DNA of 64,000 nucleotides. Origin: Sphaerodactylus townsendi (lineage: Eukaryota). Both the position numbers and the translations under genes were made by a program. The DNA is taken from positions 13,888,001 to 13,952,000 of the forward strand of contig NC_059435.1 of NCBI RefSeq assembly GCF_021028975.2. The letters are read 5' to 3'. The notes under the pieces are model-generated. The model made no database searches and was not told the origin of the DNA. It saw nothing but the letters and a program-made list of their open reading frames with translations. Every line of letters starts with the position of its first letter. The first letter of the stretch is position 1. Positions 1 through 64,000 of the stretch are shown piece after piece.

Positions 1-480
1 GGGTCTGTGGCAATTCCCCAGGGGGGAAGTCTTTGGGGTCCAAAAGGAACCCCATCGTTAATGGTTGGGAATGGTTGGGCTTCAAATTATTCACAGGCAG
101 GGGCTTCGCCTGGCGGCCAGTGGGCCCACACTTTACTTCATATGTGAGGGCCCCAGGACTCTGTGTGATGGAGTGTGGGCCCCGCCAGGTGTCGTTCTCT
201 CTCTTGTCTACCAAGTGGCACGGAATGAACACCTGGTCCCCTACTGAGACTGTTTGTTCTTTGCAGCGGTGGCCATACTGCTCCTTTTGCTTAGCCTGGG
301 CCTTCTCAAGATTCTGCAGGCCCCCCTCTTTCTACTGCCTCTCCTTTCTAAAAATGCCTCTGGAATCTCCGGCCACCAGAACCCACACAACTTCCAATGA
401 ATGTTGCCAGTCAGGTTTGGATCTTGCTCTGAAGCAGAGGCAGGGGGTGACTAAGAAGTGCTTCCTGGCGCAGAAGGAGC
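1..480 (-). mobile_element. Degraded Gypsy/Ty3 LTR-retrotransposon pol fragment (integrase C-terminal region)
   Basis: Minus-strand translation NLEKAQAKQKEQYGHRCKEQTVSVGDQVFIP...TWRGPHSITQSPGALTYEV...PVNNLKP fits the Gypsy integrase C-terminal pattern (Q.KQK..YD...F.VGD.V...W.GPY.I....VTY.V...HVN.LKP). Confidence 0.7.
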
Positions 481-559
481 AAGGCGGGGGCAGGGTTTCT
501 TCCTAGGTTTTTTCCTATTGCACAAAAAGGCACCAAGTCCACAATCCCTGTTCTAAATG

Positions 560-1005
560 AAAAAAAGAATCATGCGAATGCGGGAAGGGGAAGTGAGAAT
601 GCTCAGAAAAACTAAGACATGGAGACTGACGGGAAGAAGAGGATAGGAAAATAAGAGGAGAAATAGGAAGATTATCTTTATTACATCAATGATTGTTGAG
701 GACAGAGACTTCTGTAAAACTGTTAACGCACTCCCCTGATTATTATTGTGAGCTCTCGATTATAGGCTGGGGTTAGATAGTTCCAAAGCTATTACGACCG
801 ATAGCGTCTTCACAAAATGGCTTCTCAGAGCTGTGCTTGTCCACTTTATCGGCATATCTGCCGTGAGTGCTTGGGAGGAATACGTTTCAGCAGACTTATC
901 GACAGTTTATATATAGCAGCTGGAAACCCAAGAAAACTGGCAGCAAAGAAAAGGTTAAATGTGGACAAATTATACAATCTATTTTAGGTGATTCCCCTTC
1001 CCCAA
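560..1005. repeat. Segmental duplication, copy 1 (copy 2 at ~63049-63490); carries a minus-strand AATAAA (677-682) followed by a pyrimidine-rich tract
   Basis: Near-identical sequence AAAAAAGAATCATGCGAATG...GGTGATTCCCCTTCCCCA at both loci; ORFs 867..1118 and 63353..63664 share SWxPKKTGSKEKxKCGQIIQSILGDSPSP. Confidence 0.9.
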
Positions 1006-1268
1006 TCCTCTGGGGAATCCTCCTCCCCTTCTCCAACCAGCCTTTCTGGGGGAAACTGGGGGAAACTTTCTGGGGGAAATTGGTCTTTCTGGCTATGGCT
1101 GCTCAAGCTTTTTCATGACATTCTTCCTGGGTGTGACTGAATCTCTTCCTCCGATGCTCTTCCCCCAATTCCTTGGAGGCTTTCTGGGGGGAACCAGCCT
1201 TTCTGGCCATGGCTGCCTTTTCATCCATGGATCTCTGGTCTTTCTGGATAGTTCGGGAGATCTCTTTA

Positions 1269-1704
1269 TTACAAGCTTTCGTCTTTTCTTTTGGTGGAAT
1301 GCTCTACCTCCAGCTGTCCGGGCCTTGCGGGACCTTGGTGAATTCCGCAGGGCCTGTAAGACTGAGCTATTCCACCGGGCCTTGGGTGGGGGGGAGGTGG
1401 CCGCGGTTTTATCACCCCCCCACTGAAGTTGCTGCTTTTCATCTGGCCGGACCCTGGTGTCCATCTTGGGTCCTACCTATCCCCTCCCTCCGCTGGCCTT
1501 TAGATCAGGCGCTTTGTTGTTTTAACTGGTATGTAACTGTAATTGTTATTTAAGTTTGTAAAGTTTTAAGTTTTTAATGAATTAAGCTGCATTCTTGTAT
1601 TTGAAATGTTTTGCTGATTGTTGTTTAAAGTGCAGCCGTTTTGTGGGCAGCTTCTCGAGCCCTTACGCCGAGAGTGGTAAACGGCTTATAAATCTCATAA
1701 TTAA

Positions 1705-1767
<63 letters not shown>

Positions 1768-2147
1768 ATGAATGGAGGCATTAAGCCATTCTTGCACACT
1801 TAACTTCCAGATTGTAGAATCTCCGCTTTCTAGATACGATTTTGATATTTTGATCCAATCTCTTATGTTTTTTCTGGAAGATGCAGAATACGCATCGGGG
1901 TTGTACACCTTGCCTGATTCAAGCCACCTGTCCAATTTTCGTGGGATGTTTTCTGGATAATTGTATTCTATCGCCATACATTCCTCAAGCCATCTCTTCA
2001 GATTCTCGTTCGCTGTTTCAGACTTTTTGCTTTTTAATTTTGTAATCGATGCTTCAAGCCATTTGTCATTTAGATGTAATTCAGTCAATTCCTTATTTGG
2101 CGGCATTGTAGGCCGCCTGAATTGTCTATAACCTTCTTCTTTGGGGG
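1269..2147 (-). pseudogene. 3' part of an unknown minus-strand ORF (PKEEGYRQFRRPTMPPNKE...EWLNAS/TKRKDESL*), interrupted by L2 and cut off by a hAT insertion
   Basis: Open frame 2147-1773 with globular-protein composition; removing the L2 at TGGA continues in frame to TAA at 1269-1271, which overlaps an AATAAA. Confidence 0.55.
1295..1772 (+). mobile_element. 5'-truncated L2-type LINE 3' end with (TAAA)n tail
   Basis: WNALPPAVRALRDLGEFRRACKTELFHRAL is the typical L2/CR1-group ORF2 C-terminus; 3' UTR and (TAAA)n at ~1702-1768; TGGA at both junctions (1295-1298, 1773-1776). Confidence 0.85.
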
Positions 2148-3379
2148 CAGTGACGTAGGTATAGATTTTTATGGGGGGGGTTCGGGGGAGAGGCCACGCC
2201 CCCACCTGCCTCTGGGGAGGCGTGTACGCCTCCCAAGCCCACCCAGTCTACAGAAGTGCTTATAAAACTGGCTCTCGAGGACAGGGATGGCAGACTCCCG
2301 TGACCCTTCCCGCCCGCCCCCACCAGCTGGGCTCCCAGCTGTACCCATTTAATCCCTTCTCTCTCTCCCCTCCAGGCAGAGGGGTGGCTTCAAGGGGAAA
2401 AAGCGTGAGCTCAGTTGCAAAGCGTGAGGCTTGCGCACACACCCCTTACATGGAAGTGACTGCTGTGATGCTGGAATCCACCCCCAAAGCAGCATCACTT
2501 TCAGTGAGGTGTTTAAATTAGGAGCCCAGATTCTCCTTTTAAATCCACCTTAAAGGGGGGGAGAATCTACAGAGGTCCCCAGATAAAACAATTATTAGAA
2601 AGTGATGCTGTTTTGGGGTGGATCACTTTCAATGTTTAAACATCACTTTCATGTTTAAACTGGGGACCTCAGATTCTCCCTTTAATTCCATGCCAAAGGG
2701 GGTGGATTTAAAAAGAGAATCTGGAAAAATTTGGGGGGTGCCTGCTGTCAGGGGTACAATTGTTAAGCTAGCAGCACCAAACTTTCAGGGTATGTTTAGG
2801 AGACTCTCCTGATGATACCACCCAGGTTTGGTGGAGTTTGGTTCAGGGGTCCAAAATTATGGACTCTCAAAAGTGCAGCCCCCATCTCCTATTAGCTTCC
2901 ATTGGAAACAATGGAGGATGGAGAGCACCTGCTTTGGGAGTCCATGCAACTTTGCAATACCCCTGGACCAATCTTCATGGAAACCAGGGTGTATCAGCAA
3001 CTGAACTATCCCTGATGATACCACCTAGGTTTAGTGAATTTTGATTCAGGGGGTCAAAAGATATGGACCCTCAAATGGGTAGCCCCATCTACTATTAGCT
3101 CCCATTGGAAACAATGGGGGATGGGGCACCACTTTTGGGGGTCCATAACTTTGGACCCCCTGAACCAAACTTCACCAAATTTGGCTGGTTCAATCAGGAG
3201 TGTTGCCTGATGATAGCTTGAAAATTTGGTGTTGCTAGCCCTAAAACTGCGCCCTCTGCAGGCCAAAACCAAAAAAACACTTAAAAATACAAAAGCCCAC
3301 AAATGGGGGGGGGGGCGTGCAGCTTCAGACATGCAATGGGGGGTCTGAACCCGAGAACCCCCCCTTACCTACGTCCTTG
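2148..3379. mobile_element. Non-autonomous hAT DNA transposon
   Basis: Imperfect TIRs CAGTGACGTAGGTA (2148) / TACCTACGTCCTTG (3366-3379); perfect 8-bp TSD TTTGGGGG (2140-2147, 3380-3387); internal reiterated GGGGTCCAAAGTTATGGACCC-type motifs. Confidence 0.9.
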
Positions 3380-6300
3380 TTTGGGGGGCTTTCTGAAATA
3401 TTTTTCCAGCTGAGCATGTCCCTGTTGGTTCTTGCAGATTCTGGCGTAGATCTCCATATTTTCCTTGCGCTTACTGAAATACGTTAATTTTGTGTAGTCC
3501 AGTTTCCTATGAAAAGCAAATGATTTAGAAGTAGTACATCTGAAGCAAATAATCTCACAAGCTTTTAAAAAATCTGTTTAAATATGCTCTTCCAAGCCCT
3601 CCCTCTCTTGGGCATTCTTTGGACCCAAGCCCTGGGCACCACCGCATGACCACTGGCCATGGCTGAGCACCACCACAAACCCCCCCTTACCTACGTCCTT
3701 GTTTGGGGGGCTTTCTGACTGGTTTGTCTGGTTTGTTGAGAATTCTCAGTTTCTGGATTGTTTCCTCATGAATACGGTATCTTTGACGCTCTGTCTTGAT
3801 TTGAGGCAGTTTCGTTGTTTGTTTGGGATCACACAGATATTTTTTCCCACATAATATTTTTTATTAATTTCCTTCTTTAAAAAAACATTGAACATAAAAC
3901 ATACATGAAACCATTGAAACGCATAAGACACCAACAAATATTAACATGTAACAAATGACCCACATTTACAGTTACCCAAACATAATCTATCCTACCCCTA
4001 CTACCCATAACAATAACACATAATTCAATAAATCTAAATCATATCAGTTACTTCACTATTCTTTGGTAATTTATTCTTTAGCTTTAATAAACTTAAATAT
4101 CTATACTATACTACCTTATTTTTTCATTCCATATTTTTAATATGTTTAACCTACAAATATACCTTGTATTTCCTTAATGCTATCGTCCTTCATATTTTAA
4201 TTTAAATAAATTTCTTTTCTTATCTAGGCCCTTTCAATATCCATAATCATTGATTTTTTATCCTTTTATTGTGATGTAACTACTTAATGCTTATTGCTTT
4301 TGGACTTCCCCTGTTAAGTAACTGAATCCATGTTTATTTTTCCCTTAATAAAGGTATACAATTTATTTTGTAATACAACTTTTTTGCAGATTAACTTATT
4401 TATTTATTTTATTTATTTATTTATTCGTTCCACTTTTATACCGCCCTCCCCCTAGGGGCTTATTGCAATATAGTTTTGTAAACCATTTCATATTATATAT
4501 TCTTCAATCATTTTATCCTTTGAACTCTTTTCTAGATATATAATTAGCTTCCCCCAGAGTTTTTCAAAACTTTTCTTGTGGGGAGTTCTTTCAATCTAGA
4601 TAGATAATCTGTCCATATTTAGGTATTCTATAACTTGGGTCATCCATTCTTCTTTTGTTGAATTTGAAGCTTCATTCTTCCATATACTTTGGCTATCCTC
4701 ATCCTTGCAGCTGTAGATATATATAAAAATAAGTCAATATTAAGATCCGGAACTTTCTTTATTCCTAATCCTAAAAGATATATTTCTGGAGTTAGTTCAA
4801 ATGATACCTTTGTTATCTTTTTCATTGTTGTGTGTATTTCTTTCCAGAATTTTTTGATTTCAGGGACAAGTCCACCACATGTGTAATAATGTTCCAGTCT
4901 CTTTCTTGCATTTCCAACATAGTGATGAGTGGTCTGGATATATTTTTGCTAACTTATAGGGTGTTAAATACTATCTGTGTAAGAGTTTCAGGAAATTTTC
5001 CCTTAGTTCTAAACTGGCAGAGAATTTACTGTGTATTTTAAAAGAAAGATTCCTCCCAGTCTTCATACTGTATATCATGTTTGAAATCTTTTGCCCAACT
5101 AATCATAACTTCCTTCACATTTTCTTTCTCTGTTTGTAGTAATATAAGGAGTTTATATAGTCTGGTTATTTTTTTATTTTTATCATCCATCAGTATTGTG
5201 TCTAGCTCAGTATTTTGCTTATTTATTTCCATGTATTTTTTGTCTATTATCAGCTGTTGTCTTATTTGGTCATATGTAAACCAATGGCATTCTGCTTCTC
5301 CTATCTTAATATTTTCTCTAATTTTAAATTGTGTTTCTTGATTATTCCATAGTAATATTTCTTTGTAGGTTAGCCATGGTTTATTATGTGCATTTTGAAC
5401 ACTTTGACAACTCTGTGTCCTTGATACCCAGTATGGAATTTTGCTGTAAAAGTTGTATTTATATCTTTCCCAGATTGTTATTAAAGCTCTCCTTATTATA
5501 TGGTCTTTAAATTGTGTTGGTTCTTGCAGATTCTGGCGTAGATCTCCATATTTTCCTTGCGCTTACTGAAATACGTTAATTTTGTGTAGTCCAGTTTCCT
5601 ATGAAAAGCAAATGATTTAGAAGTAGTACATCTGAAGCAAATAATCTCACAAGCTTTTAAAAAATCTGTTTAAATATGCTCTTCCAAGCCCTCCCTCTCT
5701 TGGGCATTCTTTGGACCCAAGCCCTGGGCATCCTGCATGACCACTGGCCATGGCTGAGCACCACCACAAACCCCCCCCCCCTTACCTACGTCCTTGTTTG
5801 GGGGGGGCTTTCTGACTGGTTTGTCTGGTTTGTTGAGAATTCTCAGTTTCTGGATTGTTTCCTCATGAATACGGTATCTTTGATGCTCTGTCTTGATTTG
5901 AGGCAGTTTCGTTGTTTGTTTGGGATCACACAGATATTTTTTTCAAGTTCATGTATTTAGATTTGCTTTGCATCTTTTTAGACCTGAATGGTCTATTAGC
6001 TTCTTCTTTGTTGGGCTTTCTGGCCGGGTTTCTCGGTTTGTTGAGAATTCCCTTGTTTTGCGTGACATTTGTTTGTTTCCCTCCACGAAGACTGTATGTT
6101 TGATTCTTTGTCTTAATTTGAGGCAGTTTAGTTTTGTTAGGAATCAGATCGAGATTTTTCCAGGTCATGTATCTCATGCTGTGCATCTTTCAGTTGCCCT
6201 TATAAAATATTTTCAGGCTGAGGCTGTCCCTGTTGGTTTTGGCAGATTCTGGCGTGAATCTCCATATTTTCCCTTCTTGGCGTGTTGAAATATGCAAATT

Positions 6301-9300
6301 TTGTAGTCAGTTTCCTATGAAAAGCAAATGATTTAGAAGCAGTAAATCTTAAGCAAATAATCTCACAAGCTTTTAAAAAATCTGTTTCAATATGCTCTTC
6401 CAAGCCCCTCCCCTCTCTTGGGCATTCTTTGGACCCCAGCCCTGGGCATCCCTGCATGACCACTGGCCATGGCTGAGCAGAGCGGAGCAGCTGCCAGAAG
6501 CTTTGCCTTGCCATTTTTTCCTCTCCCAAGCCACACCTGGCCACTCCATTACCAAAATACCACACCTTCCAACCCTCACCCACCACAAGCCTTACCTTCC
6601 AGCCTGCCCCAACCCTCCTACTCACCTACCGACTCTTAAGCGACACCTTCCAGCCCCTCCCACCACCCCAAGCCACTCCGTTCCATCACTCCCACCCACC
6701 CACACACCTTCCTTTCTTCCTCCTGTTTTCACAGCAGATCCACCATTTCCACATGGTGTGTGGATGACCTACCATGTAAAATTCAATGTGTAATGGATTA
6801 TATTACACTTGGGACTTTATGCCAGCCCCTCCCTCCTGCCAAAATCAAAAGAAAATCATACCTTTTGGATTGAGAGTTATTTTAGGTATCTCGGTCTGTC
6901 TGGACTGTCTGTTCCTTAAGATCAGTGTTTCTACGCTTCCCCTTGTGTTTTACTAGGGTTGGTAAATGGGGGGGAAAAAATTAAGCCCCAGTTCGGATTG
7001 GGTCCTGGATTCGGGTGTATGGGCTCCGGATCCCCCAGTTCCAAGCCTGCCAGGTTTCAGGATTTACCCGAATTACAGGGTGACATCGAGATTCTTGGAT
7101 GCGTTTTATTTTGTGCTGTTTTTTTCAAGTTTTGGCATGCAGGGGCGCATTTTTAAAGGTATAGGCATGAAAATTTCAGGAGTATTATCTTCTGAATACT
7201 GTCCTGGTGATTTCCTCGAAGGTTGGTGCAGTTTTAGATTCTGAGGGGTCCAAGTTATGGACCCCAAACTGGATTACCTCTATCCCCATTGTTTCCAATG
7301 GGGCTAATCGAAAGGCAGACTTTATTTTGAGGGGTCCATAACCTGGGCCCCTGGACCAAACTTCACCAAACTTTGGCAATATCCTTGAAATCCTGGGGTG
7401 TTGTCTGATGATAACCTGAAAATTTGGTGTTGCTAGCCCTAAAACTACACCCTCTGCAGGCCAAAACCAAAACACTTTAAAATACAAAAGCCCACAAGCG
7501 AGGCGCTGAACTTCGGACATGCAATGGGGGGTCTGAACCCGAGAAACCCCCCCTTACGTCCGCTTGTTTGGGGGCTTTCTGGCGGAATTTCTCGGTTTTG
7601 TTGAGAATTCTTTGTTTTGCATTGTTTCCTCCACGAAGACTGTATGTTTGATTCTTTGTCTTAATTTGAGGCAGTTTAGTTTGTTGGAATCAGATCGAGA
7701 TTTTTTCCAGTTCATGTATTTCATGCTGTGCATCTTTCAGTTGCCCTTTAAAATATTTTACTTTTTCAGGCTGAGGCTGTCCCTGTTGGTTTTGGCAGAT
7801 TCTGGCATAGATCTCCCATATTTTCCTTCCTTGGCGTGTTGAAATATAGAATTTTGTAGTCCAGTTTCCTATAAGAGAAAGCAAATGATTTAGAAGCAGT
7901 AAATCTTAAGCAAATAATCTCACAAGCTTTTAAAATCTGTTTAAATATGCTCTTCCAAGCCCTCCCTCTCTTGGGCATTCTTTGGACCCCAGCCCTGGGC
8001 ATCCTGCTTGACCACTGGCCGTGGCTGAGCAGCCTTGGAGCAGCTGCAAAGCTTTGCCTTGCCATTTTTCCTCTCTGGCCACACCTGGCCACTCTCCCCA
8101 CCCAAATACCCACCTTCCAACCCTCCCACCATCACAAGCCTTACCTTCCAGCCTGCCCCAGCCCTCCTATTCCCTTGCTGACTCTTGAGCGACACCTTCC
8201 AACCCTCCCACCACCCCAACCCACACCTTCCTTTCTTCCTCCTGTTTTTCACATCAGCAGATCCACCATTTCCACATGGATTGTGGATGACCTACATGTA
8301 AAAAATTCAATGTATGGATTATATATCACACTTGGAGTCTTTTGCCCAGCCCCACTCCCTCCTGCCAAAATCAAAAGGAAAATCATACCTTCTTTTGAAT
8401 TGAGAGTTATTTTTAAGAGTATCTCAGTCTGTCTGGACTGTTTTGGCCTGCAGAGGGCGCAGTTTTAAAGGCTAGCAACACCAAATTTTCAGGCTATCAT
8501 CAGGCGACCTCCTGAACGTTATGCCCAAGCCATATTTGGTGAAGTTTGGTTCAGGGGTCCAAAGTTATGGACCCCCAAAGGGATCACCCTATCCCCATTG
8601 TTGTTTCCAAAGGGAGCTAATCCCGAAATGAGGCCAGGGGCTATCTTTGAGGGTCCATAACCTGGGCCCCCTGGACCAAACTTCACCAAACTTGGCAGCA
8701 TAATCCAGGGTATCGTCTGGTATCCTGAAAGAGGCGGGTGTTGCCCCAGCCCTAAAACTGCCGCCCTCTACGGGCCAAAAGAAACTCAAAAACACTTTAA
8801 AAATACAAAAGCCACAAGCGAGTAGGGGGAGAGCTTGATTTGTGCAATGGGGGGGTCTGAACCCGAAGCCCCTTACCTACGTCCCTGTTTGGGGGCTTTC
8901 TGGCCAGTTCTCTCGGTTTGTTGAGAATTCTTTGTTTTGCATTGTTTCCTCAAAGAAAACTGTATGTTTGATTCTTTGTCTTAATTTGAGGCAGTTTAGT
9001 TTTGGAATCAGATCGATATTTTTTTCCAGGTCATGTATTTCATGCTGTGCCATCTTTCAGTTGCCCTTTAAAATATTTTTTTTTTTTTTTTTTTTTTTCC
9101 AGGCTGAGGGCTGTCCCTGGTTGGTTTGTGGCAGATTCTGGCATAGATCTCCATATTTTTTCCCTTCTAGCGGCGTGTTGAAATATGTAGAATTTTTTGT
9201 GTAATCCAGTTTCCTATGAAAAGCAAATGAATTTAGAAGCAGTAAATCTTAAGCAAATAATCTCACAAGCTTTTAAAAAATCTCTTTAAATATGCTCTTC

Positions 9301-10260
9301 CAAGCCCTCCCTCTCTTGGGCATTCTTTGGACCCAAGCCCTGGGCATCCTGCATGACCACTGGCCATGGCTGAGCCGCGATGGAGCAGCTGCAAAGCTTT
9401 GCCTTGCGCACCATTTTTCCTCTCCCAAGCCACACCTGGCCACTCCTGCCCCACCCAAATGCCCACCTTCCAGCCCTCCCACCACCACAAGCCTTACCTT
9501 CCAACCTGCCCCAGCCCTCCTACTCACCTGCTGACTCTTAGCGACTTACCTTCCAACCCTCCCACCACCCCAAGCTACTCCTCGTTTCCATCCTCGCCCC
9601 AGCCCAACCCACACCTTCCTTTCTTCCTCCTGTTTTTCACATCCAGCAGATCCACCATTTCCACATGGTGTGGATGACACCCTGTGAAATTCAATGTATG
9701 GATTATGGCTGCACTTGGGTCTTTATGCCAGCCCTCCCTCCTGCCAAAATCAAAAGAAAATCATACCTTTTGAATTGAGAGTTATTTTAGGTATCTCGGT
9801 CTGTCTGGACTGTCTGTTGTTCCTTAAGATCAGTGTTCTACTTCCCCTTGTGTTTTACTAGGGTTGGTAAATGGGAAAAATTAAGCCCCAGTTCGGATTC
9901 AGGTCTGGATTGGCAGTTGTATGGAGGGCTCGGATCCCCAGTTCCAAGCCTGCCAGGTCTGGATTCACTGAATTTCTTGGTGACATCCGAGATTCTCGGA
10001 TGCGTTTTATTATTGCTTTTTTTTTTTCACGTTTTGGCATGCAGGGGCGCATCTTTTAAAAGGTATAGGCATGAAAATTTCAGGGTATCTTCTGGATTCA
10101 TTGTCCTGATGATTTCCTCCAAGTTTGGTGCAGTTTGGTACAGGGGTGAGCCCAAAGTTATGGACCCACAAACTGGTTGCTTCTCTATCCCCCATATTTT
10201 CCAATGGGGAGCTAATAGAAGATAGGAGGCTATCTTTGAGGTCCCATCCGCCAACTTGGA
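3380..10260. repeat. Complex tandem amplification (units ~1.3-2 kb: 5515-7560, 7561-8885, 8886-10260; partial unit 3380-3846)
   Basis: Blocks recur in the same order, e.g. ATGCTCTTCCAAGCCCTCC at ~3584, 5676, 6392, 7947, 9292 and AAATCATACCTT at ~6853, 8380, 9758. Confidence 0.9.
3847..5514 (-). mobile_element. 5'-truncated L1-clade LINE (ORF2 3' region and 3' UTR)
   Basis: Minus-strand FKDHIIRRALITIWERYKYNFYSKIPYWVSR...ECHWFTY...KITRLYKLL...WAKD...EDWE is colinear with L1 ORF 43923..44546; T-rich 3' end at ~3850. Confidence 0.85.
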
Positions 10261-10829
10261 GCCCTAGACAAACCGCATCAAACTTAAGGATTGCGCCAGT
10301 CAAGAACAGTGTCTTGAAGGCACCCTGAAGGTTTGGTATGCTCTTGCATTAGTCGTACAAAGGGGTTAATGGTGACTATTAAGGGGACGAGCCCTACTGC
10401 CTTTCCTCCCCTATGGCGGAAGCCGAAGCAAAGGGGAAACTGGGCCCTGGGCCATTAACAGCTTCTTCCACCGCCCTGCCCACACTGGAACACACCCCTC
10501 CATGGCCCAGTCATTGCCTCTGCCAAAGTGGCTCACCCACTTATGGCATCCACACATCCCCGCCCATAATGGATTACTCGCGCACTGCCCTTGGCTCCAT
10601 GTCACCAGCTCCTTCCTCCTCCTCCTGTTCCCAGATAGCCTGCTCAAGCTTCCCAGACACCTGTATCACCAGGCAACAGTTAAACAAAGCCACAGTTGTG
10701 AGGTGGCTGGTAGCTGCACCTGCTCCTCCTAAGGCAGCTGCAGATGAGTGCAATATCTGTAATTATTCAGAAGGAAGGGTGAGCCACTGTGGAGGAAGTA
10801 ACAACCACGATTCCTACTATTTGGTTTGA

Positions 10830-13800
10830 CATGTTTGTTTTTTTAATTTTTTATTATTGTATGAGAGTATTTATACATTTGTTTACATTTGAATTATTTT
10901 TCTTTTTTTCATCTATTTTTTTTTCCATTTCCCCTCCCCTTCTCTTTGTTGGATTTTTTTCCATGCGGCAGGCAGCAGGAGGGTTCATTCTTCTTATTCT
11001 CTTGTTCCATGGCTCTTAGTTAAAATCCGGCATCTTCAATCCATTCTTTATACACTGTCCATATCTTCTTAAATATCTTCTATTTTTTCTTTCCATAAAA
11101 TGTTACTTTGTCCAGTCTTTCGAGATATCTCTAGCTGTATTTGTTTCCCATACATATTCCAATACATCTTGAAACTGTCCATTTTTTATTATCTTTTTCC
11201 ATTAGCGTAACACTTTCGTGTGCTGCTCTGATCATTATTTTATGCATTGGTTCTAGAGCTTCTATTCACTCTAATGTCATCTAATTATCCCCACAATTAA
11301 TTAATTTCTTTGTTGCTTCAATCTTTACTTTGACCAAATGGTTCTATACATATTTTAAAATATTCTCCCAAAACTTTTCACCATTTTACATTTCTATCCA
11401 CCTTATGTGTATAATATGCTCCATTTTTCTCCACAATGCACCAACACTTTGGGCTCAGGCCTTTAATCATATGGGCTGACTGCTTCCTTATTGGGGTTCT
11501 ATACCATTTCTGGGTACCAACCTTTTCTTTCTAATTCCACATATTTTCAATCTTTATCTTCTTCATGTTTATCCATTATTCTTTTCTATTTTCTTCCCTC
11601 TAAAGAAATCTTTCTTTTTTTTCCCATTTCCCAACATTCTTATCATAAATTCTTTATCCTCCACTATATATTTACATTTTTACCTACTCCTATAATCTTC
11701 CCTTTCATTTGTTTCCTTGGGTCTTAACCATTGATTCTGTTCATACATTCACCTTTCTATTCTCGGACACTATTAACTTTTCCCACTTGTCCTCTCGTTT
11801 ACGGCCAATGATTCTCTCTCCCCACCCAGCTCTATTAGGTTTTTTTTGTAGTGGTATAATTTCACCCTCATAGACTAAAATCTAATACCTTATGTATCCC
11901 TTCTTCTTTCAATTTTTTCTTATAAGTTTTAGCCTTCTATTCCAGTCCGCTTCCACACTGGGGGGCCCTATCCAGAGATACCAGGCATCCATTTTACCTC
12001 TCCATTTTTTCCCAAATATCCAAATTCCACTTTTTCTTGGACCCTATTATTTTTTATTTGTATCATTTTTTTATAATCATTTGTATAAACTACCACTTAG
12101 TTTACCCTATTCCCTTAATGTAAAAAGCTTCATTTTCAAATTTCAGCTTCATTTTGATGATATTATACTTCATTAATATCTAATAAAGCTTTTTTTATCT
12201 GGAATGCTTCATAATATTCCTGGGTTTGATTATTCCCCAGCCTAAAGAGATCATTTGGCATATATACTATTTTATTCATCACTCTAGCATTTTTTTTTTA
12301 TTAAATACCCATTATACTTTTTTATTTTCTATCCCATTCTTCAAATTGTTTTTTTAGCAATTTCCATTGGTAATGTTCTAAATAAATAGGGAGATTTTAG
12401 AGCAGCATACACATCTTTACTGCTTTTATCTTCCCAGATTATAGATGATAGGGTTTTGCTTCTAACTTTTTTATTTGGTTTTGAATTCTTTTTCCATCCT
12501 ATTTTTCCATAGTTATACTTATACATCTTAGCCTTGTATCTTTTTTCTGGTAGAAATTACAATTCCTAAATATTTGATTTTCTTCTTTTAATATTTCTTT
12601 ATTAAAATTTGTTTCTGCTTTCTATATTTCACTCCTAATATTTCTGTCTTGTCCATATTCACTGTTAATCCTGAATATTTCTTAAAATCCTCTAAGAATT
12701 ATTTTTAACTCTTTTCATTGTGTCTTCAGGTAGGTTAGTTGTTTATCAGTAATAATACATGGATCTGCAAACATATTTATTTTAATTTCTTCCTTATTTA
12801 TTTTGTATCCTTTTATTCTTCCGTTATTTACATTATTCTGTACTGCTAAATACTCCACTTGGCCAAAGTTACAAATAGAGGCAAGCCTTGGAGACAGCCA
12901 GGCATTCCTGTTTTACCTCTTTTTTATATAAACTATTCCTGATAATCCTTCATTTACTCTTATCTTGGCAGCTTTAGCGTTTCCTATATATTTCTTTTAA
13001 TACGTTTTATGAATCTTTCTCCCAAATCAAAATTTTTTTTATTGTTTGGAAAAGAAATTCATGAAAGCTTACTGTATCAAATGCTTTGTATACATCTAAG
13101 TTTTATCATAGCATAATATTTATTTTTCTTTCCATGCTCTAGTATATTTATGCACGTTTCTTATTGGATGACATATGTCTCTTCCTTTTACAAATCCATA
13201 TTGGTCTTGTTCTATTATTTTTGGAGGTATATTTCTAATCCTATTTGATGATAATATTTTACCAAATATCTTATAATCTTGATTTAATAAGCTTATTGGT
13301 CTATAAGAGTCTACTGAAGTTTGCATTTTTCACTGGTTTCAGGATTGTCCACTTTATCTCCGTCTTTCCTCTCTCCATGTGCATCCTGGGGCTCTCTGGC
13401 CTCTTATTGTTGTATTAAATAAGCATTTACGGAGTTCTGGAACTAAAATTTCTGCCGATGCTTTATGTAATATTCATGTAAACCCATCTGTTCGAGGGAG
13501 TTTATTATTTTTTTAATTCTCTAATGTAACCTTTAATATTTCCTCTTGTGTTATTTCTTCTATAGCTATTCTGTGTCTTCCTGAGGAATCATTTTATTCA
13601 TTTTTCCCTCATATTGTATATTGCTTTCATAATCAAATAGTTTTGGTAGAAGCTTCTTAGAATTTTTTTTTTCTAATTAATTTATTTTCCTAAGTTTATT
13701 ATCTGATTCTTTTCATCTTTTAGCTTTTTTTACTTTCGTTTGTTTCTCTCTTTTTTTCTTCAAATAATTTGCTAATCTTTTAACTGAGTTATTATATTAC

Positions 13801-16570
13801 ATTTCTTTGAAACTGGTTTTTTTACCCAAATCTCCTTTTTCCATAGATCCATCTTATCTATTTCCTCTAGCTTATTTTGTAATTGTCTTATTATTTCATT
13901 TTTTTATTAGGTACATCCATATTTGGTATAGAGTTTAAACCTATTTTGTTTTTAACTCTTACTTCTACTATTTTGTTCTTTCCTTATTTATTTTCTTCCT
14001 TTCCATCCTAACCTCTCTAGCCAAACAATAACCTCTAACTACAGCCTTGCCGAGGCATCCCAGGTTATATGGCCTGCTACTATGAATTTTTTATTCTCCA
14101 AGAAATAGGAATTTTATTTTTTTGGCCATTAGTTCTTTTCTATCTTTTTTCTCCTTTTCCAAAATCCTTGTTATTATATCTCCATTTTATATTTGTTTCC
14201 TTCACCTGCACATCATCCTGAACCTTGGCCACCAGCGTGATCTGAAATCCATTTTCTTTATGTGTTTTCTATATCTATAGGCTGTAAATTATTCATGTTC
14301 TTTAACGATGCGTTAATCTATGTACATGTATATTTTTTTATCTCTATTAGAGAAATAAGATTGGCTGGCTTGATTTATTCAATTCCTTAAAACTTTCTGC
14401 TATATTCCATTTTTCAACATCTAAATTGTCCTCCAAGATCCATATTAAAATCTCCCATAATCAATGTGTGTCTCCATTAGAGAAATATCTTCTGAAGTTT
14501 TTTTTGAATTGTTTTTCTAAATATTTTTTTCTGTTTTCCTATTAGGGACATATACATTCATCAGTGTTACTTGGTTTCCTTGAATCTTTGCTTTTTTATT
14601 ACCATCAATTCTCCCTCTGTGTCCCGGTAATCATTTCTTGTAACTTAAAATCCAAAGTTTCTTTTACTAAAATGGCGGCAGCCCATTCTTCTTTTTTACT
14701 CTATGGTTAGGTTGCTTCTACCAACAACTTTCCAGCCTGGAATGTTTATCAAAACATTTCTGTCTGCCCTTTTTTTTTGTGTGTTTCTTGAAAGGCAGAT
14801 CCAGATCTGGTTATGTTCTTGCTTTATAAATCTGAAAGCTATCTCTATGTCTCTTAAAGCCGAATTTAACCCATTAACATTCATTGAAATTATTTTTCAG
14901 TTTGACATTCCCTGCCATTTTTTTTTACAATGTGAACCTTTTTCCCCACCTGCTTGCATTTTCAATTTTATATTTCAGTTTGTCCCCCATTTTTCTTTCC
15001 CTCTTCCCCTCTCCCTCCCTCCCATCTCCTTCTGGTGCATATAAGAGAATCACTTCTCTACCCATGTAGGAGTTTTGCATTGTTATTCCCTGCACAGCTT
15101 TTCTGGCAGCTAGCCCCTTTTTTTAATAGAATTATGTCATGTTTCACTAAGAGTTTTTTTTTTCCTTTAAAAGTTTGTTACAGATACATCGATTACACAA
15201 TTTTATTGACATTCAGTGTTGTATATAGTCAGCTTCCCTTATGTCGTTCCAGGTTTCTGGAGCTTTTTGTCCAAGTTCTATGAAGGGTCATATTGCACCA
15301 GCTGGTGTTATGTAGTTTAGCTTCGTTAATAAACAATTCACTCACTACATCCTATTTAAAACAGTTCTGTTAATATTTTTTAGTTAAAAAATTATTAGTT
15401 AACGAGTAGTATTAGTTTATAGAGTGAAATATTAATTAGAACATTTAATAGTTTGCATGCCAGAAAAAAAGCCTAGAAATTTATCTTACGTCTTCGAGCG
15501 TTTTGTTTTCTTTGGGCTCCTTCAGGGAATATCTTCCTCCTAAGAGACTCAGAAGATGAGCTGTCTTCCCTGGATTACATTGGCAGGCAATGGAACTACC
15601 GACTTTTTTAGTAAAAGTTTTCAACTTGAAAGGCATTAGGGTTTTGCAATTAATTTCTCATTTCCATCATAATGTAGGAATCCTGTTTGGATCCATTTTA
15701 TTTTTTTTTCCAGCTTTGAACATTGCTGTGTGCGTAAGAGGTAAATTAATAGTCTCTTTATTTCCAGTGTTTCTGGAGATAAGATCATTTTCTAACAATG
15801 ATTTTTTCCTTCCCAAATTTCGAAAGCTCAAGAAATTGCTTTCAGTTGTTGTATTATTGTCTCTTCTACGAGTTTCAGAATTAGCATCTTATCGAAAGGT
15901 ATGTCCGGCTGGTCTATTGCCCATTTTCTGAATGCTCTGTGAGCTCTTTCAAAACAAGATCGTCTGCCTCGATATTCATTGATTTCAGCCATTCGAGGCC
16001 TATCACCAGGGAGTTATTTGTTTTTTTTCATCCTTCAATGGTGCAGAATTCCCACCAAAAGCGTATACTCATCCTCGCGAGAAGTCTATTAAGACATTTC
16101 TGCTATTTTGCTTTTTTTAAAGGTTTCTATCCTCCTTAGGAATTTGTTTTTCTGTAAACTTATTAACTTTTTCCATTTTTCAAAGATCCAAGAGTATGTT
16201 TGCTTTCTTATCTCTTTTATATTGTCACCCATTGCCAGCAGAAATTCTTTTTTGGAATGTGTTTGTTCCAAAGCCTTAATTCATTTTCCATTACTATCAG
16301 ACAGGAACTCTGCCAAGTCTTTACTTTGTAGTTAAATTCTTAGATGGCATGGTTATTGTTTTACAAGCTTTTTCCAAGAAAAGTAAGGGAACTCACACCA
16401 GCTTTTCTGACCTTCACAGCTGTCCGGAATCTTTTTTATTCTTCAATCTATATGGAATTCCTATGGCAGAATTATCAGTATTTTCTTTAATTATCTGGAG
16501 TTTTCTTTGATCCGGACGGAGAGACCTCAAAAGCTTTCGACTTTCCTCTAGTCACTCATGCATGCGGAGT
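10830..16570 (-). mobile_element. Near-full-length, frameshifted L1-clade LINE (ORF1 ~16560-15500; ORF2 APE-RT ~14890-11050)
   Basis: MNVNGLNS (APE start, 14884), SDH motif ~14240, SYRPISLLNQDYKIFGKIL and EQDQYGFVKGR (RT), KYLG ~12570, CWCHC..HI zinc knuckle ~11440-11405; ORF1 start VTRGKSK. Confidence 0.9.
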
Positions 16571-16819
16571 GGATTTGTGTTGTTTTTTACCCATTCTGTG
16601 TGACCCCTGCCCCCCAAGCCCGAGATGCTTGCATGGCGATTGGCGCTGGAAGAGAGTGATCACCACTGCATCCTAGCCTTTTATATAATAGGATGAGGGG
16701 GTTTGTGCACTTACTGCTTCCCATTACGGCTGTCTGCCACTTTGCATTGAGGTTTTCCATGGGGATTTTTTGTTGTTGTTTAAACAGGGATCCTCCTGCT
16801 ATAGAGTGTTTCCACAACA

Positions 16820-16975
16820 GTAGCCTTGTCTCTCCAAAGCTCTCCCAGCCTCACCTACCTCCACCTCACAAGGTGCCTGTTGTGTGGGGAGGGGAAGGGA
16901 AAGAGGATTGCAGCCACTTGGAGAGCTCCTTGCATTTAGAGAAAAAATGGGGTGATTATAAACCCAAACTCTCAT
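16820..16975 (+). mobile_element. Partial squamate SINE (same family as 60678-60954)
   Basis: CAGCCTCACCTACC..CACAAGGTGCCTGTTGTG..GGGGAAGGGAAAG...ATAAACCCAAACTCTC matches the reverse complement of the SINE at 60.7 kb. Confidence 0.6.
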
Positions 16976-17059
16976 CCATCGCTTCTCAGGATCGGGTTTT
17001 GTCCACACTGTAAAAAAACCAAGTGGAGACTCTTGCCGTTTCATTATACTCGATTATCC

Positions 17060-17375
17060 GAGATATCACGGGGCATTTAGGAATTTCTCTCCCAGAGCTT
17101 TGACCCTAGACATATCTGAAGGTTCTCGACAGTTCTGTTGTTGCAGCTTCTGTTAAACAATGCAGCTGCTTCGTGCTTTTTTGGAAAAAAGTAGCAGAAT
17201 TTCTAACTTTAACAAGTGACAGAACTTTCTAGAAGTAATGGCCATACTGCTGCTCTATGTACAGTCTTTGTGTCTACATTTTGAGATGTACTCTTGATTT
17301 GTATTTTATATAAATGTCTGGTAACACTTTCTAGAGCCTATTTTAAATGCCTAATAAAGGTTGTTGTGGTGATAT
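17060..17375 (+). mobile_element. RTE-X-like LINE 3' fragment
   Basis: EKVAEFL-like terminal motif followed by ATGCCTAATAAAGGTTGTTG, the same tail as the full element at 48686. Confidence 0.55.
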
Positions 17376-18519
17376 GAAACTCTTCTTCTTTTAAAAAAAA
17401 ATCTGCACAGCCAATCTAGATCCTCCGATAGCGGTCAGAAGCTTGCTGGGCAAAAGCCCCCACCTGGCCCTAGCTAGCTTCTAAAGGAAAACTGGGCGGG
17501 TTGCACTGAGAGGATTAGCGAGTGGAGCACCACGAAAAGCATCCTGAGACACATCACACGTACACCCAGGAACGCACCCAAATGGAACCACCACTGATGG
17601 GGGAGGCACTAGAGCCCTTCCCTGTGTTCTTAGCTTCCCACAGAAACTTTCACTCAAAAGGTATTAGAGAAACATTTCTCTGCAAAATTAAAATGGGAAG
17701 TGAAGGCCGGTTTTGGCAGGCAGACCGGCTCCACTCCTTTTTGGAGAGACCTTGGTGTTGTTTTTGCCCTTTTCAAAGCGCCAAACCCTTTTTTGTCGCA
17801 AGGGAACGCGTGAACTTGTTAATAAAACAATAGAAATTGGCTTCTTCTGCAGCAACCGGCCCTGGCTTCAGACTCTCGACAAACTTGATTACAGCTGTAA
17901 GAACATAGATTAATTTCATTAGCAGCAAAGGGACTTCATTTTAAAACATGTACCCAGCTAAGTAGAGCTAGATTTTTGCTCAAATAAATGATAGGGTTTT
18001 TTTTTTATTACCAGGGAGTTGCTTTGTGATTCCATTTATTTTTAATTAATGTATTCCTCAAGAAAAATAAGTCTTTCTCGGCATGAAGTATCCTTGGCCG
18101 TAACTTTTATTAATATGCTGTGGTCTTGTAAGATTATACCCCTTAGATAAAAATGACACCAAATGCAATTGCTTTATTTGGGCAAGAGGGATTGTGGCAA
18201 AGAAGCTAACTTTGCGACTTCTATTTCCATCTATTTACCCTCATTAGGAGCCCTGTTTGGCTGTAGAGGAAAATAAACAAGTATGGGGCCACAGAGAAAA
18301 CACCCTCCACTTTTGTCTAGGGAGGAATATGCATCAGTAATTACGTGAATCTACACCTCAATTAGAAGAATTAAGAGGAAATTCTACTCAGATAGGTTGA
18401 AATCAGAAATGAGATTTGTTTGCAGGGGAAGTAATACAATCTTAGGGGAAGATAAATAAGCAAACTTCATCCAAAATGTACCAAGTAGCCAACGTCCTCC
18501 TATGCCTTCTAAAAGAATA

Positions 18520-19890
18520 TGTCAACATTATCTTACAATCAGAAAAAATACAAGAAAGATTTTTTGTAAGTCCAATTTACACGTCAGGTATGGCTATAAA
18601 ACCTCTAGATTAGGTTTTATTTAGACAAACCTTTGTCAAGCCAATCTAAGAAATGTACACATACAAATGTCAATAAATAAGAATCCTATCTAATCCTTTC
18701 ATTTTCATGCAATTAAACCAAAACCAAATGCATGGGGATGCTTAAGGAGCTTAGCTTCCCAGAGGGTGGTTCAAAAACATTTAAACATTTTTCCACATGC
18801 AGAGACAAAGAATGTGATATATATGATCAAGTGTGGGTACAGCTTATTGTACATACAGGTAAACATCTAGAAATCACGTGTCGGAATTTTTGGAACATCC
18901 TATCCAAGAATAGTAATATAGAAATTTACAAAGGGAGCTCCTTTGATGGACCACTTTTTTGGCTTAAATAAGCACTCTTTTCCTGAATCACAAGAAATTT
19001 ACAGTAATAGAAACGAGTGGCTCATTGGAGTTGTTCAATGGACATAGAAGAAAAGGTAAAACAAAGAGAGACCAAAGGTTGATCTTTGAATTAGGAGTTC
19101 AACCCCATTACGGGACTCAAATTCATGCAATTGACTACTCAGCATTTCTGTAATTACAGCTATTACCACAGCTGAGAACAATTAACCAATTATATACTGT
19201 GGAAACTCCCTTGTATTGTGCTCTCCTTGGAGATCCTGATATCAGAGAGAAGGACTATTTAGTAGGGTATGTTTATGTATTTGGAAAAGGCATTTGATTA
19301 CTTTTAAAAAAAAAAGCTTGGAATGACAAAGCTTTTGGATGTATTCCTCATGTTTACTTCTTTTTTCTTTCTTCTCCCCCTTTTGTTTGCTCCTAATAGA
19401 AGAAGAAGAGAGCCATTCAAAGGAAATTTTGAATTCAGTTTGGAAACTATCTGGGTGAGAATTTTACTAATGAAAAGAAAATGTTTATTATTATTATTTA
19501 TATGAAAATTCTAGGTTTAATGTTGAATAATATGAATGTTTTATTTTTTTATATAGTGTAAGAAAAAAACAGTTGTTGCTCCTAGAGTAAGGAGTAAGGA
19601 AAAGAATGCACTTGCTATACAACAATTGCTAAGGTGTATTGGGAGGAGGGTTCTTTGGAGTTTGTTTAACGAGTATATGAAAGGAAATGAGAAAGGATTA
19701 GATAAGACTTTTTTTATTTATTGACATTTGTATTTGTACATTTCAAGATTGGCTTGATGACAAAGGACTGCCGAAATAAAGAAAGAAGAAGCCTAATCTA
19801 GAGGTTTTATAGCCATACCTATTGATTGGTACTGACCTTACAAAAAAATTTCTTTCTTTGTATTTTTTCTGATTGTAAGATAATGTTGAA
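18520..19890 (+). mobile_element. Penelope-like element 3' portion (degraded GIY-YIG endonuclease) bracketed by a ~160-bp inverted repeat
   Basis: Frameshifted KHFSTCRDK..VIYMIKCG..LLY.G...ILEH...GAPLMDHF...KQRE..LIFEL...IDYSAFL* (stop ~19152); 18522-18680 is the reverse complement of 19714-19889. Confidence 0.75.
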
Positions 19891-20031
19891 AATGTTACTC
19901 ACCTGAGGTGAGTTAGATTGCCTTATGGAGTGTAATATTTGTGATAGTACCTGTTGTACACCTGCCTTGGATTATTATAGGTGGATTCTAAAAGGAATCA
20001 TGGCCGTTCCACATGGGCCAATAAATTCAGG

Positions 20032-20892
20032 TGTAGTGAATGGATGTATTGGAATGAGCTCAGATCCTCTGGTGTGATTTAAAATTATTTCTGATTGAGG
20101 GACAGGACATGAAAGTCAGATGAGAAAGGAACCTGAACTGAGTCCCCTGAGTATAAACAAAACAGTGGCACCACTTCAAAGATACACACAGATTGCTAGT
20201 GTGCATTCCCACAGAAGGAAATCCACACTCAGATACTAAGCAAGGGGAAACTTGTATGAGAGTTGTGAAGATTTTTAAAGAGGGGGGGAGAGGAGAATTT
20301 ACTTCTTAGAGGTCTAGAAGTAGATTCTGCTCTGGAAAGCAACATGTGGTAGCCCTATCTACGTAAGTGGTTTGTCTTTACGGTTTGTGTGAGGGAGAAA
20401 CTATTTGGGGATATTTACCTGAGAGTAAATTAAAAAATCCTTGACCAAAGGAGAAGGAGAAAAAAGCACAGTGTTCCTATCATCTGCTTATGGGTATAAA
20501 TCTGTATATTTAAAACAACTAGAAAGGAACTAAAAGTGCAGAACCTTGAACTAAAATGGTCACCAAATAGGAAGAGAGATCCTGCAACAGCTTCTTGTCA
20601 TTATCAGCATCAATACTTTCTGTCTGCTTGAGGGTTTCACTTGAAAGTATTTATGCACTCTGCCAAAACTACTGTGCTTGTAAATAAAGAAACTCCATTT
20701 TTTCGTCTTTTTTAAAAGTTATAAAAGCCTCTTGTGCCTAAATTGTGTTTCCTGACTTGGGAGGGGAAAGGGTTTGTTTTGTTGTTTTTCCCCAGAGCAA
20801 ACCTCTGCCCTGGCTGAGAGTTGCCCTCATTCGCTGAACAGCAGAAAACATTTTCTATTCTTTATTTCTATTACTAAGGGTGAGACTTAACA
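20032..20892 (+). mobile_element. Possible solo LTR
   Basis: TGTAGTG...TTAACA termini, TATAAA and AATAAA (~20683); no convincing TSD found. Confidence 0.35.
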
Positions 20893-22739
20893 CAAAGTGA
20901 AATATAGGAAGAACATCGACACGTTAGCATGCGTGAATTGTTTTATTACAGCAGATAACCAAAGAGGCTGTTCAGTAACAGTGTAATGAAGCTGGCAGGT
21001 CAATTTTGGACAGAAACACTCCTGAGTGGAGAAAAGGGACAGAGGGGACACCTCCCCTCACACCTTTCTTTAGGAGTAAAATAAAGGGGGGGCGATAAAA
21101 TTGTGAAGAGGAGCACTAGAAAGGTTTGGGAGGGCAGACACAAACTCCCCTGAGTTGAAGACAGAAAACAGAATGCCAAATATAGGCATGACTCCTCTGC
21201 CACTTTCTGAGATCCTTTTTGGATGTGAAGTAACAGCAAGAGGCCCTGATGGAGGCAAAAAAGGCCCCTGATAAGACCACACAAGGGATGCATTGCCAGG
21301 GGACCAGAGCTTCCTGCTTCACCAAGTAAGAAATCTCCTGCCCTCCTGATGCCCGTTCTTGCCCCATTCCAGCTGGACTGTGGGGAAAATTAGGGGGGGG
21401 AGGAGACTAGGTGTCAATTATCACTGGCTTGAGTGCAATAACATCACTTCTAGTTGTGATATCATTATCATTCACCAATTGGCACTCTAGCATTCAGTCA
21501 AATACCTATTGTTAAACACGTAAAGTTTTAGCCAAATACTAGAGTGGGTTGTAGCCTTGCTTACTGGCAACAGCTTATGGGATGTTAAACTTCAGATCAA
21601 AGCAAATATATACAGTCAAACCAATACTAAAAAATCTGAGGCCAGCCAAGCCTAGAAAACATGGACTGTATATATAGTGACACAAGGCAATGAGCTAATT
21701 GGTATATGCCATTAGTTTGAGTATAAAGAGATCAATAGATAAATTTATAATAACCGCTTCATAAAGATTATTCATAAAAGATATATGGCAATTATATTAT
21801 AAGTCATATTCAACTGGATATAAAAGTAATAACAAAACATACAATGAGGGGCACTAAGGCAACCCTAAGAAACATAAATGGGACTGTACTTATTAACAAG
21901 AATTCCTCCAAAAAGCATTTAGTAATAAAAGATGTCATGGAAACGGTATTGTGCATAGGGGCAAAGAAACCTGTAACATTCACATTGGCGTTCCAATAAA
22001 TTGAAAGAGTCAGTTATCACCTCAATATTCAATGAGTAGAAAAATATTAAACACAAATAGTGGTAGTAGACAGCAGCAGCTCAATGTGAGGTGGATGAAG
22101 ACACCGCGGCGACCCAGCAACCACATTCGCCAGAGCAGCGTAAGTGCGGCGTAGTCCACGATTTTCAACAGGGAATTTATTCAGTGCGTTCAGGTAGATA
22201 TAGTAGAAATTAAGCTGCATAAATATACATACTGTCATTTTAAATGTTTATTTTACTAGGGTATTGCTGTTAGACACATTACATATGTTACATCTTTGGC
22301 ATCGATATGGTAACATTTTAGCACCATAAAGACAAGCGATCTAAATAAAGAAACAATTTACTGTCATCAATAAGTTAACATTTTAGCAGATGTAATTCAC
22401 CAATTCAACCAAACAATACTGATGACCAGTTACAGTAAAAGATACAGTTACAGATTGAATTCTCTTCTTGTGTAGTTTAGCTAGAGTATAAAGCAGCATA
22501 CAGCTTCAGCATTCAGTCGAATCAGCAAGTTACAAAGTAATGTATAACTGCCTCAGCAGAGCTTCCGCTAACGGTTACAGTTGCAGTAACAGTTTCCTGC
22601 CGTTTTTTTGAATTTACTGTATTTATTCCTAGCTTAGTGAAAGCAGCCCACAGCCTCAAAAAGCACAACAAATCAGCAAGCTCCATAGCAATGGTATGTA
22701 AATAGCCACCGACAACAGATGTGTCACATTATAAATAAC

Positions 22740-23400
22740 AGTGTAGGAAATCTAGGTCCTTATTTAAACCAGGTTTGCTTCAACTGTCTAGCAGATGGAT
22801 CATAGCCAAGCCTCCAGTCCTAAGCTAATACACGTGTGACAGTGTTTTTATTTATTTGTTCCTGACTTCCCAAGTTCCTGTTGCTCCTGTATTTTTTGCC
22901 TCACCTTTATCTACATACGCTTCTTTACGAGGTAAAGATTGGTAAGATTGGCACTGGGTGGATGAGCTGTCCATGATAAAGCGTGTTTAACTCAGATTAG
23001 GGATTAGGGCCAAGATACAATGGATCGCTTTTAAACACTACGGGTTGGAAAGATGCCTTTTGCTGCTAATTTTGATCTAAAAGCAGAGTAACGCATAGAG
23101 GAATGCTTGAGCTGAGTGAGAAAACCTAAGATGACTCGTGTGTTGGACAATTTCCAGAGTTCAGTCACTTTCCGCTGATTGAAGGTCTAGGTTTTCGCTT
23201 CACTCTTTAGTACATTGTGTAAAGTACATTCTGTAGGTTGTGCCTTTTAGCAAGCTGCCAGTTTGGTGTTCCAGAGTTCCAGAGGATTGTTCCTCTATAA
23301 TTGAAAAGGCTATCACTGTCACAGACTTTGTTAGAAGCAAGCACCCAAGGCGCTTAAAAGGGTTTCCTATGTTTTTGAATAAGAGAATAGAGCTCCTTTA
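22740..23400 (-). mobile_element. Degraded Penelope-like element C-terminus
   Basis: Minus-strand LEAWL...PGLNKDLDFLH resembles the PLE terminal motif (E..WI..L.T..P.GLN...D). Confidence 0.5.
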
Positions 23401-23404
23401 GGAT

Positions 23405-23870
23405 GCTTTTTATTTATTTGTTTGTTTATTTGTTTGTTTATTTTTAGATTCCTAAGCGGGCATACTTCTTTCCCCGAGGAGAGCTCAGAAGTGACTCAAC
23501 AATATAGCTGTCAACAACACAGCTCAAAACAACATAAGCAAAAACATTAAAACTCCCAGCAGCAGTTACATTACAATTTAAACAATCCAAACAATTCAAA
23601 ACAGGTTTAAAACGTAGTTCAAACAGAGCCCATTCCTAAAATTTCTAAAAAGCAAGGAAAAAAAATAAAAAAAGAAGAAAGAAAGAAAAAGAGGAGGGAA
23701 CAGAAGCGGCCCAGACTGGAGTCACTGGCAGTCTATGAGCTTTGACCAAGATGACAAAGATGGTAGTGGACACAAGTTTCCTCAGTGGGGGCAGTAGAGG
23801 CATGGCCAGCCTCTCCAAATTTAAGCCCGTGGAGATAATTCTTTACAAGGGCTGTAATTTCTTACAGAAC
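23405..23870 (-). mobile_element. L2-type LINE 3' end
   Basis: (TTTA/TTTG)n tail at 23405-23445 next to an L2-like terminal motif and an A-rich antisense UTR. Confidence 0.5.
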
Positions 23871-24429
23871 TGCTTCACAAATTGGCAGCCTTACTATAAC
23901 CTGCTCCTTAATGAGTGGAATCCATTTTTTGCAGTTCAGCATCCTTATCTCCTCATAGATATGATGTTCAAGCTGTCTTGCAGTGAGGAAGCTCCCCAAT
24001 ATATTGGAACGTATTCATGCTACCTACCTGGTCTACTGCAGCTCTGGAGCTTTTCCGAGACAATTTCTTTTCCTTTCTGTAGAGTTTTCAAACTCTTTCA
24101 TTATTATTTATATTTTCACAAACTGGCTGACTTCAAACGCACTCACTTATCACCCACTCTTTCATCTTCAGATTCAGTTAGACCCAGAGGAAGCTTAACT
24201 CTAGGCAGAAAAAACTGGAGCCGGGGACCAAACCTGAGTTTGGCTACCGGGCAGAATGGGCCACCCTCCCCACCACTTGAACAAACAATGATTTTTTTGC
24301 AGCTCACCAAGAGCACCTCCCACTCCCAGCAAAAGCATAAGCCGTGGCTCTCTCCCCACCAACTCTTTTCCTAATTTCCTCCTAATCACAACAACTCCTA
24401 TGAAGGGGTAGGTTGTTAGCCTGAGAAAC

Positions 24430-25690
24430 AACTCCAAGCCGAGATTACCTTGCAAGTGGGTATTAAGCATGTAAATCTCTCACAAATCACCCCCAGCAAA
24501 ACATTTACCAAACAAATGTCAGCATCATCTCTCACAAAACACACTCCAATTGAAATCACACTAGAAACAGCATCACTCTTCAATGAATTGTTTAAAGCTC
24601 CAGGGAACTCAGATTCTTCTTTTAAATCCACCTTAAAGGGAGAGAATCACAGGATTCCCCAGTTAAAACAAAATTGAAAGTGATGCTGTTTGGGGTGGAT
24701 TCTCCCCACCCTTCGGAAACAACGTATCACTTTTGAGAGGTTGGAGATTTAGATGAAAACAAATACCAGATTCAGCCAGAATCTGGGCAAGACGGAATTC
24801 AGGCAAATTTACGGACCAACCCAAAAAGTGTCCGATTATGTCCTGCCCAAATATGAAGACAAATGTGAATGCACAAGGTATTTGGGCTTTGGGGGGGGGG
24901 GGATATTTTTTTGGTGTTTTTCGGCCTGCAAGGGAGGGCATTTTTTTAAAGCTAGTGGCACTCATGGATTTCAGGGGCATCATCCAGAGACTTTGCCCTT
25001 GATGATACCACAAGTTTGGGTGATGTTTGTCTGTGGTTCAGGGGAAGCAAAGTTATGGACAACCAAATGGAATGCCCCCCTATCCCCATTGTTTTCAGTA
25101 GGGTGCTAACAGGAAGATTGGGGGCTGCCCATTTTAGAGGGACCATAACTTTGGTAGTCACTGAACCCTGAACCTAACTTCTTCCTAAACTTGGAATTAA
25201 CATCATAAAAATAGTTACCAGATGGTACCCTTCGAATTTTTTGGTGTCACTGGCTTTGAAGGAAATAATGCACCCCTTACAGGCACCCCAAGAGATTGCC
25301 CAAGATTCTTTTGGATTTGCAGTGACTTTTGCTCCATTGCCCAGCCAATGGGGGGAGATTTTTCTGAGGAGCAGGCTGCACATTTCTGAGGCGTAGAGGC
25401 ACCAGACTTTCAAGGGTGGCTCCAGGTGAAGCCCCTGTTGGCCAATAGCATTGGGCATAGGAGTCCTTTGCTTCTGAGGGAGGTTCAATTTTATAGATGC
25501 CCCTCAAAGAGGCTTATTTTGTTTCCATGCTCCCTGCCCATGAAGCCTGCCGGCTGGAGTTCTCTCAGAACTCTCTCCAACTTGCCCCCTCCCACTCCCA
25601 GGAAGCAAAGCTCACCACCAAGCTTGGTCACTATTACACCAAGACCTCTTGGAGCCACACTTGAAAGTCTGCAGCCTCTATCTTAAAAAA
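24430..25690. mobile_element. Diverged internal segments of the hAT-related family seen at 2148-3379
   Basis: Shared blocks CAGCATCACT, AAATCCACCTTAAAGGG, GAAAGTGATGCTGTTT, AAGTTATGGAC, CCATAACTTTGG. Confidence 0.65.
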
Positions 25691-26039
25691 AATGTGTTGG
25701 TCAGGTGCTTACACACTCAGAAATTTCCCAGAATCTGCCAGGCTCTTCAGGCCAAAGTTCTGTGGTGGGAAAAATTGCACCCACCACCATAGGAGCTTCA
25801 ATATGAAGACTTTCTGTTATGCCCAGATAGCATGCTGTGGTAGAGCTTTCAACAGGAGGCTTAATGTGGTGATGGTTTTACTCTGGGTGGGGGGCACTAA
25901 AGGATTTGCCTGGGATGGCCGAATGCTGTGGGCATCAGGTTCACCTTCAACTTGGTGCCCACAGCATTTTATAGCAAATTTGGTTGGTTCCTTTCAGGAG
26001 ACTCACACCAGCAGCCCTGCAGGGAAATACCAAAGAACT

Positions 26040-26665
26040 TTGAATTAGGCTATATATTTGTTGGGGGGTCCTTCAATACCAATTCCTCTAGCCAAGAAAC
26101 CAAATGGGTTGGAGTTTACACTGTTTATTATGGTACATTGATTTTTTGTCTCAGCTATGTCTCTTAGCTTTAATAAGACGCATTCCCCAAAGTGCATGTT
26201 TTTCTAAGTCCAATTCGGGTACGAATTTGGCAGTGACCTGGTAATTTCTGTAACAATGGCCAGTATTTATTCAATATGATATTCTAAATGGTTCCACTCA
26301 TTTCTGCATGTTCTAATGTCTCTAAAACAAATGCCTGTTGTTTTTAATTTGGGCCTAAACAAAGGTTGCCCTGTGGATTCTATCAGCTGTCTCTCTGGCA
26401 CTTTTAATTCTATGCCATAGGGAAGTTTCTATTCCAGTAAGTTAACTTCTACCCTCCTTGGAGGGCTCTTCCTCTTGTAATCTACTTATTCTTGTTGAAT
26501 TCCTTTTACACCTCAAGAATATTCCTATAAGATCAGCTGGACTTTAAGAAAATGTGGATGGAAAGAGTCCCGGGTAAACAAGAGTTTCTGTCTGTGGGTT
26601 TTTTTATACAACCCCACTTGGATATGCTTGGAAATAAATAATCCCAAATAACCGTGCCTTTTCAG
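26040..26665 (-). mobile_element. Penelope-like RT C-terminal/linker fragment (paralogs ~28100-28513, 29370-29735, 40085-40281, 40810-41007)
   Basis: Minus-strand GLYKKPTDRNSCLLRDSFHPHFLKSS*SYGIFLRCKRNST fits the PLE motif LYRKPTDRN.YL...S.HP..LK..IPY.QFLR..RNC. Confidence 0.8.
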
Positions 26666-27219
26666 GACCCAGCCGGAGGCCATCCCATCCAGGAGGAGTC
26701 AGCACCCGCGTCATGAACTGAGCACCCGACTGAGCTCACAGCTCCTGGAGACAGCCCACTTGAATTGGTAAGCTCAATCACAATCCACAATCACAATAGA
26801 ACCTTTATTGGCATCAGAGTATACAAGCGTGAATCTAGACCATTATTAAATTTAAAAGAGTTGTGCGATTTTTTAGACATATCAGCACCAGATTTCAATG
26901 ACATATATCATCAGGAGACTGTCCTTATGCTGCACCCCCAAGTCAGGTGAGGGTTTGGTTCAGGAGTCCAAAGTTATGGACTCCCAAAGGGAATACCCAT
27001 TGTTTGCAATGGGAGCTAATAGAGATGGGGCTACAGTTTTAGCCCGATTCATCCCATCTAAATGGTTCCACTCATTTCTAAATATTCTAAATGGTTCCAC
27101 TCATTTCTGCCTTTTCAGGACCCAGCGGAGGCCATCGCATCGGCGGAGATGGCACCTCTAAGTGAACAGAGCACCAGCGGGTGAGCTCGAGCTGCTGGGG
27201 GAGCCTTTAAATTAAATGG

Positions 27220-28085
27220 CAATCACAATCACAATCACAATAGAACCCAGCATTGGCATCAGGTATACAAGCATGAATATAGACCGTTATTAAATTTAAA
27301 AGAGTTGTACATTCTGTCTATGAGTAATTTTACATTCTAAAATCACACTTTAATATAATATAGATTAAAAATTTGACCATTCCATTTGGAATTGTGAACA
27401 GATATAGTACAACTACACTTAAAAGGCAGGATTAAGATATTTCTAGCCATTTAGTTTATTCACAGCCTATTTACTAAAAGGCATAACAGCACTTCCCGAG
27501 ATCTATAAATGGTGCATACTAATTAATGCTATAAAGTGGTGATTTCCATTAAAATGCAATAACTAACAATGTGCTCCTTGTATACACCTTCTATAATAAC
27601 TGCAGGTACCGGAGGTATAGAGTATTTCACATTTAAATATAATTTTATACTTTAGTATTTTACATACCTCTTAAGGACATGACTTGCAGCAAATACTTGC
27701 TATTCTCCCAAGTGTAAAAGGATCATTACTGTTTAGCAATTTTTGAGATTGATATTTTGAAGGCACATTTCCATTATCGGTAGTAATAAAGCTTCCCTCT
27801 GTGGGTTATATTTTGGGCAATAACATAAAATGTGGTCCAATGTTTCCAGCATGTGGGTGGACAGAAGGGCATACTCTATGTAGTAGAGGGGCGTTTCTCA
27901 ATCCGCCTTGCAAAGTGCAGAGGGAAAAAACATTACATCTGGCACAGAGTCAATACCCAAGCTGTTTAGAATCTAGGATTTCAGATAAATATTTGGCCAT
28001 CGTGCCAGCATCAGGAGTTTATACCAAAGTACAATGGGGAGCATGTTGTTGTTGCATGATTGATTAGTATGTTGATACTCCTGAT
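27220..28085 (-). mobile_element. RTE-X-like LINE 3' fragment with (ATTGTG)n tail; shorter copies at ~26777-26870 and ~40389-40565
   Basis: Minus-strand GATGCCAATAAAGGT..(ATTGTG)n tail at 26.8 and 40.4 kb, degenerate at 27.2 kb; the adjacent 3' UTR is shared among the copies. Confidence 0.6.
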
Positions 28086-28959
28086 CATATAGTCTAACAC
28101 AATTAGGCTATATATTTGTTGGGGTCCCTTCAATACCAATTCCTCTAATGAGAAACCCAATGAATTGAGTTTACCGTTTATTATGGTACATTGATTTTGT
28201 CTCAGCTATGTCTGCTTTAATAAGACGATTCCCCAAAGTGCATGTTTTTCTAAGTCCAATTCTGGGGTACACATTTGGCAGCCTGGTAATTTCTCTGTAA
28301 CAATGGCCAGTATTTAATATGATATTCTAAATGGTTCCACTCGTATTCTAAATGGTTTTACACCTCAAGAATATTCCATAAGATCAGCTGGACTTTAAGA
28401 AATGTGGTTTGAAAGAGGCCGGGTAAACAAGAGTTTCTGTCTGTGGGTTTTTTATACAACCCCACTTGGATATGCTGGGAAATAAATTATCCCAATTAAC
28501 CGTTACCTTTTCAGGACCCAGTGGGCCCATACTATCCAGGAGGGTCAGTGCAGCCTCTGGGAGACTGATGGCGTGGAGACTGGCCCCTGATGTATATATA
28601 CCAGCATGGAGATTATCCACATCTCTCCCGAGGTGGAAATACGGCTGCCCATGCCAAGACCACAGGTGGGGTAGGTGTGTAGAAGACATTTCAAATGCGG
28701 GCTCTTCTCCTGTAAAAGTGAAAATATGCAGCTAATATACCTTACCAATAAACATAAATCCCATTCTTCATATACAAAAACATAAGTGGTATCTAAACAT
28801 AAGGAAGAGTAAACTTACAAAGACCTAAAGCTGTTCTTTGGTGTCAGCAGGTTGTATTCAGAGAGCAGAGTGAAATTGTCACAGCAATGGTTATATACTG
28901 TCAAGTTAATTGACCACAGCTGAATTCACAGGAATGATGAAAAGTCAATATTAGAATTC

Positions 28960-29372
28960 CGTCCTCCTGGAGTTGTAGTATTCAATTCAAATATTTATCT
29001 TGCTTCTCTCAATTTTCTTTTAATGGCCATAGTTGATTCTGAGTTGGAAATCACTTCCACCACACTATATCTTAAAGCGTCAGGGGAATGGTTCTTTTCC
29101 ATAAAATGATCCACCAGTGGAACTCCTGGGACCTTGTTACGAATCCTTGAAATGTGTTCCAATATTCCGATTTCTCTTGATGTCTGCGCCACATATAATG
29201 AATTACATTCCCATGGGATAACAAATACTGTATTTTTAGTTTTACGTGTAGAAAAATGTCTACATACCTCGAACCAACCTTTCTCTTGTACAACCAGTTC
29301 TTTACATTCCCATGTACATTTACATGCAAGACAATTCCCACATTTAAAAATGACCTGTGGTGACTGGTACAT
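28960..29372 (-). mobile_element. Penelope-like GIY-YIG endonuclease domain (degraded)
   Basis: FKCGNCLACK linker, NTVFVIPWECNSLYVAQTSR..ILEHISRI, PLVDHF...H, LREAR; homologous to the plus-strand copy at 18.7-19.15 kb. Confidence 0.85.
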
Positions 29373-30281
29373 TGGTTTTTGTCTCAGTTATGTCTGCTTT
29401 AATAAGACGATTCTCTAACGTGCATGTTTTTCTATGTCCAGTTCGGCAGCCTGGTAAGTTTGGCAGCCTGGTAAGTTCTGTAACAATGGCCAGTATTCCA
29501 ATATGATATTCTTAATGGTTCTTAATGGTTCCACTCATTTCTGCATGTTCTAATGAGGTATGAATCCTTTGTTCCTGTTCGTTTTAATTTGGGCTTAAAC
29601 AAGGTTGCCCTGTGTCAGCTGTCTCTCTGGCACTTTTAATTCTATGCCATGGAACGTTTCTGTTCAGTAAGTTACCCTCCTTGAGGCTCTTTTGTAATCT
29701 CTTATTCTTGTCGAATTCCTTTTAGACCTCAAGAACAGCTCTGCCACACCTTCCAGGCTTCACCATGGAGAAGAATGGGTGAGAAAAGACCTTTCTGCCA
29801 TTTGGGTGACCTGGGGCTAGTCACAGAGGAGGATGCCAACCAACATCAGTCGCGTCCTTGTCTCAATTCCCAGCTAGCCCCTGGCATTTAATGACTTTAC
29901 AGAAATTACATCAGTTTTTCCTAGTAGCTGTAGTATACCCTAAGAGCTTCCGGAACAGAGAGAAGCAGAAGTCCCACAGTATCCTCCTTCTGTTGCCACT
30001 CCAGGACTTGTGTTTCTCATAGACTCTATGGTTCCTCCAGATTCCTGTAGACTGGAGATCAGCCATATTTCTTGGAGAACTGGGGATTTATCACGTTGGG
30101 GCAGCTGGCACCCAGCAGGAGACGAGGGCTGAGGACATGGAGGACCTCTCACAGTTTTGAATGGACAGTGAGCTACAGTGATGTGGACTCCAAGCACATC
30201 ATGACCACTATTTTTTAGTGATAACCTTGAGCTTAATTTTTTGTTTTAAGCGGCTCCGTCCTCTTCTCTCTTATGCTTGCA

Positions 30282-30353
30282 GATGCGTTCTTCGCGAGTC
30301 CAGCCAACAAAATGTCCTCCCATCTGACCATAATAACATCAAAGAGCCAGCAG
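30282..30353 (+). other. Candidate internal exon (72 nt) of an unidentified transcript; upstream intron and acceptor duplicated at ~30650-30800
   Basis: CCTCTTCTCTCTTATGCTTGCAG| ... CAG|GTGAGC; paralogous acceptor CTTTTCTCTTATGCTTGTAG ending at 30800. Confidence 0.4.
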
Positions 30354-31039
30354 GTGAGCAGATCCAAGTTTTACAGTTTGGGGGCATAGCTTGAGTGGGG
30401 AGGCAACTGCGTTTAGGATTGTGTGTTGTGTGTCATAGTAGAAGTTGGGAGGGCAAATTTGTTCCTTTCTGGGCATTCATTTGAATTGCTTACTGGATTG
30501 GCACAAAATAAAATAAAAGCTTTCCTCTGCTTGGAAATCTGGTAGTTCCTACCGGCTAATATTCCCATTGCCCCTACCCCCAGCAGAGAGCCGGTACCCT
30601 TACAGAAGCCACCTGAATCACGGTACCTTCACTACCAGGCTGAGTTTGAGGACATGGAGGGCACCTCTCACAGTTTTGAATGGACAGTGATCTACAGCGA
30701 TATGGACTCAAGCACATCATGACCACGTTTTTTAGTGATAAGCTTGAGCTCAAATTTGTATTTTAAACGATTCAATGCGTCTTTTCTCTTATGCTTGTAG
30801 GCCCGAATCAGGATGACTGCTCCTCCCAAGGTGCCGCCGGAGCAGATGTAGCAGTCTGGAGCTCCATGACTGGAAACTTTTTTTAGGACTGTAGGACTTT
30901 TAAATCTCTACGGATTATTTTAGCTTGAATGAAGGGTTTTCCTATCTTCCACTGCATCGCACTTACGTTTTGGCATCCTGTTTAATAAATTCAGAAAGCA
31001 AGACTGTGAAAATGAGAACTAGGTTGCTAATAATGTATG

Positions 31040-31570
31040 CACTAAATTTGATCTTTTGGTAGTGTAGTGTAGGTAGGATTGTTATAATTAGCTTGTTTTG
31101 GACAATGAAATTGTTAGGAAATTAAGCCATCCACTTTTCTATATTATAACTGGTGAAATAAGAGCCTGTTTAGTAGTGGGTGGGTTAGGATTTATCGGTT
31201 AGGAAATGGTGTTTGTGGTGGGTTTGGGTTGTTGGGATATTTGCTGCTAGGGCGGTATATTGGCATTGCTATTGTATTATTGTTATGTTGTTATGGAATG
31301 TTATGCTATTGTGTTATGTTATTGCTATGCTGCTGCTGTTATGAAATATTATGTGATGTTTATTTGATGTAGTTATAAGTTTATTAACTTCATTACTGAA
31401 CATTAACCTGATATAGAATTATTAAATATTTATTGAACTTTTGGTCCCATTATTACTGTATTATTATGTTATTGTTTATTTATTATGTTGTGCACCACCC
31501 TAGCCCATCCAGGAGGGCAGTATATAAATTAATTATCTAATCTAATCTAATCTAATCTAATCTAATCTAA
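31040..31570 (+). mobile_element. L2-type 3' UTR with (TCTAA)n tail
   Basis: TG-rich UTR, CCACCCTAGCCC..GGAGGGCAGTATATAAAT terminal motif, (TCTAA)n at 31536-31570. Confidence 0.6.
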
Positions 31571-32834
31571 ATGGATTTACAACAAGCTACCAAATAGTGC
31601 TCAGGCCAGCGAGTGAAACTTCCTGCAGAACGACCAAAATAACATCTTTGGGGGCTTGGCTTGGTACAGAGGCAGTACTTACAGGAGTGTGTATTGTGTG
31701 TCATCATAGAAGTTGGGAGGTGGAGTGTCTGATCGGAGGTATTTGTTTCCTTTCTGTGCATTCATTTGAATTGCTACTGGATTGACACAAAATAAAATAA
31801 CATAAACAATGCTTTCCTCTGCTTAGCTCCTACTGGCTAATCGCCAGCTAACTGACTGCTACCACCCCAACAGAGAGCCCCTTTGGAAGCCACCCTGATA
31901 AATTTTTGTACATTCAGCAGCCATGAACAAGGCCCCCTCCCACAGTTGAATATTTTTGAAGAAGCTGGCGGTTCTCCTTAAGCCATGAAGACCTTCAAAG
32001 CCACATGCCCCTCCATGGTGGGGGGGGACAGAGTTACAGCTCTGGTGAGTTTCCTTGCCTGGCTTTCACTAGCCAGCTTGCAGCCTGTTGACTAAACTCA
32101 CCCTACGCCAGCCCACGCCCTGAGCAGAATGGGAGGAGCCCCTTAGCTAAATAAATGAAAACTCCTCGCTGAGAATGAGTAGAGCAAAACACAACCTGGT
32201 GCTTCATTTCAGCAATGAAAAAACATTGTATTTTGGCAGGGGCTGATTTGGGCTGTGCCGATCGAAGGTTCCCTACTTTTGAATGTGGAGCTGTTTGTGG
32301 CTTGGGTAGCGTCTTGGAATCAGAGTATTTGGCTAGAGAGCCGTTTTATTATCAGGGGCTGGCAGTGAACAGTTCAAAATGTCTTTTCCGCATGCAACTC
32401 GTGGAGTGTGCAGTTTTGGCTTTTCTAGCCCAAAAGGTTGTTGCAGCTTGGGGGGCTGTTGAAAAAAGCTGTGGGAAGCAAAACCCCTTTATCATTTCTC
32501 CAGAAGTAGCATGTCGGTGCTTTGAAGGGCTATCAAGGTCTTGTGGACATGCTTAACAAAATAAAATAGAGCTTTGTATAATTGTGACTGCCCCCAACCC
32601 CTTGAGTGCACCCAGACGGCACCAGAGGCGTGGGGGGGGGAATGGTTCCCAGGGCAACACCTGCTCTGGGCACCCCTGCCCCCTGTGACCCCCCACCCCC
32701 CGCTCCGGGAGCCTGGTGGGGAAATGCTGGGCAGTGGCGCTTGGCAGTAGCCTCTGCTAGGCCTGGCGAGGTGTCCAGGGGAACCTGGCAGCGACCTCTG
32801 CCAGACCGGGTGGGGCTGAGCTGAGGGGCACCTG

Positions 32835-33245
32835 CCTGCAGCCCCCACAGGCTGCTCTTTCAGCCTAGACTGCATGTCCAAGTAGACTTGGCATCTCCTC
32901 TCCATTGTATAGTGAACTCCAGGAGAACATGGTCACTCCCACCTTAGATCCCTACAACTTTCACCCCATTAATCAGGTTATCATTGTTGGTTAGGAGCAG
33001 ATCGAAAATAGATGATCCCCTTGTTGCTTCATCCACCTTCTGGACCATGAAATTGTCTGCAAGGCAAGTGAGGAAATTGTTGGTAGTTTTGGCAGAATTT
33101 GACTCCCAGCAAATATCTGGATAATTGAAATCTCCCATTACTACTATTTTTCTTCTTTGTGAAAGTTTGGTCAACTGGTCCAGGAAGGCATCATCTAAGT
33201 CTTCAGTCTGGCTTGGGGGTCTGTAATAGGGCCCTAATAGTAATC
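32835..33245 (-). mobile_element. CR1 LINE ORF2 endonuclease fragment
   Basis: VVMGDFNYPDICWESNSAK...FLTCLADNFMVQKVDEATRGSSIFDLLLTN, followed by SDH. Confidence 0.9.
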
Positions 33246-33397
33246 TGCTTCTTTCTCAGAGAAATCCTAGTTTATGACCCAAAACAAAGAAATCTGAATG
33301 TTTTGTGGTTTATCAGCCAGAAACATTTAAAGCTGGTGGGACGTTTTGGCATTCAGTAAATTGCATTTTTCCACTGAATGATACCCATGTCTCCATC

Positions 33398-33528
33398 CAG
33401 TGGTGGGATTCAGCAGGTTCGCACCACTTCAGCACAAGTGTTGTTAAAATGGTGCTTACAACCAGTTGTTAAATTATTTGAATCCCACCACCGGAACCGG
33501 TGGATAAATTATTTGAATCTCACGACTG
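33398..33528. mobile_element. hAT MITE
   Basis: TIRs CAGTGGTGGGATTCA / TGAATCTCACGACTG; perfect 8-bp TSD TCTCCATC (33390-33397, 33529-33536). Confidence 0.9.
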
Positions 33529-35844
33529 TCTCCATCGTTCTGGTTGCAAGCATTCTTGCTTAAATGAAAAGTAAATTTTCCTGCAATTCACTCCACTTAG
33601 ACAGCATACAGAGGACAGACTGACTTTTGCTAGGGTTCTTTGGCCATGCACCATGTAAGTAACTCCCCTGGTGTGATTGGTGACATCATAAATTCCCCCT
33701 TTCTTTGTGAGGCTCTTGCTGAGGGACCACTCATGAACTTAACACCCAAGCCCCTCTCTCAAATCAAACTTCCTTCCCTTTTAAAGGATTTACACCTCCT
33801 GGACCTTTATTGTCTTCTCTTTTACACAGTGGGCCCCAGAAAGTTCACAGTGACAACACAGTCAAGTATAGCCAGAAAACGGAAGATCGGTTATTCAGCA
33901 GGAGTCACCATGAATGGGCTTTGACTTGACAGATCACAAAGACACACACACACACAAAATGCATGTTTATTGGGAAAAAGTCTGCTCTGTTTTATATATT
34001 CTTGCATTCCAATTATTCAGCACTAGGTGGCACCACAGGCCGGTTAACAGCAAAGAGCAACACCTCTCCTTTGCAAACCAGAGTGAACTTACAGCAGACC
34101 AAAGTCAAGGATTTCTTTTTTCACCTTCTGTGAACAAAAAAATGAATTTATGTTGTTCTACTGATGTCAGCCGCTTTGGGGCCCACTGGCAAGAAAGGCT
34201 GAGTATAAATGAAATTTACATAGAGTTCAGGGATGGTATCCTGTTGAACATCATCATTAGAATATCATCATTATGTTAATTTAATGCCCTGACCTGGATA
34301 GCCCAGGTTAGGCTGAGTCGTTTCTACACAGCATAATAATAACAACGGGTTATATCTGTTATTTTTTTTTATCTGGGTCTATTTTATTCCATTTTTGTTC
34401 TTCGCTTAGGTGCCCGTTTTCTGTGAAGGAAATAATTCATTTTCTTTCTGCCCCTTCCCATGAACTTTTTTTTTGAACAATGCAGATGTGCAGGCATGTG
34501 CATTCCGATTGGCTGTTCCACCACCACAGGCCTCCTTCCACCCACTCCTGCCCTCAGCTAAGGGAATGTTTCCGATTGGTGGAGAATCTACAGCAATCCC
34601 GGGAGCCTGAGCGGGACCTCGTCCTCCCATTTCCACAGCGTGGAAAAAAGTTTAGGGCTTTGAAGCCTCAACACATGTAAACACGAAGCAGGCAAACCCA
34701 CCCGAAACATTGTGATATACAAATTAATAGAATCTGTCCAAAAAGGGAACCAAACAATGTGTCCCATCTCCACATCCAAAGGTTTGCATCTGCCTAGCTA
34801 CGTGCTCTGAGCACCCAGAAAAGAAAAAGGGCTCGGGTCATTGCCCACAATGGCCCCATTTGTTGTTCAATGGGGTTTGTTCACGGAAAATTCTTCTTAG
34901 GATGGCTCAGTTGGGAACTGCTCAGAGAGGACTATTCTCTTCTCCCTGTCAGAGAGTGGAAGGAGCTTCTACTTTGCTCTCTTAGCAAACAAATGTGATG
35001 ATGCCTCCCAGTGAACATTACACATCTACCTGGTGGGTGCTAAGAGCTGTGGGGCACAGTAGCAGCACAGATCAGAAGGGAACCACAGCAATGTCCCCTT
35101 TGAAATCTGTCTTCTCACGAGGAGTCATGTCTAGGCACCTGACTCCCTACAATATAATCCTCAAAAAATATTGCGCACCTGCCAACTTTTGTGGCTTTAG
35201 TTTTATGATATTTGTTGATATTTGTGACCTGATTGTATTGAAGGTTTCGGCTCCTGGGAATATATTATTATTTTACTTCATTAAAAAAACAACCCTTTTC
35301 CAATCTGGCAAATTCCTTGATGAATTTCTCAAGGGAGAAAATAAGTTTGCAGACAGAAGGTGCCTGGATTGTGGGATGCAAACCTTCCTCTGACTTCTCT
35401 GGTCTCAAAGGAGCTTTGACCGTATTGGAAGCATCCTTGAAATGCTTGTCGAGGGATGCCAGACAGGACCCTAGGCAGGGAGCAATAAAAATGGGCATTT
35501 TTAGAGAACCAGGGAAAGGCTGGCTGAAAGATGATGTCTCCTGTTTGGATGCTGCCAACAAAGAAGGCCCTGAGTTCAGTCCATGTGGAGGGCGTTGAAG
35601 TTATAACAATGCAGCCAAAATATCTTACATCACTTCCAGCCTCCATAGGCTTCCCAGTTGCCCAGGCCTGGTGGTGAATTCTCTGCTTCAGCCCAAGGTC
35701 CCACCCTTAAGACCCTGAAGAGTGGGAGGAAAAAGTGGTCTCCCTTGGGATGTGCCCTTGGGAGGGCATGAGTGCCGGGGAGACGCTTGAGTACGGTGGG
35801 CACCCCCCCCCCCCCAGAAAAGGGTATTCCACACTCCCCCGACT

Positions 35845-36215
35845 GACCTCTCCTTCCAAGATGTGGATTCGTAGAAACCACATTGTGTTATTGCTACACG
35901 TTATGGCTACTAGAGGGAAAGCCAACTCCGTTTCCAAATCCGCAGCAGTGGAAGGGAAAACGCCAGAAAAGAATGCCGATTTAAGCATACGAATAGAACC
36001 ACTGTTTGAACTAACTAAAGAGAAATTTGCCAGGGTGGAAGATGACATGAAAGACATTAAAAAAAGAAATAATACAGATATAAAAAATGGAAACCTCAAT
36101 TCAACAAATGACAGAGACATTAAAAGAGACTAGAACCAGAATAAAAGAAGTGGAAGAAACAACGCAGCAATTAAAAACTGCTGATGAACAACAACCTAAA
36201 TCACAAAGGGATTTT
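35845..36215 (+). mobile_element. L1 5' end: short UTR and ORF1 N-terminal coiled coil
   Basis: TTCCAAGATG 5' motif; MATRGKANSVSKS..GKTPEK resembles the ORF1 start of the L1 at 16560; coiled-coil-like continuation. Confidence 0.6.
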
Positions 36216-36249
36216 CACAGACACCCATCCAACCGGGGAAGACGGACAA

Positions 36250-36490
36250 TTTAGAAGTTAATCTATCTAAAAAACCTTAACACCACTTCAATTGGAGGTT
36301 TTAAATGTGGGAATGGGATTTGTTCTCAACCCCAAATATGATCCATTTCAAACAAGGATAGATTTGTTTAAGCTGATTAGGCTTGTTCAACTTAAAAACC
36401 ACTTTGATAAGTTTCCTTCTAGTAAAGCTGCCTCTGTCTTTCAGACAAAATCAACTTTTACTCCCTTTATGGACATTCCAGCAATACCAG
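36250..36490 (+). mobile_element. Penelope-like N-terminal ORF fragment
   Basis: VNLSKKP../.LEVLNVGMGFV..KYDPFQTRIDLFKLIRLVQLKNHF...FQTKSTFTP fits the PLE motif VINLS..L...E..VL.KGL.F.P...D...F.R...LK..F. Confidence 0.75.
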
Positions 36491-38119
36491 GCTGCCAAAT
36501 GTACCTGAGAATTGGAAGTGGCATGGGTGACTTTTGCGGTGGGAGACTGGGTGGGAGCCACGGCTGGCGCGGAGGAGGCTGATCAACTTGAGGGTGCTTT
36601 TTAAAATGTCCCACCCAGGAAAACATTGCTTAACAATTGGGGGGCGGTCTCCGGGCTTGTCAAATCGGAGCTTTGTTTACGAGATGACTACGGATTGCTG
36701 GGATGCCTAGCACTGAGTTGCTCCGCCGTGTCCTGAAAAGGCATGGTTATTTTGGATTATTTCCAATATCAGGTATTATGATCTCTGGCTGTTTTTCAAT
36801 CCTGTCAACAAGTCCATTGAAAGTCCAAAGTCCAAAAATTGAACGTGATTCTAAGGATCTAAAGTCTAAAGACTTTAAAGTCACATCTAGGAACAGAGTT
36901 CCTTGGAGAGAAGATAAATTTCACAGTGACACCTCCAGTGATCTCAATCGTGCAAAGACATGTAGCAGCTCAGGAGATGAACCGTTAACAGGGCAGTACT
37001 TAGATAGGGCAGCAAAAAGGAAAAATTTGCCACCTAAATTGTACTTAAGAAGTACTTAAGAACCAACTATTAAGAATTGTACTCGCCTAGTCCAAACTGT
37101 TTCCGTGAGGTTAGACAACAATTTGGAGTGGGAAGTGCCAAGGTTTCAGAGTCTGTCCATGATTTCTGCCGCACAGTGAGGGACACGCTCTTCAAGAGGG
37201 TTGTCCGTTTTGCAGATCCAGTGGAAAAGGTTTGTCCCCCCCCCCCCAATTTTGTCTTATACAAAATTGCACAACTGTGCATTCAGGCAGTCTTTCCCAC
37301 CTTCCGTTCACGCCCCAACACTTATTGAGGGGCAGGAAAAGGGGAGCGCTATGATCAGCCACTCTGACATACGCCTGCCCTTATGCAGGATTCAGCCACT
37401 CTGCCAGCTGCCCAGATGCCCCAATGAGGGGGGGGGGACAGGGGTCAATACTCAAACGCTCTTCCAGCCTGCCCTGCCCAATCAAGTGGGGGAAAGTGTC
37501 CTGGAGTCAGCCACTGTGTACGCCTGCCCTCACACACAGGCAGGCCTCACCCATATGCCTCCTGGGGGGAGGGGGCAGGACTCAGGAACTATGCCAGCCT
37601 GCCCCACCTGGCACCCCTCACCCTTGTGGCAAACCAAGGGAGGAAAGGACTGCCCTGCCTTGCACGCAATGCCATGTCAAGTGTTGTGGGACGTGTCGTG
37701 ATCGTGCTCTGACCAGTCCGGACAACCTTGCCCTCTTCTTCCAGTGACCTTGTTTCTTCACTTTGCTCTTCAAATTTTCTTGTTTATTTATTTATTTCAG
37801 TGACCTCATTTCTTTCCTTTCTTTACTCCTGCTTGATCCTCCTTGATAAAAACTCTGCCACCTTTTCTTGGACTTTGGAATAACGATGCCTGTTCAGGAG
37901 AAACACAGTTATAACTGCTGTGTGGCTCCTCCTGGAGATGGTTTGACAAGCACTGAAATAACATCACGATTATGAAACTTGGATCTGGCGTACCAGAAAT
38001 TAATCCCCAGCACAATGACTGAAGCCCCAAAGTGTGGTGAAGCAGTGCCTGTCCCCACGTTGCAGCAGAAATGCGAAAAAACAAGACTCCAGATCAAACC
38101 TGAAAGCTTCTCTAAAGGT

Positions 38120-39240
38120 GACACAACTAAAAGAGGAGGATTTAGTTTACCGAATTTAGAACTATAAGCGGTAGTAGAAATTATGAATACAGACAAACTT
38201 TCTGTTAGCTTAAAAGATTTACCATTAACTAGCTTTCATAAAACATGGGAACCATTTATTCAGTATTTGGGAAAAAAACAAAATAATTAAATATATAAAC
38301 ATAAGATTATTTATCTATTGGATATACAAAACTGTACTGGCTATGCTCTTCATCTTATACTAATTTTCTTTTTTTTTATTTAAGCAAGTAGAATTACGAA
38401 TGGAAGTCTCCAGTCAATACAAAGGAAAAGTCATCAGATTTTTTTTGGTTTTTTTTACGTTTTATTTTAATATAAATATTGAAGTTTTATATATTGACAG
38501 TACAATAGTAGAGGCACTTTGATTTGTATAATAGCTTAAAAACAAAAGAAAAAGAAACTCAAAAACGAACAAATAAGTATATAGGCGTATTATTACGAGA
38601 CAGAAAAGCTTTATGAAGTTGTTCTTTTTCTTTTCTTTCCTTTGTTATCTCGGCGGTCGTAGAAGAAGTCATTGATTTTAATCTTGTTATATAAAGTTAG
38701 TTGCAATGGTAGTAATCTATGTAATAGAGTATGGTGCAAAGGTATCTGTAGACATATGACAAGACAGTGAATAATGTAACCTTATTTTTTGTGTATATTT
38801 GCAAGTTACAATAAAAGCTTTATTTAAAAAAAAGAACTATATTATAAAGCATCAGGATTAGTTTGGCTTAGGAACTGGATGCTCTTGGGTGATACGGAAT
38901 TATTAAACTTAGAAGGTTTTGATTTATGTTTCTGGTTGGTATTTTTATATTTGGTTTGCACAAGGAAAAGAATTTAGTGTTTTTACGAACCACTCAATTA
39001 GAAAATCAATTTTTAGAATTTGAGAGGAGTTTCCAAAAAATAATGTCAAAAAAAACACCAAAATGGATTTCACCACATGAGGTCTCAATGATGAGAGCAA
39101 ATTATAATTATGACATAATCAGATATGGTGATTTATTGATTTGTGAAAGAGGAGAAATAAAATTAAAAGATATCCCAAGTGTGCCGATGGTTCACATACT
39201 TGCAAATTAAAAAATGACCTTTTTTGTATTAAAAAAAGAT
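38120..39240 (+). mobile_element. L1 ORF2 fragment containing a nested younger L1 3' end (38167-38832)
   Basis: KRGGFSLPNLEL/YYKASGLVW is continuous across the insert; TSD AGAACTATA (38158-38166, 38833-38841); insert ends AATAAA plus an A-run. Confidence 0.8.
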
Positions 39241-39389
39241 TTTTAAAATCTTTTCCACATGCTGCAACTTTTGCACATGTACAAGGCTCAAACATTTCAC
39301 CCAAATCTAAAATCATGGTGCTGTCCTGTACTCATTCTTGCAAGTGCCGTTACACCTACATTGTAAGACACAAAGTAGTACTGAATTAT

Positions 39390-41300
39390 AAATCTAAAAA
39401 TAATCCAAAATAACCATGCCTTTTCAGGTCACAGAACTGAAGAACCATCTCATGAATACACATCTCACGAATACACAATAGGTGCCTGGAAACATAGACT
39501 ACTATTTGCCTCCAAATAATGGTGATGATTTGCAAATTCCTTACATGCTCAAAAGATTCCCGAACATGGCAGATGAGGCAGACGAAAAAAAGGACCTCCA
39601 GCAGAATGATTGAAGGCAAAGCTGTGCCTGTCCCACCCAGGAAAACCAAGACGTCGAGACCCAAATTGCAGCGGAAATGCCTAAAAGAAGATCCGTTTAA
39701 AGGGGTAGGTGTCCAGAAGACACTGTAACAGACGCTGCACCTTGGCATACAAAAACTCAATACTTGAGTCATAAGCAAATGATTTTCAATTGTGAAAAAG
39801 GATTCGTAATTCGAAACGGCGGAGAAACTCAGTGCTAGGCGTTCCATCATTCAGCAATCATCTCAGAAACAAAGCTAAAATTTGACGAGTGCGGAGAAAG
39901 TCCGTCAATTGTTAAGAAAGGACCCCGGCGTCTTTTCCAGACCGACGCAGCAGAAAGACCGACTTAACAGGGTAGGTTTAGAGAAGACACTGTAACAGAG
40001 CTGTACACTGTAAGACACTGTACAAAAACTCAATACTTGAGTCATGAACAAATGATTTTCAATTGTGAAAAAGGATTCGTAATTGAGGCTCTTTTGTAAT
40101 CTCTTATTCTTGTTGAATTCCTTTTACACCTCAAGAATATTCCATAAGATCAGCTGGACTTTAAGAAATGTGGATGGAAAGAGTCCCGGAGTAAACAAGA
40201 GTTTCTGTCTGTGGGTTTTTTATACAACCCCACTTGGATATGCTTGGAAATAAATAATCCCAAATAACTGTGCCTTTTCAGGACCCAGCGGAGGCCATCC
40301 CATCGAGACGGGGGAGCAGCACCTCTCGCAGACAGAGCACCCGCAGACCGAGCTCCGAGCTCCTGGAGACCGCCCCGCAATGCGTAAGCAATCACAATCA
40401 CAATCACAATAGACCTTTATTGGCATCAGGTATACAAGCGTGAATATAGACCGTTATTAAATTTAAAAGAGTTGTACATTCCGTCTATGAGTAATTTTAC
40501 ATTCTAAAATCACACTTCCTTTATAAAAATATAATATAGATTAAAAAATATAATATAGATTAAAAAATTAACCGTGCCTTTTCAGGACCCAGCGGAGGCA
40601 AGGCGGGTCAGCACCGCATCTCACAAACCGGGGTCCCGAATGATGAGCGTGGAGACCGGCACACAATACTAATTTACCAGCATGGAGACAATCCACATAC
40701 TGTACAACTGGAAATACGGCTACCCCTGCAGACCTGTAAGACACTGTACAAAAACTCAATACTTGAGTCATGAACAAATGATTTTCAATTGTGAAAAAGG
40801 ATTCGCAATTGAGGCTCTTTTGTAATCTCTTATTCTTGTTGAATTCCTTTTACACCTCAAGAATATTCCATAAGATCAGCTGGACTTTAAGAAATGTGGA
40901 TGGAAAGAGTCCCAGAGTAAACAAGAGTTTCTGTCTGTGGGTTTTTTATACAACCCCACTTGGATATGCTTGGAAATAAATAATCCCAAATAACCGTGCC
41001 TTTTCAGGACCCAGCGGAGGCCATCCCATCTAGGAGGGTCAGCACCGTGTCTCGCAGACCAAGCTCCCGACTGATGAGCGTGGAGACCGCCCCGCAATAC
41101 AAATATACCAGCATGGAGATCATCCACACACTGTACAACTGGAAATACGGCTACCCCTGCAGACCTACAGAGTGCAAAGACCATGTTAACGGGGTAGGTG
41201 TGTAGAAGACAATGTATCAAAACTGTTCACTTTAAGACCTCAGAAACCTCAGAGTCATCAACAAATTATTTTCAATTGTGAAAAAGGATTTCTAATTGTG
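39390..41300 (+). repeat. Tandem array of exon-like cassettes (39428-39704, ~39816-39970, 40282-40383, 40586-40735, 41008-41193)
   Basis: Recurrent acceptor (C/T)GTGCCTTTTCAG|, donors GTAGGT/GTAAG, and a shared spacer ..GAGTCAT..ACAAATGATTTTCAATTGTGAAAAAGGATT (4 copies). Confidence 0.75.
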
Positions 41301-41649
41301 ACAGGCCCAATCTTCACTTCTGCGAATGGTAAATCCAGGGATATTTAAATCCAACAGGTGAAGGACCAAGAAACTTATATGAGGCTTTTAGACGACAAAC
41401 GAAGTATTCCTTCGAAGTAGTTTGCAGGCCAGTTAATTTGTGCACTCAATTGTCTGTGAATTGCAAAGTACGGGCAGGGAAGCGGCGTGGGTGACTTTTG
41501 TGGTGGGAGACTGGGTGGTAGCCACGGCTGGAGCAGAGGGGGCTGATCAACTTGAGGGTGCTTTTTAAAATTAATTTGTGTGTGCGTGCGGGAAGGGAAG
41601 CGGCGTGGTTGACTTTTGCGGTGGGAGACTGGGTCGGAGGCTGAGTACC

Positions 41650-42180
41650 TGCCATTGGGTTTTTCTGAGGGTTTCCATATTCCGTATTCCATTCAGCGGG
41701 GTCCAGTAGGCCACGAGCGCACCTAATCTTAAATCGGCCAGGGAGTTTTCAGAGGCCCCTTTCATCACCCACCCCCCCCCCCCCCGTTGCCCATGTTGCG
41801 GGTCTCACCTCTCAGGGTAGTCCCCAAAAAGGCCCCAGGGGAATTCAGATTAATTCAGCATTTGTCCTACCCTAAAGGGGGGGGGGGTCTGTTAACGACG
41901 CCATCGACCCAGCTTTATGCTTGGTTTGATATGCCACATTGGATGAAGCTATTCACCTCATTGAGCTATCTGGAAGGTCTTTTCTCCTGGCTAAGTGTGA
42001 TGTCCAGTTGGCGTTTCGCTTAATGTCAATTCACCCAGATGACTTTGATCTGTTAGGCATCTATTTCGAAGGAGCATTGTTTGTGGATAAAGCCATGCCA
42101 ATGGGCTGTTTGGTGGCTTGCGTCGCCTTTGAAACCTTCAGTTCATTTTTAGAATGGGCTCTTAAGGAAAAGGTCTCGGG
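41650..42180 (+). mobile_element. DIRS/Ngaro (tyrosine-recombinase retrotransposon) reverse transcriptase fragment
   Basis: GFHIP, VSPLRVVPKKAPGEFRLIQHLSYPKG../SVND, LAKCDVQLAFRLMSIHPDDFDLLG, DKAMPMGC..AC..FETFSSFLEW. Confidence 0.9.
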
Positions 42181-42541
42181 TTCCAAACGGCACTTTCCAC
42201 ACACGATGGACAGAGGTCACGTGGATCCACCCCCCCCCTCCTCTGCTGGCTGCTGCTGCTGCTGGCTGGGCGGCGAGCGAGCGAGGCAGCGAGCGAGGAA
42301 TGTGCATGAGGAACACCCCAGAATGCAATGCGGGAGGAGAAGGGCCGGCCCAGAAGGCAGTGTGGACTTTTCAGAGGACCCAGCTAAGCTACCTCTGGAA
42401 GGGAGAGGGGGAAGGGGGAGCTTCGGCACTCGCGTGCCGGAGGAAAGGCCTTCGCGTGCTACCTCTGGCACTCGTGCCATAGGTTCGCCATCACAGGTTT
42501 AGGGCAATGAGCGTGTGATTTGGGGGCGAGGGGTTGGCTGG

Positions 42542-45469
42542 ACAGAAATTAAAAAGGATTTAAACAAATTGAAAAATATAACTCTATCAATATCAGGGAA
42601 AATTGAAATGATCAAGACAATGATCCTCCCTAAACTGATATACTTATTCCAAAACTTACCAATAATAACAAATAAAAAAATATTCGAGGAGTGGAAAAGA
42701 GAAATTGTAAAGTTTATATGGAATGGAAAAAAACCTAGAATTAAATACGCATCGCTGATAGAGACAAAGGAGAACGGAGGATTTGCACTACCAGACCTGA
42801 AGACATACCACGACGCAGCTGCGCTGGTATGGATAACAGACTGGATTCAATTAGAAAATGATGAATTATTAAGTCTAGGAGGACAAAACAATACATCAGG
42901 ATGGCATGAATATCTGTGGCCAAATGTGAAAGGAAACTTATTGAAATTTAAAAACCATCTGTGACAAATGCCCATATTTGGGAAGTGGTTTCAGTGAGAG
43001 ACTGCCCTGAAATAGTTAAGTCCTGCCCAGTCCTGATTGGCTGGAGGAAATTGCCAGGGAGGAGAAAAGGAGGCAGCTGGAGTGCTGAGGGTCTTTTTCA
43101 CTTGGTTCGTGCTTGGACCAAGATCCAAAGCAGAATGCAGATCAGGAAGAGAGATCTGTCCCTGCTTTTGTGTTCTGACAAGAAGTCAGATTGCTCTAGC
43201 CAGGCTGAGGAGGCTTGATAGAGTGTGAGGGAAAGCCCTGGGCTTCGTGGAAGGTGAATCCGCCACTCAGGTGCTTGGCAGCTTGGCTGTCCAGACTAGT
43301 GTCTGTTCAACCCCAGTCCAAAGCCCAGTCCATAAAGGGGGCAGCTAGGCCTTAACAGGGGACTGAAAGGGAAGGTGGCAAGTGTTGAGCCAGAGTCCTT
43401 CCAGTCTTAAGACTTGGGTGGTTGTGTGAACTAGAAAGGGTGTGGATCAGAGGAAATCCAGTGTCTGTGTGTGTAACAACTAAAAGCTGAAACCTCTGTA
43501 AGAGAAAGCTGAAGTAAATTAGAACCTGTGTGTATAAGAAAGCTTAAGAACCAGAACCTCTTTAAGAGAAGGCCACCTGCGAGTGACCAAATGGAAAACT
43601 TTAGTGTATCTGACTGAATAACCTCTCAAGTAGACACTTGTTACTTTCTGTAACCAACAAGTGTTTAAAACCTCTCGAGTCAACTGAGAAGCCTTCATTT
43701 CTAGTCAAATAAACTTTACAAATTCTGTTTCACGTTACCCTAAGCTCCAGTCTAATTTTTCTGTGTGCCTACAGAGGGAGGTGTCTGTCTGCATATGAGC
43801 CAAAACTCTCTCTTACAGAATTTCCCCTCCATTTTTGTCTGAAGTTGTTCTCTTTTTTTCCCCTCTGGGGAGAGTTGGAGTGAGGCAGATTCCAGAAAGG
43901 GAGTCTGAGCTCCCAAACCCTGTTGCACCATCCTATTAGAAAATTGCTATTGACAATATGGGAAAAATACAAATTTAATATATACAATAAAATACCCTAC
44001 TGGGTATCACGATTGGAAAGTTGCAAAAATCTGCAAAATGCAAACAATGGCCTGTGGTTACGATACAAAGAAATAACTATACAAGAAGGAAGTGAGATTA
44101 AATTGAAAAATAGAAGCGAAATTAATTTCAAAGGCCAAGAATGTCATTGGTTTACGTATCAACAATTATGGCAGCAATTCCAACAGGATATCAAGGAAAG
44201 AAATATAAGTAATAAATCTACAGAATTAGATTTGATAATATTTCATACACCCCCCAAAAAATTAAGCAAAATATATAAACTGCTATTATCCAGGATCTTA
44301 GAAACAGAGATTGTAAAGGAAACTATGATTAGATGGGTGGAAGACCTTAACAAAGTAATCCAATTGCAAGATTGGGAGGACTCTATGAAACTACATAGTA
44401 CTTTCTCTGCACGTCTAGAACTGAGAGAAATTTTTTTAAAGATTTTGCACAGATGGTACTTAACACCTAAAATATTAGCTAAGATACATAAAGATGTTGG
44501 AGACGTCAAAAATGTTGGAGATGTAAAAATAAGACAGGAACATTAATACAAATGTGGTGGAATTGCACTAGAATAAAAAAATATTGGAAGCAAATACATA
44601 AGTTGGTACAAGAAATTATGCAAATCTCCTTTGAGGCAACACTAGAATTATATTTATTGGGAATAGGGATTAAAAACATCCCAAATATTAATATAAACTT
44701 TTTTTATATTGTCCAACAGCAGCACGGATGACCATTGCGAAACAGTGGAGAAGTGAGAAGGCACCAAGAACTGAAAAATGGTTCCAGAAATTGATGGAAT
44801 ATTTTCTGCTGGACAAATTCTCCACTAGAATTAAAGACCTACCATGGGCTAAATTCCAAAAAACTTGGGAGTGTTATATACAATTGTTGGAAAGGGAATA
44901 ATAGAATAATCTGTTACTGGATTTCTTTGCGCTTGTTTATGAGATAGACAATAAGTAATTAATTTATAAACATGCAAAGTACACAAATTAGAAGAATTAT
45001 TAAAACAAAACTAAATATCCACCTTAGTTGAAAACCTTATTGTAAGCTATGGACGGTAAGTTGAACTTGAGTATGCGTAGGGAAAATCTAAAATAATAAG
45101 ATAGTGTAAACAATTTAAGATAAAGTGGAAAACTATATATTAATTCTGATAAAATGTTGACAATGATTACGTCATATTTATAATTATATTTAAAACCATA
45201 AATAGATAAATAGAAGAACACTACCTTGTATAAGCTGGGTGGGGGGCTCTTGTATAAGCTGGGTGGGGGGCACTAGGGTGGGAAAGGGATAAAATACGAT
45301 GGGGAGATAGTATTTACTGCTATTGTTGAGGTGTTTAGTTGTTTGTTAACAGTTATGTGTCATATGTTATTTATGTCTACATGATTTATGTAATTATATG
45401 AGATATATGTCACTGTAAAGGTGTGTTAAGAAATTTTAATTAATAAAACTCTTAATGGTAAAAAAAAAA
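42542..45469 (+). mobile_element. 5'-truncated L1-clade LINE (ORF2 C-terminal half, 3' UTR, polyA) split by a solo LTR
   Basis: LSISGKIEMIKTMILPKLIYLFQNLP, FIWNGKKPRI, GGFALPDL, KILHRWYLTP, CWRC..MWWNC; AATAAA at ~45442 and an A-run at 45460-45469. Confidence 0.92.
42960..43927. mobile_element. Solo LTR (968 bp) inserted in L1 ORF2
   Basis: TGTGACA...TGTTGCA termini; 5-bp TSD CCATC (42955-42959, 43928-43932); excision restores FKNHPIRK. Confidence 0.9.
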
Positions 45470-45876
45470 GTCTTCAGGCAAATTAATAAGAACATGACAT
45501 TTATTTGCAAGCTGGCCAGGGGCTGCCAAGGACAAGGCATCTTTCTCACAAAGAACCCCCAGATCCAGGAAAAACCCCGAATAATATGTCATGAGTATGT
45601 CTCCAAGGTGGGCCTGGAGAGGGTCCTTTGCCCACTGCTGCACCCACTTTCCTGGCCTGCTAGATTGGCTTGCCTGGGGAGAGGGGGCGCCCATGTTTGC
45701 TGACAGCAGTTCCTTGTTTTCTCTCCCTGCAGCCCTTCCTCATTGAAGATTTAAAATTTGATTTACGTCTGTATGTCCTTGTCACATCCTGTGACCCTCT
45801 GAACATATTATTGCATCAGGAGGGACTGGCCCGCTTCACCACCGTGAAGTACAACATGCCCAACAGCAACAACCTG
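45470..45876 (+). pseudogene. TTLL6: TTLL6/TTLL13-like tubulin polyglutamylase fragment: 5'-truncated exon 45470-45607, GT-AG intron 45608-45732, exon 45733-45876
   Basis: KNMTFICKLARGCQGQGIFLT...ICHEYVSK | [42 protein letters not shown] matches the TTLL6/13 core as remembered (YICKPDSGCQGKGIF...ICQLYISK|[23 protein letters not shown]...EGLARFAT); canonical splice sites; TTLL6 vs TTLL13 not resolved. Confidence 0.85.
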
Positions 45877-46074
45877 GTAAAGGAGTGTTCCCAGGAACAG
45901 CGTAGATGTTTTAGAGCAATGAGCATGTGATTTGGGGGCGAGGGGTTGGCTGGTCCTAGGCAGAGCCCCCAGAACCTCCACACCCCTCAGCTACTCCTGC
46001 TCTCTCTTTGAAAGAGGCTGAGGCAGTTGTGGTGGCCACACAGGGTCAAGAACCTAGGACCCCCGGGCCAGAAG

Positions 46075-47363
46075 TGTAGCATCTCGTGAGGTCAGGAAAC
46101 CCATGCAGCTGATCAGCCTGTGTTGAAAGTGAGCTCACAGTGTCTCAGACCCTTAACTGGAATAGGGGACACTGCCCAGTGACCTTGTGTTGCAATGCCT
46201 CCAGTTTTATGCTGAAAGAAGGTGGGATATAAAGCAGAGGCGTACCAAAGGTAAATAGCGCCCGGATACAAATTGTCTCCAGGACGCCCCCCCAGGCTCT
46301 GCCCACCACTACCATAGCTCCACCCGCCACTGCCCTCGACCCCGCCCATGTCACCATGAACATGGCCAAGGTCTAGGGTGCCCACTCCCCCTGCTGGCCC
46401 GGCAGCCTGCCAGAAGAGACTGCAGTCCTGATGCCTTGTTGTTTTTGTGTGCCTCAACTGACACAGATGAGGTCGAGGCACGTGAAATGACGAGGCAGCA
46501 GGACTTCCTGGTCAGCTAATCTGCACCTTAACTCACACCAATCCTTCAATGTGGGCTAGTCCATCACACCTCCTATTTATTTCTTGCCTCAAAACGTTTT
46601 GGTTGTGCAGAAAGGGCTCTGTATTAGAGAATTCCAGAGGAACTGGCTTCAAGATCTGGACGGGGAGTATTATGTGCTGAATTTCTGCTGAAGCAAACAA
46701 AGAAATAGAGATGTGTTGCTGGTTTGCTAACAGGCTGACTGGAAGGAGATTGAGTTCTATAGCCAATGGGCAGTTAAAAACTGTTAGGATGGGGAAAGGC
46801 ATAAGAGGCAGCCCAAAGCACATCTGTTAACTGGTATTTGCGTGCTGAGTCCTGGGGAAACGATAAACATCTGAAAGTCTTTTAATAAATTGTAATAGCC
46901 AGTTTTGGTCAAAACATGATTCACTGGTAATGGGCTTTGAGAAGGAGGATCCCAGCTACAGGCTAAATGGCAAATAAGGGAAGAGGAGACCGTTTGAATT
47001 TGAACCCCTTTCCTTTCCTCCCTGCAGCTCACCAACCCCCATGGCTATGACTGTGTGGCCATTACTCCCTTCACCCCTGACCTGAATGGCCCAAGTTAGC
47101 CCAACCCCACCAGGTCTCAGAAGCTGAGGGTGACAGGGCACAATAATGGGTGTCAGTGTTATGCTGGATTGTCTCGATGCTACTGCCCCTTGGAGTGGAA
47201 TTCTGAGAAATGGAGGTGGCAGTTAGAGATGACTGTTAGCAGACTTCAGTGCTGAAGGGATTTTGGTTCTGAATGTGTTTTTGTTGATATTTGGTGTGTT
47301 CTTAAGAAATAAAAGCCAACGTTTTCTACACATCCTGTCTTTCCCCCTGATTGGAGTGTAACA
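46075..47363 (+). mobile_element. LTR-like element (family recurs at 55960-56620 and 57418-58800), with ~350 bp of extra sequence at ~46165-46510
   Basis: TGTAGCA...TGTAACA termini, flanks GAAG/TAAG, AATAAA at ~47308; high identity to the 56-59 kb copies. Confidence 0.65.
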
Positions 47364-47520
47364 TAAGCAGGGTCAAGCCTGCCTGGTCCTTGAATGGGAG
47401 ACCACCACAAAAGATCAGGGTTGCGATGTCGAAGCAGGCAATGGCTTCTGCTCCTCTCTGGCCTTGAAAACCCTACTGGGAGTCCCCTTAAGTCACTTGC
47501 ATCTTTAACAGCACTTTAAA
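47364..47520 (+). mobile_element. 5S rRNA-derived SINE fragment
   Basis: TAAGCAGGGTC..GCCTGG..CTTGAATGGGAGACCACC resembles the 5S internal promoter region and is followed by a non-5S body. Confidence 0.55.
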
Positions 47521-48469
47521 GACGTATCACAATTCCCCCCTTCAGATCCTGTCTCTGCAGGAATCCACTTGGTTCTGGAGGGAGGGAAAGGGGGAGCAGA
47601 CCAGTGATCCTTGTATGAATGTACTGCTGCATCCAACCAACTGGTTTCTAATCCATTTCTGGGCTGGTGGGCGCAAGTCAACGTACAGCTGTGACATGGC
47701 CCGCATTCAACAGCTAGTTGTGAGGGACTTAATCCAGGCAAAGTCTCAAAGGATGCGTTTGGAATGAGATGGTGCATGCAATTGCAACGGTGGCTATTAT
47801 GCTGTGATAGCTTGTCTCTTGCCTTGAACACTTTAAAGGCTTGCTAGAAGTCAGCTGCAACTTGATGGTGAAATTACAACACCACCAATGGCTGATCTGT
47901 GGTAGTTGCTTAATGCAAACAGTCACATTCTATGCGAGATGATTTTCATGAATGTGGATTTCAAACAATCGTGAATAGAACGCACTTAACACTGAGGCAT
48001 ATAATGATGGTGAAATCTGAGATTGTCTCTTCATGTGTAGCCAACTCAGGATCTGGGATCTCCCGGTCATCTTTAGTATGTTTAAACATAGGCAAGTCGG
48101 CACCCACTTGATATTCATGAGTTCACCAATTCACCTGTAAACGACCGCAAGGTATCTGTGCAGGTGCCTTTCCTATATTTGTTTGGCCTGAGCACTAGCC
48201 ATATTTATGTTAGGATTCATAAAATGGCTGATAGGTGAACAGGGTGTCTGAAGGAGTGATCAGCTTCATGGCTGCAGAAAGCAATAGAAAGTTATTCTAA
48301 GCTATGGAAAATTCCAGTGACAGTTAGGCTGCAGGAGAAATGTAACCAGTGTTAACCTTTAATATGATTGGTGGAGAACTTTAGACCAATCAGGGACATG
48401 TTTGCTTGGGCAGGAAAATGTATCCATCTGAGCCTGAACTGGAGTTGGTAACCATTCTATGAAAAATCC

Positions 48470-48602
48470 TTGATGATTCCTCTTTAATATGCAACTTATC
48501 CCTGAAATCAGCCTCCCTCCCTAAAGACTGGAAGATGGCCAATGTCACACCAATCTTTAAGAAAGGGTCTAGGGGGGACCAAGGAAATTACCGGCCAGTC
48601 AC
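48470..48602 (+). mobile_element. CR1 RT fragment
   Basis: PKDWKMANVTPIFKKGSRGDQGNYRPV. Confidence 0.8.
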
Positions 48603-48931
48603 AAAGCTTTTCAGCTTCTTTTTGTTTATGGAAAGGAGTCCCTTTTACAGTTATATATCTTTTAACAATACAGTTATAACACAAACAACTACAACAACAA
48701 AACCTTTATTAGGCATAAGTTAAAATCTCTACAAACAATAATTCTGTACATGGGTACAGAAATAGTCTAATATCCGGGTTGTAATAAAATATTATATACA
48801 AAGAAACTATCGGATATACTGATGATACATTGTTTAGCGATCAAACCATTAAAATCCATTTACATTATGGAATGGCTCACTTATCTTTTTATAAAATCAC
48901 ATGTAAGCCCGTGTTTTTATAACTTATATAA

Positions 48932-51900
48932 CTACCTAAGCTCAGGTTTTTGGTAGCATTTGTTGTTTATTACTTTTGCTAAGAAAGTTGCAACCTTAAG
49001 AGTTATTTCAGGGGACCGATCATTTAGTAAGTAAAATACTATGTGTGTTGCAGGTAGGCTAGGTTTTGTTTTAAGAAGTGGAGTAATATAAATACTACGT
49101 ATAGAAGAGTAGAACTGACAGTTTAAAAAGATATATGCTGGATTGAATCCCACTTCATTTTAATGGAGCATGGGACACCTTCTCTCTGAGATTGGTATGC
49201 CTTGATATCGTCCTTCCATTACTTTAGAGGGGAAGGAGTTAAGCCTAACCAGCACTCAAAATGCTCTGCGTTGAGATGGATCGTCAAGACCCCTAGCAGA
49301 AAAAAAAATATTGGGCCATCTTGCCATGCAAAAGGGTTAATTTTAGCTTGATTCAAGGAGAGCAAACTTGGCTGGTTGTTGAGGGGTTGAAACTTTTGCT
49401 GTTCCACATCAAGGGATTCTTTTGTCTAAGGAGCCCTAAAAATGCGTCTTACTCATCATTTAAAAAAGAGATTCAAAAAATCTCAATGAGAAGCCCAAAG
49501 TTTTTATTTTAATTTCTAAGTTAGTTAGCCAGGTTGTACTCAGTGGGTCAGATTTAAAGTAGGATAGGAGCGAACTTTCTTTTGCCTTAAAGAACATTTT
49601 CAGCCAGAGATCTAAAAAAAGGTAATCCACGCTTTTGTTTCCACACAGTGCAAAACCCAGTTCCAAGATATATTACTGAGTTTTGGAACGCATTTTGGGA
49701 CTCCCAGGATTTTTCTGTAGAAAACAGACTGAATTTTTTTTTTTTCTACTCATATGGGCTCCAAAGTCTTGGACTCCATAAAGGGTGCTCCATACAATAA
49801 AGGGAGATATTATTTTTTGCTTCAAAGAGATTTTGGAGGCAGCTGGGATAATTTGATTTCCTTTGGCATAAAAAAAAATTGTGTAATTGGAATGGAGGAG
49901 CAATTGGCAGTTCTGATTAGTTTTGCTTTTGTGTTTTAGTCCATGCGTGTTAAGGGTTGTATTGGAATATTATGCCCAGGTAATTAAACTCCTTTACTTG
50001 GGATAGGGAGTTACCTTCAATTTTCCAGTTTTAGAACGGCTTCCAGCTTTTTTGAAAAAACTATAATTTTTTGGATTTGAGGTAATTTATGAACCAATCT
50101 GGTTTTGTTTGACAGTAATTGTGAAAAGCTTGTAAATATCTTAGAAGGCCAACTCTAGTTGAATGAAAGAGAATGTAGTAGTATCGTCAGCATATAGTAG
50201 CAAAGGAGTGTCTCTGGTGTCTAATTTTGGGGGATGGCCATTGTTGACAGTTTTATTGAGCACTGGTGCTAAATCATTTAGAAATAAATTAAATAGGTTA
50301 TTGGAGCCAGAATGCATCCCTGTCTCAGCCTTGAGTATTGATCGGGGAATTTTGGAGATAATTCACCTTTGTTTGTACATTTAACCTGGCTATAATTATC
50401 AGAATGAATTTTTTTTGATGAGAAATAATAAGCGGGCTCCATCTGCAGCTTTCCCTAAGTTTTTTTTCCCAAAGTTATATTCCTTTGGAGAGAGTCAAAG
50501 GCACTTTTCAAATCAATAAATGCCACATATAATTTCTTTGTACCCTCTGTCCTTCATATATTTATTTGCTAAAAATGCCAGAAGAAAACAGTGGTCTATG
50601 GTAGATTTGCCATCTGTAAACCCAATTTGTTCTTGGTCCTATAATTGAATACCTAAGGATCCAGGCCTTAAGAATCGCAGCTCTAGATGTTTTGTGTAGA
50701 GAGTTTGCCTATGATAGATAATAGGCTAATAGGCCTACTATAATTTTCTGGGAAATTTGGGTTTGCCTTGCTTTTAAATATAGGGACAATGATGGAGTTG
50801 GAGCCAAGCCTCCGGAATAATCTCCAAAGCGATCTATTATTAGGTGAAAAAAGGTTTGCTAATGGTGGGAGACCACCAGTTGAGAATATTGTTTACTAGA
50901 AGCTCAGCCATGGGAATGCCCGTCAGGACCAGGTGCTTTCAGGTTTTAATTCTTGTATTAGCTCTTCTACTTCTTCTGCATTGACAGGAGTCCATACAGG
51001 AAGCTGGTTTAAAGTATTGTTGTCAATCAGTTTTAGGGGTTCACTAGAAACATTAAAGATGGAACAGTAATGGTTATTCCAGATATGAGGAGGAATACTT
51101 ATGGAAGGTGTTTGTTCTTTCAGATTTAGATGTCTTGCGACAATTTGCCAGAAAGTTTTCCCATTTTTTGAATTTAAGGCAGTAGCTAGTTGGTTCCAAT
51201 TTTGTTGGTAGAAGGCATTTTTTTTTGGATAATTTTTCTTCGGAACATTATTTTTTGATTTAATAAGTTTTTGAGAGACTCATGATCATTAAATTTACAA
51301 AATTGATTATGCAGGTATCTTAATAGTTTCTTATCCGTGTTACACTCTGCATCAAACCATGAGCAGGAGAAACCTACCAGTTGTTAGATTTGCAGTCACT
51401 GGAGGGTTTTGCCAAAAGATTTTTAGTAAGTCTATCAGGTTGGAATAATGCTTAATTATACTTTCATTGGACTTAGAGGAGACTAGCTCAAATCTGACTT
51501 TGCCCGCTTCATCTGAATCAAGTAATGTTGACAGTTTTCCCCCAGTTTCCTCATTCCAGATGATCCTTTTTAGGGTACTAGATTCCGGACAAGACTGGTC
51601 TTGAGTGATTGGTTCTTGGGTATTATATTTATACAGAAGAGAAACTTCGATTGGTATGTGATCACTTTCAGTTCTATTTCCTGTAGAGAACATGTCAATT
51701 ATTTTAAGAGTCTCACAGGTACACAGGCCATAGTCAATTACGCTACAACCTTGTGGGGAAATAAATGTATATTCTTTAGAAGAAGGAAATTTGTCTAAGC
51801 CATTTAAAATTACTAGATTATTGGCCATACAGAATTCAATTAACCTGAATCCCGCCTTATTTATTTTACAATCATTTGAGTTCCTTGGGTAAGATAAGAC

Positions 51901-52444
51901 AGCAGGTAACTCGTCATTTTTATCAAGGTTCAGCTGGTTGATCAGCGACAGATTACTGGCACCTATTCTGGCATTAAAGTCGCCTAAAAGAAAAATTCGA
52001 GAGAGATAGTATTTTGACCTTAATTCAATCCTCAAATAGTTAGTTAGTTTTTCCTGCATTGAGAGGCACGACATTAGAATGAGAAGCACGACATATATAT
52101 ACATTTATAATAATCAAATTATAATCTTGTAGTTGAATTGAAATTGCTTGAGCTAGAGGGTTTAATGGAGGAATTGAAAGCACTTGTATAGAATGTTTAT
52201 ATAGAATAGCTAATCCTCCGCTGGGGCGTCCTCTGTCCGCATTTTTCTGGGCATATAGGTTCTGAGAAATGTAGCCATCAAGTTTTATATCTCTTGTTGC
52301 CCAAGTTTCTTGCAGCAGTAGACAGTCAAATAATTTCACATAATTCATAAAATCTGGGTCCGATTGCTTATTTTCCCATCCTGCAATGTTCCAAGAAAGT
52401 ATTTGAAGCTTAGGGAGTGGGGTGACTGATGTGGAAGTAGGTAG
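48932..52444 (-). pseudogene. ORF2 (APE endonuclease plus reverse transcriptase) of the RTE-X-like element, frameshifted in this assembly
   Basis: ORF pieces 52040..52348, 51352..52104 and later fragments carry APE, RT and C-terminal RCPC..HI.F.C..Y / KVATFL motifs. Confidence 0.85.
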
Positions 52445-54049
52445 TCAATCTTCATTTGTAATTTGACCTAAAAGGTTACAGGTGTCAAAGAACACACATC
52501 CTTTTGCTTGTTGAGGAGTAGGAATACTTGAAGCCTTTTGGATGGGGCTCGATAGTTCTAATATAGCACCTTTCTGTTGGGTTGATAATGTTGTTGAGGT
52601 ACACTCCATTCTTTCTGTGTGTTGTTCATTTTGTACCTGTTTTGGGGACTCGGTTTCCAACAGTTCCTGTGCCCATGATTTGCTTTTGGGGGGCATGTTA
52701 AAGTCCACATCTAATATTCTATTGACATGTAAATCCACTTCATAGTCAATTTGTTCATTCATGTATTGTTTGGTAGGGTTTAAACTGGATGCCGTGGGAG
52801 GCTGAGATGGATCAGAATGAGTATGGATCAGCAGTTCATCACACTTCTTTAATAGGTTGGAAGGACTTTCAGTATTGAGAAGTAGTTGTTCATCTGTCTC
52901 AGAGCATAGTAGATTTGATTTAGACGTCTCAGAATAATTTACAAGGTAACGTTCGATTGGATTGGGTAGCATATTTAGGTCCACCTTGTCATCTGGTTCA
53001 ATAGCCCTGGTCTCAGTCTGTAGAGCAGTGGCAGGCTCTTTAGTAGTTGCAGCACTTAAGGCTTGGGCCACCCAAGGTTCAGGATTAAGGCTCTGAGGCC
53101 TGGGGTCCGACTTCACATGAGGTCCTCTATCAGGCAAACCGTTGTCCTTAACAACTCTGTCAACTTTAGTTTTGTAGATGAACGGTGTGATGTTCGCATT
53201 GGTAAACACACGTGTTGGACGGATCCTTTTCTGGGCAAGGGCCTGCAATTGATCTAATAATAGCCTTGGTATGGTTTCAGAGCCAAAAGTAAGAATGACT
53301 CTTTGTGGGTCATGCTCATATAGATTATGAATTTGGTCAAGCACTTTAGTTTCCAATAGGTCAATAATAGAGCTAGTCTTTTTTTTTAGTAAGATGCTGA
53401 GATGTCTTTTTGCCAGGTTTAAAGGAGCCCATATGGGTCTGACACCACGGTAATTATATACATAACAGCATACTTTGTTCTTCTCTAAAAGTAAACACTG
53501 AGTATCAATAGTGCTTTTATAAAACATTCTGGGTACAGGTTGGCTTACCCTGTTCGTGGTTAGCAGAGCTTTTTTAACAGTAGATAGCTGGTCATTGATG
53601 TTATTAAATTCACTAAAGATGTTTTTAAGAGTTCTTGCCACAAGATGGCATAGTTCATGGGTGCTGGGTACATCTGATATTGTTATTGGGAAGTTGTCTT
53701 CGATATTATTAGGGTTAGCCATCGGGTTTCCTGCAGTAAGATTAGATGCACAGTCTTCCGAGTTCTCTCTGCTGATTAAGGGGATAGGGTTACATTGAGT
53801 GGGTTTTTCCATGCCCTCCCATTCACAGTCACGTTCACCCAATCTGTGCTCTAGTTCTAGTAGAGAAAAACTGTTTGAAGTTGGAGTCAAAATAGTCGTT
53901 TTCTGTGCCGAGGTTAGATCATTTGTAACAAGAAAATCTCCTATTTTGAGTTGTTTACACAGTGGAGTGGAGATTAGCTCTGTCTCTTCCAGGTCTCTCT
54001 GCCTTTTTTTCCCGAGGCATTTCTCTATCAGGTTTATTAGCAGGGAAGA
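52445..54049 (-). CDS. ORF1 of the RTE-X-like element (frame open from ~54049; start codon uncertain)
   Basis: 481-aa ORF whose frame extends upstream through GKKRQRD...KQLKIGDF; ends at TGA 52447-52445 directly before the APE domain. Confidence 0.75.
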   Translation of the reverse strand, partial: SSLLINLIEKCLGKKRQRDLEETELISTPLCKQLKIGDFLVTNDLTSAQKTTILTPTSNSFSLLELEHRLGERDCEWEGMEKPTQCNPIPLISRENSEDCASNLTAGNPMANPNNIEDNFPITISDVPSTHELCHLVARTLKNIFSEFNNINDQLSTVKKALLTTNRVSQPVPRMFYKSTIDTQCLLLEKNKVCCYVYNYRGVRPIWAPLNLAKRHLSILLKKKTSSIIDLLETKVLDQIHNLYEHDPQRVILTFGSETIPRLLLDQLQALAQKRIRPTRVFTNANITPFIYKTKVDRVVKDNGLPDRGPHVKSDPRPQSLNPEPWVAQALSAATTKEPATALQTETRAIEPDDKVDLNMLPNPIERYLVNYSETSKSNLLCSETDEQLLLNTESPSNLLKKCDELLIHTHSDPSQPPTASSLNPTKQYMNEQIDYEVDLHVNRILDVDFNMPPKSKSWAQELLETESPKQVQNEQHTERMECTSTTLSTQQKGAILELSSPIQKASSIPTPQQAKGCVFFDTCNLLGQITNED

Positions 54050-55042
54050 TTAGGGCATATAATTCAGAATCTTCAGAATATGATAGAGACTAAATAGGTC
54101 TGCATTAGTAGGTTATAAACAACAATTAGCAGGCTGTTGTGCTTTGTAAAGGTAGTTGCACTGGCTATATTAGCTGGCGTTAAAATTAAAGAGAGGCGTT
54201 GGCTTATGCACTCCTCCGTTTTCGGCTTATCTAGGCTTTCTAGCTGTTTATTATAGCTTGGTATCAGTAGACAGAGCTTCAAAGCCTTCAGTTGTCTGCT
54301 AACAAGAAGCAGAAGTGGCAAAAGGAGATAAAAGCAGTCACGGCGAAGCCCTGAGGTTTGGTATATTTAAGCTGAATAAGGAGTTTTTCAACCGACCTGC
54401 AGCCGCGACACCATCTTCAATTTCCCCCCGAACTATCTTATAACACAAATCATATTATGTTTAGCACACACACTTGAACAAAGGGAAGAAAAATTTGAGC
54501 TAGGTTGCCGTCAACTCCCTTCCAAAACTGGAACATAGCTTCTCTTCTCACAGTTAGAAAAGGGTAAATCATTTGTCTCCCTTATTTATGCAATATCTTT
54601 AAACAAGTGAGCCTACAATCTCTTGTTACTTCTGTGTAACTTAATTCCATAAGGCTTTCTCTTTCAAAGCTATTTGGAAACAAAGAGCCTGCCAAGAAAT
54701 ACTATGTTGGTTACTGGAGGCTTCACTCTTTAAGTCTGAAAATTTTTAGATTTTAAAAGGTACACAGACGTGCTCCAGTTCCCCAGTTTTCCTTTCTTCC
54801 TGCAGCTGTTAAAAGACTGGTCTCTGGTACTAAACTTTTGTCTGGAATTCTTGCTCTTTGAAAACTGGGTACAAGGCTACATCATCTAAGAAAACTGAGG
54901 CACATATTTAGCAAAACACAGCCTTCAAGGCATAAAAGTGAAAAGTTACTGCAAAATAGGCAATTTTCTCAAAGGATGGTAGGAAACAGACTTTAAACAG
55001 TCAGGGAGGGAGGTGAAGATGCTCCCTGTTAAGACGCTAAAG

Positions 55043-55801
55043 CAGGGGTCCCCAAACTTTTTAAACAGGGGACCAGTTCACTGTCCCTCAGACTGTTGGA
55101 GGGCCGGACTAAAAAAAACTATGAACAAATTCCTATGCACAAATGATTGTAAAATGTTTGATTTCACCTTTCAGCCTTTCTGTCATGGTCTATTTTTAGA
55201 ACAGTGACCAAAGTATGTCAAGTACAGGGTGGGCTCCAAATATTGTTGGGGAGGCTGTGGAATACCTTCCCCTGTAGAAAAAGCAGAACTTTCCCAATGA
55301 AGCATTCCATCTAACCCAGGATTAGATATCTTCCTGGGTTCTTCCTCCCTAGCAGCCAGCAAGCGATTCACCAGCCTGGCTGATGCCAATGGGAGTGAGG
55401 CGGAACAGAAAGCCTGAGAGCAACACATGGAGTAGCCGAGAGGGAAGGGCGGAGCAGGAGTTGCCACGTGTAAGGTTTCCAACTCTGGGTCAGAAAATTC
55501 ATGGAGATTTGAGGGTGCCATCATGTAATTGCAATCAACATTTTTCTCCTTCTCTCATACTGTACACCGCCCTGAGCCCCTCGGGGGAGGGCGGTTTATA
55601 ACCCCAAAAAATAATAAATAAATAAATAAATAAATAAATAAACAAACAAACAAACAAACAAACAGCTGTTGGGGCCGGTTCCTCCTCTCCCTCGAGCCCC
55701 CGCTGCACATGAATGGAGCCGTCGCCGCCATGCCTGGCGGGCCGGATAAATGCCTTCAGGGGGCCACATTTGGCCCCCGGGCCGTAGTTTGGGGACCCCT
55801 G
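55043..55801. mobile_element. Non-autonomous hAT, OposCharlie1(OC1)/nhAT-like ends, with unrelated internal sequence
   Basis: Perfect 16-bp TIRs CAGGGGTCCCCAAACT / AGTTTGGGGACCCCTG; 8-bp TSD CGCTAAAG (55035-55042, 55802-55809). Confidence 0.9.
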
Positions 55802-55959
55802 CGCTAAAGAGTCCATTCTGCCTGGCACAAAGCTTCTAACTTGCTTTTAGATCCTGCACCCTTGCATTTTAGAATTTTCCAATTAAACAAGACATAGGCT
55901 AGGGCTGAGTCCGTCGACAGGGGTTCCTTCTTCTGCTTTTTAGAAAACCAAATCATGAC

Positions 55960-58800
55960 TAGAAGGTCAGGAAACCCACGCAGCCGATCAGCCTGTGTTG
56001 AAAGTGAGCTCACGGTGTCTCAGACCCTTAACTGGAATTTGATACTAAGGCCAGCTAATCTGCACCTTAACCCACACCAATCCTTCCATGTGGGCTAGTC
56101 CATCACACCTCCTATTTATTTCTTGCCTCAAAACGTTTTGGTTATGCAGAAAGGGCTCTGTATTAGAGAATTCCAGAGGAACTGGCTTCAGACCTGGACG
56201 GGGAGTATTATGTGCTGAATTTCTGCTGAAGCAAACAAAGAAATAGAGATGTGTTGCTGGTTTGCTAACAGGCTGACTGGAAGGAGATTGAGTTCTATAG
56301 CCAATGGGCAGTTAAAAACCGTTAGGATGGGGAAAGGCATAAGAGGCAGCCCAAAGCACATCTGTTAACTGGTATTTGTGTGCTGAGTCCTGAGGAAACT
56401 ATAAACATCTGAAAGTCTTTTAATAAATCGTAATAGCCAGTTTTGGTCAAAACATGATTCACTGGCAATGGGCTTTGAGAAGGAGGATCCCAGCTACAGG
56501 CTAAATGGCAAATAAGGGAAGAGGAGACCGTTTGAATTTGAACCCCTTTCCTTTCCTCCCTGCAGCTCACCAACCCCCATGACTATGACTGTGTGGCCAT
56601 TACTCCCTTCACCTCTGACCTCTGATATTATTGCATCAGATGTAACCACCAGCCCCTATGCCGGTATTTTGGTCACAGAGCAGGTGACAGGATCTGAACA
56701 AAAATCATTTTCTATAAACAGTCCATGTCTGCCATAAAGCTGTAAGCTGTCAGCACGTAGCTAACACTCAGCAGAATAGAAAAGAGGACTCCGTTGTATT
56801 AGGTCACAGAAGTAACAAAACAAAAGGTCTTTCTCTAGGCCAGCTTCTTTGGCAATATTCGTTTGCAAGATAAGAGCCTGTCAGAAATGTGTGTGTGTTC
56901 TTTGTTCATTATACCAACTGTATGGGAATAATGAAGCTTCTGACATGTTGAAAGTATCCGTAAATGTTCTGGCTTAGTACGCCTTTTATTCTTGGCTTGC
57001 ATCCTGAAAAATGCTTTAAAAAGCTCTGATACTTGTCATTCTGTGAGATTTTTCTCTTGGTGCTGATCAGACCCTTTTAATCTGAATAAAATTTAATTCT
57101 ACTTGGTTTTGTTTTTTGCTTTACTGATCTAAACTTGCTATCCTGGCTTAAGGCAGACCCTGCCTTCCATTGAGGTAAAAAAGGGAACTTCTCTCTCTGT
57201 GCTAACAGGTTTTCCTATAGAGGCTGATTGGAACTTAGGTCCTGTCTCTTGTAAGACTGATTGGGATCTGAAAACAGGTTTTAAATAAAAGGAAAGATTT
57301 CATTGTCTTCCATTGAGACTGGGTGAAATCTAAATTGGGACATATTAAAAGGAAAGATTCCTGTCTTCCATTGAGACTGTTTGGAATCTAGGGTCTGTGC
57401 TAACACAAAAAAAGAAAAAGAGATGTGTTGCTGGTTTGCTAATGTAACAACGGAGTAACGAATTTAAAATAAATAAGCCCAAAGAAGCTCAAGCCGATAC
57501 AGAATAAAATCAAAGAGATCTTTATTCGGCCAACTGCGGGCAAGACAATATCAGGGGAGCCACACCTAAAAAGGCGGTGCGTTCTCACTTTTAGAGTATT
57601 AATGACAATCTATATCAAAATGGCAGCATATACCCCAAAATGCCCACATTCATCAATCAATCACAAAAAGTTGGAGATTTTCCCTGTTCCCACAGCCCTT
57701 TGGGGTTGTCCAAGATCCTCATTGGAAGATGTCAGTATTTCACTCTTTGACGTTATGTGAATCAAAAACCCTTGTTTCTCTTATCATGTATGTTTCAAGT
57801 TGCTCTATTCCTTTAGACAAAGAGTCTGAGCTTTCTCATAGGCCTTCTTATTGTTCTCAGGAAAAAAGCAACTTTTGAGGTATCTCTTGGGTACAACAGG
57901 ATCTTAAAAACAGTTTAGCTTGCACATTTTGTATAATTGTGAAGAATGGGACATTTTTGGAGTTATTAGGCTAAGCTGGCAATAGAAAAGAATAGGTTTA
58001 AGGCCTGCATGATTTCTTTGGTCAGCAGCTTTATGGTTGCCATCTTTCCATTATAGGAAAAATAATGGAAGGAAGGAAGACATAATCTTTCTGGTTGAAT
58101 CTAAAACCCTCTTCCTCTGACTTTCTACCACTTGCTCTGACTTTCTACTTATGTTTCTTCTGCGCCTGCACTAGCAGGCTGACTGGAAGGAGGCTGAGTT
58201 CTATAGCCAATGGGCAGTTAAAAACCGTTAGGATGGGGAAAGGCATAAGAGGCAGTCCAAAGCACATCTGTTAACTAGTATTTGTGTGCTGAGTCCTGGG
58301 GAAACGATAAACATCTGAAAGTCTTTTAATAAATCTTAATGGCCAGCTCTGGTCAAAACATGATTCACTGATAATGGATTTTGAGGAGGAGGATCCCAGC
58401 CACAGGCAAAATGGCCAATGAGGGAGGAAGAGACCGTTTGCATTTGAACCCCTTTTCCTTCCTCCCTGCAACCCACCAATGCCCATGGCTATGACTGTGT
58501 GGCCATTACTCCTTTTACCCCTGACTTGGAGGGCCAAGGCTAGCCCAACCCCACCAGGTCTCAGAAGCTGAGGGTGATAGGGCACAATAACGGGTGTCAG
58601 CTGGATTGTCTCGATGCTACTGCCCCTTGGACTGGAATTCTGAGAAATGGAGGTGGCAGTTAGAGATGACCGTTAGCAGGCTTCAGTGCTGAAGGGATTT
58701 TGGTTCTGAACGTGTTTTTGTTCATATTTGGTGTGTTCTTAAGAAATAAAAGTCAACGTTTTCTACACATCTTGTCTTTCCCCCTGATTGGAGTGTAACA
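55960..58800 (+). mobile_element. Nested LTR cluster: two partial copies of the 46075-47363 LTR family plus other LTR-like inserts
   Basis: 55960-56620 and 57418-57442/58175-58800 align to 46088-47363. Confidence 0.7.
57443..58170 (-). mobile_element. Solo LTR nested in another LTR
   Basis: TGTAACA...TGCA termini; 4-bp TSD CTAA/CTAG; the host reads GGTTTGCTAA|CAGGCTGACTGG once it is removed; minus-strand AATAAA at ~57521. Confidence 0.75.
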
Positions 58801-59228
58801 TAACCAGAATGTTGAGCTGGGTCAGACATAAAAGGATGATGTTTAACAAAACATGCAAATCAGTATGAAACAACATACTTTGATGTGCATGAGAGTTATG
58901 AGAAATCAATCTTAGAGTCTCTGTGCAATTTCTGTGTTGTCATGATTTTGTATGTATTTAAGTTTAAATGCATTGCTTTCCAAAGCTTTTGAAAACACGT
59001 AAGCTAAGAACACTGGAATTGAACCATTGTAAGAGCCTTTGGTCGGCGTTTTGTGTCTCAGTGGCAACTACTGTTGATGATTTAAACCAAAGAAATATTT
59101 TGCTGACTGAAACGTAGTTCACAGGGTGTCAGTCATGGTAATGACGTAGGCCTGCGCCGTTTTCAATGTCTCGAAAAAGCTTTCCCCCCCATAGTCTTGA
59201 TTACAAAAAAGAGTATGATTTCTCTGTC

Positions 59229-60410
59229 AGCCAGTCCTCCTTCTTTGGTACTAGAACATGCTGTTAAACTGAATAAAATTAATTGATTCATTCAAAGCCT
59301 CTTGTCTCCAGGAATGGTGGCTCAGTAACGTCGTACCCCAAAGCCTGGGTGTGGGGGGAGCCACCTACAATGGAGGCTGGATGGCAAGAAAGGGAGATTA
59401 CAAGTGTATGTGTTTTATCACAGTTTGTGGTCAGGGGAACCATTTGTGATCAGGGTGTCCAGTTAACATTTTGAACTCCCTTCCATCCCCACCCCACCCT
59501 TCATTCTTCTCCCTCCCAATTCCTATCAGGATATACCACAGAGTCGGGGTGTTAGAAATGTCCAGCTTCCCCCCACCCCCAAGGAGCATGTGCTACAGCC
59601 ACAGACATACTTTTAATTCACAGGTCTCCTACCAGGAGTGGGGCAACTGGGGCTACTTTAAGGAACAGCCAAACCACCCCCCCCCCCAAGTGAAATAGAA
59701 AACTTGAGGATTTGAACACTTAAGAACATAAGAACATAAGAACTAGCCTGCTGGATCAGACCAGAGTCCATCTAGTCCAGCACTCTGCTACTCGCAGTGG
59801 CCCACCAGGTGCCTTTGGGAGCTCACGTGCAGGATGTGAAAGCAATGGCCTTCTGCTGCTGCTGCTGCTGCTCCTGAGCACCTGGTCTGCTAAGGCATTT
59901 GCAACCTCAGATCAAGGAGGATCAAGATTGGTAGCCAGTCCTCCTTCTTTGGTACTAGAACACGCTGTTAAATTTAATACAATTAATTGATTAATTCAAA
60001 GCCTCTTGTCTCCTGGAATGGTGGCTCAGTAACATTGTACCTGGTGGGGAGAGCCACCTAAAATGGAGGATGGACGGCAAGAAAGGGAGATTACAAGTGT
60101 ATGTGTTTTATCACAGTTTGTGGTTAGAGGAACCATTTGTGATCAGGGTGGCCAGTTAACATTTTGAACTCCCTTCCATCTCCACCCCACCCTTCATTCT
60201 TCTCCCTCCCAATTCCTATCAGGATATACCACAGAGTCGGGGTGTTAGAAATGTCCAGCTTCCCCCCACCCCCAAGGAGCATGTGCTACAGCCACAGACA
60301 TACTTTTAATTCACAGGTCTCCTGCCAGGAGTGTGGCAACTGGGGCTACTTTAAGGAACAGCCAAACCACCCCCCCCAGTAAAATGGAAAACTTGAGGAT
60401 TTGAACACTT
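59229..60410. repeat. ~490-bp direct duplication (59229-59721, 59933-60410) around a CR1 3' end; third partial copy at ~61025-61115
   Basis: Near-identical ORFs 59471..59698 and 60164..60382. Confidence 0.9.
59722..59932 (-). mobile_element. CR1 LINE 3' end
   Basis: Minus-strand CTGGTCTGATCCAGCAGG..(TTCTTATG)n 8-bp repeat tail typical of CR1. Confidence 0.85.
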
Positions 60411-60677
60411 CACTGGTTTCAATTTTTATTTCCCCCCCCCCCATTAAGTTTAACAAACTATCAACAATCTAGCTCCGCGGGGGGGACTCTCCCATCTCTC
60501 CTTCCCCTTTTTCTTTTACACTTATGTGTGGGTGTGGGTGCGTGTGCATGCACGCTCATGTGCCTGTCCTGGTTGTATGACCCATGGAAGCTAATTTTAC
60601 TTCGAAGATCAGCACCATAAAAAAAACTGCGGGGGGGGGGGGGAGTGCCCAAAATCGATGTTTGTATCAGGAAGGAA

Positions 60678-60954
60678 GGAAGAAGAAGAGTTGGATTTAT
60701 ATCCCCGCTTTCTGCTTACAAGCTCCTTTCCCTTCCCCCCTCACAACAAACACCCTGTGAGGCAGGTGGGGCTGAGAGAGCTCCGAAGAACTGTGACTAG
60801 CCCAAGGTCACCCAGCTGGCGTGTGTGGGAGTGCACAGGCTAATCCGAATTCCCCAGATAAGCCTCCACAGCTCAGGCGGCAGAGCGGGGAATCAAACCC
60901 GGTTCCTCCAGATTAGAATGCTCCTGCTCTTAACCACTACGCCACTGCTGCTCC
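60678..60954 (-). mobile_element. tRNA-derived squamate SINE (Squam3-like)
   Basis: Minus-strand A box TGGCGTAGTGG, B box GGTTTGATTCC, CORE-like GGGTGACCTTGGGCTAGTCAC, (CTT)n tail. Confidence 0.85.
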
Positions 60955-63048
60955 CTGTAACCTCCCCAAAATGAAGGTTGCATGTGAATGAAGAAGGGGG
61001 AAGAAGATGCGTGCTTGAATGGGTGGAATGGTGGCTCAGTAACATTGTACCCCAAAGTTTGGATGTGAGGAGAGCCACCTAAAATGGAGGATGGATGGCA
61101 AGAAAGGGAACATACAAGCTTGCCTGCAGCTACACCCAGCCATGGAGATACTCATATTCAATCACTGCAGCTTCCTGGCATTGCTAGACTCAAGCAACAA
61201 TAACAGTAACAACAACAATAACAATAAAATAAAGAGAGCCCTCTTTTCACCATGGGACCAGTGACATCCCATATCCAGGCAAACAAAAGCCAAGTTTTTA
61301 TCAGACAAGCAAAATAACTAAAGCGCAATTCCAAAACCAGACTCAGGGCAACAAAAAACAGCATCATCGTACAATATATTTAAAAAACCATAAAACCTTT
61401 CCATTTGAAATATACATCATTTAAATATCGACAGCTTGGCGATAAAAATGTTGTCTTTCCACTACAAGGGAGCTGCTCACAGGACATTTAAGCACTTGTG
61501 GTCTTCTTTGCTTTCAGCGTACAATTCCTTTGGGTTTCATTCTTGGTTTCCCAGGTTTCTCCTCTTCGACCCTCAGCTCACAGCATCCACACTGTTTCCA
61601 AACACTCGAAAAGTGTAGCTTTTCCTCTTCCTTTGCAGGAAGGAAGTGCAGGAAGGAAATCAGCATACATTTAGCTTACTTCGGGGTTTTCCACTCGTCC
61701 CTACTGTAGGCACAGAACAGGGAAATTATTTTATATTAAGCCAGTCAATGCCTTTTACATCTCTGTGCTGACAACCATAAGCTGTGAAGTTCTGTGCCTA
61801 CAGAAGATCACGTAGGCCTTTTGCACTAAATTGTTTAAGGTTTTCTGAGGCAAAATCATGTAGGCCTTAATCAAGCTTTCTGAAAAAGATTCTGGTAAAA
61901 ATACAGCTTAAAGTCATTGCACAGAATCATAAAAAGTGTCTTTGGTAAGAGAAAGCATTCAATGTTCCTACATTCCAAAGAAAAGATAGTTTTTATGATT
62001 CTGTGCAAGTCAAAAGCTCATGAAAATAATATCTTCAACTAAAGCATATCTAAAAGCACAGACCCAGAAATTAGAAAATAGAAATAAAGCATTTAAACAT
62101 TCAGCTAAAGTATACTTATATGTAATTTAAGCAAGTCTTTTTGAAGACATTTTTAATATTAAAAATTCTTGCTTAAAAATATAGCAAAGGCACTTTGCTT
62201 TCTAAACAGCCCTATTGTTTCTTCCCACATTCCAAAGAAAAGATACTTTCACTTAGCAACTAGCTGAAAAAGTGTGTGGAAAAAAGAACTGGTCAGCAGA
62301 ATTAAAGCAAAGTGTGAGTCAAGCCATGTGAAAATCCACATTCTTAAGAATGCTATTTAACAATGTATCGCCATGATTAACAATGATGAGAATATTGAAA
62401 CGTCATGAATTGACAGGATTTGGCTTTGCAACATTTATGGTGCATCAGCTATTTTTACCCTATAAGAACTGTGACGTTTGTATAATCAGCGGGACTCCTC
62501 TGATTCTAAATAGACCCTCTGTTGGTTTGGAATAAAAATTATTTATTTAATTCTATTCCTTGTTGGCTCAAGCTTATTAGCTAATTTTTTATTAAACACG
62601 TTACCCCGATAGTAGCCCTACCTTCCCCTACCCACACCACAGCAGTCCCTCCATCTCTTTGGCTACCATCAGGATCAGAAGGACTTTCTTTTTTTTGCTT
62701 TTAATCTCAATGCGAACCTTTATCCCTGGTGTGATAGACCCAGTGAAATTGACAAGAAACTGACATGGTCTAGCAAACGAACACTTGACCAAAGATGGAA
62801 AGGGGGGAGGGGAAAGGTGGCAGGCAAACTCCCTAAGTGGAGGTTGTGTGGAAACAGTGAGAAACTGGGGAGGATAGTGGGTGGGCTCAACTAGGTAGAC
62901 TTTACTCTCCCATACCTGACCTCTCCCCTACCTTCAAATTACTTTTCCCAAAGAAGGACTCTCTGGGGACTTCCATGCAGGCCACCTCCTGGGGGGGGTG
63001 GGGGGCACCTGTTATTTTCATGGGACCGGGGCAGGGGTTTGGAACTAT

Positions 63049-63680
63049 AAAAAAGAATCATGCGAATGAGGGAAGGGGAAGTGAGAATGTTCAGAAAAAC
63101 TAAGACATGGAGACTGACGGGAAGAAGAGGATAGGAAAATAAGAGGAGAAATAGGAAGATTATCTTTATTACATAAATGATTGTTGAGGACTTCTGTAAA
63201 ACTGTTAATGCACTCCCCTGATTATTATTGTGAATTCTCTATTACAGACTGGGGTTAGATAGTTCCAAAGCTATTACAACAGATGGTGTCCTCACAAAAT
63301 GGCTTCTCAGTGCTGTGCTTGTTGACTTTATCTGCATATCTGCTGTGGGTGCTTGGGAGGAATAAGTTGCAGCAGAATTATCGACAGTTTATATAGAAGT
63401 TGGAATCCCAAGAAAACTGGCAGCAAAGAAAAGATTAAATGTGGACAAATCATACAATCTATTTTAGGTGATTCCCCTTCCCCAGTCCTCCATTCTGTTC
63501 CTTCCTTCCTTCCTTCCATTTTTTCACTTCATCAGATCCATCATTTCCACATGGTGTGGATGGCACCATGTAAAATTCAGTTTATGGATTATTTTACACT
63601 TGGGTGTTTTTGTCAGCCCCTCCCACCTGCCAAAATCAAAAGAAAATCATACCTTTTGAATTGAGAGTTATTTTTAGGAC
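63049..63680. repeat. Segmental duplication copy 2: 560-1005 joined directly to a homolog of ~6700-6885
   Basis: 63049-63490 matches 560-1005; 63500-63678 matches the CAGATCCA..CATTTCCACATGGTG...AAATCATACCTTTTG block. Confidence 0.85.
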
Positions 63681-64000
63681 ATTTTGAGAGGCATAAGAAC
63701 AAACCAATTGCAGAGCGTTGTCCTCACTGATTGTAACCATTATTGTATTTGAAAAACCCTGACCTGCCTTTAACAGCCGTGAAGTTTAACGAGGCCAGTT
63801 GGTTAATTATCTAGAATCTGGCTAGCTGTTATATATTTACATTGAGATTACTTTGCCGTGCCGTTCTAGCTTTTGTTTATATATATTACTCCAATGGGAG
63901 AATGAAAACAATTTTCCAAAACGTTTGGTTACTGTTTGTAAAATTATAAATTTATTTGGGTTACTTAAAAGTAAAAAGCTACTCCAGTGGGAGAACTATT

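What the first reader, a model, noticed from the sequence alone, without database searches (positions are those of the whole stretch)
1269..3846. Reconstructable ~215-aa minus-strand gene broken by two TE insertions
Seen: excising the hAT at its TSD, using the right-junction copy at ~3700, gives the continuous frame ..TKLPQIKTERQRYRIHEETIQKLRILNKPDKPVRKP|PKEEGYRQFRRPTMPPNKE..; excising the L2 gives EWLNAS|TKRKDESL*. Upstream repeat copies supply an acceptor (TTTGCTTTTCATAG, AG at 3508-3507), a Kozak-like AAAATATGG (ATG 3457, MEIYARICKNQQG..), a coiled-coil stretch (KGQLKDAQHEIHELEK) and an upstream donor AAAAG|GTATGA (~6861). AATAAA lies at 1270-1265 and 682-677. Inference: an unannotated lineage-specific gene. 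The reconstruction merges several copies.
Basis: partly seen in the sequence, partly recalled or inferred. Interest (0 to 1): 0.7.

Follow-up and report, generated by a model that had tools for sequence, protein, structure and literature searches.

The report
Broken copy of unnamed squamate gene
This is a real protein-coding exon in a gecko genome, interrupted by two transposon insertions and likely dead, from an unnamed gene family found here only in lizards and snakes; an unbroken relative lies 107 kb away, and likely transposon-free copies are transcribed in a related species.

Summary
The coding remnant is real; the proposed gene model is only partly right. Window 3506-1772 (minus strand) is the large coding exon of an unnamed squamate family: N-terminal coiled coil, modules of five Trp-bearing helices, often a C-terminal membrane helix. 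17 of 18 hits are named lizards or snakes; one is unnamed. A 1,232-bp hAT-type element (8-bp TSD) splits the exon. Removing it from the single copy at 3508 already gives 164 open codons. An unbroken paralog lies 107 kb away (62% identity, dN/dS about 0.3-0.4). In a related species one of three RNA runs covers the exon, with hAT-free reads. Not supported: ATG 3457 as start, the donor at 6861 (intronic in paralogs), the short ending after the L2, and both poly(A) signals. Family sequence behind the L2 is not the ancestral C-terminus. The upstream partial copies form a tandem array, likely from ectopic recombination between DNA-transposon copies. Their frameshifts are largely assembly errors. Verdict: a likely pseudogene in a birth-and-death family; the family itself is uncharacterised and is the more interesting object.

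The parts
1772..2139 (-). 3' coding part of the large exon: one five-Trp helical module
   Evidence: 62% aa identity to paralog L002, E 6e-45; dN/dS 0.30-0.37; model of 4-5 helices, pLDDT 66
2140..2147 (-). right copy of the 8-bp target-site duplication
2148..3379 (.). non-autonomous hAT-type DNA transposon, 1,232 bp, 14-bp TIRs; puts a stop 5 codons into the element
   Evidence: TSD and TIR; very high copy in 3 of 3 contig sets; longest stop-free stretch 118 aa; the superfamily name is inferred from TSD length and TIR
3380..3506 (-). 5' coding part of the exon with left TSD copy (3380-3387); contains ATG 3457; middle segment deleted in frame
   Evidence: 19 of 35 aa identical to L002; in frame with the 3' part
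3507..3677 (-). intron end with splice acceptor (AG 3508-3507)
   Evidence: homologous site in 5 paralogs; 4 RNA reads end at the equivalent AG
3678..3845 (-). middle coding segment ending at a TSD-like copy (3702-3709) and a 24-nt stub of the hAT left end
   Evidence: duplicated at 5775-5942
3846..5514 (-). L1-like 3' fragment lying between two 428-bp direct duplicates (3423-3845, 5515-5942; 97.7%)
   Evidence: the L1 label is recalled from the ORF2 C-terminus, not tested
5960..9830 (-). three tandem partial copies (intron piece, acceptor, 5' exon part; two end in a hAT left end); none has the five-Trp module
   Evidence: depth 178-278 over the acceptor region against 26-78 on the module in run X1; cleaner alternative assembly on C3
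   Evidence: not GT-conserved as a donor in 3 paralogs; real penultimate exon lies about 500 nt further upstream in 3 paralogs and is absent here; no RNA joint listed
1292..1771 (+). 5'-truncated LINE (L2-like) with (AAAT)n tail at 1699-1773
   Evidence: boundary from other copies; tail; the L2 name is recalled, not tested against a repeat library
1086..1291 (-). piece of a repeat-type exon of the same family, not a 3' UTR and not the ancestral C-terminus
   Evidence: 88% DNA identity over 1208-1086 to the paralog at C11:13.96 Mb; blastx E 3e-5 to family repeats
320..1010 (-). sequence homologous to the penultimate intron of paralogs; includes AATAAA 682-677
   Evidence: 81-86% to introns at C11:20.55, 22.93 and 13.78 Mb

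Best explanation
The stretch is the large coding exon of one copy of an unnamed squamate gene family, split by a hAT-type insertion and cut at its 3' end by a LINE, and it is likely a pseudogene. Shown: homology to the family, both insertions, past purifying selection, an in-frame stop just inside the hAT, no recognisable upstream or membrane-anchor exons nearby. Inferred: the hAT came in before the split of three related species; ectopic recombination between this hAT and a related element in the upstream intron then made the tandem array of 5' halves; a deletion at the LINE removed the ancestral C-terminus. Inferred with low confidence (about 0.35): intact family members are tail-anchored or soluble helical scaffolds that tether membranes to cytoskeleton in one tissue, most likely male germ cells.
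For: Five matches in the genome, one an unbroken 298-codon paralog at 62%. 17 of 18 profile hits and 12 of 12 further hits carry squamate names. Window module is sister to that paralog, support 99 in a quick tree. dN/dS 0.37, bootstrap 0.20-0.66. Contigs of three organisms run 24-27 nt into the hAT end. The family's penultimate exon is found in 3 paralogs and not within the fetched C11:13.70-14.05 Mb; membrane-helix exons are found at those 3 loci only. In organism D, 4 RNA reads and 2 contigs run past the insertion point into module-like sequence, and reads at 2107 and 2123 carry paralog letters in 18 of 18 and 19 of 19. Array units change over inside transposon sequence.
Against: The 164 codons on either side of the hAT have no stop or frameshift, and the one indel seen against organisms B and D is 12 bp, in frame. 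Relative-rate counts do not show relaxation (11 vs 5 and 4 vs 7). No RNA run of the window's own species was available. The 24-27 nt into the hAT are under the tool's 31-letter bar for bridging. 469 joints were not shown, so a hAT-skipping joint is not excluded. The assembly upstream of 5.6 kb is error-rich, so an upstream exon could be hidden. Tissue of the RNA runs is not given.
Confidence: 0.8

Rival explanations
1. The copy is alive: the hAT is removed by splicing or is polymorphic, and a shortened protein starts at ATG 3457 or an upstream exon.
For: Frame intact on both sides; the hAT left end holds AG|GTAAGG and several AG follow its right end; in organism D most reads cross the acceptor unspliced, as if transcription started in the intron.
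Against: The donor is phase 2 and the first three AG after the element need phase 1 (read from the sequence); no such joint among the 15 listed; ATG 3457 is not conserved; RNA reads mostly carry paralog letters.
Confidence: 0.07
2. One reading: a stand-alone, lineage-specific two-exon gene of about 215 aa with donor 6861, ATG 3457 and a short tail after the L2.
Against: Donor not conserved and no RNA joint; family is squamate-wide; the short tail conflicts with conserved TCC-AT in 3 of 3 paralogs.
Confidence: 0.05
3. Much of the architecture (array, 428-bp duplicate, in-frame deletion at 3390) is assembly artefact and the true locus is simpler.
For: Window 5.6-32.7 kb is only 87-89% identical to two C3 contigs of the same sequence, with gaps outnumbering mismatches; one C3 copy has an open frame where the window copy has frameshifts.
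Against: The C3 contigs hold the same three units in the same order; read-derived contigs match 1831-1978 and 1993-2171 with 0 differences and show raised depth over the repeated acceptor.
Confidence: 0.08

Closest known systems
Uncharacterised squamate proteins, e.g. UniRef A0ACB8FUJ4 and A0ACB8FV27 (Sphaerodactylus), XP_033021794 (Lacerta), XP_039180006 (Crotalus), KAG8138982 (Naja)
   Same: Same five-Trp module (W-L-x-x-S spaced about 22-23 aa) and the same exon start.
   Different: Full-length members have 4-6 modules and a long N-terminal coiled coil, and 5 of 28 proteins have a C-terminal membrane helix. This copy has one module, no upstream exons found, no anchor, and two insertions. 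Their database names (myosin-11-like, trichohyalin-like, tiggrin-like) are automatic and differ from one another.
TMCO5 (transmembrane and coiled-coil domain 5)
   Same: N-terminal coiled coil plus C-terminal transmembrane helix; expressed in spermatids (PMC6687282, search listing and start of abstract only). A possible 'works like' model for intact members.
   Different: No PF14992 match at E up to 1 in 11 long members; the genome's one PF14992 match is on C4, not at these loci; the Trp module is not described for TMCO5 (recalled).
Unprocessed pseudogene in a birth-and-death tandem family, disabled by transposon insertion (general class, from established knowledge)
   Same: Duplicated exon with intron flanks, past purifying selection, TE insertions, several broken and intact paralogs.
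   Different: The disabling DNA transposon also seems to have served as the recombination site that multiplied the 5' half of the exon.

Membership tests
unnamed squamate five-Trp-module family | module of five W-L/I-x-x-S/A/C helices alignable by profile | tested here: met
unnamed squamate five-Trp-module family | conserved phase-2 acceptor at the start of the large exon | tested here: met
   spliced reads at the equivalent AG
unnamed squamate five-Trp-module family | upstream coiled-coil exons and C-terminal membrane exons at the locus | tested here: not met
   none found in C11:13.70-14.05 Mb for this copy; part of that stretch is error-rich
hAT DNA transposon (non-autonomous) | 8-bp TSD | tested here: met
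hAT DNA transposon (non-autonomous) | short terminal inverted repeats and subterminal repeats | tested here: met
   14 bp, 12 matching; inverted repeats
hAT DNA transposon (non-autonomous) | link to an autonomous hAT transposase | not tested
   no transposase-length frame inside; no repeat library on hand
L2 LINE | 5' truncation and short tandem-repeat 3' tail | tested here: met
L2 LINE | RT/endonuclease phylogeny or match to an L2 consensus | not testable with these tools
   fragment has no coding part of useful length; the name is recalled
TMCO5/SMCO2 (PF14992) | match to PF14992 | tested here: not met
TMCO5/SMCO2 (PF14992) | N-terminal coiled coil plus C-terminal TM helix | tested here: inconclusive
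   TM in 5 of 28 family proteins, absent from this copy; coiled coil read from sequence only
pseudogene | disabling lesion in the reading frame | tested here: met
   stop 5 codons into the hAT
pseudogene | no productive transcript in this species | not testable with these tools
   no RNA run of this organism was offered

The most novel reading that the evidence does not exclude
The remnant marks an undescribed, squamate-restricted family built on a new five-Trp helical repeat module, turning over fast in tandem arrays in geckos and snakes. In these geckos DNA transposons both kill copies and multiply them, and in one related species several hAT-free copies are expressed in a restricted tissue, some with out-of-order splicing from inside the module back to the exon's acceptor (circular RNA or splicing between tandem copies).
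Probability: 0.4. Interest if true: 0.6.

Novelty: new member of a known kind. Interest (0 to 1): 0.35.

Why it matters
As a locus it is an ordinary transposon-broken paralog. Its value is as a pointer: it leads to a lizard-and-snake protein family of up to about 1,000 aa with no convincing Pfam, PDB or Atlas match, carrying misleading automatic names, with copy-number change even among close gecko species. If expression is gonadal it would be a candidate for fast-evolving reproductive proteins. It also shows that frameshifts in this window above 5.6 kb should not be read as biology.

Tried and rejected
Pfam: no convincing family for the module or 28 relatives; two curated cut-offs are passed (DUF4142 in P0023, Shugoshin_N in P0027), each in one protein, and I read them as helical look-alikes. 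PDB sequence search with the profile: 0 hits at E up to 1. Fold search: none at E 0.001; best VIA Z 5.9 (integrase N-terminal domain, rmsd 3.6, 85 aligned), retroviral matrix proteins at Z 4.1-5.1, all in the range the tool calls common for helical bundles, so no viral origin is claimed. Atlas: best 0.86, under 0.9, lead only. No RNA holder listed for the stretch itself. Genome pattern search for a canonical donor behind the spliced-read letters: 0 matches. Protein search for 67-214 aa relatives: none; for 163-522 aa relatives of L002: only itself. C3:147.61-147.66 Mb palindrome as a real transposed copy: rejected; two N-bounded contigs that mirror window 5.6-32.7 kb. Earlier findings of the scan: nothing in 2 look-ups. 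Literature: two searches listed no paper whose title or abstract start describes this family; only listings were seen, and most subscription papers and all supplements were not searched. The module tree is the quick search only, and P0030 (a gecko protein) was left out of the gecko label.

Full report
Observation. The insert at 3379-2148 has an identical 8-bp target duplication and 14-bp inverted ends, and read-derived contigs show it is a very high-copy repeat. It puts a stop five codons in. With it and one duplicate removed, the single copy that starts at the acceptor 3508 gives 164 codons with no stop, lacking the middle segment by an in-frame deletion. A 5'-truncated LINE fills 1771-1292; 7 of 9 other copies listed stop matching at 1292. 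The names hAT, L2 and L1 rest on these features and on recall, not on a repeat library.

What it belongs to. The 122-aa part matches five places in the genome, including an unbroken frame 107 kb away at 62% identity. That paralog is a UniRef uncharacterised protein of the gecko Sphaerodactylus townsendi, 100% identical. A search of 1.84 billion representatives gave 18 proteins; 17 carry lizard or snake names and one has none. A profile search for longer proteins gave 12, all squamate. They share a module with five Trp-bearing helices, 4-6 times in full-length members, after a coiled-coil-like N-terminus; 5 of 28 end in a membrane helix. The window module is sister to the near paralog, with dN/dS 0.30 over 120 codons and 0.37, interval 0.20-0.66, over 95. 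So it was a working coding exon. The predicted model is a bundle of 4-5 helices at modest confidence, pLDDT 66.

The frame is open and conserved from the acceptor on, and ATG 3457 aligns to Leu in the paralog. The site at 6861 is not a conserved donor in three paralogs; three paralogs have a conserved exon with a GTAAGT donor further upstream that fits the family's protein alignment, and this exon is not found near the window. What follows the LINE is not the ancestral tail but a piece of a repeat-type family exon, 88% like the paralog at 13.96 Mb, and then intron-homologous sequence that also holds AATAAA in paralog introns.

The upstream copies. Three units of intron piece, acceptor and 5' exon half lie at 9830-5960, changing over inside DNA-transposon sequence. 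I infer ectopic recombination between the exonic hAT and a related element in the intron. Depth over the repeated acceptor in run X1 is 178-278 against 26-78 on the module, so several copies are real, with the tool's warning that summed contig depth is no copy number. Their frameshifts are mostly not real: window 5.6-32.7 kb is 87% identical to two N-bounded contigs on C3 that carry the same sequence, with 2,310 gap columns to 1,306 mismatches, and one C3 copy is open from acceptor to hAT. A published assembly of this species was gap-filled with nanopore reads (bioRxiv 10.1101/2021.08.13.456260, 12 passages seen); whether it is the assembly held here was not determined.

Other species and RNA. 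Contigs from organisms A, B and D run 24-27 nt into the hAT end, which suggests an insertion older than their split but is under the tool's 31-letter bar. On the cleaner C3 copy, RNA run X9 of organism D laid 220 reads over all 30 bins from about 6% of the run; in X10 and X11, 122 of 125 and 523 of 523 reads fit only partly, on a G-rich repeat. Four X9 reads and two X5 contigs continue past the insertion point into module-like letters, and a 513-nt contig joins the 5' part to the middle segment and runs 202 nt beyond the end of the stretch; I infer it has no hAT, since contigs entering the hAT stop within 30 nt. Its letters were not shown. Those letters match 12 of 13 bases at window 2025-2013, inside the module, which would be an out-of-frame, out-of-order junction; with four reads and no DNA control this is a lead. 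Most reads cross the acceptor unspliced. No RNA of the window's own organism was available.

Mechanism. Shown: a family exon, two insertions, a stop in the hAT, loss of the ancestral tail. Inferred: a duplicate that lost its upstream and anchor exons, was disabled by the hAT, and had its 5' half multiplied by recombination; likely a pseudogene (0.8). Against this, the frame on both sides of the hAT is still clean and rates do not show relaxation. For intact members I favour a helical scaffold or membrane tether in one tissue, most likely male germ cells (about 0.35), from architecture, expression in 1 of 3 runs and rapid turnover; no tissue label was available.

Comparison and verdict. It is a member of the unnamed squamate family by module and exon start, but not a complete gene. 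It is not a TMCO5 member, though TMCO5 is a fair model for how intact members may work. The locus is an ordinary transposon-broken paralog; the undescribed family lifts interest to 0.35.

Noticed in passing
L002:2331-3311 (G000:C11:13,782,467 onward): Intron-free 326-aa frame with a BioT2 (CCDC7-type) domain, E 2.4e-21, starting about 300 nt after the paralog's stop and followed by frameshifted frames; looks like a retrocopy.
   Followed up: partly
L002:775-1146 vs window 9575-9190 and 5760-5580: The intron end is 91-96% identical between the window copies and the paralog while the exon is 71%; identity drops about 18 nt after the acceptor. Suggests recent gene conversion of the upstream segment.
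   Followed up: partly
G000:C3:147,611,325-147,663,144 (L060-L065): 52-kb palindrome of two N-bounded contigs, 95% alike, both alternative assemblies of window 5.6-32.7 kb; likely misplaced.
   Followed up: yes
window 63049-63678: Orphan piece of the family's penultimate intron (minus strand), 82-91% to other copies, with no exon found beside it.
   Followed up: partly
window 1831-1978, run X1: A second contig with 11 differences in 148 nt at depth 20.6 beside the identical one at 30.3: a divergent allele or a copy missing from the assembly.
   Followed up: no
L004:810-1193 (G000:C6:109.82 Mb): In this paralog the frame is open from an ATG upstream straight through the acceptor; the intron end resembles a decayed coding repeat of the family.
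   Followed up: no
G000:C11:20.55, 20.67, 22.93, 13.96, 13.864 and 16.78 Mb: Further family copies; three have two downstream exons encoding a membrane helix and a 43-aa tandem repeat in the large exon.
   Followed up: partly
window 51352-54049 (minus) and 10900-16500 (minus): LINE frames: a 534-aa frame followed by endonuclease-like frames, and a near full-length L1-like element in the error-rich stretch; labels recalled.
   Followed up: no

Follow-up and report, generated by a model that had tools for sequence, protein, structure and literature searches.

Three cassettes at 40282-41193 of the window, the 64,000-nucleotide stretch of Sphaerodactylus townsendi DNA analysed here, are best explained as tandem duplicates of a likely protein-coding, phase-0 exon belonging to a gecko-restricted orphan family centred on this chromosome. 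Pieces of a Penelope-like element (PLE) in antisense orientation frame each exon, the tail of this element likely provides the splice donor of the long exons, the acceptor likely originated as a duplicated start-codon context, and the locus in the window is partly decayed. We hold this reading, taken as a whole, with moderate confidence.

The three cassettes lie where the earlier note had placed them, on the forward strand and bounded by AG and GT, with the lengths and translations that it gave. Cassette 1 (40282-40383), a short DPAE exon of 102 nt, is open, in phase 0, preceded by TTTCAG and followed by the donor GTAAGC. Cassette 2 (40586-40735), a DPAE exon of 150 nt after TTTCAG and before GTAAGA, contains a TAA at 40670, and cassette 3 (41008-41193), a long DPAE exon of 186 nt after TTTCAG and before GTAGGT, is open and in phase 0. 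The GTAAGC donor of the short exons corresponds to a position internal to the long exons. Because the cassettes are homologues, the fact that all three are a multiple of three (3n) in length does not represent three independent events. A more distant relative proposed at 39428-39704 was also found: this VTE-type exon (+, 277 nt) carries a TAG at 39479, an extra base in an A run that causes a +1 frameshift, an in-frame ATG at 39416 within its acceptor, and a PLE-tail donor. Another relative, given as approximately 39816-39970, does exist, but its true limits are 39813-39971 (+, 159 nt); it is an ETAE-type exon with a TAA at 39876, a deleted acceptor and a PLE-tail donor. The earlier note had recorded neither the derivation of the flanks from Penelope nor a family 5′ block with an ATG (37718-37886), nor four extra copies in the window: a DTAE copy at 36634-36732 (-), which retains the ATG, contains a TAG and is without a canonical donor, and three DPAE copies at 26667, 27120 and 28516 (26667-28671, +), which are frameshifted and located in an indel-rich duplicate of a block on C3.

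A search with the exact acceptor pattern returned 18 matches, compared to 0 for a control pattern, and approximately 0.7 Mb around these matches yielded at least 32 copies on C3, C5, C11 and C15, a number that is a lower bound. A recognisable GT donor is present in 23/32 copies, while 9/32 are without a canonical donor. Among the donor-bearing copies, 20/23 are 3n in length and 16/23 are also free of stops, with the 16 open 3n copies displaying 12 distinct lengths between 75 and 198 nt; the remainder consist of two 3n copies with one stop, two that are 3n but internally frameshifted, and three that are not 3n. Codon tests were carried out on a protein-guided alignment of the 19 alignable in-frame copies (10 DPAE and 9 ETAE, with 13/32 omitted). 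Stops occur in the reading frame of 3/19 copies, compared to 11-15/19 in the other five frames. For the 10-copy DPAE group, omega was 0.333 in the reading frame and 0.94-1.61 in the other five, while the 9-copy ETAE group gave 1.00 and all 19 copies together 0.647. Relative to a model set to 1.0, a setting assumed to fix omega, twice the difference in log-likelihood was 28.8 for DPAE and 0 for ETAE. In four series of 200 neutral simulations along the same tree, the DPAE pN/pS of 0.55 was attained 0, 1, 4 and 0 times, CpG rates being raised 5- and 10-fold in the last two series, and the ETAE value 35-130 times per series. Every gap in the DPAE nucleotide alignment (10 copies) is a multiple of three. 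An unguided pairwise count, in which 16 of 61 exon indels were 3n, is uninformative, the low share arising because gaps are split in divergent pairs. The antisense frame was rejected as coding, with an omega of 1.6 and stops in 11/19 copies.

The DPAE reading frame is under purifying, not positive, selection, and for the ETAE group neither omega (1.0) nor the simulations indicate a departure from neutrality. The 3n lengths, frame-specific distribution of stops, omega and simulations support the proposal of a young, modular coding family with in-frame length changes, and the collection of genomic copies with dN/dS that had been suggested as a check, here 32 copies, with an omega of 0.33 for the ten of the DPAE group, speaks against neutrality in that group. 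"Fast-evolving" in an adaptive sense does not hold for the family, given dN/dS of 0.33 for DPAE and 1.0 for ETAE and the fact that synonymous sites also far exceed the divergence of the flanks.

That the cassettes are more diverged than their flanks is nonetheless real and family-wide. Cassettes 40282 and 41008 differ at 16/93 exon sites and at 3/250 flank sites (p=1.4e-7), and across 14 non-independent pairs the exons differ at 208/1586 sites (13.1%) and the flanks at 87/3122 (2.8%), an approximately five-fold contrast that is significant in 12/14 pairs. Decay of CpG sites was considered as the source of this divergence and rejected, as the contrast persists at non-CpG sites (10.4% in exons vs 2.1% in flanks). 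Synonymous differences equal or exceed non-synonymous ones in most pairs, reaching 17-34% in pairs whose flanks differ by 0.5-5%. A site-incompatibility test detected mosaicism in the DPAE exons (7 of 2000) and none in the ETAE exons (1562 of 2000). Since synonymous sites are also diverged and the DPAE exons are mosaic, we infer that conversion or unequal crossover, homogenising the flanks and shuffling older exon variants, fits the contrast better than positive selection.

The apparent introns and flanks match, in antisense, a retroelement that is more complete at C10:1.03 Mb and C3:99.43 Mb. A PLE 3′ end consisting of tail and pLTR lies at 39696-39811 (-; 82-87% to independent genomic copies), followed by a pLTR piece (39964-40085) joined to a C-terminal reverse transcriptase (RT) piece (40088-40243), both on the minus strand and 80-89% to copies on C10 and C17. 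A second pLTR and RT piece, with a repeat unit of 726 bp, is found at 40746-40969 (-), where the antisense translation reads GLYKKPTDRNS…HPHFLKSS, and another tail and pLTR at 41180-41392 (-) has 40 scored matches among 99 candidates genome-wide. At 28688-29735 (-), 79% to the C10 copy, is a stretch of PLE body with a CxxCxxC linker and a GIY-YIG-like end. The PLE 3′ end is present in at least 40 genomic copies, and at 13/27 loci outside the family the element breaks off at ACCATTTTAACAGGGTAGGT, past which the DNA is unrelated; the bodies of these copies are 5′-truncated. PLE sequence adjoins the exon at 11/11 regions mapped. In cassette 41008, the final 14 nt and the donor are PLE tail, and the donor of the long exons, …AACAGG/GTAGGT, is the terminal PLE tail; judging from this identity, the tail likely supplies their splice donor.

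Sequence motifs and a sub-threshold RVT_1 match in the C3:99.43 Mb copy (E 3.5e-5; 24 bits against a cut-off of 29.6) indicate that the flanks likely derive from a Neptune-like Penelope element. Neptune-type PLEs display the order RT, Zn-finger linker, C-terminal GIY-YIG-like domain (PMC8557442), and a defined terminal "tail" has been described for an anole PLE (PMC11167929). The element found here resembles these in its apparent order of RT, linker and GIY-YIG-like end and in its 5′-truncated copies with a shared terminal tail, and the CGNCLAC linker of the C3 and window copies corresponds to the CX2-5CxxC feature of the Neptune type. It differs in that the tail is read antisense as the donor of a host exon, only fragments are present, and no hammerhead was found. 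Of the GIY-YIG endonuclease with CCHH expected at the C-terminus, VY…C…LYV and H…H…H were read by eye, and the endonuclease model had a pLDDT of 37; the GIY-YIG endonuclease region had no Pfam match and the RT no match to a solved structure. Six loci, in which the copies are old, gave 7 Rfam matches at E values of 5 or lower, and none of these was a hammerhead ribozyme. No target-site duplication was identified around the PLE-exon units, whose PLE ends are ragged. The exon bodies and acceptor segment did not score above shuffles against two PLE copies, and the exon body had no match in 29 PLE 5′ regions, among which there was no full-length copy of the PLE family; a reading of the exon as a 5′ ORF or UTR of the element is thus not supported. 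As to whether the cassettes are part of a known transposable element (TE), the flanks and donor are TE-derived, but the exon bodies are not.

The cassette acceptor reads AATAACC ATG CCT TTT CAG/GAC, with an ATG in frame at -12. This codon is ATG in 16/32 copies and GTG in 9/32, including the three named cassettes; six copies have TAG at -12, which closes the ATG frame while the acceptor is kept. Upstream in the window is a pyrimidine-rich 5′ block (37718-37877, +; 82% to the block preceding family ATGs), likely representing a promoter and 5′UTR or the end of a 5′ intron. The block has 14 matches, all on C11 and one of them in the window, and leads to ORFs that mostly begin with ATG CCT or ATG CCG: MPVQEK (37886), MPVTSS, MPIISA, MPNLTS and MPLEKA. 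In the copy at C11:7.089 Mb, the 5′ block is followed directly by this same upstream sequence, a match that 0 of 200 shuffles equalled. Judged from sequence, a start context was probably turned into an acceptor by tandem duplication, with the reverse order also possible. The 5′ block is itself tandemly repeated at C11:17.125-17.126 Mb (L101:1273-2368), with a unit of approximately 326 bp. At three loci on the minus strand of C11:11.693-11.698 Mb (L208, L209 and L211), tandem unspliced ORFs follow the 5′ block, each containing KKHVRF or KKRVRF, which we take to resemble the PP1-docking RVxF motif; the 105-aa ORF at C11:11.69 Mb had no homolog and no Pfam match.

RNA was available from three raw runs of a related species (X7, X8 and X9), compared with positions 37600-41330; X7 was unstranded and approximately 6% of it was read. 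X7 contributed 693 reads, covering exons and introns alike, while X8 and X9 contributed 82 and 65 reads, mostly on repeats, with hardly any on the exons, and from tissues that are not given, so that they have no bearing on expression. In five X7 reads, …CTTAGCGGT (…GACCGACTTAGCGGT) is connected to GAAAC…, which corresponds precisely to the tail donor and the start of the exon in the paralogous type at C11:17.893 Mb (ETAE); this join has 0 matches in the DNA of G000, and the reads come from a related species. Two further reads join 40376 to 40587 in frame, giving a product 3 nt shorter than predicted. The check for junction reads therefore found five exact reads for a paralog type but no exact junction of the three named cassettes among the junctions listed for the three related-species runs. 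Most reads cross unspliced, with 57 across the acceptor of a paralog and more than 50 across a donor, and another joint, 40794-41281, seen in 7 reads, lacks GT-AG borders. No read shows alternative splicing, which had been suggested as a possibility. At 40374-40439, 82 X7 reads carry a different exon end (…AKHSQANLGAP…) before the donor, from a member absent from the stretches fetched.

The locus in the window is a partly decayed member of the family. Its first coding exon, MPVQEK… (37886-38117, +), is related to the 39428 exon and contains an in-frame TGA at 37973, confirmed by a short-read contig from run X1 that matches 37205-38195 with 0 differences. The donor of this exon has been replaced by a 3′ fragment with an A tail (38118-38830, +), presumably L1-like from its translation and tail. 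The exons at 40282 and 41008 are intact, while those at 39428, 39813 and 40586 are broken, so that, with lesions in three of five cassettes as well as in the first exon, an intact array is not supported here. Both public models, P0014 and P0015, use family exons. P0014 starts at 39606, uses 39606-39704 together with cassettes 1 and 3, skips the TAA-containing cassette 2, and terminates at 45820 in a TTLL fragment. This TTLL6/13-like fragment comprises two exons (45470-45607 and 45733-45876, +; PF03133, E 1.8e-14), is 69% to a paralog on C1, lies 4.3 kb downstream and is cut upstream by an A tail. No further TTL exon was found within 40 kb upstream or 60 kb downstream of the window, and with only the two-exon fragment present the cassettes were rejected as part of a TTLL glutamylase gene. 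A cleaner family member, at C11:20.607-20.595 Mb, has four consecutive open phase-0 exons, of which one ends at a weak GTTTGT donor.

Much of the surrounding window is also duplicated. Positions 10303-32685 duplicate, at 85-88%, the two arms of a palindrome on C3 (147.61-147.66 Mb), and in this copy gaps are about as frequent as mismatches; this region is likely poorly polished or mis-assembled, and because gaps are about as many as mismatches, frameshifts at 10.3-32.7 kb may be assembly errors. Shared downstream exons occur at 30283-30355 and 30801-31010 of the window, at C11:20.589 and 17.889 Mb, and at C3:147.661 Mb. The first of these reads GTWL…LPS only in phase 1, hinting that an overlapping donor 4 nt into the PLE tail is used for the downstream terminal exon. 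A second repeated exon family (…RKLDYTKF…KENMEIYARIC…) occupies 3400-9600 (-) and is also found at C3:147.633-147.641, C11:13.78 and C6:109.82 Mb, with long open frames in some of the C3 copies. Other features include a terminus and an RT fragment at 41480-42180 and 36514-36607, which we label DIRS-like from their translation and which had no Pfam match; an inverted repeat at 18516-19889 with arms approximately 1.0-1.3 kb apart; and, at 46089-63048, internally repeated blocks common to C11:13.87-13.88 Mb and C3:147.600-147.609 Mb, forming a duplication mosaic.

The earlier note recognised no homolog, and our searches revealed nothing beyond two uncharacterized Sphaerodactylus townsendi gene models, UniRef A0ACB8FU71 (100%) and A0ACB8EM01 (65%); a search of representatives returned four matches, namely these two models and two unrelated repeat proteins. 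Both models contain family exons, but they are automatic models without a described function or family, and A0ACB8FU71 is fused to the TTLL fragment. No Pfam family was found for the cassettes, P0014 or P0015, and the best hit of the Atlas structure search scored 0.77 with TM <0.3, the Atlas model having a pLDDT of 0.44. The exons contain 9-29% Ser+Thr and 3-20% Arg+Lys, and the RRxS phosphosite-like motifs pointed out previously are borne out, with RRx[S/T] in 8/14 exons tallied. Sites of the RRxS form are of PKA type, and expression in the testis is common among amplified orphan families of this sort; by analogy, we tentatively suggest that the product might be a germline or sperm phosphoprotein.

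The favoured reading, a duplicated host exon framed by PLE pieces, could have come about as follows. A Neptune-like PLE would have inserted antisense into an ancestral short ORF starting …AATAACC ATG CCT TTT CAG GA…, with the PLE tail giving an in-frame donor. The resulting unit of ATG context, ORF head and PLE would then have been multiplied through unequal crossover and segmental duplication, with copies further downstream adopting the CAG 12 nt past the ATG as their acceptor and in many cases dropping the ATG itself. Conversion may subsequently have homogenised the flanks while the exons retained or swapped older variants. The predicted protein would be small, basic and disordered, rich in Ser, Thr and Arg, and exon count would determine both how long it is and how many RRxS kinase sites it carries. 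The same architecture might arise if a chimeric Penelope, having taken up the ORF head, had moved by retrotransposition, in many cases as multimers arranged head to tail, the retroelement machinery spreading the exon between chromosomes. PLEs can mobilise intron-containing host genes and capture host spacers (PMC3846280), the exon adjoins PLE sequence at all 11 mapped regions, and the C5 insert, two units long, has its start and its end close to one and the same position of the PLE. We nevertheless regard this route as unlikely: the PLE tail has no match in the inserts on C5, C15 and C11:6.87, target-site duplications were not identified, and the window and C3 copies moved within a block of more than 22 kb, indicating DNA-level duplication. 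Similarly doubtful is a broader form, in which the ORF head captured by a PLE became a portable exon, with start context as acceptor and tail as donor, that was reverse-transcribed, inserted as multimers and built a protein family in one gecko lineage, its exons still being rewritten from spliced transcripts; such rewriting would account for patchworks in the exons and their absence from the introns.

A reading along the lines of the earlier note, in which this locus carries a working array with alternative splicing whose diversification is driven by positive selection, would account for the roughly five-fold divergence of exons over flanks in 12/14 pairs, for the intact state of cassettes 1 and 3, and for the omission of the TAA cassette from P0014. 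It appears improbable given that omega is 0.33-1.0 and never >1 (without site models), that synonymous differences of 17-34% accompany flank differences of 0.5-5%, that the short-read contig confirms the first-exon stop, that P0014 ends in an unrelated TTLL fragment, and that no isoform reads were found. If the family were instead non-coding debris, PLE pieces and GC-rich host DNA passively amplified with open frames inherited or due to chance, the many broken copies, the neutral ETAE group, the mostly unspliced RNA from both strands and the restriction of homologs to own-species models would be expected; the frame-specific omega of 0.33 with its simulations, the 12 exon lengths that are all 3n, and one exact junction make this quite improbable. 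Finally, the exons might be micro-ORFs of one exon each, with translation beginning at the ATG that lies 12 nt upstream (MPFQ…), their resemblance to acceptors being incidental, a view consistent with the ATG…CAG in good context kept in 11/32 copies and with the related, promoter-linked ORFs at C11:11.69 Mb, which are unspliced. With TAG at the ATG position in six copies that keep the acceptor, GTG in the named cassettes, and an RNA junction that lands on the acceptor, we consider this very improbable.

The mode by which the family was assembled works like exaptation of a TE splice site combined with tandem exon duplication, and it can be compared with several known systems. In Adineta vaga, Penelope expanded whole host genes lying between pLTRs, with a target-site duplication (PMC3846280); there, as here, host coding DNA framed by PLE ends was multiplied, but the family described here has one exon among internal PLE fragments, with PLE sequence inside the exon and no duplication of the target site found. 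The snake three-finger toxin ASSET pattern likewise concerns a squamate multigene family with very similar introns and patchwork divergent exons (PMC2474615). Divergence of exons in excess of introns and patchwork are present in the gecko family, while dN/dS >1 is absent (0.33, 0.65 and 1.00, without site models); here there is also no evident signal peptide or cysteine scaffold, and the introns are TE-derived. Dscam arrays share short paralogous exons, short introns and birth and death, but their exons are mutually exclusive, encode Ig domains and showed no conversion (PMC3236188), while mosaicism was detected and no exclusivity seen here. Rolling-circle spread of the retrozyme kind (10.64898/2026.07.22.740005) differs in that no ribozyme was found in the PLE. 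In the literature searched, with supplements outside its scope, neither this cassette family nor the use of a Penelope tail as donor by a host gene was found described.

The family thus offers a traceable assembly of a multi-exon orphan gene family in which both splice sites would have identifiable origins, one in a retroelement tail and the other in a duplicated start context, and of which assembly intermediates survive at about ten loci. As it combines conserved introns and divergent exons with dN/dS ≤1, it can also be used to test whether the venom-gene pattern needs positive selection.

Follow-up and report, generated by a model that had tools for sequence, protein, structure and literature searches.

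Non-LTR retrotransposons (LINEs) with two genes must produce ORF2p from a bicistronic RNA behind a long ORF1, and how this is done is a long-standing question. The solutions on record are termination-reinitiation, which operates in L1 and in human L1 does not depend on an AUG; stop-start coupling at an overlapping UAAUG, as in SART1; 2A peptides in single-ORF LINEs; and frameshifting (PMC5972666, PMC3894237). In the stop codon readthrough classes of Beier and Grimm, summarized in PMC3159437, type I sites carry the hexamer CAR-YYA immediately 3' of the stop, while type II sites, including the alphavirus nsP3/nsP4 opal codon, consist of UGA followed by CUA or CGG. Alphaviruses and most type II plant viruses additionally have an extended 3' stem-loop that raises readthrough 3- to 14-fold (PMC3159437). 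Gammaretroviruses produce Gag-Pol by readthrough of UAG (type III), such that a structural, RNA-binding protein is made in excess and the polymerase is made as a rare C-terminal fusion in the same frame. In vertebrate cells, a set of cellular genes with UGA-CUAG (OPRL1, OPRK1, AQP4, MAPK10, and MDH1) is read through by a context-only signal that works with about 12 nt of 3' sequence; UGA is the best stop, UGA-CUA alone gave 1.5%, and CAR-YYA also works after UGA (PMC4132726). Across both studies, UGA-CUA alone gives about 0.4-2% readthrough in reporters (PMC3159437, PMC4132726).

Here, we describe a LINE from the gecko Sphaerodactylus townsendi in which ORF1 and ORF2 are separated by a single in-frame UGA followed by C. 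The element lies within a 64,000-nucleotide stretch (referred to here as the window; assembly GCF_021028975.2, contig NC_059435.1, positions 13,888,001 to 13,952,000), in which no other copy was found. The original prediction held that ORF2 of this element is apparently expressed by readthrough of a UGA-CUA stop and that the first in-frame ATG lies downstream of the N-terminal endonuclease (APE) motif SWN. The underlying observation was confirmed. On the minus strand, ORF1 ends GAT-TGA, CTA follows (the next base being C), and the same frame stays open for another 134 codons (52444..52043), which encode a short linker and then SWNIAGW. The first in-frame ATG is codon 32 after the stop, which is after SWN (codon 16) but before QET (codon 44).

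To determine whether the stop is a private mutation, we retrieved eleven other lineages of the same LINE group from lizard genomes and from host DNA in metagenomes, although the hosts of most metagenome-derived contigs are unknown. The lineages are highly diverged: DNA identity after the stop is at most 0.66, and third-position identity between lineages is 0.28-0.39, which means that silent sites are saturated. In 12 of 12 lineages, there is exactly one stop between ORF1 and APE, this stop is TGA, the next base is C, ORF2 is in the ORF1 frame, and no in-frame ATG precedes the (S/C/F)WN motif. The first ATG lies 23-303 codons after the stop or is absent from the sequence obtained. The linker varies in length (5, 11, 13, 14, 16, or 18 codons) but never breaks the frame. 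Because the arrangement recurs in all 12 diverged lineages, it is more than chance. Two relatives, designated L002 and L013, keep 1125 and 1136 open codons after the stop, so intact elements carry the arrangement, and their ORF2 terminators are ordinary (TGA-G and TAA-A). One further copy, from Phrynocephalus (L008), has ORF1 followed directly by the RT part with the APE deleted and therefore has no junction. A degenerate scan of JGI metagenomes for the (S/C/F)WN(I/V)AGW..K block gave 52 loci, none of which had the QET motif downstream; all are thus chance matches.

The nucleotide context of the stop is also constrained. The +4 base is C in every lineage even though the encoded residue changes (Leu, Gln, or Arg), whereas C makes up only 22% of first codon positions and 36% of Leu codons are TTR. 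Nine of 12 contexts equal a published readthrough motif, with CUA or CGG in six and CAR-YYA in three (L002, L010, and L011). The chance probability of this is about 2e-6 under independence, but the lineages share ancestry and the value is not a true P value. The remaining three lineages have off-motif contexts (CUU-CCA, CUG-UCA, and CAA-CAA). Farther downstream, +7 is a pyrimidine in 10 of 10 lineages, and +9 and +10 are A in 8 of 10. In contrast, the predicted 3' stem-loop is not there: z-scores for the 140 nt after the stop are -1.2 to +0.75 in 10 lineages, single-sequence folding likewise gave no structure, and the RNAalifold consensus is -0.9 kcal/mol with 5 trivial pairs. As type II viral sites usually have such a structure (PMC3159437), readthrough may be only about 1%.

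The family is multicopy in four organisms. In a sequencing run of a related or the same species, a 1013-letter contig of depth 271 spans 52270-53282, and thereby the junction, with 4 other letters and no gaps. Minority copies with another codon at the stop cannot be excluded. Features of the element are collected in the table below.

Features of the S. townsendi element in window coordinates (all on the minus strand)
Position	Feature	Supporting observations
48675..54417 (-)	Full-length but defective non-LTR retrotransposon (about 5.7 kb): 5' UTR, ORF1, TGA, ORF2 (APE-RT), 3' UTR	Multicopy contigs from four runs stop matching at 54417 at the 5' side and reach 48704 at the 3' side; depth rises towards the 3' end, as expected for 5'-truncated LINE copies; 3' limit approximate
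54018..54020 (-)	ATG that would give the family-type N-terminus, one base out of frame with ORF1 in this copy	ORF1 frame reads GKKRQRDLEE..KQLKIGDF, matching the relatives' MGxxKRxR..KQxKIGDF; the ATG sits in another frame next to an A-run
52448..54049 (-)	ORF1 open frame (534 stop-free codons)	First in-frame ATG at 53812, which would give 455 codons; a 481-aa ORF is listed at 52445..53890
53549..53662 (-)	ORF1p predicted long helix (residues 77-114 of the 481-aa ORF), probably a coiled coil	AlphaFold2 model, pLDDT 66-90; coiled coil inferred
53189..53503 (-)	ORF1p predicted alpha/beta domain (residues 130-234), RRM-like	AlphaFold2 model, pLDDT about 85-95; weak fold-level lead
52445..52447 (-)	In-frame UGA between ORF1 and ORF2, the proposed readthrough site	TGA in 12 of 12 lineages
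52439..52444 (-)	3' context CUA-CCU	+4 C invariant in the group; UGA-CUA is the type II triplet
52397..52444 (-)	16-codon Pro/Ser/Thr-rich linker between the stop and the APE domain	No ATG
52043..52396 (-)	N-terminal part of the APE endonuclease in the ORF1 frame (SWNIAGW ... LQETW), ending at the first frame break	Pfam PF03372, profile positions 1-94, E 4e-6; 40% identity by tblastn with the intact ORF2 of L002
52346..52348 (-)	First in-frame ATG after the stop	Downstream of the SWN motif that holds the catalytic Asn
52014..52073 (-)	Cluster of substitutions and 11 gap letters relative to the high-depth family contigs, at the first ORF2 frame break	383 letters aligned over 390; lesion probably private to this copy or to a minority of copies
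48935..52104 (-)	Rest of ORF2 (APE C-terminal part, RT with YADD, C-terminal Cys/His motif), split over all three frames with several stops	tblastn pieces at 52059-51637, 51222-50281, 50701-50168, 50174-49962, and 49276-48974 in different frames
48675..48934 (-)	3' UTR ending in AATAAAG followed by a short TTG-rich tail	L002 ends AATAAATAAA plus (TGA)3; contig homology reaches 48704

Assignment to the APE-type LINEs rests on matches to PF03372 and PF14529 in the window, on the RT pieces detected by tblastn, and on the intact relative L002, which has PF03372 plus PF00078 (E 1.5e-33); the best PDB sequence match is the human L1 ORF2p RT. In attempts to name the clade, ORF2 protein hits were unnamed, PDB sequence scores did not discriminate clades, and an atlas search gave only weak leads to the baculovirus FP C-terminal domain. 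ORF1 gave no Pfam or PDB sequence match and is 20-25% identical to those of the 12 aligned relatives from other lineages (local identities of 24-43%). For the predicted alpha/beta domain, the top Foldseek matches are RRMs, including the human LINE-1 ORF1p central domain (2w7a), but all have E above 1e-3. Protein searches for close copies found only P0001, an annotated S. townsendi "uncharacterized protein" built on this ORF1, to which residues 217-481 are 100% identical, illustrating that gene callers split or misannotate these elements. The window copy itself is a dead member of the family; ORF2 is broken by many frameshifts and stops and the ORF1 start is shifted, so nothing functional is made from this locus.

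Taken together, the anatomy and its conservation support the original prediction, and programmed, context-only UGA readthrough is the best explanation, one that we hold with moderate confidence given that readthrough, its level, and the activity of the fusion are inferred from sequence. In this model, ORF2 has no start codon of its own. Most ribosomes terminate at the UGA and release ORF1p, while a small fraction, of the order of 1% by analogy with reporters carrying UGA-CUA, inserts a near-cognate amino acid and continues through a short flexible linker into APE-RT, yielding an ORF1-ORF2 fusion of roughly 1,600 residues. This would fix a high ORF1p:ORF2p ratio and tie the enzyme to the RNA and the ORF1p particle that encoded it. 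A broader possibility, which we regard as somewhat more likely than not, is that a whole, anciently diversified group of vertebrate (squamate) LINEs makes its endonuclease and reverse transcriptase only in this way, with the ORF1p:ORF2p ratio set by stop codon context alone.

The main alternative is AUG-independent termination-reinitiation, in which ribosomes release ORF1p at the UGA, stay on the RNA, and restart at a non-AUG codon in the linker, as proposed for human L1 (cited in PMC5972666). This route is not excluded: it needs no RNA structure, it fits the absence of an ATG before SWN as well as readthrough does, and a weak terminator such as UGA-C might lengthen ribosome dwell time. However, reinitiation gives no reason for ORF2 to stay in the ORF1 frame through at least five linker-length changes, for the stop to be TGA rather than TAA or TAG at saturated divergence, for the +4 C, or for contexts that match readthrough motifs in 9 of 12 lineages. 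Nor is there a conserved candidate restart codon, as the first codon after the stop is CUA, CUU, CUG, CAA, CAG, or CGG. We consider it unlikely.

It is still less probable that the conserved TGA-C reflects phylogenetic inertia or chance, with ORF2 expressed in some unrelated way (e.g., from a processed or internally initiated RNA) or with these lineages all being nonautonomous. The lineages do descend from one ancestor, and many of the copies examined are defective (the window copy and relatives L001, L005, L009, L010, and L014). Yet silent sites are saturated, the +5 and +6 bases have turned over while TGA and +4 C have not, L002 and L013 retain intact ORF2s, and no conserved AG acceptor or ATG lies near the junction. 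Recoding of the UGA as selenocysteine, for which it is the only codon used, or by A-to-I editing to UGG is only a remote possibility. No SECIS was found, there being no Rfam match at gathering score in L002, L013, or L015 (the last a relative with UGA-CUAG) and only one chance-level hit, to another family, in the window element. No double-stranded structure that could serve as an ADAR substrate surrounds the stop, and a +4 C is not a feature of either mechanism.

In comparison with the alphavirus and other type II sites, the element shares a UGA followed by C, most often CUA or CGG, upstream of the polymerase, conservation of the opal codon across diverged relatives, and, if readthrough occurs, an enzyme made as a minor fusion product; it differs in lacking a detectable 3' stem-loop and in being a nuclear retrotransposon with no known protease that would free the enzyme. 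The vertebrate cellular genes also rely on context alone, and L015 has exactly their UGA-CUAG, whereas the window copy has CUAC; moreover, readthrough in those genes yields a short C-terminal extension, while about 1,100 codons encoding the essential enzyme lie behind the stop here. Relative to described LINE strategies, there is no inter-ORF spacer with an AUG, no AUG overlapping the TGA, and no NPGP motif in any lineage (in the window copy, ORF1 ends ITNED and the linker starts LPTS). The two reviews consulted do not list readthrough for LINEs, and within the literature searched we found no report of it for ORF2 of an animal LINE. This group would add stop codon readthrough to the known solutions, with a natural ORF1-ORF2 fusion bearing on cis-preference and particle stoichiometry, and would offer twelve natural, structure-free readthrough contexts tuned by selection in vertebrate cells. 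This may be of practical interest, as lizard LINEs are being developed as gene-insertion tools (PMC13708176). A partial precedent may exist in plant L1-type LINEs (the Arabidopsis ATLN/Ta11 group), in which orf1 and orf2 appear to be in frame and separated by an amber codon for which suppression was possibly proposed, although that case would involve UAG rather than UGA-C, plants rather than vertebrates, and an unrelated ORF1. The proposed logic, a polymerase made as a rare C-terminal fusion in the same frame, is that of gammaretroviral Gag-Pol, but here the stop is UGA-C without structure and, as LINEs have no protease, the fusion would have to act uncleaved.

On the minus strand, the junction reads ...AAT GAA GAT TGA CTA CCT..., and the frame upstream of the TGA is free of stops for 534 codons. 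After the TGA, the same frame stays open for 134 codons, encoding a 16-codon Pro/Ser/Thr-rich linker followed by SWNIAGW...LQETW, which Pfam aligns from position 1 of the Exo_endo_phos profile. The first in-frame ATG after the stop is codon 32 and lies behind the SWN motif that carries the catalytic Asn. The original prediction described an ORF1 ending in TGA, an APE motif continuing in the same frame, and a first ATG downstream of SWN; every statement in that observation is correct.

Coordinates of the features of the element and of its surroundings (window positions unless a relative or an alignment is named)
Feature	Position	Strand
Element (5' UTR, ORF1, TGA, ORF2, 3' UTR)	about 54417 to 48675	minus
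ATG that would give the family-type N-terminus	54020	
ORF1 open frame	54049..52448	minus
ORF1 N-terminal motifs	53930-53953	minus
ORF1 motif location in L007	L007 about 2090-2115	
Region of annotated protein P0001 (UniRef A0ACB8FTD0)	52448-53416 approx.	
TGA between ORF1 and ORF2	52447-52445	minus
First in-frame ATG after the stop	52348	minus
SWN codons (alignment columns 58-62)	about 52391-52397	
LQE codons (alignment columns 145-149)	about 52305-52312	
First break in ORF2	near 52043-52104	
ORF2 with indels and stops	48935-52104	
RT-like fragment of another LINE	48505-48609	plus
371-bp repeat segment and its second copy	47000-47370 and 58444-58807	
84-bp repeat piece and its second copy	47000-47083 and 56538-56621	
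Related copy lacking the APE domain (Phrynocephalus forsythii)	L008:6001-9304	
Private premature stop in ORF1 of L009	L009:1285-1287	
Private premature stop in ORF1 of L014	L014:1420-1422	

The element, from the gecko Sphaerodactylus townsendi, consists of a 5' UTR, ORF1, the TGA, ORF2 (APE, RT with YADD, and a C-terminal Cys/His motif), and a 3' UTR that ends AATAAAG plus a short TTG-rich tail. Contigs from four public runs, representing four organisms, lie on the element with depths of hundreds, and depth rises towards the 3' end, as it does for a 5'-truncating LINE family. The public annotation of S. townsendi carries a 323-aa "uncharacterized protein" (P0001), a gene model built on this ORF1; it matches in two stretches, and its C-terminal 265 residues are 100% identical to ORF1 residues 217-481. 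P0001 is probably a transposon-derived annotation artifact. Neither the protein hits, which carry no clade names, nor PDB scores, which do not discriminate, allowed the clade to be named. Just beyond the 3' end of the element, a 371-bp segment is repeated at 91.6% identity 11 kb away and an 84-bp piece is repeated at 97.6%; these belong to another interspersed repeat and are not part of this LINE. A 35-residue RT-like match (46% to residues 539-573 of the ORF2 of L002, an intact relative) lies on the opposite strand next to the 3' end of the element and is a fragment of another LINE.

ORF1 has no Pfam or PDB sequence match. An AlphaFold2 model built on an alignment of 14 ORF1s shows a long helix (residues 77-114) and a confident alpha/beta domain (residues 130-234). 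The best Foldseek matches of the model are RRMs, including the central domain of human L1 ORF1p, although all have E-values above 1e-3. We read ORF1p as a putative coiled-coil plus RRM-like RNA-binding protein, which is an inference at the level of the fold. The ORF1 N-termini, including those of the related proteins P0004, P0006, P0007, P0009, P0010, P0013, and P0014, share MGxxKRxR, which resembles a nuclear localization signal, followed by KQxKIxDF(F/Y/L). In P0009 (QTKISEFF), and again near the C terminus of the ORF1 of lineage L007 (QRKITDFF), this is a canonical PCNA-binding PIP box, QxxIxxFF. Human L1 appears to carry its PIP box in ORF2p; here it would sit on ORF1p.

The window copy itself is dead. 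ORF2 is spread over all three frames and carries several stops, and its first break coincides with a cluster of substitutions and 11 gap letters relative to the high-depth family contigs; this lesion is probably not the state of the family. The ATG that would give the family-type N-terminus is one base out of frame with ORF1, next to an A-run. In contrast, ORF1 is nearly identical to the high-depth contigs, with 4 other letters in 1013 and none in two 315-letter contigs. Uneven decay, a mosaic or converted copy, or an ORF1-only amplifying subfamily are all possible explanations for this difference between the two ORFs.

To determine whether the stop is private to this copy, we scanned 1.8 billion representative proteins with ORF1 using HMMER, which gave 17 hits of 150-612 residues. 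Retrieval of the corresponding contigs, together with the contig of an ORF2 relative, yielded eleven further lineages with the junction, and copies were compared site by site. Named relatives come from Sphaerodactylus, Phrynocephalus, and Zootoca, and one lineage (L015) comes from an NCBI assembly, while the hosts of the ENA and Logan contigs are not known.

Junction contexts of the twelve lineages (last ORF1 codon, stop, and next two codons; WIN is the window copy, and L numbers denote the retrieved contigs)
Lineage	Context
WIN	GAT-TGA-CTA-CCT
L001	GAT-TGA-CTT-CCA
L002 (also L003, L004)	GAC-TGA-CAG-TTA
L005 (also L006)	GAT-TGA-CTG-TCA
L007	AAA-TGA-CGG-TTA
L009	AAA-TGA-CTA-CAG
L010	AAT-TGA-CAA-TCA
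L011	GAC-TGA-CAA-TTA
L012	GAC-TGA-CTA-TCA
L013	GCA-TGA-CAA-CAA
L014	GAC-TGA-CTA-TCG
L015	ATC-TGA-CTA-GCA

The stop is not private. In all twelve lineages, there is exactly one stop between ORF1 and the APE motif, ORF2 is in the ORF1 frame, and no ATG precedes the (S/C/F)WN motif; the first ATG comes 23 to 303 codons after the stop, or not at all within the available sequence. L002 and L013 keep 1125 and 1136 open codons behind the stop, and L007 stays open to the end of its contig (more than 871 codons). Intact elements therefore carry the arrangement. Two relatives, L009 and L014, carry an extra, private premature stop inside ORF1, upstream of the conserved junction TGA, which shows what a private nonsense mutation looks like in this group. 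In a related copy from Phrynocephalus forsythii (L008), ORF1 is followed directly by the RT part of ORF2 (from about residue 361), such that the APE domain is deleted; the annotated 509-aa gene P0008 splices this ORF1 to other LINE pieces.

The lineages are deeply diverged. DNA identity over the 200 nt after the stop, which is the most conserved part of APE, is 0.51 on average and 0.66 at most, and third-codon-position identity is 0.39 in the SWN-QET block and 0.28 in the last 20 ORF1 codons, which means saturation. At this depth, a free stop would have drifted among TGA, TAA, and TAG, yet it is TGA in 12 of 12. The codon after the stop encodes Leu, Gln, or Arg, so its second and third bases have turned over, yet its first base is C in 12 of 12, although C is only 22% of first positions in these ORFs and 36% of their Leu codons are TTR. 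Further positions look constrained at the nucleotide level: +7 is a pyrimidine in 10 of 10, and +9 and +10 are A in 8 of 10. Nine of the twelve contexts equal a published readthrough signal, of which six have UGA-CUA or UGA-CGG (type II) and three have CAR-YYA. Under independence, the chance of nine or more is about 2e-6, a figure that is indicative only because the lineages are related. The linker varies between 5, 11, 13, 14, 16, and 18 codons without ever shifting the frame. By contrast, the two complete ORF2s end in TGA-G and TAA-A, which are ordinary strong terminators.

We found no RNA structure following the stop. For the window, the 151 nt from 52450 down to 52300 give a z-score of +0.3; ten lineages give z-scores of -1.2 to +0.75 over 140 nt; and the alignment fold is -0.9 kcal/mol, with five pairs. 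The SWN codons (UCCUGG) and the LQE codons (CCAGGA) are complementary over 5 bp in all lineages, but this is almost certainly a by-product of amino-acid conservation. The 3' stem-loop that the original prediction proposed to test for is not supported. There is also no SECIS or other Rfam family in the window element or in L002, L013, and L015, no 2A motif, no ATG overlapping the stop, and no conserved splice acceptor at the junction.

The best-supported reading, which we consider probable, is programmed, context-only UGA readthrough, in which ORF1p is the main product and an ORF1-linker-APE-RT fusion is a minor one, perhaps of the order of 1% by analogy with published reporters. That readthrough occurs, its level, and that the fusion is the active form are inferred from the anatomy, its conservation, and the match to known leaky contexts. 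The main rival is AUG-independent termination-reinitiation, as proposed for human L1 (PMC5972666). Reinitiation explains the missing ATG, but it does not explain the invariant TGA, the invariant +4 C, the motif matches, or the strict frame maintenance, and we regard it as unlikely. Phylogenetic inertia or another route of ORF2 expression appears more doubtful still, and editing or selenocysteine insertion is only a remote possibility; a small remainder is left unassigned.

Readthrough contexts have been grouped into classes. Type I is UAG-CAR-YYA, type II is UGA-CGG or UGA-CUA (alphaviruses and several plant viruses), and type III is UAG-G plus a pseudoknot (PMC3159437). In the same work, Sindbis UGA-CUA with only 3 nt of 3' sequence was measured at 0.4% in vitro and 2.0% in cells. 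In human cells, UGA-CUA alone gives 1.5% readthrough, while UGA-CUAG genes reach up to 31%; 12 nt of 3' sequence suffice, UGA is the best stop for the motif, and CAR-YYA also works after UGA (PMC4132726). L015 has exactly UGA-CUAG. Two reviews of ORF2 translation in non-LTR elements list reinitiation, stop-start coupling, and 2A, but not readthrough; a recoding review adds frameshifting and considers bypassing; and our full-text searches found no report of readthrough for an animal LINE. Some Arabidopsis L1-type LINEs may, however, have an in-frame amber codon between the ORFs. The proposed mechanism is therefore not categorically new; it is Gag-Pol-style readthrough, here in a vertebrate LINE group.
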